32,000 bases of DNA from Candidatus Iainarchaeum sp. Lineage in GTDB: Archaea; Iainarchaeota; Iainarchaeia; Iainarchaeales; 0-14-0-20-30-16. How positions within the stretch are numbered: the first letter of the stretch is position 1; every line of letters starts with the position of its first letter. Shown piece by piece: positions 1 through 32,000 of the stretch. The notes under the pieces are model-generated. The model worked only from the letters and a program-made list of their open reading frames with translations. It had not been told where the DNA came from and did no database searches. The translations under genes were made by a program, and so were the position numbers. Location of the stretch: positions 22,635-54,634 of the forward strand of contig JAQTTP010000006.1 in NCBI GenBank assembly GCA_028710695.1, given 5' to 3'.

Positions 1-2
1 AT

Positions 3-1229
3 GTAAATGTTCCTGTTGAAAAAGATGGAGTAAGTAGAAAAGTACTTGATCTTAAATACACAAGCTTTGCAAAAAAGATTTGCGAATTATATACAAACGA
101 TTTGTGCAAAGAGAATGGATCTTATTTGAATTTTTCTTATAAACAAAATAATTTTAAAACCTATAAATTTGAAGATATCGCTTTGTCTAATAAAAGTTAT
201 GATTTTGGAAATAAAATTGTGTTATTGGGTTCAAATGTAAAAAATCTTCATGATTATGTTAATACCCCTTTACAAAAAGAAATGCAGGGTGTAGTTTATC
301 AAGCAAATTATATTGAGAGTTATCTGCAGAAAAACTTTTTGAATAATTATTTTTATCTTGTATTTTTATTTAGTGTATTTTTAGTTATAATTACTTTTTT
401 AGTTGGTTATTTTATTGGGCCTAAATTGTCAATAATTTTGATTGTTTGTCTTTTATTATTGTGTTTTGTGTTATCTCTTGTACTGTTTGAATATCTTCTA
501 GTATTTAGTTTATTTTATCCTCTGGTTTCTGTAATAATATCTGGAGTTGCATTCTATCTGACAGATTATCAATTTAGAGGCATAGAAAAAAGAGGAATTA
601 CAAATTTGTTTAGTAAATATGTTTCAAAAAATGTTGTTAGTCATATGTTAAAGGATCCAAAAAAATATACAGATTATAATTCTGAAAGAAAAAGAGTTAC
701 AATATTATTTGGAGATATTAGGGGCTTTACAAAAATGTCTTCTAAGATGGACTCGGAAGATGTAATGCACACATTAAATGCCTATCTTAACGAAATGACG
801 GAAATTATTTTTAAACATGGTGGAACAGTAGACAAATATGTTGGTGATGAAATAATGGCTGTGTTTAATTCTCCAACCGATGTTAAAGACCATGAAAGAA
901 AAGCATTTGAATGTGCAAAAGAAATGTTGGCACATGTTGCAAAAGTAAATAAAAAAACAGGAAAGAAATTAAATTACGGCATTGGAATAAATTCAGGATA
1001 TGTTGTTGCAGGAAGCTTTGGTTCTAAGCACCGTTTGGAATATGGTGTGTTAGGAGACACAGTAAATTTAGCATCTCGTTTTTGTAGTGTTGCCCAAGGT
1101 AATGAAATTGTAATGGGTATAGGTACATATGATAGTCTGAAACTAACTGATAGGCTTGGACTTGAAAAAAAAGAATATGACCTAAAAGGAAAAGGCTACA
1201 CAACCGCATATGTTTTCAAGAAAAAGTGA
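3..1229 (+). CDS. Membrane sensor (CHASE2-like N-terminal part, multi-TM) fused to a class III adenylate/nucleotidyl cyclase; 5'-truncated by the window edge
   Basis: Frame 3 is open from base 3 (VNVPVEKDGVSRKVLDLKYTSFAKK...), so the TTG at 102 in the ORF track is probably internal. Hydrophobic helices are present (FYLVFLFSVFLVIITFLVGYFIG, LSIILIVCLLLLCFVLSLVLF, LVSVIISGVAFYL). Cyclase homology domain motifs follow: RVTILFGDIRGFT, DKYVGDEIMAVF, GINSGYVVAG, LGDTVNLASRF. Confidence 0.85.
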   Translation, partial: VNVPVEKDGVSRKVLDLKYTSFAKKICELYTNDLCKENGSYLNFSYKQNNFKTYKFEDIALSNKSYDFGNKIVLLGSNVKNLHDYVNTPLQKEMQGVVYQANYIESYLQKNFLNNYFYLVFLFSVFLVIITFLVGYFIGPKLSIILIVCLLLLCFVLSLVLFEYLLVFSLFYPLVSVIISGVAFYLTDYQFRGIEKRGITNLFSKYVSKNVVSHMLKDPKKYTDYNSERKRVTILFGDIRGFTKMSSKMDSEDVMHTLNAYLNEMTEIIFKHGGTVDKYVGDEIMAVFNSPTDVKDHERKAFECAKEMLAHVAKVNKKTGKKLNYGIGINSGYVVAGSFGSKHRLEYGVLGDTVNLASRFCSVAQGNEIVMGIGTYDSLKLTDRLGLEKKEYDLKGKGYTTAYVFKKK

Positions 1230-1235
1230 GTTTAA

Positions 1236-1877
1236 ATGTTAACAAAAAAAATTGAAGAACTTAAAAAAAGTAAAATATCAAAATTAATTGCTGGCAGAAT
1301 AAAAGAATTTAAAACAAAAAAATCAAGCGAGGAAATATTTTCTGAGCTCTGTTTTTGTTTAATGACTGCAAACTTTAATGCTGAACGTTCGATAAAAATT
1401 CAAGAGCAAATAGGGGCAAAAGGATTTCTAAATCTTCCAGAACAAAAGCTTGCTACAAAATTAAAAGAGTTGGGTCACAGGTTCCCAAATACAAGAGCGA
1501 AATATATTGTTGAAGCCCGGGGGCATATAGGAGAAATTGTAAAGCAAGTAGGGCAAGGGCAGCATCAGTTAAGAGTTGACCATTTACAAAATATTAGGGC
1601 TTGGCTTGTAAAGAATGTAAAAGGCCTTGGCTTAAAAGAATCAAGTCATTTCTTGCGGAATATTGGATTTGATGACTTTGCAATAATAGATTTCCATATT
1701 GTTGACTTGTTGGTAAAAGAAAAGCTAGTAAGTAAAATTAAATCCGGTGCGCTTACAAAAATGAAGTACTTAGAAATTGAACAAATCCTACTTGGTATTG
1801 GCAAAAAAGTAAATCTTAATTTGGCAGAACTTGATTTATATTTATGGTACTTAGAAACAGGAAAGATACTGAAATAA
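1236..1877 (+). CDS. ogg: Archaeal Ogg-type 8-oxoguanine N-glycosylase/DNA lyase (HhH-GPD superfamily)
   Basis: Near-collinear resemblance to remembered archaeal N-glycosylase/DNA lyase sequences: KKIEELK..., ELCFCLMTANFNAE, LGHRFPNTRAKYIVEAR, KGLGLKESSHFLRNIGFDDFAIIDFHI, LAELDLYLWYLETGKILK. The ATG lies 6 nt after the upstream stop. Confidence 0.9.
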   Translation: MLTKKIEELKKSKISKLIAGRIKEFKTKKSSEEIFSELCFCLMTANFNAERSIKIQEQIGAKGFLNLPEQKLATKLKELGHRFPNTRAKYIVEARGHIGEIVKQVGQGQHQLRVDHLQNIRAWLVKNVKGLGLKESSHFLRNIGFDDFAIIDFHIVDLLVKEKLVSKIKSGALTKMKYLEIEQILLGIGKKVNLNLAELDLYLWYLETGKILK

Positions 1878-1905
1878 AATATTATTTATAATCTTAAAAA
1901 ATTAG

Positions 1906-1938
1906 ACCCTAAAAAAGGGTTAGGGAAAAATATTCCCT
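1906..1938. terminator. Two adjacent short hairpins between convergent genes
   Basis: ACCCT-aaaaa-AGGGT (1906-1920) and AGGGAA-aaata-TTCCCT (1922-1938) lie between the ogg stop (1877) and the stop of the minus-strand small ORF (1962). Archaeal termination normally relies on oligo-T, so function is uncertain. Confidence 0.3.
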
Positions 1939-1961
1939 TAACTTTGTTTATTTTATACTAC

Positions 1962-2126
1962 TTATTTCTTCTTTAACATTGGTAATCCAGTTCTCTTATT
2001 CTCAACTACCTTGTATCCGCTTGGCAATTCAATTGAGCCCTTTGGATCCTTTGAAAAGTAGAACAATCTTCCTTTTTGGTGTAGGTGGTATGTTAAACCC
2101 TTGCTATTCTTATAACTAAATCCCAT
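1962..2126 (-). CDS. Small 54-aa protein below the ORF-track length cutoff
   Basis: Manual minus-strand translation: MGFSYKNSKGLTYHLHQKGRLFYFSKDPKGSIELPSGYKVVENKRTGLPMLKKK*. On the minus strand the ATG is preceded by CGGAGGAATTCTGA-ATG (GGAGG Shine-Dalgarno). It fills an otherwise empty 340-nt gap. Confidence 0.6.
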   Translation of the reverse strand: MGFSYKNSKGLTYHLHQKGRLFYFSKDPKGSIELPSGYKVVENKRTGLPMLKKK

Positions 2127-2216
2127 TCAGAATTCCTCCGTAAATGTTTACGTATAAATTACTTCGTATTCCTTAATAAACTTATCGCTTTTTTTATTCA
2201 TAGTTGCGAAGGAAAA

Positions 2217-3614
2217 GTGGTATTTTTGAAAATATATAACTCCCTAACGAAAAAATTAATGGGATTTAGAGCCAAAAAAGACGTAAATATGTATGTCTGC
2301 GGGCCAACAGTTTACAATTATGCACATATTGGCAATATGCGAACTTATATTTTTGGAGATTTAATCGCCAGATTCTTAGAATACAAGGGCTATAAAGTAA
2401 AATATGTAAGAAATTACACTGATGTTGATGATAAAACAATCAAAGGATCAATAGAAAACGGAAAAAGCTTGGAAGATTTTACTAATTTTTATATTAGAGA
2501 ATTTGAAAAAGACTGCTCTACTCTGAATTTGAATGAACCTGATGTTAAGCCAAGACCAACAAGACTAATAAAAGAAATTGTTGAATTTATTGAAGGCCTA
2601 ATAAAAGATGGATATGCCTACAAAGCAAAAGATGGTTCTACTTATTTTGATATCTCTAAATTTGTGCACTATGGAAAACTAAATAACATAAAACAAAAGG
2701 AATTGAAAAAAGGCGCAAGCGAGCGTGTGAATTTAGATGAATATGAAAAGGACAACGCATCTGACTTTGTATTATGGAAAGCTTGGAAAGAAGAAGATGG
2801 AAAGGTTTATTGGAATACAAGTTTGGGCAAAGGAAGACCGGGCTGGCATATAGAATGTTCTGTAATGTGTCATAAGTATTTAGGAAAAACCATTGATATT
2901 CATTGTGGTGGAGAAGATCTGAAATTCCCGCACCATGAAAACGAAATCGCACAAAGCGAAGCACATAATAATGCAAGATTTGTTAATTATTGGATACACT
3001 TTGGGATGCTAACAGTTGATGGAAAAAAAATGTCAAAGAGATATGGAAATATTTACACTATTAGAGAAATTTTAGAAAAAGGGTACAATCCAATAGCTTT
3101 GAAATTATATTATTTCATGTCAAATTATCGGTCAGCAATGGACTTCTCTTTTGAAGAATTAAAAGAAACTGAATTGAAGTTAAATGGATTCAACAAAACA
3201 ATAAAAAGGCTTGTTGGATATCATGGTCCGAAAGTAGATCTTGGAGAATACAAAAAGAAAATAAAAGGTTATTTGAAAGATATTGAAAAAGCAATGGATA
3301 ATGATTTTAATACTAGGCTTGCAATGACTTACTTATTAGATATGTTTAGTTATATAAACTTAAATATAACAGAAGGAAACTTGTCGACTGGGAATATTAA
3401 GTTTACTTTGCAAATGTTGAAAGTTTTAGATGTAGTGTTTGGAATCTTTAAGTTCCCTGAAGCACCGGCAACAATAATATTTGACAAGGTAAAAAAGAGA
3501 CAAGCATATAGGGCAAAGAAAGATTATGCAATGGCAGACAAGATGAGAGATCAGCTAAAGGATTACATGGTCGAGGACCACAAGAATGGCGCTTTCTCTG
3601 TGTATAAAAACTAA
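2217..3614 (+). CDS. cysS: Cysteinyl-tRNA synthetase
   Basis: Class I aaRS motifs are present: CGPTVYNYAHIGNMRTY (HIGH-type) and KMSKR (KMSKS-type). WHIECS and FPHHENEIAQSEA match CysRS zinc/cysteine-site signatures. The N-terminus (L)KIYNSLTKK is typical, favouring the GTG at 2217. Confidence 0.93.
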   Translation: MVFLKIYNSLTKKLMGFRAKKDVNMYVCGPTVYNYAHIGNMRTYIFGDLIARFLEYKGYKVKYVRNYTDVDDKTIKGSIENGKSLEDFTNFYIREFEKDCSTLNLNEPDVKPRPTRLIKEIVEFIEGLIKDGYAYKAKDGSTYFDISKFVHYGKLNNIKQKELKKGASERVNLDEYEKDNASDFVLWKAWKEEDGKVYWNTSLGKGRPGWHIECSVMCHKYLGKTIDIHCGGEDLKFPHHENEIAQSEAHNNARFVNYWIHFGMLTVDGKKMSKRYGNIYTIREILEKGYNPIALKLYYFMSNYRSAMDFSFEELKETELKLNGFNKTIKRLVGYHGPKVDLGEYKKKIKGYLKDIEKAMDNDFNTRLAMTYLLDMFSYINLNITEGNLSTGNIKFTLQMLKVLDVVFGIFKFPEAPATIIFDKVKKRQAYRAKKDYAMADKMRDQLKDYMVEDHKNGAFSVYKN

Positions 3615-3709
3615 ACAAAAAGCCTAAACGCGTACTATTTATAAATAGTTTTTTTCTAGTATATTATTAGTAAATTCTTTTTTTAGTGGTTAATCTTTTG
3701 GGTGATATC

Positions 3710-6010
3710 ATGGTTGTGGCAAAAGTAAAGGAAGCAGTAAGAAGCGATGTTGGAAGAGGAATAGCAAGGCTTGGGAAAAAACTGATGAAATCCCTAAAGC
3801 TAGAAGTGGGTGACGCAATAATAATAAAAGGCAAGAAAGAGGCCTGTGCATTAGTGTGGTCTGAGCTGCCTGATGACGAAAGCATAATCAGAATGGATGG
3901 AATCTTAAGGCACAATGCAGGAACAAGCCTGGACGAGGAAGTAGAATTAAAAAAAGTGGAATTAAAAGAAGCAAAGAAGATGCTTTTAGCCCCAACTCAA
4001 GAGATAAGTTTTTCAGCTGATTTTGTAGATTATGTTAAAGAAAAAATACTTAATATGCCTTTACTTATGGGAAATTCTTTGCTTATTAATGTGCTTGGAA
4101 CCCAATTGCAGTTAATAGTTACAAAAATGGAACCCTCACCAGGAAGAATTACATGGGATACTGATTTGAAGATTGCTGACAAGCCAATGAAAGTTGCAGA
4201 AAAAACAAAAGGAATAAGATATGAAAATATTGGTGGTTTGGAGAAAGAAATTGAAGCAATAAGAGAGATGGTAGAGATACCAATGAAGAATCCAGAAGTG
4301 TTTAGAAAATTGGGAATAAGCCCGCCAAAAGGAGTTTTATTACACGGTCCTCCTGGAACTGGGAAAACATTATTGGCTAAGGCAGTTGCAAATGAGACTG
4401 ATGCACATTTCATAACTCTAAATGGTCCAGAAATAATGAGCAAATATTATGGGCAAAGTGAAGAGAACTTGAGAAATGTTTTCAAAGAGGCAAAAGAAAA
4501 TGCGCCATCAATAATTTTTATTGATGAAATTGATGCAATCGCATCAAGCAGAGAAGAAACCCACGGAGAGGTAGAGAAGAGGGTTGTTTCTCAGCTTTTA
4601 ACTATGATGGACGGCTTGGAAGCAAGAGGGAATGTAATTGTAATTGCTGCAACCAACAGGCCAGATTCTTTAGATGCTGCTTTGAGAAGACCCGGAAGGT
4701 TTGATAGAGAATTACAAATTGGAATGCCAACAAGAATTGCAAGAAAAGAAATCCTGCAAATCCATACAAGGAACATGCCAATTACAATAAAAAAAGAAGA
4801 AATAACTTCTGACTTAATTTCAAAATTAAAAGAACTTACTAGGGATGGAAAAAAGGAACAAGATTTATCAAAAATGATAAAAGTTTTAGAATCGGATGAT
4901 AATGTAAACAAAAAAATTACTGACTTGTACAAACAAGTAGATCCAACTTTACTAAACGACTTGTTAAAGCAGAGTTTAGTTGCTTATCTTGCTGATGAAT
5001 CTATTGGTTTTTCAGGGGCAGATTTAGAGGTGCTTGCAAAAGAAGCAGCAATGCGTGCTTTGAGAAGAGTAATGCCACAGATAAAACAAGCAGAAGGAAA
5101 TTTGTCTAAGAAAATATTAGATGACATAATCATAACTATAGAAGACTTCTTTGAAGCATTAAAGTTTGTGGAACCGTCAGCTATGAGAGATATTTCTGTT
5201 GAGATACCTAAAGTTAGTTGGGACGATGTTGGTGGTCTTGAAGATGTAAAGGCAAAGATAAGAGAAAGCATAGAATGGCCAATGAAATATCCAGAACATT
5301 TCAAAACTGCAGGGATTTCGCCTCCACAAGGAATTATGCTTTATGGTCCACCTGGAACTGGAAAAACATTGATAGCAAAAGCAATTGCAAATGAGGCTAA
5401 ATTGAACTTCATTGTTGTAAAAGGCCCAGAACTTTTGAGTAAGTGGGTTGGAGAAAGTGAAAAAGGAATAAGAAAAATATTTAGTAGAGCAAGACATGTT
5501 GCTCCGGCAATGATTTTCTTTGATGAAATTGATGCTTTGGTTCCAACAAGAGGAAGAAGTAATAATGATGTTTCAGATAAGTTGACTGCACAATTGCTTA
5601 CAGAAATGGACGGTGTAACAAGAATACATGATATAATCATTATGGGATCTACAAATAGACTTGATTTACTAGATCCTGCTCTTTTAAGGCCCGGAAGATT
5701 TGATGTTGCCTTGTATGTTGGTCTTCCAGAAAAAGATGCAAGAAAGCAGATCCTAAAAGTTCATTCAAAAGACATGACTTTATCAAGTACAGTAAAGTTC
5801 GAAGAAGTTGCTGAGAAAACAGAAAACTATTCTGGCGCGGACTTGAGAGCGGTTTGTGTAGAGGCCGGATTGGAAGCAATAAGACGAGCAATAAAAGAGA
5901 AGAGGGATCTAAAAGAAGTTACAATGAAAGACTTCCACGAAGCAATTAAGAAAATAAAGCCAAGCGTGGATAGCGCGATAGTAGAAGGCAAAGATGTGAA
6001 TGTAAGATAG
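3710..6010 (+). CDS. cdc48: Cdc48/VAT-type double-ring AAA+ ATPase
   Basis: N-domain [21 protein letters not shown]...GDAIIIKG. Two Walker A motifs ([13 protein letters not shown] and [13 protein letters not shown]), two Walker B motifs (IIFIDEIDA and MIFFDEIDA), and SRH regions [20 protein letters not shown] and [20 protein letters not shown] prefer ATG 3710, preceded by GGTGAT at 3701, over the TTG at 3686. Confidence 0.93.
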
Positions 6011-6062
6011 GGGAACAAACTTTCCCCTTTGAGTTGGGGCCATGAAGGCCCGGATTTTTTCT
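6010..6062 (+). terminator. Hairpins plus T-tract after cdc48
   Basis: GGGGAA-caaact-TTCCCC (6010-6027), then GGGCC-atgaa-GGCCC (6037-6051), followed by the T-run ggattttttct. Confidence 0.5.
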
Positions 6063-6069
6063 CTAGTAA

Positions 6070-6084
6070 ACTATTTATATTAAT
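6070..6084 (+). promoter_or_regulatory. TATA-box-like element upstream of the pilin-like cluster
   Basis: ACTATTTATATTAAT starts 31 nt upstream of ATG 6101. The same ACTATTTA(T/A)(A/G) core recurs at 3634, 9872 and 15696 upstream of other + strand genes. No Shine-Dalgarno lies between it and the ATG, which suggests a leaderless or very short leader transcript. Confidence 0.45.
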
Positions 6085-6100
6085 TTATTCTATCTTATAA

Positions 6101-6679
6101 ATGCATAAAGTAGGACAAAAAATCAACAAATGGCGTAATCTCCATTCCTTGAAATCTCAGAAAGGTCAGGAAAGTATTGTATTTGAAGTTCTTATTGCAG
6201 TTATACTAATGACTTTTGTTTTTGTAATTGGGGGGTATGCAATGAAATCCCTAAACGAAACAAAATGCTCAAAAGAAATAGACTTGTCTATGAGCCAACT
6301 TGCGAGCGCAATAGAAAAAGCAGGAGCAACAAGTATTGGTACATATTACTACAAATTTTCGCCATCTTCTTGTTTTAGAAATAAAGAAACAAGTTATGAA
6401 CTAAAATCTGAAAGTGCAACTTTGTGTTCATCTTATTGTCCTGGAACTAATTATTGTTACCTGCTGAAATATCAAAATCAACAAGATCCAGTTAGTCCTC
6501 TTAGGTATAAATGCGTAAATATTTCGAAATACGTTGGATTAAATAATACTGGAATTTGTTCTGCACAAGGAGATTATGATGTAATGCAAGTTAACCCAAC
6601 TATTTTCCACCAGGGGGATTATTTGTTTGAATCAAAATCTTTGACAGTTCCATCAATTTGTATTTATTATAAACAATAA
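6101..6679 (+). CDS. Secreted/anchored Cys-rich protein with a class III (type IV pilin-like) signal-peptide-like N-terminus
   Basis: Basic leader MHKVGQKINKWRNLHSLKSQKG, then QESIVFEVLIAVILMTFVFVIGGYAM ([KR]G followed by Q-x-S, an acidic residue and a >20-aa hydrophobic helix). There are 8 Cys in the C-terminal domain. It is the first gene of a same-strand cluster. Confidence 0.7.
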   Translation: MHKVGQKINKWRNLHSLKSQKGQESIVFEVLIAVILMTFVFVIGGYAMKSLNETKCSKEIDLSMSQLASAIEKAGATSIGTYYYKFSPSSCFRNKETSYELKSESATLCSSYCPGTNYCYLLKYQNQQDPVSPLRYKCVNISKYVGLNNTGICSAQGDYDVMQVNPTIFHQGDYLFESKSLTVPSICIYYKQ

Positions 6680-6701
6680 GTGATGCCATCGCCGTGATTT
6701 T

Positions 6702-7328
6702 ATGATTGAGTTTATAATTTCCAAAATAGGTATATTGCTTTTTGCAGTGGCCGTGGCATCAGTGTTGATATTTTTTTCTTTAGGAATGAAAGATATTTTT
6801 GTTGCAGAGCAAGGCAGGGAAATTGCATCAACAATTATTAAGCAAGCAAAAGGTTTGTCGGAAACAGAGGCTTTGTGTACATCATTGAGGCTTAACTTGC
6901 CAAGATATATTGATATTTATGGGTCTACAGAAACATTTTCTTTGTCTGCATTGAATTATTTTTTTAAGATTTCAAAAGTTGATATTGGAAACGGCCAGAA
7001 TTCTGTTGTATTTGGAATTTACAAAAAAAATGGAAAAAAAGTTGGAAAACTTTTTGCAGTTGATAGTTTTAATACCAACTCTCAAATAGATTTTATTGGA
7101 ACTCCTGTGCCTGATGTTGACAAACCAGGTGAGACTTTAACTTGGGATCCGACCAACTCTTTGAGTAATGTAGTTTATGTTGTAAAAACAGTAATAAATG
7201 GTGAAGAAATAATCCATCTTGTTAAATGTGGGTATGACAAAAAAAGTGCAAACCCATATTCAAGTTGTTATTCTGCATTTGAAAATCTAAATATACCGGG
7301 GGTTTATTGTGTTCCAAAAGAAGATTAA
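6702..7328 (+). CDS. Membrane-anchored/secreted protein of the pilin-like cluster
   Basis: The N-terminus is itself a hydrophobic helix with an early Glu (MIEFIISKIGILLFAVAVASVLIFF). An in-frame TGA at 6681-6683 excludes a longer leader. There are 4 Cys in the ectodomain. The 3' end overlaps the next gene by 20 nt. Confidence 0.65.
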   Translation: MIEFIISKIGILLFAVAVASVLIFFSLGMKDIFVAEQGREIASTIIKQAKGLSETEALCTSLRLNLPRYIDIYGSTETFSLSALNYFFKISKVDIGNGQNSVVFGIYKKNGKKVGKLFAVDSFNTNSQIDFIGTPVPDVDKPGETLTWDPTNSLSNVVYVVKTVINGEEIIHLVKCGYDKKSANPYSSCYSAFENLNIPGVYCVPKED

Positions 7329-7923
7329 AAAGCAAAGTAGTAAGCCCCAAAGAAAAAAGGGCTTTATAGGAGCAATTGGTGATGATCTGCCAAGCTTGGT
7401 GCCAATATTTTTCTCTTTATTGATTTTTTTTGGAACTCTTTCATTTGTGTTTGTTACTCTTGGTGACAGAAATGCATATCTAGAAAAATATTTTGAGTCA
7501 ATATCTGTTTCAAAAGAAATATTGGGAAGTAGTTTTTATTCTGGATATACAGATTTTGATATGAGAGTTAAAGGGGTAAACACAACAGAGAAATATGCTG
7601 TTGGATTAATTTATAATCCAGAACTTTTAGGAAACAATATTTTTGATAAAGATTATTTTATTCAAAGTTTTGATAATCTTGGTATAGAAGAATTCCAGAT
7701 TCCAATAGATGATGTTGATTTTTTTTGTACTGTTGATGACAGTATTTGTAATTCTAATTCTGACAAAAATTATTTTGTATTTTCTAACGACCCAGATTTT
7801 GAAAATTCAATAGAACTGGACATTATTTTTAAAAACAACCAACCTCTAACCTATCTTTACCCAGTTACTTTGTCAACAAGTAAAGGGGTATTTGGGGTAT
7901 ATCTATATTTAATTGTGTGGTAA
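7309..7923 (+). CDS. Pilin-like cluster protein 3
   Basis: GTG start inside the previous gene. Basic leader MFQKKIKKQSSKPQRKKG, then FIGAIGDDLPSLVPIFFSLLIFFGTLSFVFVTL. There are 2 Cys (FFCTVDDSIC). Confidence 0.6.
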   Translation: MFQKKIKKQSSKPQRKKGFIGAIGDDLPSLVPIFFSLLIFFGTLSFVFVTLGDRNAYLEKYFESISVSKEILGSSFYSGYTDFDMRVKGVNTTEKYAVGLIYNPELLGNNIFDKDYFIQSFDNLGIEEFQIPIDDVDFFCTVDDSICNSNSDKNYFVFSNDPDFENSIELDIIFKNNQPLTYLYPVTLSTSKGVFGVYLYLIVW

Positions 7924-7925
7924 AT

Positions 7926-8690
7926 ATGAAGTCGAGAAAAATGAATCAGAGGGGCCAAGCAGCAGTTACTGATGCCTTATTTTTCTTGACTATAGTGGCA
8001 GTTGTTAGTGTACTGATGTTTACAAATGCAATGGGCTATGGAAAGAATCTAATTGATAGTAGTGTTGAGTATTACGAAAATACTTACATAATTTCTGCAT
8101 TAAAAACTTTGTATGCAGTAAGTAGTCCATTAGAATTAGATAAATATAGTGTTTTTGAAAGCAACTATAATGATACTTTGTTTACAATGTTAAAAAAAGA
8201 TTATTATCTTGACACAGTTTTGTCAAATGAAATGAAAATAAAAGTAATGGAATCTTTAAAAGAAATAATGAAACCAATAAACAAAAACAAAAATTATCTT
8301 TTCTATATTTATAACCCCAAAAATCAAGCAGGAGTTGGAGAGATTGTTCTTGCTGGATTTGTAATAACTCAAGAAGAGAGTGATGAAAAAATAACTTATA
8401 TTTGTGGAAAATCTTTAGACCCACAAATAAATAATATCTCTTTAGATGATATTTCATATTACCTTTCAAGGCACTTATTAGGGCAGAGATTTGCAGAAGG
8501 AAGAATGAGTTTATTAGAAAAACAAGGTGCGGATTCAACTCTTGTTATAGTAAATACAGGGCTTCTTGTTTGGACTGCAACCCCTGACATAGATAAATAT
8601 GGTGACTTTGTAGATCCCGGAACAGAATTTTTGAAAACAAACTGTTGTGTTTATACTCCTGGAACTTTATCTTGTCAGGTGAATCCGTAA
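7926..8690 (+). CDS. Pilin-like cluster protein 4 (class III signal-peptide-like)
   Basis: ATG 7926 lies 2 nt after the upstream TAA. MKSRKMNQRG, then QAAVTDALFFLTIVAVVSVLMF. There are 4 Cys, including the C-terminal NCCVYTPGTLSCQ. The GTG at 7917 in the ORF track is an alternative start. Confidence 0.65.
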   Translation: MKSRKMNQRGQAAVTDALFFLTIVAVVSVLMFTNAMGYGKNLIDSSVEYYENTYIISALKTLYAVSSPLELDKYSVFESNYNDTLFTMLKKDYYLDTVLSNEMKIKVMESLKEIMKPINKNKNYLFYIYNPKNQAGVGEIVLAGFVITQEESDEKITYICGKSLDPQINNISLDDISYYLSRHLLGQRFAEGRMSLLEKQGADSTLVIVNTGLLVWTATPDIDKYGDFVDPGTEFLKTNCCVYTPGTLSCQVNP

Positions 8691-8756
8691 TCTTATAGGA
8701 ATCAAAAACTAGTCCTGATTTTCTTTGTGTGGGTTTAATTTGTCTTTTTCCTTGGC

Positions 8757-9836
8757 TTATTTTTTGTCTGATTCTTTTTTCTCTTCCTTCTTTTTTGGTG
8801 GCTCCAAATCCAAATTTAGATTTAGATCTAAATCGCCTAAATCATTATCAGAAATCTTTTTGTCTAAATTAAAATTAGGTAAATCCATGTTTAGATCAAA
8901 TGGGTTTGTTTCTTCTTTCTTTTCTTCCTTTTTAGTGTCCTTTTCTGCTGGCTTGTCTTCTCCAGTGCCTTGTATTTTCTTGATTTCTTCATCTCTTGTA
9001 AGCTGAGTAAAAATATTATCTACAATTTGGTTTATTTCTCCTCTTTGGTTTGGCTCTCTGTTGTGTCTATCTCTGAACCGTTCTACTTCGACTTCTGTTA
9101 TTTTTTCGATTTCTTCCTTTGGCTTATTCAAATCAGTTTTCTCTTTTACTTGGCTGTAAATTACATCTATAATATTATCACGTAATTCTCTTGGAGTTTC
9201 TAGTTCTTCATCAGTATTTGGTTTGCCTTTTAATTCTTTAAGCCTTTCTCTGTAATGCCTTGAGCTTGGATCTGTTTCAGTGGCTTGGCTTTGTTCTTTG
9301 TCTTGGGGTTCACCAGGCCTATAAAATCTTCGTAATCTTCTTGGTATTTCAGAAACATCTTTATCTTTGTAGTTTTGTGGATTTTCGATAACTTTATCTG
9401 GTTCTACAGTCTTTTTTTCTTCCTGTTCGGCAAGTTTTATATTTTCTTCTTGTAATTTGCTTAATTCCTCTCCCAAATTTTCTTCAGGAGGCGCAAGCTG
9501 TATCGAGTTTTTTAATTGGCTCATAAGTTTGTCAACTTCACTAAAACTAGAATCTACTGTTGGTTCTGGGGCTTTAGTGGGTGCCAAATCCTTGCTAGTA
9601 AGAGTCAAATCCTTTCCTGATTCTTCTTTGTTTTGGTTTACTTTGTCCTTTGATTTAGATTCATTTTTTATTTCTTGTTTTTTTCCGCCTTTGCCATATA
9701 GCTCATCTATAACATCTCTTGCGATTTTTCTGGAATAACCTTCTGCCATAACCGCCTGAATGACTTCGTCTGTAGAATAGATGTTTTTGTAAGTTTGTAG
9801 AAGCTTAACTAAATTCTCAACTTCCTTTGAAGCCAT
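8757..9836 (-). CDS. Acidic, E/K-rich, largely disordered protein with a UBA-like N-terminal helical module and a C-terminal D-L-N repeat tail
   Basis: N-terminus: MASKEVENLVKLLQTYKNIYSTDEVIQAVMAEGYSRKIARDVIDELYG (three-helix pattern with an xEGY loop, as in UBA-type domains). About 280 aa of charged low-complexity sequence follows. The tail is FDLNMDLPNFNLDKK...LGDLDLNLNLDLEPPKKKEEKKESDKK. A TATA-like CTATATATAAATAA sits at 9852-9865 just upstream. Confidence 0.7.
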   Translation of the reverse strand: MASKEVENLVKLLQTYKNIYSTDEVIQAVMAEGYSRKIARDVIDELYGKGGKKQEIKNESKSKDKVNQNKEESGKDLTLTSKDLAPTKAPEPTVDSSFSEVDKLMSQLKNSIQLAPPEENLGEELSKLQEENIKLAEQEEKKTVEPDKVIENPQNYKDKDVSEIPRRLRRFYRPGEPQDKEQSQATETDPSSRHYRERLKELKGKPNTDEELETPRELRDNIIDVIYSQVKEKTDLNKPKEEIEKITEVEVERFRDRHNREPNQRGEINQIVDNIFTQLTRDEEIKKIQGTGEDKPAEKDTKKEEKKEETNPFDLNMDLPNFNLDKKISDNDLGDLDLNLNLDLEPPKKKEEKKESDKK

Positions 9837-9851
9837 AACAACACCTGCGAA

Positions 9852-9886
9852 CTATATATAAATAATAGTTAACTATTTAAAGAATA
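9852..9886. promoter_or_regulatory. Divergent promoter region (two TATA-like boxes)
   Basis: The 64-73 nt divergent gap holds CTATATATAAATAA (9852-9865, serving the minus gene starting at 9836) and ACTATTTAAAGAATA (9872-9886, serving the plus gene at 9901/9910). Confidence 0.4.
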
Positions 9887-9909
9887 TTTGTGTTTTTATA
9901 TTGATATAT

Positions 9910-10404
9910 ATGGAAATTACTTTTATAGGCATTCTGTACTCAATTTTGTACTGGGCTTGTTTTTCCGCCGTATTATTTTTTTTAATACTGCTTTTTGGGC
10001 ATTTTTATAAGGCTTTTGACGAAAAGTTGAAAATAAAAGATATTTTCAAGTATTTTTTGTTTACCTTGATCATATCCTACATAGTTTTGATATTGGCTTA
10101 TTTCCTTCCTGCGGCATTTGGGGTAAAACTTGAGTTTATTGCATTTTATACTACTTGGTACATGTACCTGTATGTTGTAATTGTAATTTTGCTGAAGCTT
10201 TTGCTTTATGCATTGGTACTATCAGTAATTCTTCAACCAGTAATTTTACTTGGGATTTTCCTTTATAGATACTTTGTTGAAAAAAATTCTAACGAGTTAT
10301 TGTCAAAATTTTATGTTTCAGTGATAATATCATTTGTGATTAGTTTGATATTGTATATCTTCCCTTGGATTCTGGGCGGAATGATTGCAATGGTGTATTT
10401 TTAG
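9910..10404 (+). CDS. Small polytopic membrane protein (about 5 TM), unknown function
   Basis: Almost entirely hydrophobic helices (ILYSILYWACFSAVLFFLILLF, FLFTLIISYIVLILAYFL, YMYLYVVIVILLKLLLYALVLSVIL, VISFVISLILYIFPWILGGMIAMVYF). Its TAG stop (10402-10404) overlaps the GGTGAT RBS of the next gene. TTG 9901 is an alternative start. Confidence 0.65.
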   Translation: MEITFIGILYSILYWACFSAVLFFLILLFGHFYKAFDEKLKIKDIFKYFLFTLIISYIVLILAYFLPAAFGVKLEFIAFYTTWYMYLYVVIVILLKLLLYALVLSVILQPVILLGIFLYRYFVEKNSNELLSKFYVSVIISFVISLILYIFPWILGGMIAMVYF

Positions 10405-10412
10405 GTGATTTG

Positions 10413-13400
10413 ATGGACTACAAACAAATATTCATGTACTTTGTTATTTTGAATATCTTTTTTTCTGCAATTGCTTTCTCTTATGTTCCGCCATCAGATT
10501 ATATGGGGCAGAACTCTTGTAAAACTGAAAGGCTAAGCCCTGAGGAAATAAATATTCTATGGGATGAATATTTGAGAACTGGCTTTACCCCAAATCAAAT
10601 AATTTCGGGGACTCCTGAAGAATTAAAAAATTCTGAAAAAACAGTTGAAAAAAAAGATTTTAATAAAGATGCGACTTTTACATCTATAGTTGATGATAAA
10701 GCAATAACTGCAGATGTGAGGACAGATCAAAAAATCCCTTATAACTCCTATATATTTAACAAAGTTATTGATGGAGACTATGCTTATGGTGTATTCCTAA
10801 ATGATTCTTTGAGAATTGGGCGATGTAAAGATGGTACAATTGGTTGTGCAGTTACTTCTGATAATAATGGGCTATATCTTAGAAATTCAGATGGCGCAAT
10901 TAAAACTTTTACTGAAGGTGTAAAATCTTTTTTTACAGGGGATGAAATAAAACAAAAAGACGCATATGGTGCCGGAGTAGTTAATCAAGAAGAAATAAAA
11001 GATAAAGTGGATTTAAGTCAAGCAGATGCTCAACAAGATATTAATGTTGTGAAATTTACTCACGAGCTTCAAGAAAAGCCAATGAGCAGTTTTTTAGTTG
11101 ATGATTTTTCATCAGAATTTATGATGCTGTGTAATAATCAAGATTCGGACAGCAGATGTAGAGTTTTGTTGTATTCTTTTTTTGATAAAAGATATAATGC
11201 CTATTATTCAGGCAGTCTAATATCTATTGCTGGTGGCCCAATTGCTTGGGGTGCAGTAAGCAAAGTATTTGGTGGTTTTGCATCATTCAAATATGGTGCG
11301 ATGGTAACAAAAGCAGTAAAAAAAGTTACAGATCCAGCAAAGCAATTATTGAAAGATACCTGGTATAAATTAATTGCAAAAGATTTCGGATATTTTTCAA
11401 AAAATGTAGGGGACACAGTGCTTAAAGCAACACAAAAAGGAGGCATTGGTGGTAGCCTGAAAGTTTTAGGGGATAATGCTTATGAAATTGTTCCTGCTAA
11501 ACTTGTTGCAGCAATTCAAAAAGATATGGTTCCAGGTTTGACTACTGCCCAAGCAAAGGAAGCCATTGGGGATGTAGTAGTTGCAAGAGCATCAGCAGCA
11601 GATTATGGACGAGGATTTTTAGAATCTGTCTCTGGAGAGTCTGATGTTTTTATTAAAAGAGCAGCTGCTATTGAGGCGGCAGATAAAGCACCAGTATTGC
11701 TTGGTGCACAAATGAATGATACTTTTTTGAATGAAAATTTTGCAGGATGGGTTGTAGATACTGCGGGTGGATCTGTTGCAGCAATGAAACCAATAACAAA
11801 ATTTGATATTGCCCCAAAATTTTTAAAGGGAGAAATAGATCCAAGCAAAATTTATAAACTTGCGGCAGGTGGAACAGCAGCAGAAGGTGTTGCACTTTCA
11901 GATTTAAAGAACTTTTTGAAAAGTAATCCTTCAGAAGAATACCTTGTTGAAATTGCTGGGACTTCAGTTCCCCTAAATGCCTCAACTGTAGATGCAGTAA
12001 AAGATGCGGCAGCAAAAGAGGGTATTGGAAGCCTTAGTATACTCACCGCAAGCAGGACCCCCATCGATTTTGGTAAATTTGGCGGCTATGAAGGGTTTAA
12101 ACAGAAATTTGCAAAAGACTACTATGATTTTGTAAAATACAAATACACTACTGCTGCAAATAATTATGATACAATTATGAACACTTTGCAAGGCGCAAAA
12201 GCAATGCCTACAAGAAATGCAAATGCAATGAACTTCTTTATGAAATTGTGGGCTGGGAAAGGAAGTGCAATTGGTGGCCTTGTAAGGCTTGAAGCTATTC
12301 CAACAATGTATTGGATGGCAAAAACAGGAGAGTTTGGAGATACTTTTAAAGCATATATGATTAAAGAGCAAGATCTGACAACAATAAAAACATACACTGG
12401 CGCAGATAGCTTGTATAACAGTGCATATATGGATATTTTTTCTAGAGAAGGAAGCAATAATGGAGATATGTTTTCTAAAGTTATTGACTATATAGTGTTT
12501 ATTGACAACATTGGATTATTGTCTAATGAAATGGAACAAAGCATAAAGTCTTTCTTTAGTCACCAGTTTAGAGACGAGCCCGAAGATTTAGTATTTTATA
12601 ATGAAGCACTAAAATGTGGTAAAGGTGCTTGTACTATATCTCTAAATAAACAAGCAGCAAAAGAAAAAATAGAAAACACAGATGTTGTTTCAGGAAAAGA
12701 TGTTGATATAATAAATGATAAAATACATGTGAACACTCAATCATTGCAAGGAACAAAAAATTATGTTGTTGAATTCCCAGACCCAGTTCCATCTGATGAC
12801 CCAGACCCAGGATATACTTTGAGTGCATTCGTGCATAGAATGAATATTGTTGGAAAAGATGGTGAAATAAATTTGGCATCAGCACTAGCACAAAAAGAAG
12901 ATTGTGTAAGTAAAGCAAAAGGCCTAACTATTGTTGGTATTCCATTTGGTAGCATGTTTGCATCTGATGTTGATCCATCTAAATTTGCAATACCTTTGGG
13001 AATAGTTGATAACTCAATTGGTTTAGCTCTTACTGGAATTCCTGGATTGGCATTGAGTGTAGTATCGTCTATACTAATAATGGAACAAGTTCAAGAACAA
13101 GTTGGAAATTGTGTAGATATTGTTGATGGATACTATGTTACTGACTCACTGATTCCTTACCAAGACATGAATGATTCTTTAATGTCTAAGATTGGCGGTG
13201 TGGCATCTAAAGGAGAAAAAGAAACAGAGAAATCTCTTCTGGAAGGAACACCTCTTGATAAAATCGCAACTACAATAAAAGACCAATTTAATAAAATAAT
13301 AAGCAATAAAACACATGAAGCAATACAGATAAATGTTGAAACAAAAGGAAAAACTAATGGATCTGTTTATGCGGAAGATATCTTCCTGATTTGGGAAGGT

Positions 13401-14747
13401 GGAAATGCAAGTCAGATAAATCTAAAGTATGATGATAAATCGTACACAACTTTAAAAGATAAAGACGGGAAAACAGCAATAATAGATAATGAGAAAGGGA
13501 TTTTTGAAATAAATGGAAAGCAAATTAATAATCCGGATCTTGTAAGATTAATGAAAAGAAATAATAGGGGCCCGTTCTATAGTATGCCTGTTGCAGTAAC
13601 TGTATTTTCAGCAAACAGTGTTGGAAATATGTTTGAAGCACACACAAATGGTGATTTTTTAGTAAAGGATCCAAGCATACTTGATTGTATTAGAGCTGGA
13701 GTGTTTGAGCAAACTGGAATGACTATGATGGGCAACTCTTTGTATGAACATATGGGCCCAGTTACAGAAATCTTGGTTGAATCTGGAACAATAATTAGAC
13801 CAAGTTTGTATGGTTCTGAAAACCAATTCTCAATGGAAGGAACAACTATTGGAAGAATTCCTATGCCTAATTCAACACTTACTGTTAAAGGTGATAGAAC
13901 TGTAGTAATTAAGAACGCACAAAAGTCTTACGAATTAGATGGTGTTGTTGGTATTGCCTTTGAAAAAGGATCAATTGTTTACAAAGCGCAAACAAATGAA
14001 TTTATTATGTGGATAGAAAACATGGCACAAATTGATGGAAAATATATTTCTAATTTGATGTCAAATCACAACCCCCAAATAAATGAAGAAACTGGTTGTG
14101 AAGAAGATGCATTTGATTTGAAATTAGCTCCAATTCCCGGAGATGTAACTGCGGAAGAAGAAGTTGGAAAGATGAATATTGCTTTAGAAAAAGCAGGCCC
14201 ATTCCAATACTTCCAGACTCCAAAATATAATATAATTTTCTATTCAAAAATGGAAAGTGGGGTTTGTAAAAAATATATGAAAGTTGTAGACAGAGAAACT
14301 GGAAGAGTAATAAGTGATGCAGAAGTAACAAGCGTTACAAAAACTCCAGATGGTTATAAAGTTACAACTGCGGATGGAAAAACACATGATATCGGATTTG
14401 AAGTTGCAAATGGGAAGCCGATATTGTCTTATAATGGAGACAAGCAGCCTTTGCTAATTGCACAAGGAAAAGATGGTGCATTCTATTACGATCCAAGTAC
14501 AGGAAAATGGTATGTTGATAATGCACAAGTATTGCCAATAGATGATGACTTTAAGTTACATGGGTCTGCAACACAAGGAAATAATACATATCCGTCTGAT
14601 AACCCAATAAGTGGGGCTTTAAGTCCATCAGATAGTTCAAAATCAAGTTGGGATATTCCATTAACTGGAAGTCTATTAGCTTCAGGATTAGTAATGTTAG
14701 TAAGTAGTATGTTTGTATATTTGTACTTTAAGAGGGAGGATGAGTAA
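10413..14747 (+). CDS. Orphan 1,444-aa secreted/membrane protein with an N-terminal signal peptide and a C-terminal IPLTG-TM-KREDE sorting-signal-like anchor
   Basis: ATG 10413 is preceded by AGGTGAT (10403-10409), and the ORF-track start at 10365 overlaps the upstream gene. The signal peptide is MDYKQIFMYFVILNIFFSAIAFS. Internal Gly/Ala-rich hydrophobic segments include LISIAGGPIAWGAVSKVFGGFA and IGLALTGIPGLALSVVSSILIM. The Ser-rich stalk SGALSPSDSSKSS is followed by WDIPLTG-SLLASGLVMLVSSMFVYLYF-KREDE. I recognise no enzymatic motif. Confidence 0.8.
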   Translation: MDYKQIFMYFVILNIFFSAIAFSYVPPSDYMGQNSCKTERLSPEEINILWDEYLRTGFTPNQIISGTPEELKNSEKTVEKKDFNKDATFTSIVDDKAITADVRTDQKIPYNSYIFNKVIDGDYAYGVFLNDSLRIGRCKDGTIGCAVTSDNNGLYLRNSDGAIKTFTEGVKSFFTGDEIKQKDAYGAGVVNQEEIKDKVDLSQADAQQDINVVKFTHELQEKPMSSFLVDDFSSEFMMLCNNQDSDSRCRVLLYSFFDKRYNAYYSGSLISIAGGPIAWGAVSKVFGGFASFKYGAMVTKAVKKVTDPAKQLLKDTWYKLIAKDFGYFSKNVGDTVLKATQKGGIGGSLKVLGDNAYEIVPAKLVAAIQKDMVPGLTTAQAKEAIGDVVVARASAADYGRGFLESVSGESDVFIKRAAAIEAADKAPVLLGAQMNDTFLNENFAGWVVDTAGGSVAAMKPITKFDIAPKFLKGEIDPSKIYKLAAGGTAAEGVALSDLKNFLKSNPSEEYLVEIAGTSVPLNASTVDAVKDAAAKEGIGSLSILTASRTPIDFGKFGGYEGFKQKFAKDYYDFVKYKYTTAANNYDTIMNTLQGAKAMPTRNANAMNFFMKLWAGKGSAIGGLVRLEAIPTMYWMAKTGEFGDTFKAYMIKEQDLTTIKTYTGADSLYNSAYMDIFSREGSNNGDMFSKVIDYIVFIDNIGLLSNEMEQSIKSFFSHQFRDEPEDLVFYNEALKCGKGACTISLNKQAAKEKIENTDVVSGKDVDIINDKIHVNTQSLQGTKNYVVEFPDPVPSDDPDPGYTLSAFVHRMNIVGKDGEINLASALAQKEDCVSKAKGLTIVGIPFGSMFASDVDPSKFAIPLGIVDNSIGLALTGIPGLALSVVSSILIMEQVQEQVGNCVDIVDGYYVTDSLIPYQDMNDSLMSKIGGVASKGEKETEKSLLEGTPLDKIATTIKDQFNKIISNKTHEAIQINVETKGKTNGSVYAEDIFLIWEGGNASQINLKYDDKSYTTLKDKDGKTAIIDNEKGIFEINGKQINNPDLVRLMKRNNRGPFYSMPVAVTVFSANSVGNMFEAHTNGDFLVKDPSILDCIRAGVFEQTGMTMMGNSLYEHMGPVTEILVESGTIIRPSLYGSENQFSMEGTTIGRIPMPNSTLTVKGDRTVVIKNAQKSYELDGVVGIAFEKGSIVYKAQTNEFIMWIENMAQIDGKYISNLMSNHNPQINEETGCEEDAFDLKLAPIPGDVTAEEEVGKMNIALEKAGPFQYFQTPKYNIIFYSKMESGVCKKYMKVVDRETGRVISDAEVTSVTKTPDGYKVTTADGKTHDIGFEVANGKPILSYNGDKQPLLIAQGKDGAFYYDPSTGKWYVDNAQVLPIDDDFKLHGSATQGNNTYPSDNPISGALSPSDSSKSSWDIPLTGSLLASGLVMLVSSMFVYLYFKREDE
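14655..14744 (+). other. C-terminal tripartite sorting-signal-like segment (IPLTG motif, 20-aa hydrophobic helix, charged tail)
   Basis: Codons att cca tta act gga (14655-14669) give IPLTG. They are followed by SLLASGLVMLVSSMFVYLYF and KREDE-stop. Confidence 0.55.
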
Positions 14748-14748
14748 A

Positions 14749-14874
14749 ATGGCAGTAGTTAGAAAACCTTTACCAAAAGCACCTGGTTTTGCAATAAAGA
14801 AAACAATAACTGGTCCAAGAGGAACTGGTAGAAAAGGCAATGTTATTCAATTAGCAAAAGCAAAAAGAAGATAA
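14749..14874 (+). CDS. 41-aa highly basic peptide, translationally coupled to the giant gene
   Basis: Manual translation: MAVVRKPLPKAPGFAIKKTITGPRGTGRKGNVIQLAKAKRR*. The ATG lies 1 nt after the upstream TAA, with GGAGGATGA at 14735-14743 acting as a Shine-Dalgarno inside the upstream gene's end. It is below the ORF-track cutoff. Confidence 0.45.
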   Translation: MAVVRKPLPKAPGFAIKKTITGPRGTGRKGNVIQLAKAKRR

Positions 14875-14910
14875 GTCATAAAAAAGGACTTATTCTTCTT
14901 CTTTTTTATT
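14873..14910 (+). terminator. Short hairpin plus T-tract between convergent genes
   Basis: AAGTC-(9 nt)-GACTT (14873-14891), then ttcttcttcttttttatt. Confidence 0.4.
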
Positions 14911-14927
14911 TGTCTATTAAAAAATAC

Positions 14928-15617
14928 CTAAATTATATTGTGTCCTGCATACTCTTTTTCTTTCATATCCTTTAATTGAGTATTTACTATTCCACTTAGT
15001 TTCTTTGATTCCGCAAGCAATGGCTTGTTGTCTATGTTTAAATTGTACATTTTATTTAGAAGCCCAATTGCTTTTGCAGCTGCATCGTAATTTTTTGTTT
15101 GCAAAAACGGAACTAAAATTAGAAAGATTGGATAATCTTTTTCAAGAATAAAGAATTGTGCACCAATTCCTGCTGTGATTCCTTCTTTTATTTTTTGAAT
15201 ATTGTATTTTTCTAAATAAGTTAAATTCTTTTTGTTGTTTGCAACTCCTAAAATTGTTTCATTATTGTCTATTATTCCACCAATTGAAAGTATTCTGTCC
15301 ATTTTTGATTTCTTTGCCCAATGTAGGACAATATTACAATAGCTTTTCAAATCCTCTTTTTGAATTATTTGGTCAGAAATTATACAAATAAGTTTGTGCT
15401 TGTGGGAAACATAAGCCCTTATTGGGTGCTGTGGAATCCCGTTCTCAATTTTTACTATTGGTGTTGTATTGTCGTGTTCGAAATGGCCTAGATAGTCCAT
15501 TTTTAGGTTTTCAATTAAGTATTTTGTAGTAATAGAACTAATTAAATCTGCAGAAGGAAACCCCTCTATTAGAGTGTAACCCTTGTAATTTTTGTTAGAC
15601 TTAAAGAATAGACCCAT
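14928..15617 (-). CDS. PAC2-family proteasome assembly chaperone-like protein
   Basis: The N-terminal pattern YTLIEGFPSADLISSITTKYLIENLKMDYLGHFE....PIVKIENG....PIRAY matches the remembered PAC2/COG1938 pattern (xLIEGxPGxGxVGxxAxxYLIxxL...). There is no C-terminal HbYX motif (it ends ...AGHNII). Confidence 0.6.
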   Translation of the reverse strand: MGLFFKSNKNYKGYTLIEGFPSADLISSITTKYLIENLKMDYLGHFEHDNTTPIVKIENGIPQHPIRAYVSHKHKLICIISDQIIQKEDLKSYCNIVLHWAKKSKMDRILSIGGIIDNNETILGVANNKKNLTYLEKYNIQKIKEGITAGIGAQFFILEKDYPIFLILVPFLQTKNYDAAAKAIGLLNKMYNLNIDNKPLLAESKKLSGIVNTQLKDMKEKEYAGHNII

Positions 15618-15640
15618 AGCAATTCACCATTAGTTTTACG

Positions 15641-15705
15641 ATAGATTATAGCAATTACCTATATAAATATATTCCTATAAATAGGATATATAATAACTAT
15701 TTATG
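15641..15705. promoter_or_regulatory. Divergent A/T-rich promoter region
   Basis: CCTATATAAATATATT (15658-15673) and ACTATTTATG (15696-15705, 28 nt before the rpl15e ATG) lie in the 106-nt divergent gap. Confidence 0.4.
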
Positions 15706-15723
15706 AATTAAGAGTGTGATAGC

Positions 15724-16323
15724 ATGTCATTTGCAAAACAATTCAAGAAAGTGTCAGTTAAGATAAGAAAAAAGGATAAAGATGCAGATTATGATTACAA
15801 AAAGTTGTATTCTGATAAGATGATTGCTTTAAGAAAGAAAAAAGCAAGCGTTGTTAAATTGGCTAAACCAACAAACCCAGTAAGAGCAAGAGAACTTGGC
15901 TACAAGGCAAAACAAGGAGTAGTTGTGGCTATGGTAAAAATAAGAAAAGGAACTGGTGCCTTTTCAAGGGTAAATAAAGGAAGAAAGCCAAAGAGAACAG
16001 GATACTTAAAATTAACTAGGAAAGTTTCAATCCAGAAGATGGCTGAGCAAAGAGCAGGTACTAAGTTTAGTAACTGTGAAGTTTTGAATAGCTATTGGGT
16101 TGGAGAAGATGGTAAGGATAAGTACTACGAAGTTATTTTACTAGAAAGATCTCACCCTGTAATCTTAGCAGACAAGAACTATGTGGGCGTAGTTAACCAG
16201 AAGAGAAGAGTATTTAGAGGATTGACTTCTGCAGGAAAGAAAGGAAGAGGATTAGCAAACAAAGGAAAAGGAACTGAGAAGAATAGACCATCTATAAGAG
16301 CAAAAGGAAGAAAAGCAAAGTAA
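15724..16323 (+). CDS. rpl15e: 50S ribosomal protein L15e
   Basis: PTNPVRARELGYKAKQGVVVAMVKIRKG, RKPKR...LTRK, AEQRAGTKFSNCEVLNSYWVGEDGKDKYYEVILL are typical eL15 blocks. Confidence 0.93.
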   Translation: MSFAKQFKKVSVKIRKKDKDADYDYKKLYSDKMIALRKKKASVVKLAKPTNPVRARELGYKAKQGVVVAMVKIRKGTGAFSRVNKGRKPKRTGYLKLTRKVSIQKMAEQRAGTKFSNCEVLNSYWVGEDGKDKYYEVILLERSHPVILADKNYVGVVNQKRRVFRGLTSAGKKGRGLANKGKGTEKNRPSIRAKGRKAK

Positions 16324-16350
16324 AGCTTTTTCTTTTTTCTATTTTTTTAT

Positions 16351-17193
16351 TTATTTTTTCATTTCTCTTTTTCTAAATTCTTGTCCTAATTCTCTGCCCA
16401 TTTTTGAGAGATAGGCTTTGTACTCTTTTTCTAGCCAGAATTTTATCTTTGGATTGTAATCAGATTCTCTTGCGGTCACGATTTCTGGTTCTGCATCCAT
16501 TGGCCCACTTGTTCTTTTTAGAACCCCCCCTCGTCCAGCATAACCTTTGGAATTTTCAGACCTTTTTGGTTTGCTAAGCCTTGTGGTTGAATTAAAATCT
16601 TCTTCTTGGATATTATGGTATGTTGCATTTGGTAAACCTAGCCTTTGTAGCTCTTGGCCAATTGCATCTATTGTATTTTTGCTTACAATAAGATCTAATA
16701 CAAAAAATCTTGGCTTTTTAATTCTTTTAACAACTTCTGGAATTCTTGCGATTGCAGTAGAACTGGGGATACAAGTGCCTGTTTGGCGTTCAAGTGTAGA
16801 AATGTATAATACTGGGCCCAATCTATACCTTTTTAGTTCTCTATAAACATCAGGAAATGCTTCCACAAGGGCAGTATGAAATAAGTGCCCTGCAATTCTC
16901 ATGGATGTATCTGGGAGCAATATAATTGGTGTTTGGCCTTGTGCAATAGAGCTTTTTGCAGCAGCAAGCAACTCATTTGTGGATTTTTGGATGTACTGCA
17001 AATCTTTTTTTTCATAGATTTTCCGTCGTAAATTTTTTAATCTGTCAGCGGATGTTGATTCGCCGTGTTTTTCAGTTAATTCTATATATCTTCTTGATTT
17101 CCATCTATCTTCTGGACAAGTAGAGTTTTCTTCTAATTTTCTGCGTTTTTCTAGAAGTCCGCGAATAAATGTAGTTGCTCTTTTTAGTACCAT
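16351..17193 (-). CDS. Hypothetical 280-aa protein, possibly a degenerate phosphoribosyltransferase-like fold
   Basis: I place the start at Met71 of the track ORF (MVLKRATTF..., cat at 17191-17193). The longer 350-aa version overlaps rnp3 and encodes junk-like sequence. A PRPP-loop-like string PRFFVLDLIVSKNTIDAIGQEL is present. The function call is weak. Confidence 0.55.
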   Translation of the reverse strand: MVLKRATTFIRGLLEKRRKLEENSTCPEDRWKSRRYIELTEKHGESTSADRLKNLRRKIYEKKDLQYIQKSTNELLAAAKSSIAQGQTPIILLPDTSMRIAGHLFHTALVEAFPDVYRELKRYRLGPVLYISTLERQTGTCIPSSTAIARIPEVVKRIKKPRFFVLDLIVSKNTIDAIGQELQRLGLPNATYHNIQEEDFNSTTRLSKPKRSENSKGYAGRGGVLKRTSGPMDAEPEIVTARESDYNPKIKFWLEKEYKAYLSKMGRELGQEFRKREMKK

Positions 17194-17248
17194 ATAAGAA
17201 ATAATAACTTTACTAAAGAATAAAAGCTTTCGGGTTGTTAGTTTTATT

Positions 17249-17803
17249 ATGATTTTTGATTTTATTGGCTCTGAACTCAAGGGCAAGCTTGGCAAGGAAA
17301 AGGAAAGCCAAACTATTTTTCTTTCAGGCATATATTCTAAAGAAATGAATAATAAAAAACACTGTCTTGTTGTAGATGTTTCTAAGAATAAGAATGAATT
17401 CAAAAGAACAGGAAATTATGGGTGCTATGTTGGGGCCAAAGTTGGATCTCTAAAAGATGTGTTCTTTTGTTTGGATAAAAAATTAGATTTTATAATAAAT
17501 CCTTTTAACTATAAAACAAAATTCTTTGATAATTCTACAATAACTGTTATGAAGCAAAGAAATTTGTTTCCATTGATTTTCTTGGATGAATATCTTGAGT
17601 TGAGCAAAGGCCAACAAATTGGATTTTTGAAAAATGCTTTTTTGCTTGTGGATCTTGCAAAAAAACAATCAATACCTGTGCTTATTGCCTCTGGCGCAAA
17701 TGAGCCTTGGCAAGTAATTTATAATAATGAATTTTTGTATCCTTTATTTAATATAAAAATAGAACAAGCAAATAATTTTTTTAATATTTTAGAAAGAAAG
17801 TGA
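17249..17803 (+). CDS. rnp3: RNase P protein component 3 (Rpp30 family)
   Basis: MIFDFI start, FIINPF, an IPVLIASGANEPWQV block (the SGA motif of Rpp30 TIM-barrel proteins), and position immediately upstream of Pop5. Confidence 0.7.
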   Translation: MIFDFIGSELKGKLGKEKESQTIFLSGIYSKEMNNKKHCLVVDVSKNKNEFKRTGNYGCYVGAKVGSLKDVFFCLDKKLDFIINPFNYKTKFFDNSTITVMKQRNLFPLIFLDEYLELSKGQQIGFLKNAFLLVDLAKKQSIPVLIASGANEPWQVIYNNEFLYPLFNIKIEQANNFFNILERK

Positions 17804-17823
17804 ATTTCTGAATTGGTGATACT

Positions 17824-18162
17824 ATGAAGAGAAAATTGAATCCCTTGCCATTGTCTTTGAGAGAAAAGAAAAGATATCTTTTATTTTCTATGAATAAAGT
17901 AGAAAATTTTGAAAACATAATTAATAGTTATGTGCGGTCTTTTTTTGGAACTTATTTTATGGCACAAATGGAATTCAGGATTTTGAAGAGTAAAGAGAAA
18001 AAAAAGAGAATTTATTTTGTTGTAAAAGCATCTAGAGATGAATTTGAAAAAATAATTGCTGCTTTGGAATTATTTAAAAAATCAAATGAAATTATGTTGG
18101 ACATAAAGTTAGAAAAAGTTAGTGGAACAATAAAGACAATAAATGAAATCTTGGAGGAGTAA
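17824..18162 (+). CDS. rnp2: RNase P protein component 2 (Pop5 family)
   Basis: PLPLSLREKKRYLLF near the N-terminus and KVSGTIKTI near the C-terminus match archaeal Pop5 signatures (LPPTLRxKxRYIxF ... VSGTIK). Confidence 0.85.
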   Translation: MKRKLNPLPLSLREKKRYLLFSMNKVENFENIINSYVRSFFGTYFMAQMEFRILKSKEKKKRIYFVVKASRDEFEKIIAALELFKKSNEIMLDIKLEKVSGTIKTINEILEE

Positions 18163-18163
18163 A

Positions 18164-18958
18164 ATGATCCAAAGAAAGAAAGTTGGGCTTGCATTAGGTG
18201 GTGGAGGCTCAAAAGGATTTGCACATATTGGTGTCTTGCAAGTTTTTGAAGAAGAAGGCATTCCAGTAGATTATATTTGTGGAACTTCTATTGGATCTTT
18301 AATTGGTGGCCATTATTCTTTGTATAAAGATATAGATCATCTAAAATCTGATGCCTTTTCGTTTTTGAAAGAAAATGATTTAGACTTATTTAGTTTGTTA
18401 AAACCTGGATATGAGAAAACACTAAAAAATTTACAGTTCTTTTTAGAATCTGTATATAGGGATCATAGGTTTTCTGACACAAAAACCCCTTTTTCTTGTA
18501 CTGCAGTGAATATAGAAAATGGTGCTTTATTAGATATCGATGACGGAAGACTTATTGATGCAATTTTTGCAAGTATGAGTATTCCAGGTCTGTTTCCTGC
18601 AAGATTTTTTTGGGGTTCTTGGCTAGTTGATGGCGGGGTACTAAATAATTTGCCAGTAGATATTGTTGCAAAAAAAGGTTATGATGTTGTTATAGGCTGC
18701 GATCTAGGGGACATTGAAGCTCTAAAACAAATAGAGGCAAAACCAACAAGAATAGATGCTTTGAAAAGGTCATTTATTATCATGTCTGATGATTTGACAG
18801 CAAGAATAAAAAAATCAGTTCCAAATGCAATAATAATAAATCCAAAAATAGTTGTTTCAACACTGAGATTTGATTATGCTTTGTCTAAAAAACAAATTGT
18901 TGAGGGCGAAAAATCAGCAAGAGCAAAAATAGATGAAATTAAGAAGAGGCTAAAGTGA
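18164..18958 (+). CDS. Patatin-like phospholipase
   Basis: Oxyanion/Gly-rich loop GLALGGGGSKGFAHIGV, nucleophile elbow GTSIGSLIGG (GxSxG), and catalytic Asp motif LVDGGVLNNLP. ATG 18164 is preceded by GGAGGAG (18153-18159) and lies 1 nt after the rnp2 stop. Confidence 0.88.
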   Translation: MIQRKKVGLALGGGGSKGFAHIGVLQVFEEEGIPVDYICGTSIGSLIGGHYSLYKDIDHLKSDAFSFLKENDLDLFSLLKPGYEKTLKNLQFFLESVYRDHRFSDTKTPFSCTAVNIENGALLDIDDGRLIDAIFASMSIPGLFPARFFWGSWLVDGGVLNNLPVDIVAKKGYDVVIGCDLGDIEALKQIEAKPTRIDALKRSFIIMSDDLTARIKKSVPNAIIINPKIVVSTLRFDYALSKKQIVEGEKSARAKIDEIKKRLK

Positions 18959-19515
18959 TTCTTTTGCAGAAAAAACAAAACATTTTTGAGAAGGTAAGGC
19001 ACTATGCACATAACAAAGGCAAAAATAAAAAGTCATTAACTATTTTTTCAAAGATATTTGTATTTTTAATCTCATTTTTGTTTGCATTTTTAATTCTATA
19101 TCTTATTTTTGAATACTTTAACTTATACTATTATGTTTCTTTGTTTTTTTCTTACCTAGTTTACAATTTTTTCAGTTCGAGCTTTCAAAATATTACAATG
19201 ATTGGAACAACAGTAGACTTTTCTACTTTCCAAATTAATATAACTGATGTTTGTTCTGGAGCTTATGAATTAATTGTATTTATTTCTTTGATATTTGCTT
19301 GCTTTGAAATTAAGTTGTGGAAAAGGGCAGTAGGAATTTTAACATACCTTCTGGTGTTTGTAATTTTTAATTTGGTAAGAATGATAATAGTAATTTATTC
19401 TCTGGGGATTTTTGATTTGATGTCAGTAGATATCTTACACACAGTTTTATTCAAATTTGGATTTTGGATATTTACATTATTGTTCTTTGTATACTTTTTG
19501 ATTTTTGCAGAATAA
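18955..19515 (+). CDS. Minimal (186-aa) exosortase/archaeosortase-family transpeptidase
   Basis: Polytopic membrane protein with INITDVCSGAYELIVF (Cys100, tgt 19252-19254), FNLVRMIIV (the N-x-x-R motif, Arg142, aga 19378-19380) and DILHTVLFKFG (His162, cac 19438-19440). These are the Cys/Arg/His triad context of the exosortase/archaeosortase family. The GTG start overlaps the patatin stop (GTGA). Confidence 0.72.
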   Translation: MILLQKKQNIFEKVRHYAHNKGKNKKSLTIFSKIFVFLISFLFAFLILYLIFEYFNLYYYVSLFFSYLVYNFFSSSFQNITMIGTTVDFSTFQINITDVCSGAYELIVFISLIFACFEIKLWKRAVGILTYLLVFVIFNLVRMIIVIYSLGIFDLMSVDILHTVLFKFGFWIFTLLFFVYFLIFAE

Positions 19516-19632
19516 ATCTATAAGAGCCAAATTTCTGTACACTATCTTTAAGCGGAATTAACAATTTGGCAAGCCCTTATCATTTTTTGTATACTTGAAA
19601 TCTGACTACTGCTGTTCTTTTCCCTATTTGCA

Positions 19633-20160
19633 TTAAGCCAACCAGATTCCTATTTGGAATACTGCAACAATTAAAACTATCTTTAGAAGTTGATATTTAT
19701 TGAAAATTAGCATAAGAAAAGTGAATAATTTTAAAGGAATTACAAAGATTGTATTTATAAGAAATAAAGGAATTTGCATAAGGAAATGTTTCTGGGCAAT
19801 ACCTTTGTAGATTGAAACTATTTTTGCGTCTACATTTTGGATATCTTTTTTACTTGGGACAGATTGGAAAATAATTGTTACTGCAAGCCACAAAATTATT
19901 ACAAAAAAATAAAACTCTGGGCGAAATTTCACTGCGTACCAAATTCCAAGTGTGGCAATTATGTTACTAAAAAGAAAAGGGGCAATAGCAATGATTATTG
20001 TTTTCCAATCGTGTACATCATGGTGTTGTACATATGATTCTTTTAATCCAAATTTTACTTTTGTTACTTTTACACCTAATAACATACAGGCAAGAAAGTG
20101 TGTGAACTCATGAATTATTACTCCTGGATAAAATAATAATTCTAAGAACATTTTTACCAC
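19633..20160 (-). CDS. Membrane-embedded HExxH protein (M50B-like/DUF3267-like putative metalloprotease)
   Basis: PGVIIHEFTHFLACMLLGVKVTKVKFG at the N-terminus, followed by 4-5 hydrophobic helices. The GTG start (or ATG 20151) abuts the bud32 stop. Confidence 0.55.
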   Translation of the reverse strand: MVKMFLELLFYPGVIIHEFTHFLACMLLGVKVTKVKFGLKESYVQHHDVHDWKTIIIAIAPFLFSNIIATLGIWYAVKFRPEFYFFVIILWLAVTIIFQSVPSKKDIQNVDAKIVSIYKGIAQKHFLMQIPLFLINTIFVIPLKLFTFLMLIFNKYQLLKIVLIVAVFQIGIWLA

Positions 20161-20736
20161 TTAGCCTTGATAACGTTTTCTTTTTTCAATTTCATTAATT
20201 TTGTTTTCTATTTCGTGCTTTGTGTTTTTTAAATATCCCTCAAGAATATAGTTCCAAGTTTTTTCTGAAAAATCAGCAAGAATTGTACCTTTTAGCACAG
20301 TTAAATCTGTTGCATAATCTTCTAATTTTGAAGAAATGCTTGAAAGTCCGAAGTCTAAAAATATTGGTCTTTTGTCTCCAAAGAAAATATTTTGTGCAGT
20401 TAGATCTCCGTGGATTATATTGTTGTTGTGGAGTTTTGCAATTTCTTTTCCAACTAAAATAAGTTTTTCTTTGTCTTTGGAATATTTTCTTAAAGGTTCT
20501 CCTTTAATGTAAGATAAATGTAAAGTGTAATTTTCCAAGTCTTCTTTTAGTACTTCTGGGCAAGCAATCCCTGCTTTTAAAACTTTTTTTAATATGCTTG
20601 CTTCTGCTTTGGTTCTTTGTTTTAAAATTTTGTCATTAAGTTTTGGGTTTCGATATTTTTTTACAATTCGTTGTTTGATAATTATGCCCTTGTCTAAGAA
20701 TACTTTTGCTTCGGCACCTTCATAAATTAGCTTCAT
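20161..20736 (-). CDS. bud32: Bud32/PRPK-type KEOPS kinase
   Basis: The protein starts MKLIYEGAEAKVF. The catalytic Lys context is IIKQRIVKKYR. Also present are LNDKILKQRTKAEASILKK, IIHGDLTAQNIFF (D-x4-N) and IFLDFGLS (DFG). The 191-aa length is typical of the minimal Bud32 kinase. Confidence 0.88.
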   Translation of the reverse strand: MKLIYEGAEAKVFLDKGIIIKQRIVKKYRNPKLNDKILKQRTKAEASILKKVLKAGIACPEVLKEDLENYTLHLSYIKGEPLRKYSKDKEKLILVGKEIAKLHNNNIIHGDLTAQNIFFGDKRPIFLDFGLSSISSKLEDYATDLTVLKGTILADFSEKTWNYILEGYLKNTKHEIENKINEIEKRKRYQG

Positions 20737-20741
20737 ACTAA

Positions 20742-21245
20742 TTAGTCAGGGCATAAAATATATAAAATGTCGTTGTGATTAATTAAGTCGTTTTCTAGGT
20801 TTTCAATAGGCTCTTGCATAAGTTCGTAATAGTTTTTTAGGTTTTCTTTATTTGCTTCTAAATCTGCCTTTAAAGCCTTTAGTTTTAGTTTTCCATTATC
20901 AGTTAGAGTTTTTAGTTGTTGTGCTTCTGTTCCACAACTAATTGTTGCCAGATTTGGTGTGTCTGCAATGTATTTCATTGTATTTTTATTAACTAAATAG
21001 TACTCCCAATATCCGGTCTCAATATCTATTGCTTTTGAGATTTCGTCACTTTTGGAACCTTGTTCTTTTAGTAAATATGCTTTATATTCATTAATTTGGG
21101 TCTCATTTGCATAGTCTGTTATGTTAAATTTTTCTCTGCTTTTTTCAATAAAATGGGCTGAATCGGCCATAAAATTTGCATAATAGAAGTATCCACCAAC
21201 AATTATGGCAATAATAATTACTAAAATAAGGATCTTTTTCCCCAT
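20742..21245 (-). CDS. N-terminally anchored hypothetical protein (167 aa)
   Basis: Start chosen at MGKKILILVIIIAIIVGGYFYYANF (cat 21243-21245). A helical ectodomain with 2 Cys follows. It lies 5 nt upstream of bud32 on the same strand. Confidence 0.6.
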   Translation of the reverse strand: MGKKILILVIIIAIIVGGYFYYANFMADSAHFIEKSREKFNITDYANETQINEYKAYLLKEQGSKSDEISKAIDIETGYWEYYLVNKNTMKYIADTPNLATISCGTEAQQLKTLTDNGKLKLKALKADLEANKENLKNYYELMQEPIENLENDLINHNDILYILCPD

Positions 21246-21366
21246 AGGACTCACTAAGAAATATATTGCGGTAGAATATATAAACATTACTATATAATAT
21301 AGTATTAAAAGACTCTAATTTTTTTAGATTCTATTTTGAATTTCAAAAAGGAGGATGGTGAGAGTC

Positions 21367-21822
21367 ATGGCAAGAATGCACTCAAAATCAAAAGGAAAAT
21401 CAGGCTCAACCAAACCCGACGTAAAAGACAAACCAGATTGGGTAAAGTTGAAGCCGAAAGAAGTAGAAGATTTAGTTGTATCATTCGCGAAGGAAGGAAT
21501 GTCACCTTCAGTAATAGGTATAACTCTAAGGGATCAATATGGAGTCCCTGCGGCAGATTTGGTTGCTGGAAAGACAATAACACAAATTTTAAAGGATAAT
21601 AAGTTGAAACCTGAGCTTCCAGAAGATCTAGGAAACCTGATTAGATCAGCAGTTAAGCTTTTGAAGCACTTAGAGCTAAACAAAAAGGATAGAACTGCAA
21701 AAAGGGGCTATCAGTTAACTGTTTCTAAGATTAGAAGATTAGCAATTTATTATAAAGGAAAGAAATTGTTGCCAATGGATTGGAAATATAGTGATGAAAA
21801 GGCAGCATTGTTGGTTAGGTGA
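21367..21822 (+). CDS. rps15: 30S ribosomal protein S15 (uS15, S13e-type)
   Basis: MARMHSKSKGKSGSTKP N-terminus, a DRTAKRGYQLTVSKIRRLAIYYK block, and GGAGG at 21350-21354. Confidence 0.92.
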   Translation: MARMHSKSKGKSGSTKPDVKDKPDWVKLKPKEVEDLVVSFAKEGMSPSVIGITLRDQYGVPAADLVAGKTITQILKDNKLKPELPEDLGNLIRSAVKLLKHLELNKKDRTAKRGYQLTVSKIRRLAIYYKGKKLLPMDWKYSDEKAALLVR

Positions 21823-21827
21823 TAGTT

Positions 21828-22421
21828 ATGGCTGCTACTAGTAAACAACAAAGAGTTGTGGTTGATAAGTGGAAGAAAAAAAAGGAATACACAATTATGG
21901 CGCCAAAATTAGTTGGTAATGTTGAAATTGGCCATACAGTATCCGATAAAGATGAAAAAGTAATTGGAAGAGTTACTAAGGCAAACTTAGGACAGCTTAC
22001 AAACCAGTTCCAGAAGAAAAAGTATGATGTTTACTTTAGAGTAAATAACGTACAAGCTTCAAATGCATATACAGAAATGTTTGCATTGGAAATGAAAGGA
22101 AACTTTTCAAGAAGACTTATTGGAAGACGATGCAATAAGTTGGATATGGTTCAATTCTTAGATACCAAAGATGGCCAGAGATTAAAAGTAAAGTCTTTGT
22201 GTGTTACAAGAAGAAAAATCGAAAAAGTAAAAGAAAGAGATATTTCCAGAGAATTAAGAAAGCAAATCGGAATGATTGTTTCAAAAAACAGTAGTGACGA
22301 TGTGTTTGACTTAGTTATGAACAAAGACGTAGAAAAAGACCTTATTTCAAAGGTAAAAAATATTGCAGAAATAAGAGGTTGTGCAATATTGCTTTTGAAG
22401 AAGGTAAACAAAAAGAAGTAG
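21828..22421 (+). CDS. rps3ae: 30S ribosomal protein S3Ae (eS1)
   Basis: VVDKWKKKKEYTIMAPKLVG... is typical of S3Ae. ATG 21828 is preceded by AGGTGAT (21817-21823), which overlaps the rps15 stop. Confidence 0.9.
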   Translation: MAATSKQQRVVVDKWKKKKEYTIMAPKLVGNVEIGHTVSDKDEKVIGRVTKANLGQLTNQFQKKKYDVYFRVNNVQASNAYTEMFALEMKGNFSRRLIGRRCNKLDMVQFLDTKDGQRLKVKSLCVTRRKIEKVKERDISRELRKQIGMIVSKNSSDDVFDLVMNKDVEKDLISKVKNIAEIRGCAILLLKKVNKKK

Positions 22422-22426
22422 TAAGT

Positions 22427-22455
22427 AAATCCCGTTTTTGGGATTTCTTTTTTTA
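22427..22455 (+). terminator. 7-bp hairpin plus T-tract after rps3ae
   Basis: AAATCCC-gttttt-GGGATTT, followed by ctttttttattt. Confidence 0.55.
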
Positions 22456-22475
22456 TTTATTTATGAGGTGGTTCT

Positions 22476-22742
22476 ATGGCTCCAGAAACTAATGAAATTG
22501 TGGATATTTTAAATATGCTGCTTTCGGACTACTCAATTCCGAGAAACATAAAAAGTGTTTTAGAAGATACAAAAAAAGTTGTTGAAGGCAAAGAACTAGA
22601 AATCGTTGCTCTTTCTGATGCGGTTTACAAGTTGCAAGATGTTTGTGAAGACATAAACTTGCCTATTTCTGTGAAACCAGATTTGTGGATGCTTTTAAGT
22701 AAACTTGAAGGCCTAAAAGAAATAAAGAAAAAGAAGAAGTAA
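22476..22742 (+). CDS. UPF0147-family small helical protein
   Basis: LLSDYSIPRNIKSVLED...DINLPISVKPDLWMLLSKLEG matches the UPF0147 pattern (D.SVPRNIR ... DPNMP...R..IW...S.LE). GAGGTGG Shine-Dalgarno at 22463-22469. Confidence 0.75.
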   Translation: MAPETNEIVDILNMLLSDYSIPRNIKSVLEDTKKVVEGKELEIVALSDAVYKLQDVCEDINLPISVKPDLWMLLSKLEGLKEIKKKKK

Positions 22743-22812
22743 ATTTTTTTATCTTATTTTTATTTATCTAATTATTCGTAATTAATATATACCTGGTTTG
22801 TCTCTTTCTATA

Positions 22813-24069
22813 ATGCATAATGGATATCTTTTGCCAAACCAATATGTTGACCAAGTAATTAATGGTAGAGATTATTGTGCTGAATTTTTGAAAGTCCCTG
22901 TTGAATTAAGGGGTGTTGTATTTCTATATCTCCCCCAAACAATCCAAAAACAAGTATTAAAGAAAATATCTGATGAAAAGCTAGTTGATTTGTTAAGATA
23001 TCCTGATCCTGATGATATTACTGATATAATTCAAGGGTTATCTTTTTTTAGACGTAAAAAAATACTTTCAGAATTAGAAGGTGGTATGGCAAAAAAAGTA
23101 GCGGACCTTTTAGCATATCCTTCTGACACAGCAATAAGATTAACAAATTTAGACTATGTATTAGTGGATTTGGGAATTAAATTTAAAGATGTTTTAAATG
23201 TTGTTGAAAAACACAAAAAGAAAACTGGAAAAGACCCGGTGGTTTTAGCTCAAAAAGATGGAATTTTTGTTGGAGAGATTCCAGTTTCAGCATTTATCCG
23301 CAGTAATCTTGATGACATCATAGATAAATATGTTGTAAAAGTGCCAACAATTTTTTATCATGAAAAACAATCAAAAATAATAAAATTATTTGAGCACAAC
23401 AAGCACAATAAGATAATTGTTTTAGATAAAGGCAAAGCAATTATCGGAATCATTTATTCTGACGATGTTTTTAGACTAATGAAAAAGCAAAGAGCAAGAG
23501 ATTTGTATGGCTTTGCAGGATTGAAGCAAGAAGAAGATATTTTTGATAAATTTTATATAAAAATAAAAAATAGAGCAACATGGCTGGTGCTTAATTTATT
23601 TACTGCTTTCCTTGCTTCTCTTGTTGTGGCATTATTTAAAGATGTGATATCTGCAGTTGTTGTTCTTGCTGCTTATATGCCTATTGTTGCGGGTATGGGC
23701 GGAAATGCGGGAACGCAGACTCTTGCTGTAACAGTTAGGGGGCTTGTTTTACATAATATAGAAAAAAGAGCTTTTTTCAGAATTTATTTTAACGAACTTT
23801 TGGCAGCATTTTTTAATGGACTGATAGTTGGTATTGTTGCAATTGTATTGGCTTATTTATTGGGGGCAAGCCTTGTCTTTAGCCTTATTGTGGCAGTATC
23901 GGTGTTATTGAATTTAATGGTTGCAGTTAGCGCAGGCTTCTTTGTACCTCTGTTTCTTAAACGCATTGGAAAAGATCCTGCAACAGGGTCAAGTGTTCTT
24001 ATTACTACTGCAACAGATGTCTGTGGATTCTTTATATTCTTGGGATTAGCAAGTATAATTTTCTTGTGA
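22813..24069 (+). CDS. mgtE: Magnesium transporter MgtE
   Basis: MPIVAGMGGNAGTQTLAVTVRGL, TM helices, a CBS-like middle region, and C-terminal DPATGSSVLITTATDVCGFFIFLG. ATG 22813 is preferred over TTG 22798 because TTAATATATA (about 22781-22792) lies roughly 25 nt upstream. The start is uncertain. Confidence 0.88.
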   Translation: MHNGYLLPNQYVDQVINGRDYCAEFLKVPVELRGVVFLYLPQTIQKQVLKKISDEKLVDLLRYPDPDDITDIIQGLSFFRRKKILSELEGGMAKKVADLLAYPSDTAIRLTNLDYVLVDLGIKFKDVLNVVEKHKKKTGKDPVVLAQKDGIFVGEIPVSAFIRSNLDDIIDKYVVKVPTIFYHEKQSKIIKLFEHNKHNKIIVLDKGKAIIGIIYSDDVFRLMKKQRARDLYGFAGLKQEEDIFDKFYIKIKNRATWLVLNLFTAFLASLVVALFKDVISAVVVLAAYMPIVAGMGGNAGTQTLAVTVRGLVLHNIEKRAFFRIYFNELLAAFFNGLIVGIVAIVLAYLLGASLVFSLIVAVSVLLNLMVAVSAGFFVPLFLKRIGKDPATGSSVLITTATDVCGFFIFLGLASIIFL

Positions 24070-24075
24070 TTTACT

Positions 24076-24828
24076 ATGTTTGGTAATTTTTTTCGTAAAA
24101 GACCAGAAATGAAGACTGCAAAAGATGTAAAAAGAATTACTTTTGCTGAAAGAGTTATTCCTGGACAAGAACACATTCCTAAGAAAGAAAGATCAACAGA
24201 ATTTATTGAATTTGGCGGGGGAGATTTTGGATCTATTGCCGTAGGAAGAGTTAAATTTAATGATGGTACAGAAAAACGAGTTGCCATAAAATTTTTTCAT
24301 AAAGACAGAGTAGTTTCTGATGCAATGGCTAAACAATATAGAGAAGTTATGGCTGACTTTAAATCTGCGGGAGTTAGAATTCCAAAAATGGATATGGTTA
24401 AACTTCCTACTGGCGAGTGGGTACAAGTTTCAGCTCTTTTTGGATCTTCAGGAAAAGGTAGTAAATTTAAATCAAATTTACAATGGTCTATATATCATGC
24501 AATTGAAGCTGGAGAAGCAGCAGTATTGAATTATTTTGAACAATGTGTTTTGATTGCAAATGCAGGCTATAAGCCTTATGTTGATGCGTTTTTTGTTAAC
24601 CCCAAAACGAAACAAGTTTATGTTGGAGATCTAGATCTTTTTGCAAGATTTGGAAAATCGTCGACAAATAATATTATTCGTGACTTATATTCACAACAAA
24701 GCCTTCTTCTGCGTGTAACTACAGTGAATAAACTTTTAGAAGTCTTTAGAAAAAGAGCGAATTTTGGGCTACGAAGACATGAAAAAAAGATATTTGGAAC
24801 ATTATTAAATGTTGTTGCAAAGAAATAA
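24076..24828 (+). CDS. Minimal atypical protein-kinase-like protein (250 aa), family not recognised
   Basis: FGGGDFGSIAVG (GxGxxG, residues 47-52), RVAIKFF (VAIK Lys72), YREVMADF (Glu90), YVDAFFVN (D170-x4-N175) and VGDLDLF (D185/D187). The spacings match the canonical ePK core. The gene starts 6 nt after the mgtE stop. Confidence 0.6.
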   Translation: MFGNFFRKRPEMKTAKDVKRITFAERVIPGQEHIPKKERSTEFIEFGGGDFGSIAVGRVKFNDGTEKRVAIKFFHKDRVVSDAMAKQYREVMADFKSAGVRIPKMDMVKLPTGEWVQVSALFGSSGKGSKFKSNLQWSIYHAIEAGEAAVLNYFEQCVLIANAGYKPYVDAFFVNPKTKQVYVGDLDLFARFGKSSTNNIIRDLYSQQSLLLRVTTVNKLLEVFRKRANFGLRRHEKKIFGTLLNVVAKK

Positions 24829-24830
24829 TT

Positions 24831-26021
24831 TTATTCTTCTTTTTGTAATTGTTTTACAAGTTTTTTAACATTCTTTGTATTGTTCATGAACCCGCCACGG
24901 AAAATAATAACCGCGAAAATTAAAACAATTAGAACTATTGCTCCAATTGTTATTGCTCTGTTTTCCATTGCGAATAAGGCAGTTGGTTTTGAGTTCAAAG
25001 ATGTGCTTGTTCCAGAGATAGGGATAACTGTATTTGTGTCATTAGTATTTTTATCTTCTGTGATTATAATCCCTGTATTTGAGTCCTTACTGTAATCTGG
25101 GCTAGTAGGATTGTTTGTAGATGTCAAATCATTGCTAGTAGGATTGTCAACATTTGATTCTGGCCCACTTGTATTGGTTTGGGTTGTCTCTATATTAGAC
25201 TCTATTTTTGGCTCGTAATTGTCTCTAAACAAAACTGCCTCTTTTCCTAAGAAGTATTCCTTGTTTGTGTGGGAATCTCTTAGGGAAACAGAAATTTCTG
25301 TATCTTTACAGAATCCTACTTCTGAATTATAATCTACTGCGAAAACAAAGCTTTTTGTTTCATTTGATGGTATGTTTGTTATCATTGGAATGTACTTTAC
25401 AACAAAGCAATTTTCATCGTTCTTGAAAACAGGGAAAAAGTCTGAATTTGCCCCTGTGTTTTTTACATTAAATATTACTTTCTCAGAAGGGTTGTTTTTT
25501 CCTATTGCTAAGGTAGTGTAATCCCAAGAAACTACTTCTAAAACAGGGGTAGAATTGTTTGTGTTTGAACTAAATGAATATTTGCCCTCTTTTTCTGTTA
25601 CTTTTACTATAATTTCTTTCTCAAAATCTGTGCTTTTGAATCCGTTATTCGCATTTAGTTTTATTAGGATTTTGTATTCCTTTGGCTCTGTGTTGCTTGG
25701 AACTTTTATGTTTATTGCCTTAGAATATGAAAAGTTTGTATTATCCATGTATGTTGGACTTGTTACTTCTAAGTCGCTTTCAAAGACATAATTTAGCTTT
25801 AACTTGTAATAAGAATCTATATCTATTCCAAGTTTAAGGATTGAAAATGAGCCTTGCTGTAAGCTTAGGTATTCTGCTTCAGGAAGGATCTCTATTGAAA
25901 AGTCTTCATTTTGTGCTTTAATTTGCTTCTCCATATCGAAAGTGGAGTAAGAATAAGAGTTTGCTATTAGTATAAAAAGTAAGATTGCCCCGATGATAAC
26001 AAAGATAACCTTTCTATCCAT
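24831..26021 (-). CDS. Type I membrane-anchored surface protein with beta-sandwich (CARDB-like) modules and an S/T/N-rich stalk
   Basis: The signal/anchor is MDRKVIFVIIGAILLFILIANS. Modules with KVIFNVKNTGANS-type strands follow. The stalk is TTQTNTSGPESNVDNPTSNDLTSTNNPTSPDYSKDSNT. The C-terminal TM AITIGAIVLIVLIFAVIIF is followed by a basic tail. Confidence 0.7.
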   Translation of the reverse strand: MDRKVIFVIIGAILLFILIANSYSYSTFDMEKQIKAQNEDFSIEILPEAEYLSLQQGSFSILKLGIDIDSYYKLKLNYVFESDLEVTSPTYMDNTNFSYSKAINIKVPSNTEPKEYKILIKLNANNGFKSTDFEKEIIVKVTEKEGKYSFSSNTNNSTPVLEVVSWDYTTLAIGKNNPSEKVIFNVKNTGANSDFFPVFKNDENCFVVKYIPMITNIPSNETKSFVFAVDYNSEVGFCKDTEISVSLRDSHTNKEYFLGKEAVLFRDNYEPKIESNIETTQTNTSGPESNVDNPTSNDLTSTNNPTSPDYSKDSNTGIIITEDKNTNDTNTVIPISGTSTSLNSKPTALFAMENRAITIGAIVLIVLIFAVIIFRGGFMNNTKNVKKLVKQLQKEE

Positions 26022-26042
26022 GTTAACTTGTTAACTCAAACA

Positions 26043-26056
26043 ATATATAAATATAT
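26043..26056 (-). promoter_or_regulatory. TATA-box-like element, about 29 nt upstream of the start at 26021 (likely leaderless)
   Basis: ATATATAAATATAT is centred about 29 nt from the ATG. No Shine-Dalgarno intervenes. Confidence 0.45.
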
Positions 26057-26109
26057 CTCTTATTACTTGAGTTTTTTGTTCAATGATGAGTGGTTTTCCA
26101 GTTAAAATT

Positions 26110-27258
26110 TTACTTAAATAATGAAACAAACCAATCAATTATTATTTGGAAAAAACCCCTATCTTCTTTTTCTTGCGGTTCTGCTTCTTCTTGCTCTGGT
26201 ATGGATGGTACGGACTTTCCTGTCATCAATGTTTCGCATTTATCTTTGCCGATGAATTCTCCGTCTATAAAACAATCTGCAGGGGGTCCATTGTCTGAAG
26301 GTTTTTCTTTACTTGTTGGTTCATTGCTGACTAGTGCTTTACAATCATCTTCGCCAATAAAATTTCCATTAATTATACATTCTTGAGGTGGTCCATCATC
26401 GGATTTATTATAATTGGGCTGGCCCTTAACTTCTGTCTGTACTTCTTTGCCTATTTTACTTTCATATTTTTGGGCATAATCAACTAAGGTTTTCAAAGAT
26501 TCCTTGGAACATCCGCCTCCGCCTTGCATCCCTGATTCTGTTACTGTTTCATTCATGTCGGGGTGAGTTTTTGTAAATTGTTCGCAATTAGTCGTATTGG
26601 TATTATAAATAGAAACTCTTTTCAGCTTTTTGAGGTTATCAAGACAGGACAAATCTCCCGTAATGTCCGGGTTTCCCGGATACTCATCTGCTATACCTAG
26701 CTCTTCAAGATTGGTTAACTTACTGAATACACAGATATCACCACTGACAAAAGTGCCGCTAACATATATTGCCTTTAAGTTTGGCATATTGGCAAAAACA
26801 GATATATCTCCGGAAATATTTGTATGTGTCATTGCAAAAGTCTCTAACTTAGTCAAATCTTTCAAGCAAGAAATATCTCCTGTTATTTTTGGGTCAAAGG
26901 CAAATTTCAAGCTTCTTAAATTTGTGGCTCCTGCTAGCGAACAGATATCACCATAAACATCAGGATTGGAATAAAGACTAAAAACATCCAGATTTACTAA
27001 ATTTTTCAAATTAGCAATATCTCCAGTAATTGTTCTGTCGGTTGCATCCATGTACTGCAAGCAAGTCAAATCCTTAAGTTGGTTTACATCTTTGAGTAGA
27101 TCTATATTATTAATTCGGATAAAATTCTCATCTTGATAAGCCATCTGGTAATCTTTATACACGGAAGTTGTAATATCTCCAGATTGGCATGGCGCAATGG
27201 CGTAAATAAAACTTACTGACAAAACTACCAATAATAAAAATAAAATTATTTTTCTCAT
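26110..27258 (-). CDS. Secreted leucine-rich-repeat protein with GDI(S/C/A)-type repeats of about 24 aa and a twin Cys-motif C-terminal region
   Basis: The signal peptide is MRKIILFLLLVVLSVSFIYAIAPC. The repeats are TGDIANLKNLVNLDVFSL.., GDICSLAGATNLRSLKFA.., GDISCLKDLTKLETFAM.., GDISVFANMPNLKAIYV.., GDICVFSKLTNLEELGI.. and GDLSCLDNLKKLKRVSI... The C-terminal motifs are DDGPPQECIINGNFIGEDDCKALV and DNGPPADCFIDGEFIGKDKCETLM. The protein ends in the hydrophobic tail RGFFQIIIDWFVSLFK. Confidence 0.8.
   Translation of the reverse strand: MRKIILFLLLVVLSVSFIYAIAPCQSGDITTSVYKDYQMAYQDENFIRINNIDLLKDVNQLKDLTCLQYMDATDRTITGDIANLKNLVNLDVFSLYSNPDVYGDICSLAGATNLRSLKFAFDPKITGDISCLKDLTKLETFAMTHTNISGDISVFANMPNLKAIYVSGTFVSGDICVFSKLTNLEELGIADEYPGNPDITGDLSCLDNLKKLKRVSIYNTNTTNCEQFTKTHPDMNETVTESGMQGGGGCSKESLKTLVDYAQKYESKIGKEVQTEVKGQPNYNKSDDGPPQECIINGNFIGEDDCKALVSNEPTSKEKPSDNGPPADCFIDGEFIGKDKCETLMTGKSVPSIPEQEEAEPQEKEDRGFFQIIIDWFVSLFK
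26593..27180 (-). repeat. Tandem LRR coding repeats (period about 72 nt)
   Basis: At least six consecutive units are seen in the translation. Each starts with GD(I/L)(A/S/C) and carries an L..L..L core. Confidence 0.7.
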
Positions 27259-27365
27259 TTAAACAACCCTATCATTAACAGGTTACATTGTATTTAAATG
27301 TTTATAAAATCTTGGCTTGTTTTTTAATCGCATATTATGTGAAATTTGGAGCTCTACATTTGAAC

Positions 27366-27380
27366 GTATAAATATATAAA
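27366..27380 (+). promoter_or_regulatory. TATA-box-like element, about 29 nt upstream of ATG 27402 (likely leaderless)
   Basis: GTATAAATATATAAA. No Shine-Dalgarno lies before the ATG. Confidence 0.45.
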
Positions 27381-27401
27381 CAATGACAACAATCCTATTT
27401 T

Positions 27402-27866
27402 ATGAACTATAAACACACTCAAATTGGTTACCTAATGCTGATTGTTACACTGGCTGTGCTGGTGCTTTTTGTATGGACTTATATTACTGCCTCTGCTGAA
27501 CCCCCCTCATACTACTCAGGCACAAATTTTGCCTTTACCGCTATAATGGTATTAATTCTGTTTATTCTTGCTTCCTTTGCGTCACTTCAAGTAATTATTG
27601 ATGAAAAATATTTACGAATCAAGTTTGGATATGGTATTTTTCGGAAAAAGTTTTTGCTTAATGAGATAAAGTCTGCTAAAACCGTAAAGAATCATTGGTG
27701 TTATGGGTGGGGAATAAGAAGGTGGTTCTGGCCCAAGATGTGGATCTACAATGTTTCCGGTTTTGATGCGGTTGAAATAAAACTGAAAAATGGTAAAACA
27801 TACAGAATAGGCACTGATGAACCTAAAAAATTAGAAGAAGCAATTCTGCATTTAATTAAACAATGA
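27402..27866 (+). CDS. Two-TM membrane protein with a small C-terminal beta-rich (PH-like?) domain
   Basis: Two helices are present: IGYLMLIVTLAVLVLFVWTYI and FAFTAIMVLILFILASFASL. They are followed by QVIIDEKYLRIKFGYGIFRKKFLLNEIKSAKTV...VEIKLKNGKTYRIGTDEPKKLEEAI. The function is not recognised with confidence. Confidence 0.6.
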   Translation: MNYKHTQIGYLMLIVTLAVLVLFVWTYITASAEPPSYYSGTNFAFTAIMVLILFILASFASLQVIIDEKYLRIKFGYGIFRKKFLLNEIKSAKTVKNHWCYGWGIRRWFWPKMWIYNVSGFDAVEIKLKNGKTYRIGTDEPKKLEEAILHLIKQ

Positions 27867-27922
27867 AGAAAAGCGGTATTCTGAACTTGAATCACGCTGT
27901 GTTTTCTTAACTCTTCTGAAAG

Positions 27923-27970
27923 TATTTATATAAATATCCTTTTTATTTTATACGTACATAATATATATAG
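27923..27970 (+). promoter_or_regulatory. Candidate promoter(s) of the giant surface gene
   Basis: Two TATA-like boxes are present: TATTTATATAAATAT (27923-27937) and ACATAATATATATAG (27956-27970). The second lies about 36 nt before ATG 27999 and would give a short leader carrying GGTGAT (27990-27995). Confidence 0.4.
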
Positions 27971-27998
27971 TCACGCACGCACGCGCTTTGGTGATTTT

Positions 27999-30900
27999 AT
28001 GGGTTTAGGCGAATTTTTTGGAAAAATAAACGAGAAAATGAATGCTGGTTTTGACAGTATTATTGCTTTTTTGGATGAAAAAGGCATTCCTGCACAAAAG
28101 TATGCTGACTTTTTGGAAGAAAAAGGAATCCCCGCAATGTGGTTTACTCTTTTAATCATCGCCTTGATTATAGCTGTAATTGTTTTACTAGTAACCGTTG
28201 TATTCGCCTCAAGTGTAACCCTAAATCTATCTATAATGACTGATGATGGAACAACCCCAAGTTCAGTATTTTTGAATATTACTGGTTTGGATGGCGAGAT
28301 TTTTTTGTCTGAGCAGGTTCAAAATGGAACGCAGGTAAAAATAAAAGGAATTGGAGTTGGAGATTCTCTGTTCTTAAATTCAAGTTTGGAAGGATATAGC
28401 TTTACCTCCCCCTCAGAACTACCTATCTCTGAAAAAGAGATGTTGGTATCTTTGATTTTTGAAAAACAAGAAAAAACTGGAAAAGTAAGTTTTAAAGTAA
28501 TTAATGGTGAAGAACAGACAACTGTGGGAAGTGCAAAGCTTTCTATTTATGATGATGATGAGTTATTGGTAGAAGGGACTACTGATGAGTATGGTGGTTT
28601 TGATGCAGTACTGCCTTTGAAAAAAGTGAACTTGACAATTGACAGAGACGGATATGAACAATATACAAAGTCAGTTGAATTACTTGAAAATAAAGATTAT
28701 ATCTTCGAGCTTAGCCCCAAAGAATTTGATTCAAGTGAAGAGGGGTCTTTTAAGTTTGTTGTAAAGGATATGACACAAAATGCTTTGAATAATGTGAAGA
28801 TTGATGTTTATAATATAAAAACCAATGCAAAGCTTGGAAGTACAAATACAAATGAAGATGGTATTGGGGTATTTTCTGCAAAGAAAGGAACATCAATAAG
28901 ATTTGTTGCGCAGAAAGACGGATTTGCAGTATTTGACTCTAATGCAGAAGGAATCTCAAGAACTTTATTGACAGACGAAGAAGTTATTTCTTTTATGATG
29001 CCTATTGGTGGCGGAAAATTAAGTGTTATTGTGGTTGACTCTTTGGGTGTTGGAATTCAAGAAGCAAAAGTTTCTTTGTATACAACAATGCTTATTGAGC
29101 AATTAACACAAAATACCGATATTGGCGGGACAACAGATTTCTCTGGATTGGATTATACAATTTTGAAATACATTTCTGTTTATAGAGAAGGGTATTATCC
29201 ACAAACAAGATTATTGGACAGTACTTCTGAAATGAAATTTGAAATGGAAAAAGTAGATTTGTCAAAAGCAGCAATAGTTGATGTGTTTGTTATTGACAAA
29301 GATAATAAGCCAGTTGGAAGTGCAACGTTAGAATTTAAGTATGATGTTAACGGTGAATTATATCCAATAGCACATCCTAATCCAATTACATCTGTTACTG
29401 GTTATTTTACTTTTAACTTAAAACCAGATATTACTTTGACTGTGTCTGCAAATACAGACGACAAGTATGGTGAAGCATCTTTATTATTGAAAGCAGGAAG
29501 AAATAGAATTGATGTAAAAATGGAAAACACAGGAAGCAAATTTACAATGTACTTATACGACAAATATGGAAAGCCATTGGCAAATGCACATGTAATGCTT
29601 TTTGATAAACAAGGAAATTTAGTTTATGATGGATACACTGATGCAATGGGCAGAATTGAAGCAGACGCATTAGGAAACAAAGAATTGGATATGTTTGTTA
29701 CTGATGAAAATGGAAATACATACTCACAAACAATAAATCCAAAAGATAAAATGCAAATAAAACTGGATGATAATAAAAATAAAGACAAGTTATTTGTTTC
29801 TTTGTCTAAGGTAACTGACTTAGAAGGTAAAGAAGTCAGTGCTATGCAAAAAGGAAAAACTTATTTATTGGTATTTAATTTGTTTTGGCCAGAGGGGTTA
29901 TACTCTGGTGGGCTGCACATAAGATTGGGTTCAGATAGTGAAAAATATGTTGCAAATCAAGATGTGGGAATTATTGGATTTGATGGTGTTGCAGACAATT
30001 TCAAATATGGAATTAGTTATTCTCCATTACCTTTGCCAGGGGATTATTCAGTAGATTATTATTCTACTGGTGTTGCAGGGCAGTTTAACAAATGGTTAGA
30101 ATTATATTTCACAAATCCATCTGGAAATAGCAATTTGAAAGTAAGAGTAAAATCCAAAGCAACAACAGATCTGAACTCTATGGAAATAAGATACAGGGCT
30201 TGGACACAAGATACTAATGATGGCTTTACAAGAAACCCAGTAGACTCTATGTTGGGTACAAAAGAAAATATTACAACAAAATATAGTTTGTATGCAGACA
30301 CCTACCTAAAAGAACTTCAATTAATGGATGGGTCCTTGAATTGTGAAAATGATGTTTGTGTATCATATACAATTTTAGATGATCAATTTACTTATGATAT
30401 TGCAAAGTTCAATGGTGTGTTAGATTATTATTATGCCTTAGATTTAGAATTAACATCTATTATTGAACAACAAGTTTCTTTGTCTGTTCAGACAGAAGAT
30501 GATCCAAAACTTTATTTGAATAATTATTCTGAAAATATAACTGAGTTTTCTCCAAAAGATGAAAAAAATACAAAGCAAAATGTTCCAGTTGATATGTCTT
30601 CAATGGAGAAAAAGAAAGTAAGATTTTATTTCAACCCTTTCAAAGAAGGGCTTACAAATATTGTTGTGAAAACAATTACAACAAAAGGAGTAATTGAGAA
30701 AAATATTCCTGTAAATATTTTCCCTAAAAAAGAAATGGAAGTAATTTTGAATGCAGATTTTATCCCTCTTGGCGAAGACTTCCCAATAATAGTTAAGGAA
30801 AAAGGCGGAAATTATTTAACGAATGCAAAAATTACAATATTAAATAAAAAAACAAATAAGAATGCAATGTTTGTTGAAGGTACTGGCAAAGTTGACTTTG

Positions 30901-32000
30901 GAAAAGACGGAAGATATTTAATAAAAAATACTTTGGCTAGTGGATTTTACCTAGTTTCAGTTAGTGTGCCTGGATACTTACCAACTGAATTAGAAATTTT
31001 GGTTGGAAATGTAGGTGCATTATTTGTTAAAAGCGATAATGAATTGGTAATTCCAAAAAACACAAAACAAGGAACTGTAAAGATTGCAGTTCAAAATAAA
31101 ACAAAAATGCCAGTTGAGTCAATGTCAGTAAATATCGTTAGTTCAAGCTTGAGTCCAAACTTTGGGATAAGTGCAAAAATGGTTACTGGATTTATTGCAG
31201 CAAATGGAACTTCGGAATTAATGGTAATGGGTTCTTATAACGGCGAAGAAGAAAGAGAAAATGGTGTTGTAGAACTAGAAATTGTTGGAGTTCAAAATAA
31301 GAATGAAATTACAAAAATAAAAACAAAAGTATTTGTTTATTATAATAAAGAAATAAAGAACACAAGCTGTTTGTGGGCAAGTAAAGAGGCATTAATTTAT
31401 AGTTTGCCTGCTGTGCAAAATTCAAAAATTGAAGATAGTATTCTATTTAGAAATAATTGTGAGTTTGATTTGAAAGTAACTCCTCAAATGATATCTGATG
31501 ACTTATCAAATTACGGTTTGCAATTGAACTTGCAAGGATTTGATTTGAAAAAAGGAGAAGAGAAATCAATAAAATTCACATTAGTAAATTTAACTCCAAT
31601 AGCAATGGCAGATGAAACAAAAGTATTGTCATTGTATTTAGTAACGGATTATTTTACAAAGAATATTCCAATGAATGTTACAATTTGGAATGCTGCAAGT
31701 TCATTATCAATAATTACTGCTGGGCACGTATTTATTTCTGCGTTTAAAGAAATGCAAGGGCAATATGTTCCAGTAATTGTACAAAATAATGGAAGATTGC
31801 CAATATACAATATCCAAGTAATGGCATCTAATAATAGGTATCAAATGCAATCATATAATTATGGTGCTAATAATTATGGTTCAAACTTTTTGAATAGTTA
31901 TAGTCAGTTAAATAACAACAGATATAACCAGCAAGGTTATAATTCACAAGTAAATAATTATGGTGTTGATGCATATACTTACAATCCTTTATCTAATGGC
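27999..32000 (+). CDS. Giant N-terminally anchored surface protein with tandem CarboxypepD_reg/PEGA-like and CARDB-like modules and a Q/N/Y-rich tract; 3'-truncated by the window edge (more than 1,334 codons)
   Basis: This ORF is not in the supplied ORF track. My manual translation from ATG 27999 (GGTGAT RBS 4 nt upstream; in-frame TGA at 27888-27890) found no stop through base 32000. I re-checked the frame at 29040, 30000, 31020 and 31860. The product begins MGLGEFFGKINEKMNAGFDSIIAFLDEKGIPAQKYADFLEEKGIPA, followed by the TM MWFTLLIIALIIAVIVLLVTVVFA. Six modules of about 87 aa follow (e.g. GKVSFKVINGEEQTTVGSAKLSIYDDDELLVEGTTDEYGGFDAVLPLKKVNLTIDRDGY; SKFTMYLYDKYGKPLANAHVMLFDKQGNLVYDGYTDAMGRIEA). 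Later come CARDB-like strands (GTVKIAVQNKTKMPVESMSVNIV; QYVPVIVQNNGRLPIYNIQV). Confidence 0.85.
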   Translation, partial: MGLGEFFGKINEKMNAGFDSIIAFLDEKGIPAQKYADFLEEKGIPAMWFTLLIIALIIAVIVLLVTVVFASSVTLNLSIMTDDGTTPSSVFLNITGLDGEIFLSEQVQNGTQVKIKGIGVGDSLFLNSSLEGYSFTSPSELPISEKEMLVSLIFEKQEKTGKVSFKVINGEEQTTVGSAKLSIYDDDELLVEGTTDEYGGFDAVLPLKKVNLTIDRDGYEQYTKSVELLENKDYIFELSPKEFDSSEEGSFKFVVKDMTQNALNNVKIDVYNIKTNAKLGSTNTNEDGIGVFSAKKGTSIRFVAQKDGFAVFDSNAEGISRTLLTDEEVISFMMPIGGGKLSVIVVDSLGVGIQEAKVSLYTTMLIEQLTQNTDIGGTTDFSGLDYTILKYISVYREGYYPQTRLLDSTSEMKFEMEKVDLSKAAIVDVFVIDKDNKPVGSATLEFKYDVNGELYPIAHPNPITSVTGYFTFNLKPDITLTVSANTDDKYGEASLLLKAGRNRIDVKMENTGSKFTMYLYDKYGKPLANAHVMLFDKQGNLVYDGYTDAMGRIEADALGNKELDMFVTDENGNTYSQTINPKDKMQIKLDDNKNKDKLFVSLSKVTDLEGKEVSAMQKGKTYLLVFNLFWPEGLYSGGLHIRLGSDSEKYVANQDVGIIGFDGVADNFKYGISYSPLPLPGDYSVDYYSTGVAGQFNKWLELYFTNPSGNSNLKVRVKSKATTDLNSMEIRYRAWTQDTNDGFTRNPVDSMLGTKENITTKYSLYADTYLKELQLMDGSLNCENDVCVSYTILDDQFTYDIAKFNGVLDYYYALDLELTSIIEQQVSLSVQTEDDPKLYLNNYSENITEFSPKDEKNTKQNVPVDMSSMEKKKVRFYFNPFKEGLTNIVVKTITTKGVIEKNIPVNIFPKKEMEVILNADFIPLGEDFPIIVKEKGGNYLTNAKITILNKKTNKNAMFVEGTGKVDFGKDGRYLIKNTLASGFYLVSVSVPGYLPTELEILVGNVGALFVKSDNELVIPKNTKQGTVKIAVQNKTKMPVESMSVNIVSSSLSPNFGISAKMVTGFIAANGTSELMVMGSYNGEEERENGVVELEIVGVQNKNEITKIKTKVFVYYNKEIKNTSCLWASKEALIYSLPAVQNSKIEDSILFRNNCEFDLKVTPQMISDDLSNYGLQLNLQGFDLKKGEEKSIKFTLVNLTPIAMADETKVLSLYLVTDYFTKNIPMNVTIWNAASSLSIITAGHVFISAFKEMQGQYVPVIVQNNGRLPIYNIQVMASNNRYQMQSYNYGANNYGSNFLNSYSQLNNNRYNQQGYNSQVNNYGVDAYTYNPLSNG
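28209..29770 (+). repeat. Six tandem beta-sandwich-domain coding repeats of about 87 aa inside the giant gene
   Basis: A recurrent pattern is seen in the translation. It is h-x-h-x-V-x-D, then G-x-P-(L/V)-x-x-A-x-V-x-L, then T-(D/N)-x-x-G, a hydrophobic strand, and finally (D/E)-G-Y. The repeats are protein-level only; the DNA has diverged. Confidence 0.65.

Follow-up and report, generated by a model that had tools for sequence, protein, structure and literature searches.

Four conserved pilin-like genes as a candidate accessory module of a divergent type IV filament system in Iainarchaeota

Four consecutive genes of a Candidatus Iainarchaeum genome, here called A, B, C and D, encode proteins that we interpret, with a probability of about 0.6, as an accessory minor-pilin-like module of a phylum-specific and highly divergent type IV filament (T4F) system of the Iainarchaeota. 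The genes lie in a 32,000-nucleotide stretch of contig JAQTTP010000006.1 (hereafter the window), and the evidence consists of their conservation, synteny and sequence motifs, the architecture that structure models give for A and D, and the presence of filament machinery in the genome. A–D are single-copy core genes of this DPANN phylum: A was found in 179 of 196 and D in 171 of 196 genomes of the order, and C in 191 of 215 genomes of the phylum and in 56 of 58 high-quality genomes. A large protein database holds 543 homologs of C, none of them annotated.

Results

Organization of the gene cluster

The first-pass annotation, made from the sequence of the window, had described four coupled genes on the forward strand; the reading frames and gaps were confirmed, and the N-termini that it quoted are exact (Table 1). 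A and B are separated by 22 nt, B and C overlap by 20 nt, and C and D are separated by 2 nt when measured from the ATG at position 7926, the probable start of D. From this codon D is 254 aa long (257 aa from the upstream GTG), which is longer than A, B or C. Median spacings among orthologous loci are 8 nt for A–B, −4 nt for B–C and −4 nt for C–D, the latter two pairs overlapping in most loci. The order A-B-C-D is invariant, and the full arrangement ending with the downstream giant gene was present in 10/10 sampled genomes. Because order, coupling and motifs are kept in ~70 orthologous loci, the pattern is not due to chance. A terminator-like hairpin sets the cluster apart from the upstream Cdc48 gene, and the position of a TATA-like box implies that A–D have a promoter of their own and an mRNA that is leaderless or nearly so.

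Table 1 Features of the A–D cluster and linked genes in the window
Feature	Position	Strand	Remarks
Terminator-like hairpin GGGCC-atgaa-GGCCC, then T-run	6036..6061	+	Read from the sequence; 3′ of the Cdc48 gene
TATA-like box ACTATTTATA	6070..6079	+	Read from the sequence; centre ~26 nt 5′ of the ATG of A
Gene A, pilin-like, 192 aa	6101..6679	+	ORF; 22-aa basic leader ending KG↓Q, beta head
Gene B, pilin topology, leaderless, 208 aa	6702..7328	+	ORF
Gene C, 204 aa	7309..7923	+	ORF; GTG start, leader ending KG↓F
Gene D, pilin-like	7917..8690	+	ORF; leader ...QRG↓Q, alpha/beta head
Small polytopic membrane protein	9901-10404	+	Stays linked to A–D
Giant exported surface protein, 1,460 aa	10365-14747	+	3′ of D in 10/10 sampled genomes
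Mini-archaeosortase gene	18955..19515	+	In relatives borders the ATPase end of the A–D locus

Conserved class III sites and cysteines

The N-termini of A and D carry conserved class III-type processing sites. Among 62 orthologs of A, position −2 is K or R in 59, position −1 is G or A in all 62, position +1 is Q in all 62 and position +7 is E in 60; the corresponding counts for 67 orthologs of D are 55 (K/R at −2), 67 (G or A at −1), 67 (Q at +1) and 67 (D at +6). Protein C (66 orthologs) has G at −1 in 66, K or R at −2 in 63, an Asp pair at +7/+8 in 66 and prolines at +10 and +14 in 66. Its cleavage site is followed by the invariant sequence G-x-I-G-D-D-L-P-S-L-x-P (GDDLPSLxP), a transmembrane helix and a head. 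The first 14 residues of the predicted mature protein are so rich in Gly, Pro and Asp that a helix is unlikely there, which would make this an atypical mature N-terminus. The sites of A, C and D do not differ in form from those of genuine pilins encoded by the source genome, and in each of these three proteins the N-terminus is the best-conserved region. The predicted mature proteins begin at Q23 (A), F19 (C) and Q11 (D, numbered in the 254-aa form).

Protein B has no leader in any of 67 orthologs (0/67). Every one of them starts exactly three residues ahead of a Phe, giving an N-terminus of the form M-x-x-F-x-x-S-K, with G, E, D or A as third residue and no basic one; a hydrophobic helix and then a C-terminal domain come after it. 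A stop codon lies 21 nt 5′ of the start, with no start codon between. The proposed division into three proteins with leaders and one without is correct in number, but the leaderless protein (MIEFIISK...) is the second gene of the cluster and not the fourth. The proposal of class III-type signals stands for the conserved sites of A, C and D, with C atypical, and fails for B, which has no signal peptide.

The even numbers of Cys residues given earlier (8, 4, 2 and 4 in A, B, C and D) were identical on recounting. All eight in A are invariant or nearly so and would make up four conserved disulfide pairs in the head; in B, C59, C176, C189 and C203 are kept in at least 90% of orthologs; C has one conserved pair, located in the head; and in D the invariant C160 and C240 make up one conserved pair. 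The conserved pairs indicate extracellular heads.

Structure models and remote homology

AlphaFold (AF2) models of A (pLDDT 88.5) and D (pLDDT 89.7, pTM 0.80) each have a long alpha1 helix, covering residues 23-75 of A (53 residues) and 8-64 of D (57 residues), and a globular head. Both are predicted to be pilin-like lollipops in which the C-terminal half of alpha1 packs on the head. For B and C the sequence proxy for this helix is a gap-free run poor in Pro and Gly, of ~60 residues in B (~4-66) and ~40 in C. A pilin fold, proposed as a check on the first-pass reading, is thus predicted for A and D, with heads that have no pilin match in Foldseek: the best PDB hit to A had E ~1, with a model of the XcpGHIJK pseudopilus at rank 5 (E=1.6, TM 0.26), and the best hit to D had E=0.013 at TM ~0.13, with no significant pilin match. 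Profile searches of A–D against the PDB returned noise only, such as PilE1 on the helix of A (E=0.09) and WDR5 for B (E=0.03).

Profile comparison by HHalign related A to P1 (probability 96.6%) and P2 (96.4%) over residues ~4-67; P1 and P2 are the two small pilins of the locus described below, whose status as pilins comes from motif and context only. Against the same two proteins D gave 37-52%, and B and C gave <8%. The comparisons of A with B, C and D, which control for an effect of transmembrane composition, also gave <8%. HHalign gives no evidence of paralogy among A–D, and the idea that the cluster holds four copies of one pilin was rejected.

Curated models do not recognise any of these families. 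Of 262 orthologs scanned (62 A, 67 B, 66 C and 67 D), none matched PF04021 (Class_IIIsignal), PF07790 (archaeal pilin N-terminal) or PF01917 (archaellin) at E≤0.01, so that the class III signal and archaeal pilin HMMs, suggested earlier as a check, gave a negative answer. The four proteins of the window matched nothing in Pfam at E≤10, and NCBIfam contained no match to A–D. As a positive control, PF04021 did match six short pilins encoded by the source genome (E=1e-8 to 1.5e-4); five exceeded the gathering score and one fell slightly short of it. None of the ectodomains had been recognised on first reading, and this holds for Pfam, NCBIfam and PDB profiles (A–D) and for significant Foldseek matches (A and D). 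Separately, the density of N-glycosylation sequons in A–D is not above the genome background; it was considered as evidence for surface location and set aside as uninformative.

An ancestral locus with filament machinery

The genome-wide search for machinery advised in the first-pass annotation identified four T2SSE, three T2SSF and two Peptidase_A24 proteins above the Pfam cut-off, all encoded outside the window (contigs C3 and C15); the two peptidase genes lie at C3:9701-10474 and C3:93065-94141. No match to these three families was found on the contig that carries A–D (C5), as had been claimed for the window. The claim that no machinery is nearby is accurate for the window, but the arrangement arose secondarily in this lineage, since relatives keep the machinery adjacent: an ATPase, a platform protein, P1 and P2 are encoded directly 5′ of A–D in 31/40 loci with enough flank, and the platform gene is in the A–D locus in 9/10 sampled genomes. 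In the source genome the ATPase, the platform protein and P1 are encoded on C15, and P2 on C3. P1 and P2 are probably the major pilins, which makes a minor or accessory role the better reading for A–D. Of the "major plus minor" pilin set first proposed, the pilin-like set remains and the majors are probably to be sought elsewhere in the genome. None of the outcomes that the first-pass annotation had named as refuting its interpretation was observed.

The ATPase of the locus belongs to the T2SSE family, is about 760-765 aa long and has an N-terminal region of ~420 aa that is unrecognised. The platform protein is a PilC-like, fused double T2SSF protein of 750-790 aa (752 aa in the core system). 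It is barely detectable as T2SSF (Pfam E=0.37), is a genuine PilC homolog (HHalign 97.5%) and occurs in 58/58 of the high-quality genomes. Co-occurrence across related metagenome-assembled genomes (MAGs), another proposed check, showed A–D to be near-universal; the comparison with the platform gene is uninformative, because both are near-universal and mostly adjacent and because co-absence from a MAG may mean missing contigs.

On the other side of the cluster, the giant surface protein is encoded 3′ of D in 42/43 loci with a flank of at least 7 kb. A mini-archaeosortase homolog lies directly 5′ of the ATPase gene, in divergent arrangement, in 6/8 loci whose flank is 2.5 kb or longer, and in one locus (L104) the ATPase block is inverted with the archaeosortase homolog still adjacent. 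The ancestral locus has been split twice independently, both times between P2 and A, just upstream of A.

Discussion

Under the interpretation of A–D as an accessory minor-pilin-like module, we infer that A, C and D would enter the membrane and be cut after [KR][GA] by one of the two A24 (PibD/EppA-type) peptidases, and that their long hydrophobic alpha1 helices would allow them to join a filament core of P1 and P2. The N-terminus of B already corresponds to that of a mature pilin; no processing would be needed, and B could join the complex directly. Expression from one leaderless operon would couple the amounts of the four proteins, which would assemble at low copy number into a complex for priming or at the tip or base of the filament. 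In analogy to PilY1 and its bacterial minor pilins, or to GspH-K, this complex may cooperate with the downstream giant protein.

This proposal has to be weighed against the negative pilin searches, the missing cleavable signal of B, the atypical mature start of C and the stronger linkage of A–D to the giant membrane-anchored protein than to the ATPase, and we know of no filament seen so far in any Iainarchaeota. A possible but unlikely alternative is that A–D form a fixed, non-filamentous envelope complex in which pilin-topology anchors position, anchor or assemble an S-layer-like, archaeosortase-sorted giant protein, the link to ATPase and platform being indirect or historical. ArlF and ArlG (FlaF/FlaG), which link their machine to the S-layer, would be the comparable case: they too are pilin- or archaellin-like, have an N-terminal membrane helix and are encoded in a T4F locus, and the unprocessed N-terminus of B recalls them. 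A fixed complex would fit the presence of an archaeosortase gene in the ancestral locus, the predicted lack of processing of B in all orthologs, and the heads of A and D, which in Foldseek are unlike any known pilin. It would also fit both splits between P2 and A, which left A–D with the giant protein and away from the ATPase, the PilC homolog, P1 and P2. However, the alpha1 helices of A and D, 53-57 residues long and packed on the head in the models, have a filament-forming design and are not the short anchors of the ArlF/G type; a static anchor would not need conserved class III cleavage sites; and A is probably homologous to P1 and P2. Unlike ArlF/ArlG, A–D have no Pfam match, to archaellin, FlaF, FlaG or any other family, and no other archaellum genes were found in the A–D locus of the sampled genomes.

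The proposed accessory module can be compared with bacterial minor-pilin modules, of which FimU-PilV-PilW-PilX with PilY1 (T4aP) and GspH-I-J-K (T2SS) are examples. As in these, four distinct single-copy pilin-like genes are kept in fixed order and coupled; the operon stands apart from, or follows, the genes for ATPase, platform and major pilins; it adjoins the gene for a very large non-pilin surface protein; and the member nearest to the major pilins (A) comes first and the largest (D) last. The likeness to bacterial tip complexes should be taken as a functional analogy and not as membership. In contrast to GspH/I/J/K and PilV/W/X, A–D lack matches in Pfam, NCBIfam and PDB profiles and, for A and D, significant Foldseek matches; their cleavage sites are of the archaeal class III form [KR][GA]↓Q, and B is leaderless. 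Unlike PilY1, the giant protein has a C-terminal membrane anchor or sorting signal.

The same gene order, with majors first, then the most major-like protein and the largest last, resembles gspG-H-I-J-K and could be taken to mean that P1, P2 and A–D build a short T2SS-type pseudopilus, a piston that would export the giant protein or other substrates, or expose them at the surface, in place of an adhesive pilus. The constant proximity of a large exported protein, and the retention of the system as a single-copy core trait throughout a phylum of reduced genomes, are in keeping with this. We nevertheless regard it as improbable: A–D show no homology to GspH-K, the Xcp model ranks only fifth in the Foldseek search with A, and archaea lack both an outer membrane and a secretin through which substrates would have to pass. 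That A–D are unrelated Sec-dependent proteins, secreted or signal-anchored, with coincidentally pilin-like N-termini is already disfavoured and very improbable: curated HMMs do call none of them a pilin, but residues −2, −1, +1 and +6/+7 ahead of the hydrophobic segment are conserved in 62-67 orthologs each, the N-terminus is the best-conserved part as it would not be in cleaved Sec signals, the genes are syntenic with those for ATPase, platform and pilins, and the modelled helix of A and D runs unbroken from the transmembrane segment into the head.

Attachment to other cells is the presumed way of life of DPANN archaea, and to our knowledge the machinery for it has been identified in few of their lineages. 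In the Iainarchaeota, a complete, ordered and extremely divergent type IV pilus locus is a core genomic trait, and curated models miss its platform protein and six pilin-like families. A–D supply four new protein families for annotation and candidates for the filament, or the structure for cell contact, of this uncultured phylum. More tentatively still, the entire locus (divergent mini-archaeosortase, ATPase, platform, two pilins, A–D and downstream giant) might be an unclassified, phylum-wide and ancestrally contiguous T4F subsystem, in which A and D, the "born-mature" B and the GDDLPSLxP protein C would form a tip or priming complex presenting the giant protein on a cell-contact organelle. 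If true, the leaderless pilin-like B and protein C would widen the rules for T4F subunits.

Archaeal T4F systems, including the Epd "system 1" of Methanococcus maripaludis, share with the Iainarchaeota system a core in which a VirB11-type ATPase is joined by a platform of the TadC/ArlJ type and an A24 peptidase, as well as pilins whose +1 residue is Q, and loci with predicted accessory minor pilins and large surface proteins (PMC4858521, PMC13705601). They differ in that the six Iainarchaeota pilin-like families fall outside PF04021 and PF07790, whereas the genome's own Epd-type pilins are recognised, and in the 750-790-aa platform fusion and the unrecognised ~420-aa N-terminal region of the ATPase. 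Makarova, Koonin and Albers (2016, PMC4858521) did not find cognate pilins for some nanoarchaeal ATPase clades. Makarova, Wolf and Koonin (2019, PMC6393860, Fig. 2A) predicted "diverse pilins" in the DPANN "dark matter" beside FlaI/TadC, a case that resembles ours in having unannotated, signal-bearing small proteins beside T4P core genes and large surface proteins; the text there makes a generic statement only and does not describe the A–D families, their phylum-wide conservation, motifs or models, or a leaderless member. Ordered T4F loci are rare in DPANN according to a 2026 survey (PLoS Genet, PMC13705601), whereas the A–D locus is ordered in most Iainarchaeota.

Gene organization and coupling

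Re-measurement of the pilin-like genes A to D, four consecutive unannotated genes, returned the ORFs of the first-pass annotation, with the same lengths (192, 208, 204 and 254 aa), gaps (+22, −20 and +2 nt) and cysteine counts (8, 4, 2 and 4), and with N-termini that match the translated ORFs exactly. The leaderless protein, described there as the fourth, is the second, B, whose ATG has an in-frame stop 21 nt upstream and no start codon between. Translational-type coupling of A–D is conserved among relatives: B and C overlap in 38 of 70 loci and C and D in 43 of 70, and the median A–B gap across loci is 8 nt. Because a terminator-like hairpin and a TATA-like box precede A, the genes probably form a transcription unit of their own, probably leaderless.

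Coordinates of the four genes and associated features (window positions unless prefixed with C3 or C15, other contigs of the same genome)
Feature	Position	Strand	Description
GC-rich hairpins	6010-6061		Two hairpins and a T-run between the Cdc48 stop and the A promoter
Terminator-like hairpin	Before A		With T-run; read from sequence
TATA-like box	~26 nt before A ATG		ACTATTTATA; read from sequence
A	6101-6679	+	ORF, 192 aa
B	6702-7328	+	ORF, 208 aa
C	7309-7923	+	ORF, GTG start, 204 aa
D	7917-8690	+	ORF, 257 aa from GTG; 254 aa from ATG at 7926
Charged protein	8757-9836	−	Between D and the giant gene
Giant protein	10365-14747	+	Exported surface protein, 1,460 aa
Mini-archaeosortase	18955-19515	+	
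ATPase, platform, P1	C15:110114-115089		
P2	C3:154426-154947		
P2 and neighbour	C3:154426-155149		Includes an adjoining 63-aa headless pilin
Epd-like pilin cluster	C3:88774-97963		

The GC-rich hairpins and T-run upstream of A resemble, although in an archaeon, a signal of the intrinsic-terminator type; the genome has ~32% GC, and the gene content of the window, also ~32% GC, is archaeal (L15e, S3Ae, PAC2, RNase P subunits and Cdc48).

N-terminal signals and predicted folds

Substrates of PibD, FlaK and EppA follow a class III pattern, with G/A alternation at −1, a basic −2 residue and a site before the hydrophobic segment. The predicted cleavage sites of A, C, D and the small pilins P1 and P2, encoded in relatives between the ATPase/platform genes and A, are of this pattern.

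N-terminal residues in ortholog alignments
Protein	−2	−1	+1	Other positions
A (62 orthologs)	K/R 59	G 44, A 18	Q in all	+5 P, +6 F, +7 E (60/62)
C (66)	K/R 63	G in all	F or Y	G-x-I-G-D-D-L-P-S-L-x-P invariant
D (67)	K/R 55	G 55, A 12	Q in all	+6 D in all
P1	K/R mostly	G or A	Q in all	+7 R/K in 30/34
P2	K/R mostly	G or A	Q in all	+7 K 25, E 18, Q 13 (of 57)
B (67)	no site	no site	no site	Start M-x-x-[FY]-x-x-S-K in all; position 3 G, E, D or A

Since B starts without a leader in 67 of 67 orthologs, it lacks a class III site yet would have the topology of a mature pilin, and its sequence hints at a pilin whose leader was lost. With the initiator Met ignored, the B start (6702-6730; L-G-F-I-L-S-K-L-N-L) lies in register with mature P2 (Q-A-F-S-V-F-K-L-L-I), and both have F at position +3 and K at position +7; the similarity is not significant (HHalign 7%).

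AlphaFold2 models have the predicted architecture of a type IV pilin lollipop, the fold that the first-pass annotation had proposed to look for, in both A (62-sequence alignment; pLDDT 88.5, pTM 0.75; helix 23-75, then a beta head) and D (67 sequences; pLDDT 89.7, pTM 0.80; helix 8-64, then an alpha/beta head). By a calibrated sequence proxy, helix-compatible runs are predicted for B (~60 residues, uninterrupted) and C (~40 residues, after a Gly/Pro-rich N-terminal stretch). Foldseek searches of the A and D models against the PDB gave no significant match, sequence-profile searches of the PDB matched none of the four proteins, and the Pfam scan, including the class III signal and pilin HMMs, recognised none even at E ≤ 10; judged by these PDB libraries, the heads are new.

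In HHalign comparisons, the first ~65 residues of A score 96.6% against P1 and 96.4% against P2 (P1 against P2, 99.6%) and A scores below 8% against B, C or D; therefore the A–P1/P2 signal is not a product of hydrophobic composition alone. D is marginal against P1/P2 (37-52%), and B and C show no relationship to A, D, P1, P2 or each other. Positionally conserved cysteines comprise all eight in A, four in B, one pair in C (C140/C146 replace the usual pair in the studied genome) and one pair in D (C160/C240), and the count is even in 90, 99, 88 and 64% of A, B, C and D orthologs, respectively, a pattern that fits predicted disulfide-bonded extracellular heads.

Displaced machinery of a probable filament system

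As the first-pass annotation had noted, pilus machinery is absent nearby: the window's contig carries no ATPase, platform or peptidase. Contigs C3 and C15 of the genome (0.9 Mb, 86% complete) carry the genes of four T2SSE ATPases, of three T2SSF platforms and of two A24 peptidases. A rule-based census found ~20 N-termini with [KR]G followed by Q and a hydrophobic helix, some of them clustered near the gene of the second peptidase. Six short pilins among the ~20 match PF04021 (five above the gathering score, one just below), so the Pfam model is effective in this organism and the genome has active-looking class III substrates with the −2/−1/+1 pattern of A and D. A second pilin cluster, Epd-like and on C3, has nine class III-type N-termini around a 358-aa A24 peptidase gene; they belong to short pilins, to proteins of 121-162 aa and to a single protein of 798 aa, and three of the six tested are PF04021-positive.

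The dedicated platform has 752 aa and is a fusion of the double T2SSF-like kind. HHalign (97.5%, E=6.5e-12) identifies it as a true relative of PilC, yet against PF00482 it reaches no better than E=0.37, so standard annotation would miss it; it occurs in 195 of 215 genomes and in 58/58 high-quality ones. The dedicated ATPase has 765 aa, of which the N-terminal ~420 are unrecognised and contain cysteines.

Locus history and distribution

Conservation of the gene set across related genomes was borne out: A-B-C-D, a variable spacer and the giant gene follow one another in 10/10 well-assembled genomes, most of which have, upstream of A on the same strand, an ATPase orthologous to the 765-aa one (55-60% identity), a PilC-like protein of 750-790 aa, P1 and P2. 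Among 80 named loci, scored only on sides with ≥7 kb of flank, the order ATPase/PilC-P1-P2-A-B-C-D holds in 31 of 40 and the giant gene lies downstream of D in 42 of 43; P2 is tandemly duplicated in several. The locus broke independently in at least two lineages (the studied genome's family and a G179-like lineage, named for another genome), both times exactly between P2 and A. These arrangements show that the ancestral Iainarchaeota locus was ordered and that the splits are secondary.

Within the order, A occurs in 179 and D in 171 of 196 genomes, almost always single copy, ~1.7 kb apart on the same strand; the C profile matches 191/215 genomes of the phylum (56/58 high-quality ones). The relatives that bear names, Candidatus Iainarchaeum, Diapherotrites, AR10 and Ca. 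Forterrea, place the studied organism in the Iainarchaeota of the DPANN archaea. Homologs in a large protein database, 17 for A (single sequence) and 543 for C (profile), are all 'hypothetical' and without a Pfam domain.

A proposed minor-pilin-like module

We favour, at a probability of about 0.6, the reading of A–D as an accessory, minor-pilin-like module of a type IV filament system specific to the phylum, in counts made inside Iainarchaeota, a system in which the ATPase, the fused platform and P1 and P2, the probable majors, were displaced in the studied lineage. The earlier idea of a major plus minor pilin set thereby keeps its minor part in A–D, and the probable majors lie elsewhere in the genome. 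We infer that A, C and D are cleaved, that the subunits enter a filament and that they act as partners of the giant protein. The module resembles bacterial fimU-pilVWX-pilY1 and gspH-K in its four different single-copy subunits in fixed order, the first (A) most like the majors and the last (D) largest, with a giant surface protein alongside; no homology places A–D in the bacterial families.

The main rival, a fixed envelope complex serving the giant protein, draws support from B, predicted to be unprocessed, and from the tighter linkage of A–D to the giant gene than to the machinery, but the long pilin-type alpha1 helices of the A and D models and the conserved cleavage sites argue against it, and we consider it unlikely. 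A secretion pseudopilus is an improbable reading. That A–D are unrelated Sec proteins is very doubtful; in the ortholog alignments each protein is best conserved at its N-terminus, whereas a Sec signal is disposable.

In a generic statement, Makarova et al. 2019 (PMC6393860) took the signal-bearing dark-matter proteins that some DPANN genomes have beside FliI (their spelling)/TadC for probable pilins, and a 2026 survey (PMC13705601) found ordered T4F loci rare in DPANN and asked whether an originally contiguous cluster was split by genome reduction. Neither names Iainarchaeota or the A–D families; other papers state no more than 'type IV pili present'. Iainarchaeota, with an ordered ancestral locus and secondary splits, can be set beside the rarity found by the survey (PMC13705601).

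Neighbouring genes

In six of the eight loci with enough flank (examined: L059, L067, L078, L090, L096, L104, L121 and L122), a homolog of the mini-archaeosortase is the immediate upstream neighbour of the 760-aa ATPase gene and is divergently oriented to it; in L104 the homolog also adjoins the ATPase, whose block is inverted there. The ancestral locus thus seems to include a sortase, type IV filament genes and a giant protein with a sorting-like C-terminus.

In most relatives (L034-L043) the interval from D to the giant gene encodes, on the opposite strand, a highly charged protein that opens with a conserved PRRLRRF(Y)R motif; in the window's charged protein, which has an extra N-terminal domain, the motif lies near residue 165. 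The same interval in most relatives also holds a multi-TM protein with a GY..LR.G.P motif, a gene absent from the window.

Follow-up and report, generated by a model that had tools for sequence, protein, structure and literature searches.

The Sulfolobales possess a large two-gene S-layer system, with a large subunit of a size near that of the giant protein described below, and in bacteria the fimU-pilVWXY1 genes combine minor pilins with a large non-pilin protein. The loci of archaeal type IV pili (T4P) are known to encode PilY-like adhesins as well as large 'S-layer-like' proteins with a C-terminal anchor (PMC4858521), and the T4P loci of DPANN archaea have been found to be full of unrecognisable pilins (PMC6393860). 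As for the anchoring of surface proteins, the S-layer glycoprotein of Haloferax is the principal ArtA substrate, and SlaB anchoring is known from the S-layer of the Sulfolobales (PMC6098224). DPANN cells form intimate contacts with their hosts (PMC11291902, PMC5498576).

Here we have analyzed a 32-kb stretch of DNA from a member of the Iainarchaeota, called the window in what follows. On its forward strand the window carries a gene for a protein of 1,444 aa (giant, 10413..14747, from ATG 10413 to TAA 14745-14747) and, just ahead of it, a gene for a small membrane protein of 164 aa (mem, 9910..10404, from ATG 9910 to TAG 10402-10404). When compared with the 'S-layer-like' proteins of T4P loci (Makarova, Koonin & Albers 2016, PMC4858521), giant is similar in being a large protein with a signal peptide and a C-terminal transmembrane (TM) helix, in having multiple conserved cysteines and in being encoded beside several minor-pilin-like genes and, in related loci, beside secretion ATPase/TadC-like genes; in both cases the function is predicted from context only. 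However, giant has no detectable sequence relationship to annotated families (Pfam, NCBIfam, PDB), and it has a strictly coupled small polytopic partner and a motif of its own, [FL]N[LI]PS[LV]PE. Besides, its family is found in DPANN archaea (Iainarchaeota and Micrarchaeota-like), whereas the described proteins belong to Thermoproteales or Euryarchaeota. We give an even chance to the idea that this conserved DPANN two-gene module serves as an accessory component in a type IV pilus-like (T4P-like) apparatus of the cell surface.

A conserved pair of genes

Together with a 41-aa basic ORF that follows them (14749..14874, forward strand; NCBI PHH82_03525, hypothetical), both genes had been taken in a preliminary description for a translationally coupled trio. 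Re-checking the sequence gave the same coordinates and junctions for all three ORFs. As for the coupling, mem and giant held up as a conserved unit, but the 41-aa ORF has no counterpart in relatives, and only two of the three ORFs form the conserved unit. The mem stop codon overlaps a Shine-Dalgarno-like AGGTGAT (10403..10409, forward strand), which is complementary over its 7 nt to the 3' end of the archaeal 16S and is located 4 nt ahead of ATG 10413, and the gap between the two genes is 8 nt.

The same pattern appears in the related loci (numbered here with an L). In all 18 loci for which upstream DNA was available, the gene immediately preceding giant, in the same orientation, was a mem homologue, the loci coming from Iainarchaeota and Micrarchaeota-like genomes; this linkage is far beyond chance. 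The distance between both genes was between -4 and +31 nt in 15 of 17 loci, with overlap in four. The arrangement of a stop codon within the Shine-Dalgarno sequence, TAGGTGA(T/C), was also found in L005 and L001, while stop/start overlaps of the TGATG type mark the junction in L004, L020, L017 and L011. Genes on the same strand, a tight or overlapping junction, a Shine-Dalgarno sequence and conservation in relatives are the features of a translationally coupled operon, and mem-giant has them all. mem is a dedicated partner of the giant protein.

From the ORF and its hydropathy, mem has four to five hydrophobic helices and a conserved C-terminal FPW motif. No Pfam, NCBIfam or PDB match was found, including searches with 14 mem homologues, and a mem profile retrieved only noise from the PDB. 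A sortase-like enzyme was considered and discarded, because no catalytic-type residues (Cys, His, Ser or Asp) are conserved among the homologues.

At the other end of giant, the TAA is followed after 1 nt by ATG 14749 of the 41-aa ORF, with GGAGGATGA just upstream; the supposed ribosome binding site of this ORF falls within the codons for the C-terminal R-E-D-E of giant. No homologous ORF exists 3' of the giant gene in L005 (with a giant 82% identical), L001 or L004, phmmer and tblastn found no homologues in 24 loci, and the protein cluster of this ORF has one member. The conserved downstream ORF expected of a coupled operon is thus missing in the giant-41-aa pair, and the 41-aa ORF is lineage-specific and outside the conserved module. 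The possibility that it codes for one of the known small proteins of ribosomes or of DNA binding was also rejected, as there was no family match and no homologue.

The giant protein and its C-terminal anchor

The family of the giant protein carries no annotation and comprises about 200 clusters at 50% identity (199 representative clusters at E<=1e-3). Its description as an orphan envelope protein without catalytic motif or known domain was borne out by searches of Pfam and NCBIfam (window protein and seven distant members) and of the PDB (window protein and a 66-member profile), which gave nothing beyond noise, and homology assigned it to no known family. No viral relatives were found in IMG/VR and the context is that of a core genome, so a viral or mobile origin was set aside.

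The Sec-type signal peptide covers aa 1-24 (10413..10484, forward strand; MDYKQIFMYFVILNIFFSAIAFSY; KD 1.99). Already noticed in the preliminary description, it is conserved across the family, with classical n-h-c signal peptides in the orthologues that end in AFA/Q, VHA/E or VFA/S (A-x-A-type sites). The N-terminus has no [KR]G/Q class III motif, and giant was discarded as an archaeal type IV pilin, the family having a Sec n-h-c signal instead of a class III one. The ectodomain, of ~1,390 aa, is acidic (pI ~5) and cysteine-rich, with ten (near-)invariant cysteines spread along its whole length (the invariant ones listed are 138, 145, 735, 740, 831, 900, 1092, 1229 and 1285). According to the AF2 secondary structure the N-half is helical and the C-half is beta-rich, in agreement with what had been read from the sequence. 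AF2 was run on two halves of giant with a 4-sequence alignment and gave mean pLDDT values of 47.9 and 39.5; moderate confidence was limited to aa ~390-585 and to an all-beta region at aa ~1150-1370. With these low-confidence models Foldseek found only non-significant matches in PDB and BFVD. Internal repeats or propeller blades were also dropped, since the probability did not exceed 40% when blocks of the 66-member alignment were compared with each other by hhalign.

At its C-terminus giant carries a tripartite anchor (14649..14744, forward strand) made up of a WDIPLTG motif, a 19-aa hydrophobic helix and a KREDE tail. The suspicion that this was a sorting-signal-like anchor proved right, and the element is strongly conserved. 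The family consensus is [FL]N[LI]PS[LV]PE followed by a TM helix and a K/R-rich tail; [LI]Pxx[P..] is present in 123 of the 131 members having a C-terminal helix, with the Pro 100% conserved, and the last 12 aa contain a mean of 3.6 K/R. Among all fetched loci this motif was carried only by members of the giant family. As in archaeosortase/exosortase systems, a Sec signal is combined with the C-terminal tripartite signal typical of the substrates (motif, hydrophobic helix and basic tail), and a gene with a Cys/Arg/His triad is found nearby. In contrast to those systems, the giant motif is neither PGF nor any modelled sorting domain. Specifically, three C-termini compared with NCBIfam (E<=10) gave no match above noise to any recognised sorting-domain class (PGF-, PEF-, PIP-, VPXXXP-, PEP-CTERM etc.).

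The nearby gene, 4 kb downstream of giant, codes for a small exosortase/archaeosortase-family protein (18955..19515, forward strand; TIGR04178, 35.1 bits against a cutoff of 23) in which the Cys/Arg/His triad is conserved. This protein is a possible candidate for the processing enzyme of the C-terminal signal of giant. It is short (~186 aa) and ArtD/pacearchaeosortase-like, scoring far below the cutoffs of those subfamilies. Homologues near the giant gene were found only in L001/L007, plus one inside the pilus cluster of L009; the link between the archaeosortase and giant is one of proximity, in these three lineages only.

Pilus-like neighbourhood and alternative readings

Upstream of the pair there are four pilin-like genes on the forward strand: pil1 (6101..6679), with a class III-type N-terminus ..KGQ/ESIVFEVLIAVILMTF.., pil2 (6702..7328), with a hydrophobic helix right at the N-terminus and no leader, pil3 (7309..7923), with the motif ..KKG/FIGAIGDDLPSLVPIFF.., and pil4 (7917..8690), with ..RGQ/AAVTDALFFLTIV... 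The class III motifs KGQ/ES.., KKG/FIG.. and RGQ/AAV.. of pil1, pil3 and pil4, and ..KGQ/AF.. of the c7 genes in related loci, are conserved in the orthologues. No Pfam or NCBIfam pilin model matched pil1-4 or the c7 genes, and the assignment of pil1-4 as pilins comes only from the N-terminal motifs and the context. Between pil4 and mem a divergent gene (8757..9836, reverse strand) codes for an acidic protein of 359 aa (pI 5.0) that has an acidic DLDL tail and in which a PRRLRRF motif is conserved. Seen before as what separates the pilin-like cluster from the pair, this gene turned out to belong to the conserved cluster too, with orthologues in the same position in L001, L005, L013, L016, L018 and L019 and elsewhere in L017. 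The PRRLRRF protein had no Pfam or NCBIfam match, no hydrophobic segment was noted in it, and it may be a regulator or scaffold. In the window, because of this divergent gene, pil1-4 and mem-giant do not share a transcription unit.

The preliminary description had raised the question of whether mem, giant and the pilin-like genes co-occur in other genomes. They do in eight lineages and in the distant L024, while the housekeeping genes at the flanks change: pil1-4 are upstream of mem-giant and in the same order in L001/L007, L010, L012, L013, L014, L016, L018 and L024 (HMM E values from 1e-17 to 6e-8). CDC48 is upstream of pil1, with PolD and other genes further upstream on the contig. Synteny with the PAC2 gene is also conserved, which shows that part of this conserved neighbourhood has simply been inherited. 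A connection with a surface appendage is better supported than could be seen from the window, as genes for a T2SSE ATPase, a T2SSF-like platform and putative true class III pilins flank mem-giant in most lineages. T2SSE (118, 61 bits) and T2SSF (38, 32 bits) genes are less than 10 kb away in L004, L008, L009, L013, L014, L016, L017, L020 and L022; a T2SSF-like protein of 750 aa scored 17-23 bits, below the Pfam threshold of 25.2. In L009 and L011 the ATPase, the T2SSF-like platform, a putative class III pilin, mem and giant form a contiguous series on the same strand. The genes for the pilus ATPase, platform and major pilins were absent from the 32-kb window and from the 10 kb upstream.

A different reading of these data is that giant is the main S-layer protein, anchored by its C-terminal helix or by an archaeosortase-attached lipid, with mem as anchor or assembly partner and the pilus genes as neighbours by inherited order only. 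We regard this as possible, if somewhat improbable. There is one giant copy per locus, across the phylum and in a core-genome position, and an archaeosortase-family gene is present. The Sulfolobales SlaA/SlaB operon is also a pair formed by a very large exported protein and a smaller membrane protein, with a large subunit of similar size; however, giant carries its own anchor, mem is a protein of four to five TM helices without ectodomain, the gene order is reversed, and neither PDB searches nor Foldseek on the low-confidence model found sequence or fold similarity. The Sec signal, acidic ectodomain and C-terminal tripartite signal resemble those of the Haloferax S-layer glycoprotein (PMC6098224), and S-layer-like genes have been noted in many archaeal T4P loci (PMC4858521). 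Against an S-layer role, about half of giant is predicted to be helical, with no detectable Ig-like or beta-sandwich repeats and no internal repeats, there is no sequence match to any solved S-layer protein and no fold match (Foldseek on the low-confidence model), and N-glycosylation sequons are not enriched (9 found, about 10 expected). Neither does inherited order alone fit a T4P link that persists in L022 and L024, where all the other flanking genes have been replaced, and that is operonic in L009 and L011.

It is very unlikely that giant is a PilY1-like adhesin of the pilus tip that leaves the membrane on top of a complex formed by the four minor pilin-like proteins. Four minor-pilin-like genes beside a non-pilin protein of >1,000 aa mirror the bacterial fimU-pilVWXY1 set, and the beta-rich C-terminal region gave weak propeller-type Foldseek matches (WD40, Kelch, clathrin terminal domain). 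The layout also mirrors what has been proposed for the T4P of methanococci, with PilY-like proteins of the DUF2341 type (PMC4858521). However, the matches, obtained with a low-confidence model, are non-significant (E >= 1e-3, prob <= 0.6, TM ~0.07) and blade-like internal repeats were not found, so that the propeller fold is only putative. PilY1/DUF2341 adhesins have their characteristic domain and no membrane anchor, whereas in giant Pfam detected no DUF2341, vWA or PilY1 domain (window protein and seven distant members), and the conserved C-terminal TM anchor and basic tail would retain it in its own membrane unless cleaved.

The preliminary description had also pointed to internal Gly-rich hydrophobic segments in giant. 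The one at aa 858-893 (12984..13091, forward strand) has here a KD of 2.05 and lies between the invariant Cys831 and Cys900. Its median KD in the family is 1.39, with values of at least 1.6 in 24% of 66 members; the segment at aa 270-292 reaches 1.6 in none of the 66, and 58 of the 66 have no internal segment with KD >= 1.8. Since the family does not conserve this hydrophobicity and there are invariant cysteines on both sides, TM or membrane-active elements were discarded and with them a polytopic topology of giant; the aa 858-893 segment probably belongs to the protein core, buried or juxtaposed, instead of spanning the membrane. No evidence was found for the membrane-perturbing role suggested earlier, and a fusogenic protein inserting these segments into the host membrane is extremely improbable: the aa 858-893 segment, with its central GIPG, has a superficial likeness to internal fusion loops, and the host contacts of DPANN cells are intimate (PMC11291902, PMC5498576), but giant has no conserved hydrophobic fusion peptide or loop, its low-confidence models resembled neither the viral proteins of BFVD nor the fusogens of the PDB in fold, and heptad or trimer evidence is absent.

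Proposed role and meaning for DPANN archaea

The best reading is that giant, with mem as its dedicated partner in the membrane, contributes to a pilus-like apparatus of DPANN archaea, either as an adhesin anchored at the surface or as a component of the envelope. The tight and conserved junction suggests that mem and giant would be co-transcribed and translationally coupled, and the N-terminal signal peptide points to export of giant through Sec. The ~1,390-residue ectodomain would fold outside the cell, where about five disulfides, as suggested by the ten conserved cysteines, may stabilise it. The conserved C-terminal motif, the TM helix and the basic tail would tether the protein in the membrane of its own cell. 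More speculatively, the small archaeosortase-family enzyme 4 kb downstream could cleave giant at [FL]N[LI]PS[LV]PE and attach it to a lipid anchor. As for mem, it would most likely bind or position the membrane anchor of giant, as a chaperone or docking subunit. The pair would work with the T2SSE ATPase, the T2SSF-like platform, the class III major pilins, pil1-4 and the PRRLRRF protein, predicted to be cytoplasmic, and giant would act as a cell-anchored adhesin or as an envelope collar of the filament apparatus, for attachment to surfaces or to host cells.

A more ambitious version of this proposal is that mem-giant, the four minor-pilin-like proteins and the PRRLRRF protein make up a DPANN-specific pilus-based organelle of attachment or host contact in Iainarchaeota and Micrarchaeota, in which giant is sorted by a miniature DPANN archaeosortase via a new archaeosortase-type signal, '[FL]NLPSLPE-CTERM'. 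Taken as a whole, we consider it distinctly doubtful.

DPANN archaea are mostly uncultured, many of them depend on physical contact with other cells, and the molecules involved in this contact are largely unknown. What was a hypothetical giant protein becomes a family of about 200 sequence clusters, always accompanied by a small membrane partner, in which a sorting-type C-terminus and the place in T4P-like loci are conserved across at least two DPANN phyla. Its C-terminus is a candidate for a new sorting motif of the small DPANN archaeosortases. If giant were only an S-layer protein, an unknown cell-wall protein of Iainarchaeota would still have been identified. If the reading as a DPANN-specific organelle were true, the attachment of these uncultured lineages to partners or surfaces would have its first conserved molecular candidate.

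The mem-giant gene pair and the slot behind it

The DNA is archaeal, with a GC content of ~32%, and its 1,444-aa giant surface protein is identical to the NCBI entry 'MAG: hypothetical protein PHH82_03520 [Candidatus ainarchaeum sp.]', indicating that the window comes from a DPANN archaeon of the Iainarchaeota/Diapherotrites. Housekeeping genes flank the locus: CysRS, Ogg and a CDC48-type AAA ATPase upstream, and PAC2, ribosomal protein L15e, RNase P subunits, S15 and S3Ae downstream. Two other genes are unusual for a small DPANN genome, a CHASE2-adenylate/guanylate cyclase sensor at the window start (102-1229) and, farther downstream, a leucine-rich-repeat protein (26110-27258, reverse strand). 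A second very large ORF (27999-32000, more than 1,333 aa), with CarboxypepD_reg, Big_1 and bMG3 domains, runs off the window end; it is another giant surface protein, unrelated to the mem-giant finding.

The preliminary description had presented the giant gene as the centre of a translationally coupled trio, and its coordinates for the three ORFs were all correct on re-check. The gene of the small membrane protein, mem, runs on the forward strand from ATG 9910 to TAG 10402-10404 (9910-10404, 164 aa) and the giant ORF (10413-14747, forward) from ATG 10413 to TAA 14745-14747. The stop of mem sits inside AGGTGAT (10403-10409, forward), a perfect complement of the archaeal 16S rRNA 3' end. The same TAG-in-AGGTGA junction appears in two related loci, L005 and L001. 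A mem HMM found a homologue immediately upstream of the giant gene, on the same strand, in all the loci with upstream DNA; in the distant loci L022 and L024 it is an 81-84 aa, 2-TM protein matching the C-terminal half of mem. Fifteen of 17 loci have -4 to +31 nt between the two genes, and in four the stop and start codons overlap. Upstream of mem, AT-rich TATA-like elements (TATATATAAATAA, TTTAAAG) are located within 9853-9889, ~25-55 nt before ATG 9910, and no SD precedes this ATG, suggesting that the mem-giant transcript may be leaderless.

The pair is real, but the third member of the trio, a 41-aa basic ORF opened by ATG 14749 (14749-14874, forward), was not borne out. It has no counterpart behind the giant gene of L005, an 82%-identical relative that carries instead an unrelated 25-aa ORF and a HEPN/MNT (HEPN/nucleotidyltransferase) pair (slot 6992-8280), nor in L001 and L004. 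Phmmer and tblastn searches against all 24 fetched loci gave no match, its protein cluster has one member, and its apparent RBS falls within the codons for the C-terminal residues of the giant. For these reasons we treat it as a putative ORF that is specific to this lineage and may not be a real gene. The slot that it fills, from the giant gene to PAC2 (14748-14927 in the window), varies between loci, being occupied by an unrelated 126-aa ORF in L001 (11468-11882) and by an HTH-type CTP-dependent riboflavin kinase in L004 (6003-7430), L009, L011, L017 and L020.

The giant family, its small partner and a possible sorting enzyme

The first homologues of the giant fell in four protein clusters. 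When species-representative genomes were scanned, 16 loci with homologues came up, all from Iainarchaeota/Diapherotrites MAGs, the complete genome of Ca. Forterrea multitransposorum among them. Searching 1.84 billion representative proteins exhaustively with a profile extended the family to 199 clusters at E<=1e-3 (102 at E<=1e-30), of which ~100 are full-length, 1,430-1,730 aa and collinear with the query; one distant member is annotated as Candidatus Micrarchaeota. The window giant, seven distant members and a 66-member profile had no match in Pfam, NCBIfam or the PDB sequence set.

The family keeps a classical Sec signal peptide whose cleavage sites are of the A-x-A type. It also keeps ten invariant or nearly invariant cysteines, spread over residues 36 to 1285, and these imply that everything between the terminal hydrophobic segments is extracytoplasmic. 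This ectodomain is acidic (pI ~5), with no excess of N-glycosylation sequons. The C-terminus is tripartite: a motif [FL]-N-[LI]-P-S-[LV]-P-E (WDIPLTG in the sub-lineage of the window), a hydrophobic helix and a K/R-rich tail. The element was found in 123 of the 131 members having a C-terminal helix, and the motif proline is invariant. The internal Gly-rich hydrophobic segments of the preliminary description are not kept as hydrophobic spans. A hydropathy value (KD) of 1.6 was reached in none of 66 members at residues 270-292 and in only 24% of them at 858-893, and 58 of the 66 have no internal segment with a KD of at least 1.8. Since the hydrophobicity of these segments is not conserved, the giant is predicted to be a type I, C-terminally anchored surface protein, rather than a polytopic one or one inserting in membranes via internal segments.

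AF2 models of the two halves of the giant were poor (pLDDT 47.9 and 39.5) because the alignment, from a word-indexed search, comprised only four sequences; confidence was moderate only at aa ~1150-1370 and ~390-585. They agree with the secondary structure first read from the sequence: aa ~230-445 and ~553-716 are modelled as long helices, and ~1000-1370 as beta strands. Foldseek searches of these low-confidence models against PDB and BFVD gave nothing significant, the weak matches being to WD40, Kelch and clathrin-propeller for the C-half and to IpaD, SipD, flagellin and Hbl for the N-half. No internal repeats were detected by profile-profile comparison of family-alignment blocks.

The partner mem has four to five hydrophobic helices. 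Over 16 aligned orthologues, conservation is limited to F, K, Y..P and a C-terminal FPW motif. None of the Cys, His, Ser, Asp or Glu residues that a peptidase or transferase would be expected to have is conserved, and no known family or solved structure was found to match. Hence its role is more likely structural than enzymatic, either binding or positioning the membrane anchor of the giant or helping its insertion.

Located ~4 kb downstream of the giant is a gene for a 186-aa protein of the exosortase/archaeosortase family (18955-19515; TIGR04178, 35.1 bits versus a cutoff of 23), with a weak likeness to ArtD and pacearchaeosortase and the Cys/Arg/His residues kept. A patatin-like phospholipase gene (18143-18958) ends in a stop codon that overlaps the GTG start (18955) of this gene. 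Such a coupling of a phospholipase with a sortase-type lipid-anchoring enzyme is suggestive, and the coupled pair is also present in L001. Homologues of the enzyme within 10 kb of the giant were found only in L001/L007 and inside the L009 pilus cluster. Archaeosortases cleave C-terminal tripartite signals and attach lipid, their best-studied substrate being the Haloferax S-layer glycoprotein (PMC6098224). That the enzyme acts on the giant is offered as a hypothesis only, given that no modelled sorting domain matched the C-terminal motif and that no other protein of the fetched loci carries it.

Association with pilus-like genes

We clustered all the genes of the fetched loci and annotated the representatives with Pfam. 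A conserved supercluster emerged, starting with a T2SSE-family ATPase (118 and 61 bits) and a ~750-aa T2SSF-like membrane protein (17-23 bits in three independent orthologues, under the 25.2 cutoff). Next come one or two small proteins whose N-termini are those of textbook class-III pilins (e.g. ..NNKGQ|AFEAYQLLIAFII..) and the four pilin-like genes of the window, pil1-4 (6101-8690, forward), in the same order. They are followed by an acidic protein that is transcribed divergently and has a conserved PRRLRRF motif, then by mem, the giant gene, the variable slot and, on the opposite strand, PAC2. After PAC2 there is often a second T2SSF-T2SSF-T2SSE set (T2SSF 38 and 32 bits). The acidic protein (8757-9836, reverse), with a DLDL-rich acidic tail, matched no known family; in most lineages an orthologue separates pil4 from mem, and some orthologues (L013, L017) end in a zinc-ribbon. 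The PAC2-family (proteasome-assembly-chaperone-like) gene (14928-15617, reverse) lies downstream of the giant in convergent orientation in 14 loci spread over the phylum, probably as inherited gene order, although its persistence is notable.

The preliminary description had placed mem, giant and the pilin-like genes in one block, and they do occur together in related loci. In L009 and L011, ATPase, platform, pilin, mem and giant follow one another on a single strand without a break. In the distant L024, a T2SSF-like gene, a class-III pilin and pil1-4 (HMM E 1e-17 to 6e-8) precede the 81-aa mem homologue and the giant, and in L022 a divergent T2SSE/T2SSF/VWA/pilin-like cluster abuts the pair. 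The other neighbours in both loci are completely different, yet the association with pilus genes holds. It is chiefly this persistence that makes us favour a functional link over gene order that was simply inherited. The L022 cluster, from a Micrarchaeota-like locus, includes a 1,185-aa VWA-domain protein (4042-7599, reverse). Behind the giant homologue, this locus encodes a further, unrelated protein with a signal peptide (14005-18966, forward; 1,653 aa).

The window itself contains only pil1-4, the acidic protein, mem and the giant of this supercluster. CDC48 occupies the ATPase/platform position, and genes for T2SSE and T2SSF are absent from both the window and the 10 kb upstream of it. No Pfam or NCBIfam pilin model matched the pilin-like proteins, so that this label rests on motif and context; they fit the report that type IV pilus (T4P) loci of DPANN contain pilins unrecognisable by sequence (PMC6393860).

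A candidate accessory module and its alternatives

The best-supported reading, to which we give an even chance, is that mem and giant together serve a type IV pilus-like apparatus of DPANN archaea as an accessory module of two genes. The giant would be Sec-exported, its conserved cysteines probably forming disulfides, and would be tethered to the cell's own membrane as an adhesin or envelope element of the apparatus, with mem as its membrane partner. The main rival, that the giant is the plain S-layer protein of these lineages, would account for its general architecture, its phylum-wide conservation and the archaeosortase analogy; we consider it unlikely, though well worth keeping in mind, because the giant gene is linked to pilus genes in operons, one half of the protein is helical and lattice-type domains are lacking. 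A PilY1-like tip adhesin is improbable, since the membrane anchor is conserved and PilY1, DUF2341 and vWA domains are absent. A membrane-perturbing or fusogenic protein is very improbable, the hydrophobic segments not being conserved and no fusogen-like fold having been found.

Large C-terminally anchored 'S-layer-like' proteins and PilY-like adhesins have been predicted in archaeal T4P loci (PMC4858521) and are the closest described things to the giant, together with the archaeosortase substrates; the SlaA/SlaB S-layer operon bears a looser likeness to the pair. No homology of the giant family to any of them was detectable, and it has two features not described for these systems: the small polytopic partner, which is obligatory, and the conserved C-terminal motif, which is distinct. 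To meet a large orphan surface protein close to pilin genes is in itself unsurprising in a DPANN genome. The mem-giant module, however, is kept in two phyla and offers a concrete candidate, open to testing, for the apparatus with which uncultured DPANN lineages attach.

Follow-up and report, generated by a model that had tools for sequence, protein, structure and literature searches.

Exosortase and archaeosortase signals follow a common design, in which a short motif abuts a transmembrane (TM) helix, with a low-complexity linker before it and a basic cluster after it (Haft, bioRxiv 10.1101/2023.06.07.544157). Some genomes are known to contain just one archaeosortase substrate (PMC6098224). 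JDVT-CTERM signals also occur on one carrier per genome, with conserved residues near or in the TM helix, a conserved gene neighbourhood and an adjacent CPBP-type protease (Haft 2023, bioRxiv 10.1101/2023.06.07.544157). Archaeal surface proteins with an ordinary type I anchor, such as the TM-anchored S-layer subunit of Sulfolobales (PMC6098224), combine a signal peptide, a large ectodomain, a low-complexity stalk, one C-terminal TM helix and a short cytoplasmic tail with membrane-proximal basic residues. Finally, secreted proteins with LPXTG signals end in a short motif, followed by a hydrophobic helix and then a charged tail. To our knowledge, protein anchoring has not been studied in the DPANN superphylum, whose ultra-small members are probably host-dependent. 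Here, we compare the C-terminal tail of a giant DPANN protein with each of these modules.

The protein is encoded in a stretch of 32,000 nt from an Iainarchaeota MAG (the window; Table 1). NCBI and Logan both call the gene from the ATG at 10413, and their 1,444-aa proteins are identical. A fused Logan gene call had prompted us to consider TGA recoding, which was rejected as a gene-caller artefact, and a scan of the window with Rfam and tRNA models gave no matches. The window also holds a second giant ORF, from 27999 onward; among contigs with the right-hand genes of the window, only the same 23-kb Logan contig was recovered. A first-pass annotation of this DNA had proposed that the protein ends in a sortase-style signal of three parts (IPLTG, a hydrophobic helix and KREDE) behind a Ser-rich stretch. 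The DNA at 14655-14744 translates exactly as claimed: the protein ends with ...SSWDIPLTG-SLLASGLVMLVSSMFVYLYF-KREDE, and the Ser-rich stretch is present as SPSDSSKSS.

Table 1. Features of the giant gene and its surroundings, in window coordinates
Feature	Position	Strand	Basis or remark
Four small proteins, each with an N-terminal TM	6101..8690	+	Translations; upstream part of the conserved cluster; no Pfam match
Polytopic membrane protein, about 4 TM	9910..10404	+	Immediately upstream of the giant gene; no Pfam match
Giant gene PHH82_03520 (NCBI: 'hypothetical protein')	10413..14747	+	1,444 aa; ORF and translation
Sec-type signal peptide MDYKQIFMYFVILNIFFSAIAFSY...	10413..10484	+	Hydrophobic N-terminus, KD 1.99; cleavage site inferred
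Internal hydrophobic segment FAIPLGIVDNSIGLALTGIPGLALSVVSSILIMEQ, aa 858-893	12984..13091	+	TM-like in the window lineage only
Low-complexity Ser/Gly/Asn/Pro stalk, aa 1371-1412	14523..14648	+	Sequence; AlphaFold2 model
Juxtamembrane motif W-D-I-P-L-T-G	14649..14669	+	Tail alignments; IPLTG part at 14655-14669
C-terminal transmembrane helix SLLASGLVMLVSSMFVYLYF	14670..14729	+	KD 1.97; predicted helix, model residues 527-546
Charged tail KREDE and TAA stop	14730..14747	+	KREDE 14730-14744, TAA 14745-14747
PAC2 proteasome-assembly-chaperone-family gene	14928..15617	-	Downstream neighbour of the giant gene, family-wide
Patatin-like phospholipase gene	18143..18958	+	Pfam PF01734, E = 6e-35; overlaps the archaeosortase start by 4 nt
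Exosortase/archaeosortase-family protein, 186 aa, minimal form	18955..19515	+	TIGR04178, 35.1 bits against a cutoff of 23

Searches with family models found no Pfam or NCBIfam domain in the giant protein, and homologues were found in 16 metagenome loci. Nine distant homologues belong to the main clade. All family members start with classical signal peptides (e.g. ...NPAFVLA/AEQ and ...TIAFA/ETG). In the AlphaFold2 model, a beta domain is followed by the disordered stalk (model residues 477-524, pLDDT below 50 and without secondary structure) and the terminal helix. A structure search with the C-terminal 550 aa returned only weak, beta-propeller-like matches with a TM-score of about 0.1, and we therefore assign no function to this region. 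Most likely, the giant is exported by Sec, a type I protein of the surface or membrane whose gene belongs to a type IV pilus-like cluster.

The cluster upstream of the giant gene contains small proteins, two of which (of four) carry class III (prepilin-like) signals, KGQES and QRGQAA, as read from the sequence with no model match. Homologous genes are found upstream of main-clade giants, where T2SSE and T2SSF genes adjoin the cluster. The gene for the polytopic (4-TM) protein adjoins the giant gene on the same strand in the window, in L003, in L006 and in seven main-clade loci. We consider the 4-TM protein a candidate membrane partner of the giant. A role as dedicated protease was rejected: only F, K, G, F and W are invariant in it, with no Cys, His, Ser, Asp or Glu among them.

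The origin of IPLTG becomes visible when the tails of the family are aligned. In the nine distant homologues, the same position abutting the TM helix is occupied by G-F-N-[IVL]-P-S-[LM]-P-E-T. The full spread is GF[NS][ILV]PS[LMV]PE[TGN], followed by the TM helix and a basic Lys/Arg tail with four to six Lys or Arg residues in eight of the nine and only two in L014. The tail of another distant homologue (P0004) reads FNLPSLPAEP. WDIPLT is unchanged in the homologues with 82% and 54% identity; the complete IPLTG is kept in the first, and its Gly is replaced by Asp in the second (IPLTDD). The Gly-to-Asp change in an orthologue and PSxPET in distant homologues argue that IPLTG is a decayed derivative of PSxPET. 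As far as these alignments go, IPLTG is apparently one lineage's worn-down form of a family module, and its likeness to a sortase signal is coincidental.

The placement of the pentapeptide agrees with such a descent. The giant protein contains one match to [IL]P.TG, where 0.037 would be expected anywhere from its own composition and about 2e-4 beside the TM helix, and at least one match appears in 3.5% of shuffled giant proteins. The placement of IPLTG beside the TM helix is non-random and is explained by descent from the conserved family motif, not by LPXTG function. The three-part layout noted in the first pass is real and family-wide, with motif, TM helix and charged tail behind a Ser/Gly-rich stalk. 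Its charged part departs from the canonical basic cluster: KREDE has two basic residues followed by three acidic ones (+2/-3) and is net acidic, as is the RKDE tail.

We lean towards reading the last 34 residues as the module that anchors a type I surface protein, exported by Sec, in the membrane. The signal peptide would carry the 1,444-aa chain across the membrane, leaving a large beta-rich ectodomain and a disordered Ser/Gly/Asn stalk of roughly 45 residues outside. The single C-terminal helix would then serve as stop-transfer anchor, with the Lys-Arg pair right behind it on the cytoplasmic face. At the junction of stalk and membrane, WDIPLTG would be a degenerate descendant of the family motif that has lost its Ser, second Pro and Glu in the window lineage, where the Lys/Arg cluster has decayed to KREDE. 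With such motif decay, the [LI]PxTG match would be a by-product and not a sortase site. We infer that the helix is kept in the mature protein. Between P0001 and P0003, conservation of the TM helix (0.60) matches that of the whole protein (0.56), in keeping with retention of the helix in the window lineage. The conserved motif presumably serves partner contact or membrane-interface structure rather than cleavage.

The giant shares its layout with the type I anchored surface proteins described above, from signal peptide and large ectodomain to the single TM helix and the membrane-proximal basic residues. It differs from ordinary type I anchors in the unusually high conservation of its juxtamembrane motif, and in belonging to an uncharacterised family without a Pfam domain. 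The conserved DPANN cluster comprises the pilin-like proteins, the 4-TM protein, the giant and, in most relatives, T2SSE/T2SSF-type pilus assembly genes, and the giant probably acts at the cell surface with these partners. If the anchor reading holds, a false lead is removed (i.e. there is no LPXTG-type sorting in this DPANN archaeon), and giant surface proteins of some 1,450-1,600 aa, so far uncharacterised, are now defined as a family. Its C-terminal anchor module would be conserved, as would the gene cluster that it shares with pilin-like and type IV pilus assembly genes; module and cluster together make the giant a plausible part of surface building or partner attachment in ultra-small archaea.

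Alternatively, the module may be a dedicated exosortase/archaeosortase-type signal, or be cut by another intramembrane protease, in a one-substrate system. We regard this as possible but doubtful. Here, recognition of PS[LM]PE[T] (WDIPLT[G/D] in the window lineage) on the outer side of the membrane would lead to removal of the TM helix and charged tail and to re-anchoring of the giant, for example to a lipid, with the 186-aa archaeosortase homologue as the enzyme in the window genome. The main-clade tails speak for such processing: the Pro/Glu motif abuts the TM helix, with a Ser/Gly/Thr/Asn-rich linker before it and a Lys/Arg cluster after it, and the P-E-x core recalls PEP-, PEF- and PGF-CTERM (PMC6098224; bioRxiv 10.1101/2023.06.07.544157). 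The signal peptide and Ser-rich linker required of archaeosortase/exosortase substrates are present in the giant family, and both single-substrate genomes and single-copy signals (JDVT-CTERM) are documented (PMC6098224; bioRxiv 10.1101/2023.06.07.544157). Furthermore, in 35 of 36 main-clade pairs the motif exceeds the whole protein in conservation (0.68 against 0.48), while the TM helix (0.35) and tail (0.22) evolve faster. A conserved motif with drifting TM helix and tail is the pattern of cleaved sorting signals, and for this reason a dedicated single-substrate processing system stays in our weighing as a rival.

Other observations weigh against processing. The PGF-, PEF-, VPXXXP- and PEP-CTERM models and other NCBIfam/Pfam sorting domains gave no match to the window tail or to five main-clade tails at E-values up to 10, so the tail lies outside the described archaeosortase signal classes, as the first pass had suspected. 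Archaeosortase/exosortase signals sit on many unrelated proteins, whereas the giant tail was found on a single protein family, and the S..PE core and basic cluster are gone from the window tail. Among all ORFs in 277 kb of DNA from about 12 genomes, the tail HMM matched only the giant family (next best match E = 0.05), so that no second carrier was found. Three unrelated C-terminally anchored proteins in the same loci lack the motif, and with 2 matches in 92,762 residues [IL]P.TG shows no enrichment. An exhaustive HMMER search of 1.84 billion representatives, with a profile of the window-type tail and not of the main-clade motif, returned the giant protein's own cluster and a spurious tandem-repeat ORF (P0010) only; such a search finds only near-identical tails, as a motif-only carrier would score 23 bits with an E-value of about 5, so that the power to find further carriers was low. 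Within the reach of these searches, the conditions that the first pass had set as refuting a wider IPLTG signal hold: the tail is on one protein family in the 277 kb and the pentapeptide is not conserved in orthologues.

The presence of an archaeosortase-family enzyme in the window lineage speaks for processing. The minimal archaeosortase-family gene that the first pass had reported downstream of the giant is genuine and lies 4.2 kb away. It matches TIGR04178, is already named 'exosortase/archaeosortase family protein' by NCBI and has C100 (DVCSG), R142 (FNxxR) and H162 invariant in six homologues, so that the window lineage has an archaeosortase-family enzyme with its Cys, Arg and His intact. 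Its scores for named subfamilies are far below cutoff (pacearchaeosortase NF033505, 19.2 against 80; ArtD TIGR04175, 17.4 against 125). PAC2, ribosomal protein L15e, RNase P subunits and the patatin gene lie between the giant and archaeosortase genes. The patatin–archaeosortase pair is kept in close relatives, with overlapping genes in L007 and a 4-nt gap in L003. L007 was the sole locus recovered by an archaeosortase-alignment scan of genome contigs (90% identity), on a 10-kb contig that stops short of the giant gene.

Homologues of the archaeosortase were detected in the window, L003 and L007 only; in the nine complete main-clade loci and in L006, the surroundings of the giant gene are free of them up to a distance of 10 kb. 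The gene order from giant to archaeosortase in close relatives is simply conserved synteny. The suggested enzyme–substrate pair therefore finds no backing in the gene neighbourhood, given the housekeeping genes in between and the main-clade loci, and a link of the giant tail to the 186-aa archaeosortase is unproven. The enzyme is known from a single lineage, the one with the decayed motif and basic cluster. The enzyme gene of a dedicated one-substrate system usually lies next door, but the adjacent conserved membrane protein here has no catalytic-type invariant residue. JDVT-CTERM-type signals resemble the giant tail in their one carrier per genome, as far as detected for the giant, in conserved residues near or in the TM helix and in a conserved gene neighbourhood. 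They differ in having an invariant Cys and a neighbouring protease gene, whereas the giant motif contains no Cys.

In its most specific form, G-F-N-[IVL]-P-S-[LM]-P-E-T with TM helix and Lys/Arg would be an undescribed 'PET-CTERM'-like signal of one giant, pilus-cluster-associated DPANN surface protein. Cleavage would fall to an archaeosortase-family enzyme of minimal size (about 180 aa) or to some other intramembrane protease, with WDIPLTG/KREDE as a co-evolved or decaying variant. We consider this version unlikely. If true, a new signal class and a minimal archaeosortase would be added to the exosortase/archaeosortase systems, as a single-substrate pair that is easy to test.

Instead of being a processing site, the motif may be a docking element for co-encoded membrane partners, either the 4-TM protein or a small protein with GDDLPSLVP and a TM, and tie the giant to pilus-like machinery. 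Docking would be the anchor explanation in a narrower form, and on present evidence we think it rather improbable. The strict adjacency of the 4-TM gene to the giant gene in all loci and the T2SSE/T2SSF genes beside the cluster in main-clade loci are consistent with docking. In addition, the small protein encoded at 7309-7923 carries KKGFIGAIGDDLPSLVP followed by a TM, and a similar [DN]-[IL]-P-S-L-x-P plus TM element is near-invariant at the N-terminus of this co-encoded protein. However, the likeness of the motifs spans a short stretch and scored E = 0.05-0.4 against a small database, and should the basic N-terminus of the small protein be inside, its motif would face the cytoplasm, across the membrane from that of the giant.

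We know of no pseudomurein-type wall polymer in DPANN archaea. A true LPXTG-type signal, in which a sortase would cut between Thr and Gly of IPLTG and link the giant to a wall polymer, is highly improbable: IPLTG literally fits [IL]PxTG and two models give sub-threshold matches (TIGR01167, 14.4 against 15.9 bits; PF00746, 12.7 against 20), but both alignments are confined to TM helix and tail (model positions 11-33 for TIGR01167), the Gly is not conserved (IPLTD in an orthologue, IPS[LM]PET in nine distant relatives), G1419 directly adjoins the hydrophobic helix without the hydrophilic spacer of LPXTG signals and the tail is acidic (bioRxiv 10.1101/2023.06.07.544157), gene calls for the 23-kb contig and its relatives contain no sortase domain, and in archaea sortases (sortase E) go together with the pseudomurein clusters of Methanobacteriales and Methanopyrales (PMC11915815).

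The KD19 of the internal hydrophobic segment reaches 2.05 in the window and 2.08 in P0003, against 1.74 in P0004 and 1.05-1.36 across eight homologues of the main clade; an 18-residue insertion makes the segment TM-like in the window lineage alone. Given the lower values in the main clade, the segment is probably not a conserved membrane span. For the family as a whole we rejected a topology flip by this segment, with the motif ending up in the cytoplasm, both on the same grounds and because invariant Cys residues flank the segment on both sides in the four closest family members.

The giant protein, encoded in a window of about 32% GC, is identical to the NCBI entry 'MAG: hypothetical protein PHH82_03520 [Candidatus ainarchaeum sp.]' from a DPANN archaeon (Iainarchaeota). 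It ends in ...SPSDSSKSSWDIPLTG-SLLASGLVMLVSSMFVYLYF-KREDE, followed by a TAA stop. Translation confirms the sequence and coordinates of the tripartite C-terminal architecture described in the first-pass annotation. The charged KREDE tail is present as described there, but with two basic and three acidic residues it is net acidic, the sole detail that departs from the canonical picture of tripartite signals.

All members of the giant family carry a classical Sec signal peptide at their N-termini, and a Pfam and NCBIfam search of the giant detected no domain. Residues 895-1444 were modelled with AlphaFold2 from a 9-sequence alignment (mean pLDDT 59): a beta-rich domain is predicted confidently (pLDDT 70-93) and is followed by a disordered stalk of ~48 residues and then by the terminal helix, with the motif where stalk and helix meet; a fold search with this model gave weak propeller-like matches only. 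An internal hydrophobic segment, aa 858-893 (12984-13091), has TM-like hydropathy in the window lineage (the window and its close relatives) only, because of a lineage-specific 18-residue insertion (KD 2.05, against 1.05-1.36 in most of the main clade of distant homologues and 1.74 in the distant homologue P0004); therefore, the family topology is type I, with the ectodomain outside, a single C-terminal TM and the tail inside. The same segment of the window giant contains AIPLG and LALTG, a faint echo of the C-terminal IPLTG, and its main-clade counterpart is a conserved, less hydrophobic GFGPGLIAS.

We lean, with modest confidence, towards a reading in which the giant would be a Sec-exported type I surface protein, its C-terminal helix would act as a stop-transfer membrane anchor, and WDIPLTG would be a decayed copy of a family-specific juxtamembrane motif. 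A search of 5.8 billion database proteins returned only three other homologues, and a family-alignment scan of metagenomes contributed 16 more loci, nine of them with a complete C-terminus. The 82% homologue retains WDIPLTG...KREEE, the 54% orthologue has WDIPLTDD...SRKDE, replacing G with D, and the 28% homologue reads FNLPSLPAEP + TM + SRHLIEKKIRS. All nine complete C-termini carry G-F-[N/S]-[I/V/L]-P-S-[L/M/V]-P-E-[T/G/N], with the TM helix directly adjoining and a basic tail after it (4-6 Lys/Arg in eight main-clade tails, 2 in that of locus L014). Because W-D-I-P-L-T-G of the window falls on F-N-I-P-S-L-P-E-T in the alignment, IPLTG is a form of the family motif derived within this lineage, in which Ser, the second Pro and Glu have been lost; the basic cluster decayed in the window lineage alongside this loss.

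In 35 of 36 main-clade pairs, conservation is higher in the 12-residue motif than across the whole protein (mean 0.68 vs 0.48); the TM helix (0.35) and the tail (0.22) diverge more rapidly, keeping only hydrophobicity and charge. The motif abuts the TM without a spacer, after a low-complexity linker and before a basic cluster, a layout shared with Haft's exosortase/archaeosortase-type signals, as opposed to LPXTG (bioRxiv 10.1101/2023.06.07.544157). These features lend some weight to the idea, which we consider unlikely overall, that the family module serves as a dedicated sorting signal of a previously undescribed kind, processed by an archaeosortase-type enzyme or another intramembrane protease; genomes with just one archaeosortase substrate do exist (PMC6098224). 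In the window lineage, however, TM conservation equals that of the whole protein (0.60 vs 0.56) and no basic cluster is left, a pattern that fits a retained anchor there.

A tail HMM of 12 giant-family members, applied unfiltered to all ORFs of 50 aa or longer in 277 kb of non-redundant DNA (about 12 genomes), recovered all giants (E 1e-11 to 1e-19) and no non-giant carrier, the next matches (E 0.05-0.4) being N-terminal TM helices of the pilin-like proteins; the sole non-giant matches came from the DLPSLVP + TM element of a small cluster protein and its homologues. The motif was likewise not found in three unrelated C-terminally anchored proteins from the window and related metagenome loci: the 396-aa protein with its L007 orthologue, L003 21076-21465(-) and L012 18218-22012(-). 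In the 396-aa protein, IPISG lies ~25 residues ahead of the TM and no motif abuts it, so that by comparison it is a plain anchor. When 1.84 billion representatives were searched exhaustively by HMMER with the tail of the window type, a search sensitive to near-identical tails, only the cluster of the protein itself and one spurious ORF of tandem repeats were returned; a protein with all nine motif residues but another TM would reach 23 bits (E about 5) and go unreported. Restriction of the tail to one family is therefore supported locally (277 kb) and not genome-wide.

The neighbouring gene assigned at first pass to the archaeosortase family does belong there: it scores 35.1 bits against TIGR04178 (exosortase/archaeosortase signature, cutoff 23), Cys100 (DVCSG), Arg142 and His162 are invariant among close homologues, and NCBI names the product 'exosortase/archaeosortase family protein'. 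The pacearchaeosortase and ArtD models score far below their cutoffs. Its proposed pairing with the IPLTG signal is not supported. The order giant, PAC2, L15e, RNase P p30 and Pop5, patatin, archaeosortase, found in the window and the 54% relative (L003), is conserved synteny through housekeeping genes and not an operon. An enzyme HMM finds homologues in the window, L003 and L007 only, and the 10 kb around the giant contain none in the nine complete main-clade loci or in L006. The nearest conserved partner is instead a patatin-like phospholipase gene, which overlaps the archaeosortase start by 4 nt; the pair is kept in 62%- and 90%-identical relatives (L003 15240-16575, 4-nt gap; L007 3111-4486, overlap). 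As ArtA substrates become lipid-anchored, this coupling of phospholipase and archaeosortase is suggestive.

The first-pass [LI]PxTG reading is not supported either. Chance expectation for [IL]P.TG is 0.037 in the whole giant and about 2e-4 beside the TM, a placement that is explained by descent from the conserved motif and not by LPXTG function; the pattern shows no enrichment among the other proteins examined (2 matches in 92,762 residues, of which the second is distant from any TM). A true sortase signal is effectively excluded, because the G is not conserved, because the giant, unlike LPXTG signals, has no spacer and an acidic tail, and because LPXTG models score below cutoff, aligning with TM and tail only; archaeal sortases are, moreover, known solely with pseudomurein clusters (PMC11915815).

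Features in and around the giant cluster (window coordinates unless a locus is named)
Feature	Position	Strand	Remarks
Prepilin-like (class III) signal proteins, two, small	6101-6679, 7917-8690	+	...KSQKGQESIVFEVLIAVIL and ...NQRGQAAVTDALFFLTIVAVV, by inspection
Small protein, N-terminal KKGFIG[A/P]IGDDLPSLVP + TM	7309-7923	+	No Pfam match; homologues L011 5942-6538, L013 5587-6270, L016 1917-2501(-), L017 5828-6475, L022 3661-4317
4-TM protein, about 165-225 aa	9910-10404	+	Directly upstream of the giant in every related locus
Giant ORF	Open frame 10365-14747	+	NCBI and Logan start at ATG 10413, 1,444 aa
IPLTG pentapeptide	14655-14669		Position from the first-pass annotation
Patatin-like phospholipase gene	18143-18958
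Archaeosortase-family gene	18955-19515
Polytopic HEFTH-motif protein (DUF3267 / Peptidase_M50B-like putative zincin)	19633-20160; L003 16572-17090	-	Convergent to archaeosortase gene, conserved in relative
Secreted 396-aa protein	24831-26021; L007 8999-10177(-)	-	Ser/Thr/Asn-rich stalk, very hydrophobic C-terminal TM (KD 3.3), long basic tail

The conserved cluster consists of four or five small N-terminal-TM proteins, the ~4-TM protein, the giant and an opposite-strand PAC2 gene. Main-clade loci and L006 add two T2SSF genes and one T2SSE gene; these assembly genes are absent in the window, where a CDC48-type AAA ATPase gene (3686-6010) lies upstream. Even between very distant loci, the N-terminal element of the small protein hardly varies, and its D-L-P-S-L-V-P + TM resembles N-I-P-S-L-P-E-T + TM of the giant. 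The 4-TM gene is separated from the giant by 8 nt in the window and overlaps it by 1 nt in L006. Its product, which has no Pfam match, is probably a membrane partner; it was rejected as a candidate protease, as its only invariant residues are F, K, G, F and W, none of catalytic type.

A 671-aa Logan product fuses MgtE (22798-24069, complete) with 24076-24828 through an in-frame TGA (24067-24069). Recoding was rejected and the fusion attributed to the gene caller, since the Logan DNA is identical to the window there and in-frame TGA occurs in 0 giant ORFs. A second giant ORF (27999-32000, +; at least 1,334 aa) runs past the window end, with its C-terminus beyond; its N-terminus is cytoplasmic, a TM near residue 80 (WFTLLIIALIIAVIVLLVTVVFA) precedes a long ectodomain, and at the window edge the sequence is of low complexity and rich in Asn, Gln and Tyr. 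Starting 3 nt past the stop of the first giant, a very basic ORF of 41 codons (14750-14875, +; MAVVRKPLPKAPGFAIKKTITGPRGTGRKGNVIQLAKAKRR) is among the gene calls of the Logan assembly, and L003 has a 126-aa gene at this position instead.

What the first reader, a model, noticed from the sequence alone, without database searches (positions are those of the whole stretch)
18164..19515. Patatin-like phospholipase overlapping a minimal 186-aa archaeosortase-family gene
The patatin gene has GGGGSKG, GTSIG and DGG motifs. The polytopic protein carries the exosortase/archaeosortase Cys (DVCSG), Arg (NLVR) and His (ILHT) contexts. The two genes overlap by 4 nt (GTGA), which implies co-translation. At 186 aa the sortase-like protein is much shorter than ArtA-type enzymes, which are roughly 300 aa as I recall. 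Archaeosortase A replaces a C-terminal anchor with a lipid. Pairing a lipid acyl-hydrolase/transacylase with a mini-archaeosortase is not an arrangement I know. It could be a lipid-scavenging or lipid-anchoring module, which would matter most if the organism cannot make its own lipids, as proposed for many DPANN archaea.
Basis: partly seen in the sequence, partly recalled or inferred. Interest (0 to 1): 0.7.

Follow-up and report, generated by a model that had tools for sequence, protein, structure and literature searches.

The report
Patatin lipase paired with mini-archaeosortase
A small DPANN-type archaeon keeps a lipid-cutting enzyme gene directly in front of a miniature "sortase" gene, whose family is known to trim and lipid-anchor surface proteins; the two genes are ordinary and already annotated, but their pairing is conserved across distant relatives and seems undescribed, hinting at a new helper for protein lipid-anchoring.

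Summary
The patatin gene (18164-18958) scores 121.5 bits against Pfam Patatin, and its GxGxxG, GxSxG and DGG motifs are invariant in orthologues. The 186-aa gene (18955-19515) passes the exosortase/archaeosortase signature model (35.1 bits, cutoff 23). Arg142 and His162 are invariant and Cys100 is at least 90% conserved across 89 relatives.

Small size is normal: about 140 relatives are mostly 150-220 aa, and curated short subfamilies exist. The 4-nt overlap says little: 10 of 18 same-strand gene pairs here lie 10 nt or less apart, and NCBI's start choice removes the overlap.

The adjacency is conserved. Patatin-then-sortase occurs in about ten lineages in three deep clades (sortases about 30% identical, patatins 36-46%), mostly with different flanking genes. 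The two gene trees agree, and the linked patatins form one clade (87.5% bootstrap). One lineage (L010) has precisely lost the patatin.

The host is labelled Ca. Iainarchaeum sp. (DPANN). One candidate substrate lies 4 kb upstream.

A functional link is plausible (about 0.45), by analogy with ArtA-PssA-PssD, but unproven. NCBI already annotates both genes; the pairing appears in no paper searched. This is a new variant of a known kind, of moderate interest.

The parts
18164..18958 (+). Patatin-like phospholipase gene (264 aa from ATG 18164; a 271-aa ORF from ATG 18143 is possible). Catalytic Ser codon 18287-18289 (GTSIG), catalytic Asp codon 18629-18631 (VDGG). No TM segment or signal peptide, so predicted cytoplasmic.
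   Evidence: Pfam Patatin 121.5 bits. 100% identical to NCBI MDD4983885.1. Catalytic motifs invariant in orthologues. No hydrophobic segment. Closest solved relative is the PlpD patatin domain, 5FQU, 142 bits.
18153..18157 (+). GGAGG ribosome-binding-like motif 6 nt upstream of ATG 18164. The Pop5 stop codon is at 18160-18162, 1 nt before the patatin start.
   Evidence: Read directly from the sequence.
18955..19515 (+). Minimal exosortase/archaeosortase-family gene (186 aa from GTG 18955; 183 aa from TTG 18964 in NCBI's call). Cys100 = 19252-19254, Arg142 = 19378-19380, His162 = 19438-19440.
   Evidence: TIGR04178 35.1 bits against cutoff 23. Triad conserved in 89 relatives. AlphaFold2 model pLDDT 90.8, pTM 0.79, five long helices plus a small three-strand element at 81-95. 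NCBI MDD4983886.1.
18955..18958 (+). GTGA: the candidate GTG start of the sortase overlaps the TGA stop of the patatin. A GAGG Shine-Dalgarno-like motif lies at 18946-18949.
   Evidence: Sequence. The overlap is not conserved in relatives, which have gaps of +4 to +23 nt.
10413..14747 (+). Candidate substrate: a 1444-aa secreted protein with an N-terminal signal peptide (MDYKQIFMYFVILNIFFSAIAFS) and a C-terminal tripartite tail.
   Evidence: Hydropathy and sequence. No Pfam or NCBIfam domain and no known CTERM model hit. Same gene called at 1444 aa in L011.
14643..14744 (+). C-terminal tail of the candidate substrate, SSWDIPLTGSLLASGLVMLVSSMFVYLYFKREDE: a motif, a TM helix and a charged tail, preceded by a Ser/Gly/Pro/Asn-rich linker.
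   Evidence: The orthologue in L019 ends SSWDIPLTDDWLLYGLVMLFSGMFVYLISRKDE. It is the only protein family with this architecture in all the DNA held.
19633..20160 (-). Convergent neighbour: polytopic membrane protein with an HExxH motif (IHEFTH), DUF3267 / Peptidase_M50B-like putative zincin. Conserved next to the sortase only in the window's own clade. Probably not part of the module.
   Evidence: Pfam DUF3267 29.5 bits and M50B 26.5 bits. tblastn finds it in clade A loci only.
17824..18162 (+). RNase P subunit Pop5/Rpp14 gene, ending 1 nt before the patatin start. An unrelated housekeeping gene, packed as tightly against the patatin as the patatin is against the sortase.
   Evidence: Pfam RNase_P_Rpp14 36.9 bits. 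Spacing table.

Best explanation
This is a conserved two-gene module in a small clade of DPANN archaea (labelled Ca. Iainarchaeum sp.). It consists of a cytoplasmic patatin-type Ser-Asp lipid acyl-hydrolase followed by a minimal archaeosortase-family membrane enzyme with four or five TM helices. The sortase corresponds to the C-terminal catalytic core of the 8-TM exosortases and keeps the Cys/Arg/His set. By homology with ArtA, it most likely recognises a C-terminal tripartite signal on Sec-secreted surface proteins, cleaves off the TM anchor through a Cys100 thioester intermediate, and passes the new C-terminus to a membrane-lipid nucleophile. The best candidate substrate is the 1444-aa protein 4 kb upstream, which ends SSWDIPLT-TM-KREDE. 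The patatin most likely acts on the lipid side of the same pathway, making or remodelling the acceptor lipid on the cytoplasmic face before it reaches the outward-facing active site. This would be analogous to PssA and PssD supplying archaetidylethanolamine for ArtA. Shown here: the identities of both enzymes, conservation of their catalytic residues, conserved adjacency and co-divergence. Inferred: the sortase's activity and topology, the substrate, any functional coupling, and the patatin's specific role. Rough sub-confidences: enzyme families 0.95; pair conserved beyond local synteny 0.85; functional coupling 0.45-0.5; acceptor-lipid supply specifically 0.2-0.25.
For: Family and catalytic residues. 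Confident fold model: pLDDT 90.8. In short relatives the Pfam EpsH model aligns only at positions 107-252 of 254, so they represent the catalytic core. Patatin directly upstream of the sortase, same strand and order, gap -4 to +23 nt, in clade A (window, L011, L012, L013, L003, L004, L001, L019, L002), clade B (L016, L017, L025) and clade C (L006-L009, L023, L024). The flanks differ: RNase P and zincin in A, a PDDEXK gene with MutS/MutL and a PHP-like gene in B, RFC or RadA with Lactamase_B/UDG in C. Every patatin of the clade whose downstream DNA is visible is followed by the sortase. The linked patatins form an exclusive clade among 126 patatins (bootstrap 87.5%), with the clade-specific motif F-x-W-G-x-W directly before the catalytic Asp. 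The sortase tree gives the same ((B,C),A) order. Precedent: artA lies next to pssA and pssD in Methanosarcina, and those enzymes are required for ArtA processing (PMC7157517). The candidate substrate tail is conserved in L019.
Against: L010 nests in clade B and keeps an intact sortase between the same two flanking genes but has no patatin, so adjacency is dispensable. Tight packing is generic in this genome. Part of the wider gene order (Bud32, 167-aa gene, S15, S3Ae, UPF0147) is also shared between the window and L023, so some conservation is inherited synteny. Patatins hydrolyse ester-linked acyl lipids, whereas canonical archaeal lipids are ether-linked (PMC12462473), so the substrate lipid is unclear. 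The patatin is cytoplasmic while the sortase's catalytic residues are inferred to lie near the outer leaflet. Only one candidate substrate was found, and its tail matches no curated sorting-signal model. Bootstrap support for monophyly of the linked sortases is only 43%. All lineages may belong to one narrow taxon. No fusion proteins were found.
Confidence: 0.45

Rival explanations
1. Both genes are real and active but functionally unrelated. A bacterial-type patatin was acquired once and landed upstream of the sortase in an ancestor of this clade. The pair has persisted through operon and gene-order inertia in compact genomes. The patatin would then serve general lipid turnover or use of ester lipids.
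For: Generic tight spacing, including the unrelated Pop5->patatin pair at 1 nt. The wider Bud32-S15-S3Ae block is also conserved between the window and L023. L010 lost the patatin while the sortase stayed intact. Named members of the 35-38% identity plateau outside the clade are bacterial (Deltaproteobacteria, Syntrophorhabdaceae, Dehalococcoidales, Bacillota), which suggests horizontal acquisition.
Against: The pair is the only adjacency retained in all four distinct genomic contexts, while everything else around it was reshuffled. In 8 of 8 visible cases the patatin is followed by the sortase. The trees are congruent. The clade-specific active-site-proximal motif suggests specialisation.
Confidence: 0.33
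2. The two are coupled, but the patatin acts after anchoring. It would remodel or deacylate the lipid anchor, or release anchored proteins, in the way lipid remodelling or phospholipase shedding acts on GPI-anchored proteins.
For: The same conserved-pair evidence. Analogies between C-terminal lipid anchoring, GPI anchors and phospholipase release are drawn in PMC6219818.
Against: The patatin has no signal peptide or TM segment, so it should not reach an anchor in the outer leaflet. There is no evidence for the anchor's chemistry.
Confidence: 0.08
3. The mini 'sortase' of this clade is not a protein-sorting enzyme. Together with the patatin it would form a membrane lipid-processing pair, for example handling scavenged lipids, with the Cys/Arg/His site acting on a lipid or small-molecule thioester.
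For: No multi-protein sorting signal could be demonstrated. The protein fits no curated subfamily that has a known cognate signal.
Against: From what I know of the family, every characterised or curated member is tied to C-terminal protein sorting signals. The signature region and triad are fully conserved. A plausible tripartite-tailed surface protein lies 4 kb away.
Confidence: 0.08
4. An anti-phage or toxin module with a patatin effector, like CBASS CapV-type phospholipases paired with a membrane partner.
For: Weak generic hits of the patatin to defence phospholipase models: PADLOC 40 bits or less, CBASS_lipase 36 bits.
Against: These scores are far below the cutoffs (36 against 200). There is no cyclase, sensor or other defence partner next to it. 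The partner is a bona fide sortase-family enzyme with no PADLOC hit. The locus is embedded in stable housekeeping synteny.
Confidence: 0.03

Closest known systems
Archaeosortase A (ArtA) with PssA/PssD in Haloferax volcanii and Methanosarcina
   Same: Same enzyme superfamily (TIGR04178 signature, conserved Cys/Arg/His). Same expected logic: removal of a C-terminal TM anchor from Sec/Tat-secreted surface proteins and transfer to a lipid. There is precedent for lipid-metabolism genes sitting next to the sortase gene and being needed for processing, and for that clustering being present in some lineages and absent in others (PMC7157517).
   Different: About 186 aa with 4-5 helices, against 277-303 aa for ArtA (gene lengths given in PMC7157517). 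No hit to the ArtA model and no PGF-CTERM substrates. The partner is a patatin-type acyl hydrolase, a degradative or remodelling enzyme for ester lipids, not the CDP-archaeol-dependent headgroup-synthesis enzymes PssA and PssD. No pssA or pssD gene was seen in the window.
Short archaeosortase/exosortase subfamilies curated in NCBIfam: ArtD (TIGR04175), pacearchaeosortase (NF033505), ArtE, XrtG, XrtX, XrtH, XrtM
   Same: Similar length (models of 150-187 positions), the same catalytic core, and archaeal/DPANN occurrence for pacearchaeosortase. The window protein's best subfamily hits are to these.
   Different: All scores are far below the cutoffs: pacearchaeosortase 19.2 against 80, ArtD 17.4 against 125, XrtG 10.5 against 102.75. 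The other clade members do no better (41 or less, and 33 or less). It is therefore an unmodelled subfamily. I know of no patatin association for any of these, and none appears in the literature searched.
Bacterial RssA/PlpD-type patatin-like phospholipases (COG1752, 'NTE family protein')
   Same: Full-length patatin domain with a GxGxxG oxyanion loop, GxSxG Ser and DGG Asp. Best equivalog-model hit is RssA (111.6 bits). Closest solved structure is the P. aeruginosa PlpD patatin domain (142 bits).
   Different: Below the RssA equivalog cutoff of 272. Forms its own clade with an F-x-W-G-x-W motif before the catalytic Asp that is essentially absent (1% or less) from 111 outgroup patatins. Encoded in an archaeon and always found upstream of a sortase gene.
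Rhombosortase/GlyGly-CTERM (Vibrio cholerae) and eukaryotic GPI transamidase
   Same: Works alike: a tripartite C-terminal signal is removed and the new C-terminus is joined to an ethanolamine-phosphate-containing lipid moiety (PMC6219818).
   Different: Non-homologous enzymes. This is a functional analogy only, and no accessory patatin is described for them.

Membership tests
Exosortase/archaeosortase family (TIGR04178; Pfam PF09721) | Signature-region HMM score above the curated cutoff | tested here: met
   TIGR04178 scores 35.1 bits against cutoff 23 over residues 95-182. All 89 aligned relatives also pass. Pfam PF09721 gave no hit in my scan, but is listed as 'weak' in the precomputed annotation of the identical protein.
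Exosortase/archaeosortase family (TIGR04178; Pfam PF09721) | Conserved Cys, Arg and His candidate catalytic residues | tested here: met
   R142 and H162 (and N139) are invariant, and C100 is at least 90% conserved, in 89 sequences down to about 16% identity. All three are invariant in the closer sets.
Exosortase/archaeosortase family (TIGR04178; Pfam PF09721) | Polytopic integral membrane protein | tested here: met
   Five hydrophobic segments. AlphaFold2 model with five long helices, pLDDT 90.8.
Exosortase/archaeosortase family (TIGR04178; Pfam PF09721) | Cognate C-terminal tripartite sorting signal shared by several proteins of the same genome | tested here: inconclusive
   Only one candidate was found (1444-aa protein, SSWDIPLT-TM-KREDE, conserved in L019) in 32 kb plus the loci. 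No curated CTERM model hit. The tail-only database search returned nothing. The whole genome was not available.
Exosortase/archaeosortase family (TIGR04178; Pfam PF09721) | Endopeptidase/transpeptidase activity on the signal | not testable with these tools
   Requires biochemistry or genetics.
Archaeosortase A (ArtA, TIGR04125) / PGF-CTERM system | ArtA equivalog-level HMM score, about 280-300 aa architecture, PGF-CTERM substrates | tested here: not met
   No ArtA hit for the window protein at E<=1. Its length is 186 aa. No PGF-CTERM hit on any surface protein scanned.
Pacearchaeosortase (NF033505) | HMM score at or above the curated cutoff of 80 bits | tested here: not met
   19.2 bits for the window protein. 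The best among clade members is 32.6 bits, in L023.
Archaeosortase D (TIGR04175) | HMM score at or above the curated cutoff of 125 bits | tested here: not met
   17.4 bits for the window protein. The other clade members score 41 bits or less.
Patatin-like phospholipase (Pfam PF01734) | Domain HMM above cutoff; Gly-rich oxyanion loop; GxSxG nucleophile; DG[GA] aspartate (Ser-Asp dyad) | tested here: met
   121.5 bits against cutoff 27.7. G19/G21/G25, G47-x-S49-x-G51 and D163-G164 (271-aa numbering) are invariant in six orthologues and at least 90% conserved in 126 homologues.
RssA equivalog (NF007623) | HMM score at or above the curated cutoff of 272 bits | tested here: not met
   111.6 bits.
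CBASS / anti-phage patatin effector systems | Effector model above cutoff, plus an adjacent cyclase, sensor or other defence partner | tested here: not met
   CBASS_lipase 36.3 bits against cutoff 200. PADLOC gives generic phospholipase hits of 40 bits or less, and none for the neighbours. The neighbours are RNase P, Bud32 and ribosomal protein genes.
ArtA-PssA-PssD type lipid-anchoring gene cluster | Sortase gene adjacent to pssA/pssD (archaetidylserine synthase/decarboxylase) homologues | tested here: not met
   None of the window genes scanned hits those families. The adjacent lipid enzyme is a patatin instead.

The most novel reading that the evidence does not exclude
The patatin is a dedicated accessory enzyme of a new archaeosortase system. 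It would deacylate or remodel an ester-linked phospholipid, possibly bacterial-type or scavenged, to produce the acceptor onto which the mini-archaeosortase transfers surface proteins. This would be the first C-terminal protein lipid-anchoring pathway described in DPANN archaea. It would also be the first to depend on an ester-lipid hydrolase, implying that these archaea use non-canonical ester lipids or lyso-lipid/glycerophospho-headgroup anchors.
Probability: 0.2. Interest if true: 0.8.

Novelty: new variant of a known kind. Interest (0 to 1): 0.45.

Why it matters
Archaeosortase-mediated C-terminal lipid anchoring has been studied experimentally only in Haloferax, where the chemistry of the anchor and the role of lipid-supplying enzymes are still being worked out. 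For DPANN archaea I found no study of it in the library searched. A gene pair linking a mini-archaeosortase to a lipid acyl-hydrolase, conserved over deep divergence, gives a concrete and testable lead. It could show which lipid such organisms use to tether surface proteins, and whether ester-type lipids play a part in archaea whose canonical lipids are ether-linked. The pair is small (about 450 aa in total), comes with a candidate substrate tail, and has a natural patatin-less variant, so heterologous tests are feasible. If the pairing is only inherited gene order, the finding reduces to a routine annotation of two known families.

Tried and rejected
(1) A tail-only search (55 aa) of the 5.8-billion-protein collection, to find unrelated proteins sharing the putative sorting signal, returned no candidates. 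This used a capped search for nothing.
(2) The A3 alignment was too diverse for the search for related loci. A4 found only one species-representative genome and seven metagenome loci.
(4) Defence-system reading: PADLOC gave only generic patatin hits, so I rejected it.
(5) Rosetta-stone fusions: the long sortase relatives P0017, P0137, P0110, P0052, P0029 and P0043 carry no patatin domain.
(6) The zincin-like DUF3267 neighbour as a third component: it is conserved only in the window's own clade, and in convergent orientation. I rejected it as a core part.
(7) More distant short sortases (P0010, P0011) have no adjacent patatin, so the pairing is specific to this clade.
(8) tRNA and Rfam scans of the window found nothing.
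(9) The 2012 paper by Haft and colleagues that defined the archaeosortase subfamilies is not held in the library. Statements about cognate signals of specific subfamilies therefore rest on secondary sources or on memory.
(10) I considered an alternative genetic code, because Logan gene calls on L011 read through TGA. I rejected it: long conserved ORFs are intact under table 11, and the patatin stop position is conserved with TAA or TAG in other lineages.
(11) I did not attempt a fused-chain complex prediction.
Full report
**What is there.** The window is a compact stretch of an archaeal genome, about 31-33% GC and about 93% coding. It is full of housekeeping genes: CysRS, CDC48, OGG, PAC2, r-protein L15e, RNase P p30-like and Pop5, Bud32, r-proteins S15 and S3Ae, and MgtE. 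At the reported coordinates there are two same-strand ORFs.
- The first ORF ends with TGA at 18956-18958. It most likely starts at ATG 18164, with GGAGG at 18153-18157, 1 nt after the Pop5 stop.
- The second runs from 18955 to 19515.
- Identical proteins are already in NCBI with consecutive accessions on a 54.6-kb MAG contig labelled "Candidatus ainarchaeum sp.". They are MDD4983885.1 (patatin-like phospholipase family protein, 264 aa) and MDD4983886.1 (exosortase/archaeosortase family protein, 183 aa).
- That label almost certainly means Ca. Iainarchaeum sp., in Iainarchaeota/Diapherotrites within the DPANN kingdom Nanobdellati.

**Checking the two identifications.**
- The patatin scores 121.5 bits on Pfam Patatin against a cutoff of 27.7.
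- Its oxyanion loop, GxSxG serine and DGG aspartate are invariant in six orthologues down to 36% identity. It has no hydrophobic segment, so it should be cytoplasmic.
- Its best equivalog-model hit is RssA (below cutoff). Its closest solved relative is the PlpD patatin domain.
- The 186-aa protein passes the exosortase/archaeosortase signature model, 35.1 bits against 23.
- An exhaustive profile search of 1.84 billion representative proteins found 140 relatives.
- In an alignment of 89 of them, N139, R142 and H162 are invariant, C100 and G102 are at least 90% conserved, and all 89 pass the signature model.
- AlphaFold2 with that alignment gives a confident model: pLDDT 90.8, with five long helices and a small three-strand element just before Cys100.
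- No solved structure resembles it by sequence or by Foldseek.
- The lysine-rich N-terminus and the KLWKR loop (residues 120-124) suggest an N-in topology. That would place Cys100, Arg142 and His162 in the outer half of the membrane. This is my inference and was not computed.

**What is not unusual.**
- Size. Most of the 140 relatives are 150-220 aa.
- NCBIfam already curates several short subfamilies: ArtD (150 model positions), pacearchaeosortase (167), XrtX (168) and XrtG (187).
- In short relatives the Pfam EpsH model aligns only at positions 107-252 of 254, so they are the catalytic core of the 8-TM enzymes.
- The window protein and its clade reach no subfamily cutoff, so they form an unmodelled subfamily.
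- Overlap. The GTGA overlap exists only if GTG 18955 is the start. NCBI uses TTG 18964, which leaves a 5-nt gap, and relatives have gaps of +4 to +23 nt.
- In this window 10 of 18 same-strand neighbour pairs lie 10 nt or less apart (median 8.5 nt). They include the unrelated pairs Pop5->patatin (1 nt) and cyclase->OGG (6 nt). The spacing alone therefore says little.

**What is notable: the pair is conserved.** Starting from the sortase, I found patatin-then-sortase, always on the same strand and in the same order, in three clades.
- Clade A is the window's own clade, with sortases 55-91% identical: L001, L003, L004, L011, L012, L013, L019 and L002.
- Clade B comprises L016 and L017. Clade C comprises L006-L009.
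- Starting from the patatin, the two further clade members I could inspect (L023/L024 and L025) are also followed by the sortase.
- The three sortase clades are only about 30% identical to each other. The patatins are 36-46% identical between clades.
- The flanks differ. Clade A has RNase P upstream and a zincin-like gene with Bud32 downstream. Clade B has a PDDEXK gene with MutS/MutL upstream and a PHP-like gene downstream. Clade C has RFC genes (L006), or RadA upstream with Lactamase_B and UDG downstream (L023).
- Among 126 patatins, the sortase-linked ones form an exclusive clade (bootstrap 87.5%). It is set against a broad plateau at 35-38% identity whose named members are bacterial.
- That clade carries a private F-x-W-G-x-W motif directly before the catalytic Asp: 100% within the clade and 1% or less outside it.
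- Among 136 sortase relatives, the linked ones also form an exclusive group. Bootstrap support is only 43% for the whole group but 96-100% for each clade. The ((B,C),A) order matches the patatin tree.
- The simplest history is a single acquisition of a bacterial-type patatin next to the sortase, followed by co-divergence.

**Limits on that inference.**
- L010 nests in clade B (51-54% identity) and shares both flanking genes with L016 (60% and 75% identity). It has no patatin, yet its sortase is intact.
- L005 is ambiguous because of a contig end.
- The window and L023 also share the block of Bud32, a 167-aa gene, S15, S3Ae and UPF0147. Some gene order is therefore simply inherited.
- The nearest outgroup sortases have no patatin next to them.
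- The whole group is rare. It comprises three clusters at 50% identity with E<=1e-10 in 1.84 billion representative proteins, and appears in one of 185,579 species-representative genomes.

**How it probably works.**
- In the ArtA model, a Cys thioester intermediate is resolved by the amine of archaetidylethanolamine, which PssA and PssD supply. [quoted passage not shown]
- By homology, the mini-sortase should cleave a C-terminal tripartite signal and transfer the protein to a lipid.
- The only candidate substrate in the DNA available is the 1444-aa protein at 10413-14747. It has a signal peptide and a Ser/Gly/Pro/Asn-rich linker, and ends SSWDIPLT, TM helix, KREDE. Its L019 orthologue keeps that tail.
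- No curated CTERM model matches it, and I could not show the signal on any second protein family.
- The patatin would act on the lipid side of the pathway. The open problems are what lipid it acts on, since canonical archaeal lipids are ether-linked, and how a cytoplasmic product would reach an outward-facing active site.
- I put functional coupling at about 0.45-0.5 and the specific acceptor-supply role at about 0.2-0.25.
- The main rival, at about 0.33, is that an unrelated neighbour has been retained through operon inertia.
- A defence-module reading is effectively excluded.

**Comparison and novelty.**
- Each gene is an ordinary member of a known family and is already annotated by NCBI.
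- The conserved pairing appears in no paper of the searched library: patatin+archaeosortase gave 0 papers and patatin+exosortase gave 0. The four papers holding both archaeosortase and phospholipase looked unrelated by title and abstract; I checked the text of two and neither links the two enzymes.
Diapherotrites belong to DPANN Cluster 1, reported to have more complete lipid pathways (PMC7414124).
- I rate this a new variant of a known kind, an archaeosortase system with a previously undescribed candidate accessory enzyme. Interest is moderate (0.45), because the link rests on comparative genomics alone.

Noticed in passing
window 6101-8690 (+): Four consecutive small genes (192, 208, 204 and 257 aa), each with a single N-terminal hydrophobic helix. 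At least two have prepilin-like KGQ/RGQ motifs before the helix. None has a significant Pfam or NCBIfam hit. This may be a type IV pilin-like cluster.
   Followed up: partly
window 9901-10404 (+) and 10413-14747 (+): A 167-aa polytopic membrane protein sits 8 nt upstream of the 1444-aa secreted, C-terminally anchored protein. Neither has any family hit, and both are conserved in L011. This may be a dedicated pair.
   Followed up: partly
window 27996-32000 (+), running off the end: A giant surface-type protein of more than 1334 aa with CarboxypepD_reg and Big_1/MG3-like domains. Its C-terminus lies outside the window, so I could not check whether it carries the same tail as the 1444-aa protein.
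   Followed up: no
L011 (Logan contig SRR22315508_4385), genes 9210-10043 and 13859-15874: The public gene calls read through TGA stops (patatin 277 aa, MgtE 671 aa), as if a TGA-sense code had been used. Under table 11 the genes end where their orthologues end, and other lineages have TAA or TAG at the same patatin stop. This looks like a gene-calling artefact on a low-GC contig.
   Followed up: partly
L010:1-875 compared with L016:4542-6318: A natural patatin-less variant. The same PDDEXK-family 141-aa gene and the same downstream PHP-like gene flank the sortase, with the PDDEXK stop overlapping the sortase GTG (GTGA again). It looks like a precise loss of the patatin ORF.
   Followed up: yes
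window 18605-18631 (patatin residues 148-156, numbered from ATG 18164): The clade-specific motif F-x-W-G-x-W-LVD lies directly before the catalytic Asp. It is present in all sortase-linked patatins and in 1% or less of 111 outgroup patatins. It may mark altered substrate specificity or a membrane- or partner-contacting loop.
   Followed up: partly
window 19633-20160 (-): A polytopic HExxH protein (DUF3267 / Peptidase_M50B-like putative zincin) convergent with the sortase. It is conserved there in clade A only. An M50-like gene also lies about 3 kb downstream of the sortase in L006. A role in clearing the cleaved TM remnants is conceivable but untested.
   Followed up: partly
window 16351-17403 (-): A 350-aa ORF (called at 280 aa in L011) with no family hit. 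With the long start it overlaps the 5' end of the RNase P p30-like gene. It is replaced by a different 423-aa gene in L012.
   Followed up: no
window 102-1229 (+): A membrane-anchored adenylate/guanylate cyclase with a partial CHASE2 sensor domain, cut by the start of the window. This is an unusual signalling gene for a small DPANN-type genome.
   Followed up: no

Follow-up and report, generated by a model that had tools for sequence, protein, structure and literature searches.

The plus-strand open reading frame (ORF) at the 3′ end of a 32,000-nucleotide stretch of DNA (the window) from Candidatus Iainarchaeum sp., a DPANN archaeon that, as previously supposed, has a small genome, is, judged from sequence, the N-terminal part of a conserved family of colinear giant proteins built from a short head, a transmembrane (TM) helix, and a beta-sandwich stalk. 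On balance, we favor the reading that the protein serves as a tethered stalk that offers peptidoglycan-degrading enzymes to bacteria, with the enzymatic tip extrapolated from relatives.

Retranslation of positions 27999 to 32000 yielded 1,334 codons and zero stops, in agreement with the sequence-only reading, which had described a giant open plus-strand frame from the ATG at 27999. Neither an in-frame stop nor a frameshift was seen upon re-inspection. The remaining five frames contained 46 to 137 stops over the same interval, and approximately 118 stops would be expected in the 27999 frame from base composition (P of an open frame, ∼2 × 10−54). The last in-frame stop 5′ of the gene ends at 27890, with no start codon between it and ATG 27999. 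Upstream, an AT-rich region on the plus strand (27924 to 27969), read from the sequence as a candidate archaeal promoter, contains two TATA-like boxes (tttatataaata, 27924 to 27935; aatatatata, 27960 to 27969). The hexamer GGTGAT that had been pointed out upstream of the start lies at 27990 to 27995 (plus strand), separated from the ATG by 3 nucleotides (TTT); just nine copies occur on the plus strand in 32 kb, several of them directly 5′ of starts (17815 and 10404). This Shine-Dalgarno-like hexamer is complementary to the archaeal 16S 3′ end.

The contig, part of a metagenome-assembled genome, is 54,634 bp long and its end, which coincides with that of the window, cuts the gene, leaving an open-ended coding sequence (27999 to 32000, plus strand) that would represent the N-terminal ∼39 to 40% of a giant surface protein. 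GenBank already has the gene as a partial coding sequence of exactly 1,334 amino acids (aa) (MDD4983898.1, Candidatus Iainarchaeum sp., [quoted passage not shown]). The frame is indeed absent from the ORF listing, in which the only ORFs of at least 60 aa in this region are on the minus strand (27971 to 28159, 29092 to 29274, and 30059 to 30301); however, the listing leaves out ORFs that run off the end of the source, and the absence is therefore not biological. Likewise, the suggestion that this is the largest gene in the window would hold at full length but not for the portion present, since the gene at 10365 to 14747 encodes 1,460 aa.

Comparison with a relative (L001) independently indicates that the frame is a real coding gene, because the two align gaplessly (84.6% nucleotide identity), with differences distributed 37/19/110 over the three codon positions and a dN/dS of 0.086. 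In L001, codon 71 is an in-frame TAA; the dN/dS value of 0.086 holds on both sides of this position. By these substitution patterns, we conclude that the gene is under strong purifying selection.

The predicted protein begins with an acidic, conserved head (aa 1 to 46; 27999 to 28136, plus strand) that bears a duplicated FL[DE]EKGIPA motif at aa 24 to 46. G29, P31, G43, and P45 were invariant in a 40-sequence alignment, and 106 of 149 family representatives had the strict double KGIP-type motif, in 100 of them at a fixed span; the representatives outside this count were fragments or N-for-G variants. The head matched no Pfam family. It is followed by one TM helix (aa 47 to 70; 28137 to 28208, plus strand), a putative signal anchor, which was identified by hydropathy scan and is present in every N-terminally intact family member. 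The Kyte-Doolittle 19-residue average peaked at 3.6 here and reached at most 1.6 in all other segments, and the only above-threshold region was aa ∼41 to 81. The proposed arrangement of an approximately 46-aa head and a single N-terminal helix thus stands, with no second segment in the available sequence. An orientation with the N terminus inside the cell is plausible because the domains that follow are of exported type; the charge bias across 138 family members is weak (mean K+R of 1.3 before versus 0.8 after the helix), and the net charge of the head is −2.9.

Beyond the helix, six tandem beta-sandwich modules resembling CarboxypepD_reg (M1 to M6; 28215 to 29786, plus strand) were recovered with Pfam and hhalign at aa 73 to 160, 161 to 248, 249 to 338, 339 to 424, 425 to 513, and 514 to 596. 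The whole protein matched CarboxypepD_reg (PF13620) in four stretches at 78.4 bits (E = 5.2 × 10−22), above the curated gathering threshold of 32.3 bits. Searched singly against PF13620, M2, M3, M5, and M6 matched (9 × 10−5 to 6 × 10−3), and M1 and M4 did not. In hhalign comparisons of family subalignments, however, pairs among all six modules, M1 and M4 included, were joined at 84 to 98% probability, with the exception of M2-M5 (51%). The six modules of about 87 aa of CarboxypepD_reg or PEGA-like type described previously are therefore borne out by profile matches, which reveal detectable beta-sandwich domains in the repeat units. A seventh such module had not been described (M7, aa 916 to 1007; 30744 to 31019, plus strand); it contains the top Pfam stretch of the whole protein (aa 932 to 1000), matches PF13620 alone at 1.6 × 10−5, and is related to M1 to M6 at 77 to 97% hhalign probability. 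Self-BLAST of the protein gave no match at E < 0.01, suggesting that the modules are ancient and divergent.

Between M6 and M7 lies a family-specific all-beta core (aa 597 to 915; 29787 to 30743, plus strand), defined by alignment and AlphaFold modeling. This distinct and highly conserved region was overlooked in the sequence-only reading. Invariant columns are packed most densely here (F626, R642, G644, D686, R733, P747, C782, and C787), and the region carries the motifs GGxH(V/I)RxGxD, NKWxELYF, and YRAW and the pair Cys782/Cys787 and had no Pfam match. Its AlphaFold model (pLDDT 88.7) was all-beta, and the best Foldseek matches were tandem Ig-like adhesin stalks (AgI/II C-domains, PrgB, and integrin alpha legs), although TM-scores of just 0.24 to 0.31 at 8 to 10% identity mark these as generic fold matches.

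M7 is followed by two Ig-like beta-sandwiches of a second type (aa 1008 to 1120 and 1121 to 1240; 31020 to 31718, plus strand), with conserved Cys1124/Cys1154. They were related to each other (hhalign, 89%), and hhalign detected no relation of either to M1 to M7. This region had been assigned to CARDB/NEW3-like modules, an identity that is not supported for aa ∼1005 to 1334. Residues 1005 to 1122 matched no Pfam family at E ≤ 1, CARDB (PF07705) and NEW3 (PF10633) included, and aa 1119 to 1334 gave only a weak match to DUF1548 (0.022). The AlphaFold model of aa 1005 to 1290 (pLDDT 82.3) comprised two seven-strand sandwiches nearest to ASH/PapD-like Ig tandems by Foldseek; the top 50 PDB matches included ASH-domain ciliary proteins, CEP192 SPD-2, PapD-like chaperones, and 2qsv, and no CARDB entry was among them. 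Only a generic Ig-like sandwich fold is confirmed here. The contig stops inside an N/Q/Y-rich low-complexity linker (aa ∼1280 to 1334; 31836 to 32000, plus strand), and no DNA tandem repeat was found at the contig end.

An exhaustive HMMER search returned 301 matches, 116 of them, counted as cluster representatives, at E ≤ 1 × 10−30. The best matches aligned as a single stretch from residue 1 to ∼1197 (E down to 1 × 10−179) and were 2,700 to 2,950 aa long; the median full length of the family is 2,782 aa, and full-length members are expected at about 2,400 to 3,500 aa. The window protein fits this family, with the double-KGIP head, the TM helix, and a colinear single-stretch alignment through the core. 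All named members belong to Diapherotrites/Iainarchaeota, save a few labeled Micrarchaeota or simply “archaeon.” The ortholog P0153 (3,457 aa) is 67% identical over aa 1 to 1285, with 2 gapped sites among 1,286 alignment columns, and has an S/N/Q-rich linker at the place where the contig stops, followed by further domains. Judged from this ortholog, the full-length gene would encode about 3,400 aa. P0153 is also syntenic with the window gene: the flanking genes at 18955 to 24069 and 24831 to 26021 of the window match positions 31 to 9801 of L002 in the same order, MgtE included.

Pfam detected no SLT domain in the 1,334 aa of the window protein. At the C-terminal end of P0153, SLT (PF01464, aa 2892 to 2950; 1.2 × 10−12) and Lipase_GDSL_2 (1.1 × 10−12) were found, with the SLT motifs ES (catalytic, ∼2914), GLGQ, and AYNMG and the GDSL blocks I and III intact. 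SLT was present in all five scanned complete relatives of the same subclade: P0153, P0004 and P0007 (each with GDSL), P0003 (with DUF2272), and P0012. The subclade profile matches MltC in the PDB and lytic-transglycosylase models in NCBIfam. More distantly, P0013 carries NlpC/P60, Amidase_3, and glucosaminidase domains, and P0020 carries SLT. Gly-rich hydrophobic segments and a long coiled-coil region lie ahead of the tip in relatives, some of which match Pfam SdrD_B and SpaA. In the wider family, few proteins have a recognizable hydrolase tip (8 of 115 long proteins using phmmer seeds; 2 of 17 distant members using Pfam), an observation that runs against an enzymatic tip. The C-terminal block common to distant members has no detectable likeness to SLT (hhalign probability, 1%), so what the scaffold conserves may be a function other than attack on peptidoglycan.

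The label “adhesin-like” given in the sequence-only reading fits the stalk but is incomplete, in that the ortholog and nearest subclade end in SLT plus SGNH/GDSL or DUF2272; because of these SLT tips, the protein is probably an enzyme-tipped stalk rather than a plain adhesin. In the proposed mechanism, the TM helix would serve as an uncleaved signal anchor that leaves the head cytoplasmic while the remainder is exported, and the beta-sandwich array would form a long stalk reaching out from the cell. The distal end, beyond the contig, would carry a family-1 lytic transglycosylase (SLT) and an SGNH/GDSL esterase, as in P0153 and the nearest subclade. The tip would then touch a neighboring bacterium and cut its peptidoglycan locally, while the esterase might either attack lipids or strip the O-acetyl groups by which lytic transglycosylases are blocked. 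The archaeon could in this way attach, reach the bacterial membrane, or scavenge. Counting against this reading, a free-living lifestyle has been argued for Iainarchaeota in work cited in PMC10936187.

A purely structural role appears rather unlikely, even though the majority of the family lacks a recognizable hydrolase domain. In this view, the protein, as an S-layer-like sheath, spacer, or adhesin, would shape the archaeon’s own surface or bind surfaces and archaeal partners, and hydrolases would be late additions in a few branches that say little about this gene. Every domain visible in the window belongs to the beta-sandwich stalk, the structural matches were adhesin stalks and integrin legs, and the gene is conserved and syntenic beside housekeeping operons, which would suit a core gene of the envelope. 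Against this, SLT occurs in each of the scanned complete subclade relatives, and its catalytic motifs are intact in an ortholog at 67% identity. Moreover, three kinds of hydrolase were recruited independently to one tip position, which points to peptidoglycan as a recurring target for the scaffold.

Peptidoglycan-hydrolase tips would equally suit an antibacterial weapon that kills competing bacteria, or an enzyme that obtains amino sugars and amino acids by digesting cell-wall debris, in either case with no stable cell-cell association. The literature discusses scavenging of peptidoglycan from dead cells and “vampiristic” or predatory use by DPANN (PMC9723730 and PMC11537232) and regards Iainarchaeota as comparatively self-sufficient (PMC10936187). 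We nevertheless consider this explanation unlikely, given that a tethered stalk of >3,000 aa is costly for a scavenging enzyme when plain secretion would do, and that the Gly-rich segments and coiled coil preceding the tip in relatives suggest a contact-dependent device. Finally, a decaying pseudogene or an assembly artifact (a chimeric or broken frame), to which the contig end and the L001 stop might point, is effectively refuted, for the part of the gene present, by the stop-free frame, its colinearity with >100 homologues, the dN/dS on either side of that stop, and the near-gapless alignment to a complete ortholog.

The enzyme-tipped stalk could be extended into a broader and unlikely scheme, in which a contact-dependent “bacteriolytic spear” with a KGIP head, a ∼2,000-aa stalk, and swappable hydrolases is conserved across Iainarchaeota and neighbors. 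The invariant cytoplasmic head would perhaps be a docking site for a cytoplasmic partner, and the distal module would join a long coiled coil to membrane-active Gly-rich segments and exchangeable cargo (SLT plus SGNH, SLT plus DUF2272, or NlpC/P60 plus amidase plus glucosaminidase). If true, a DPANN lineage usually regarded as possibly free-living would physically engage and breach bacteria across the domain boundary, and the scaffold would be an archaeal counterpart of polymorphic effector-delivery systems.

Several known systems share parts of this architecture. Gram-positive adhesins (AgI/II family, PrgB, SdrD, and SpaA-type) are likewise beta-sandwich arrays that project a functional end outward, a likeness that is generic (TM-score, ∼0.3); they are anchored to peptidoglycan by a C-terminal LPXTG sortase signal and have cleaved N-terminal signal peptides, whereas the window protein has an N-terminal TM anchor and a conserved head predicted to be cytoplasmic. 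The SPEARE proteins of Nanohaloarchaeota, reportedly described by Hamm and colleagues in 2019, are said to be giant multidomain surface proteins proposed for host contact. By analogy of description only, they resemble the present family in being giant proteins of the DPANN surface, in joining enzymatic domains to adhesion-type repeats, and in being proposed to breach the envelope of a host, but they carry protease and nuclease domains instead of peptidoglycan hydrolases and have an archaeal host. The P0153 tip matches MltC in NCBIfam as well as in the PDB and keeps the ES, GLxQ, and AYNxG motifs of bacterial membrane-bound lytic transglycosylases (SLT PF01464; MltC and EmtA). Those are periplasmic bacterial housekeeping enzymes of ∼200 to 700 aa, whereas SLT makes up ∼4% of the 3,457-aa archaeal surface protein; as an archaeon, the organism is not expected to make peptidoglycan.

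A close parallel is with the giant murein transglycosylases of DPANN. Large murein-transglycosylase proteins (fam00969) were described in 2021 as specific to Woesearchaeota/Pacearchaeota (PMC8204110), with first notice credited, in that paper, to Rinke 2013 and Castelle 2015, and a “large lytic murein transglycosylase” of GH23 was noted in Woesearchaeota (PMC9723730). Like the ortholog and its subclade, these proteins are giant (up to ∼3,000 aa), predicted to be extracellular, and from small-genome DPANN, with a bacterial-type SLT/GH23 domain read as binding and degrading the bacterial cell wall. By description, the two differ in their lineages, as the present family belongs to Diapherotrites/Iainarchaeota. 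As far as we found, no earlier work describes the conserved KGIP head, a colinear scaffold of ∼1,900 aa, an SGNH partner domain, or the exchange of tip enzymes. We conclude that the gene is most likely a further case of the giant cell-wall-cutting protein type already reported in DPANN.

Translation of the + strand frame from 27999 to 32000, which had been singled out as open from the sequence alone, gave 1,334 codons with zero stops, compared to 46 to 137 stops in the remaining five frames of the same stretch. From base composition, a random frame would be expected to contain ~118 stops, corresponding to a probability of an open frame of ~2e-54. The last in-frame stop before the gene ends at 27890, and the first start thereafter is the ATG at 27999. 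The GGTGAT motif reported upstream was found at 27990 to 27995, three bases 5' of this ATG; the motif is scarce (9 + strand copies in the window) and also occurs ahead of starts at 17815 and 10404. Two TATA-like boxes (27924 to 27935 and 27960 to 27969) and a GC-rich run, cacgcacgcacgcgc (27974 to 27988), lie 5' of GGTGAT, the latter directly adjacent to it within AT-rich DNA. The upstream sequence of L001, a short related ENA contig, is unlike the window's 27924 to 27988 region.

The sequence-only reading had also described the gene as missing from the ORF track. Only three minus-strand ORFs of at least 60 aa are indeed given there for this stretch; however, the giant ORF is absent because the ORF tool leaves out ORFs running off the source, and the gene was annotated already. 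The window protein is identical to GenBank MDD4983898.1 (1,334 aa, partial; singleton cluster), titled 'MAG: carboxypeptidase-like regulatory domain-containing protein, partial [Candidatus (I)ainarchaeum sp.]' and encoded on a 54,634-bp contig whose end is the window end. Candidatus Iainarchaeum belongs to the Iainarchaeota (formerly Diapherotrites), a DPANN phylum. The gene neighborhood, which includes CDC48, CysRS, and MgtE at a GC content of about 32%, fits a small AT-rich archaeon. No complete ORF in the window is longer than a second giant one on the + strand (10365 to 14747; 1,460 aa). Translation of this ORF probably begins at an ATG near 10413, just past the GGTGAT at 10404; the product starts with a hydrophobic signal or anchor and carries a C-terminal TM helix. 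Exact-sequence look-ups with the upstream neighbor of the giant gene and with the window protein itself returned no contig by which the sequence could be extended. A Pfam search with this ORF returned no match; it probably encodes another large surface protein.

The 1,334 aa encoded in the window begin with an acidic head (aa 1 to 46; 27999 to 28136, +) containing a duplicated FL[DE]EKGIPA motif, followed by the sole strongly hydrophobic segment, the TM helix predicted earlier (aa 47 to 70; 28137 to 28208, +). Six CarboxypepD_reg modules of ~87 aa (M1 to M6) occupy aa 73 to 596. Pfam CarboxypepD_reg matched the whole protein (78 bits, E = 5e-22), with individual matches for modules 2, 3, 5, and 6 and none for modules 1 and 4, and self-BLAST of the window protein returned no internal repeats at E<0.01. 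Profile-profile comparison of family sub-alignments, in contrast, interlinked M1 to M6 and a seventh CarboxypepD_reg-like module (aa 916 to 1007, +) at 77 to 98% probability (M2-M5, 51%). The repeats are therefore detectable at the profile level only, and the description of six tandem modules is correct.

Between M6 and the seventh module lies the best-conserved part of the family (aa 597 to 915, +), a core for which a Pfam search returned no match. Its invariant or near-invariant residues include H640, R642, G644, D646, D686, R733, P747, C782, and C787. An AlphaFold model of the core (10-sequence alignment; pLDDT 88.7, pTM 0.74) was all-beta, and its Foldseek matches in the PDB were Ig-like tandem stalks of adhesins (AgI/II C-domains, PrgB), integrin alpha legs, and transglutaminase barrels, with no enzymatic fold among them. 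Given TM-scores of 0.24 to 0.31, this likeness is to multi-sandwich proteins generically. The region that follows (aa 1008 to 1240, +) was modeled as two seven-strand, Ig-like sandwiches (pLDDT 82), the best structural matches being ASH/PapD-like tandems (ciliary central-pair proteins, CEP192 SPD-2, pilus chaperones, and 2qsv). The proposed CARDB/NEW3 label did not hold, since this region had no Pfam CARDB or NEW3 match and no CARDB entry among its top 50 structure matches; the Ig-like sandwich architecture itself is supported by the model. For the N-terminal modules, the anatomy originally proposed is largely right. An N/Q/Y-rich linker starts at aa ~1280 (+), and the contig ends inside it; no DNA tandem repeat was found at the contig end. 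A PDB sequence search with the window protein gave no match at E<=1. We infer that the beta-sandwich modules form a long stalk, and the part of the gene visible in the window is this stalk alone.

When the whole protein served as query, the word-indexed homologue search recovered nothing but that protein, because it scores just the 8,000 candidates with the most words in common with the query; an exhaustive HMMER search was therefore needed and recovered 301 relatives (116 at E<=1e-30). For the best of these, a single alignment runs from residue 1 to ~1197; they are 2,700 to 2,950 aa long, extending up to 4,511 aa (family median full length, 2,782 aa). Colinear conservation spans about 1,900 residues, including several Cys pairs, beyond which the sequences diverge. 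Members with a named source come from 'Candidatus Diapherotrites archaeon', 'archaeon', or, for the most distant, 'Candidatus Micrarchaeota archaeon', and from no others. Four bacterial profile-search matches (P0155, P0162, P0163, and P0166) were rejected as family members: they have only CarboxypepD_reg repeats in common with the query, at 7 to 12% coverage, and no head. A scan of genome contigs of species representatives with the pattern [HK]GIP[AP][MV]W[FA][NTS] yielded five relatives; the window's own MAG fits the pattern but is not among the representatives scanned. In several independent MAGs (those of the window, L005, P0006, and P0169) the giant gene runs into a contig end, and public annotated lengths are therefore often too short.

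All N-terminally intact members have a head with the approximate consensus Y.k.Edk[fy]Y..lD[fw]L..KGIPvY...d.lE..[GN]IP.FP, then one TM helix. Among 106 strict matches to the double KGIP-type motif, 100 have the same spacing, and G29, P31, G43, and P45 are invariant in essentially every N-terminally intact member. Neither Pfam nor NCBIfam models matched the head. Such conservation is surprising for a short putative cytoplasmic stub. The TM helix would act as a signal anchor that stays uncleaved and leaves the head intracellular; given the weak charge bias, the argument for this orientation comes from the exported-type domains. Class III (prepilin-type) signal cleavage between KG and IPA was set aside as improbable from the motif's sequence context: the motif occurs twice, and no hydrophobic segment follows the first copy. 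An invariant Pro at +2 and a 42-aa acidic preceding region also appear to disfavor such cleavage; known archaeal pilin signals are unlike the head in both respects.

A complete syntenic ortholog (P0153, 3,457 aa, encoded on locus L002) is 67% identical to the window protein over aa 1 to 1285, and from its length the window covers about 39% of the gene. Seven consecutive upstream genes, MgtE, and a divergent minus-strand gene are in common order at L002 and in the window. Three window genes next to the giant one lack an equivalent at L002 (24076 to 24828, +; 26110 to 27258, −; 27402 to 27866, +), one of them encoding a leucine-rich-repeat protein (LRR_4/LRR_14) with a signal-like N terminus; the three appear to have been inserted locally and may have surface or interaction roles. 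At L002 the giant gene (10001 to 20374) is followed immediately 3', on the same strand, by an rpoH-rpoB-rpoA-L7Ae-S12-S7 operon (20656 to 29723), and this operon is therefore expected just past the window's contig end.

Past the point where the window stops, P0153 continues with more beta modules and then a Cys-rich region. A T/P/E/G linker precedes an A/E/K-rich, coiled-coil-like region (aa ~2300 to 2700). The ortholog ends in a lytic transglycosylase (SLT) domain (aa 2892 to 2950; E = 1.2e-12) and a GDSL/SGNH hydrolase domain (aa 3133 to 3288; E = 1.1e-12). None of the SLT motifs (ES, GLGQ, and AYNMG) is disrupted, GDSL blocks I and III are likewise intact, and the subclade profile matches MltC (PDB) and lytic-transglycosylase models (NCBIfam). 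The closest solved chains to the SGNH domain are generic SGNH/GDSL hydrolases, which do not discriminate a lipase from a peptidoglycan O-acetylesterase. P0153 also contains Gly-rich, moderately hydrophobic segments (aa 2072 to 2119 and 2779 to 2803; Kyte-Doolittle 1.3 to 1.6); in full-length relatives, such segments lie on both sides of the coiled-coil-like region, shortly ahead of the enzymatic tip, and could be membrane-active elements. Many family members have a hydrophobic segment around residue ~2100.

SLT is consistently present in the window protein's own subclade: the next-closest complete relatives carry DUF2272 and SLT (P0003), SLT and GDSL (P0004 and P0007), or SLT (P0012). Farther out, ends with NlpC/P60, Amidase_3, and glucosaminidase (P0013) or SLT (P0020) were found, so that several different bacterial-type peptidoglycan hydrolases sit at the same distal position of a conserved scaffold. 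Recognizable hydrolases are nevertheless a minority across the family, being found in 8 of 115 long proteins with phmmer seeds and, by Pfam, in 2 of 17 distant members, compared to CarboxypepD_reg in 17 of 17. These counts, like the adhesin-type stalks matched by the core, would suit a purely structural or adhesive envelope protein, a possibility that we consider real but distinctly the less likely one; the original adhesin description is incomplete, because intact peptidoglycan-cutting enzymes are found at the ends of the nearest complete relatives. Many distant members have a common unannotated C-terminal block whose first motif ('...PEALL.A[IV]...') resembles and aligns to SLT motif I. An ancestrally SLT-tipped family was rejected, as hhalign compared the block to SLT at 1% probability (E = 0.05); given this nonsignificant result, we make no claim of SLT tips family-wide.

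The best reading of the window protein is a truncated new member, from Iainarchaeota, of the giant DPANN surface proteins with peptidoglycan hydrolases. It builds on the head, TM helix, beta-sandwich array, family colinearity, and enzyme-tipped orthologs. Because the window shows the stalk only, we infer the functionally telling part from relatives: the distal end of the gene would carry SLT and SGNH domains, as in P0153. The target would be the peptidoglycan of a neighboring bacterium, since murein synthesis is not expected in such archaea. As a peptidoglycan O-acetylesterase, the SGNH domain could remove a block to lytic transglycosylases, a combination for which bacterial Ape-type esterases are the precedent; alternatively, it may be a lipase. 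An antibacterial or scavenging enzyme working without stable contact would account for the same hydrolase tips; a long membrane-tethered stalk would be a costly means of delivering it, and it seems improbable to us.

A pseudogene or assembly artifact, for which the one in-frame stop in L001 might speak, is effectively excluded. This 1,134-bp contig aligns gap-free to window 27991 to 29066 (84.6% nucleotide and 86% amino acid identity), with differences by codon position of 37/19/110 and a dN/dS of 0.086. The giant ORF is thus a real gene under purifying selection. At L001 position 250, an in-frame TAA at codon 71, just past the TM helix, replaces the window's TCA (28209 to 28211), so that the gene is called there as two pieces of 75 and 283 aa. 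Possible explanations are an error in the sequence of this short contig, a nonsense mutation of recent date, and read-through; dN/dS is similarly low on either side (0.066 and 0.088; ~0.09 downstream), which argues for a recent lesion or short-contig error.

Genomes are still the main source for how DPANN archaea find and exploit partners, and for whether any of them use bacteria instead of archaea; a giant surface gene that is conserved and syntenic in Iainarchaeota is relevant to this question. Iainarchaeota are cited as possibly free-living (PMC10936187), yet the closest complete relatives of the window protein have intact peptidoglycan-cutting enzymes at their ends, which provides a testable handle. 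The invariant putative cytoplasmic head and exchangeable tips could help annotate hundreds of 'hypothetical' giant ORFs, and these features merit a wider survey. In our literature search, neither the KGIP head nor the colinear scaffold nor exchangeable tips were found described, and no report of such proteins in Iainarchaeota came up. Castelle et al. called a giant DPANN family specific to Woesearchaeota and Pacearchaeota, with earlier mentions in three genomes, and interpreted it as attaching to or degrading bacterial walls (PMC8204110); Vigneron et al. (2022) and others made the same statement for these two lineages. It is with this large murein transglycosylase family (fam00969), by its published description only, that the Iainarchaeota family is set side by side.
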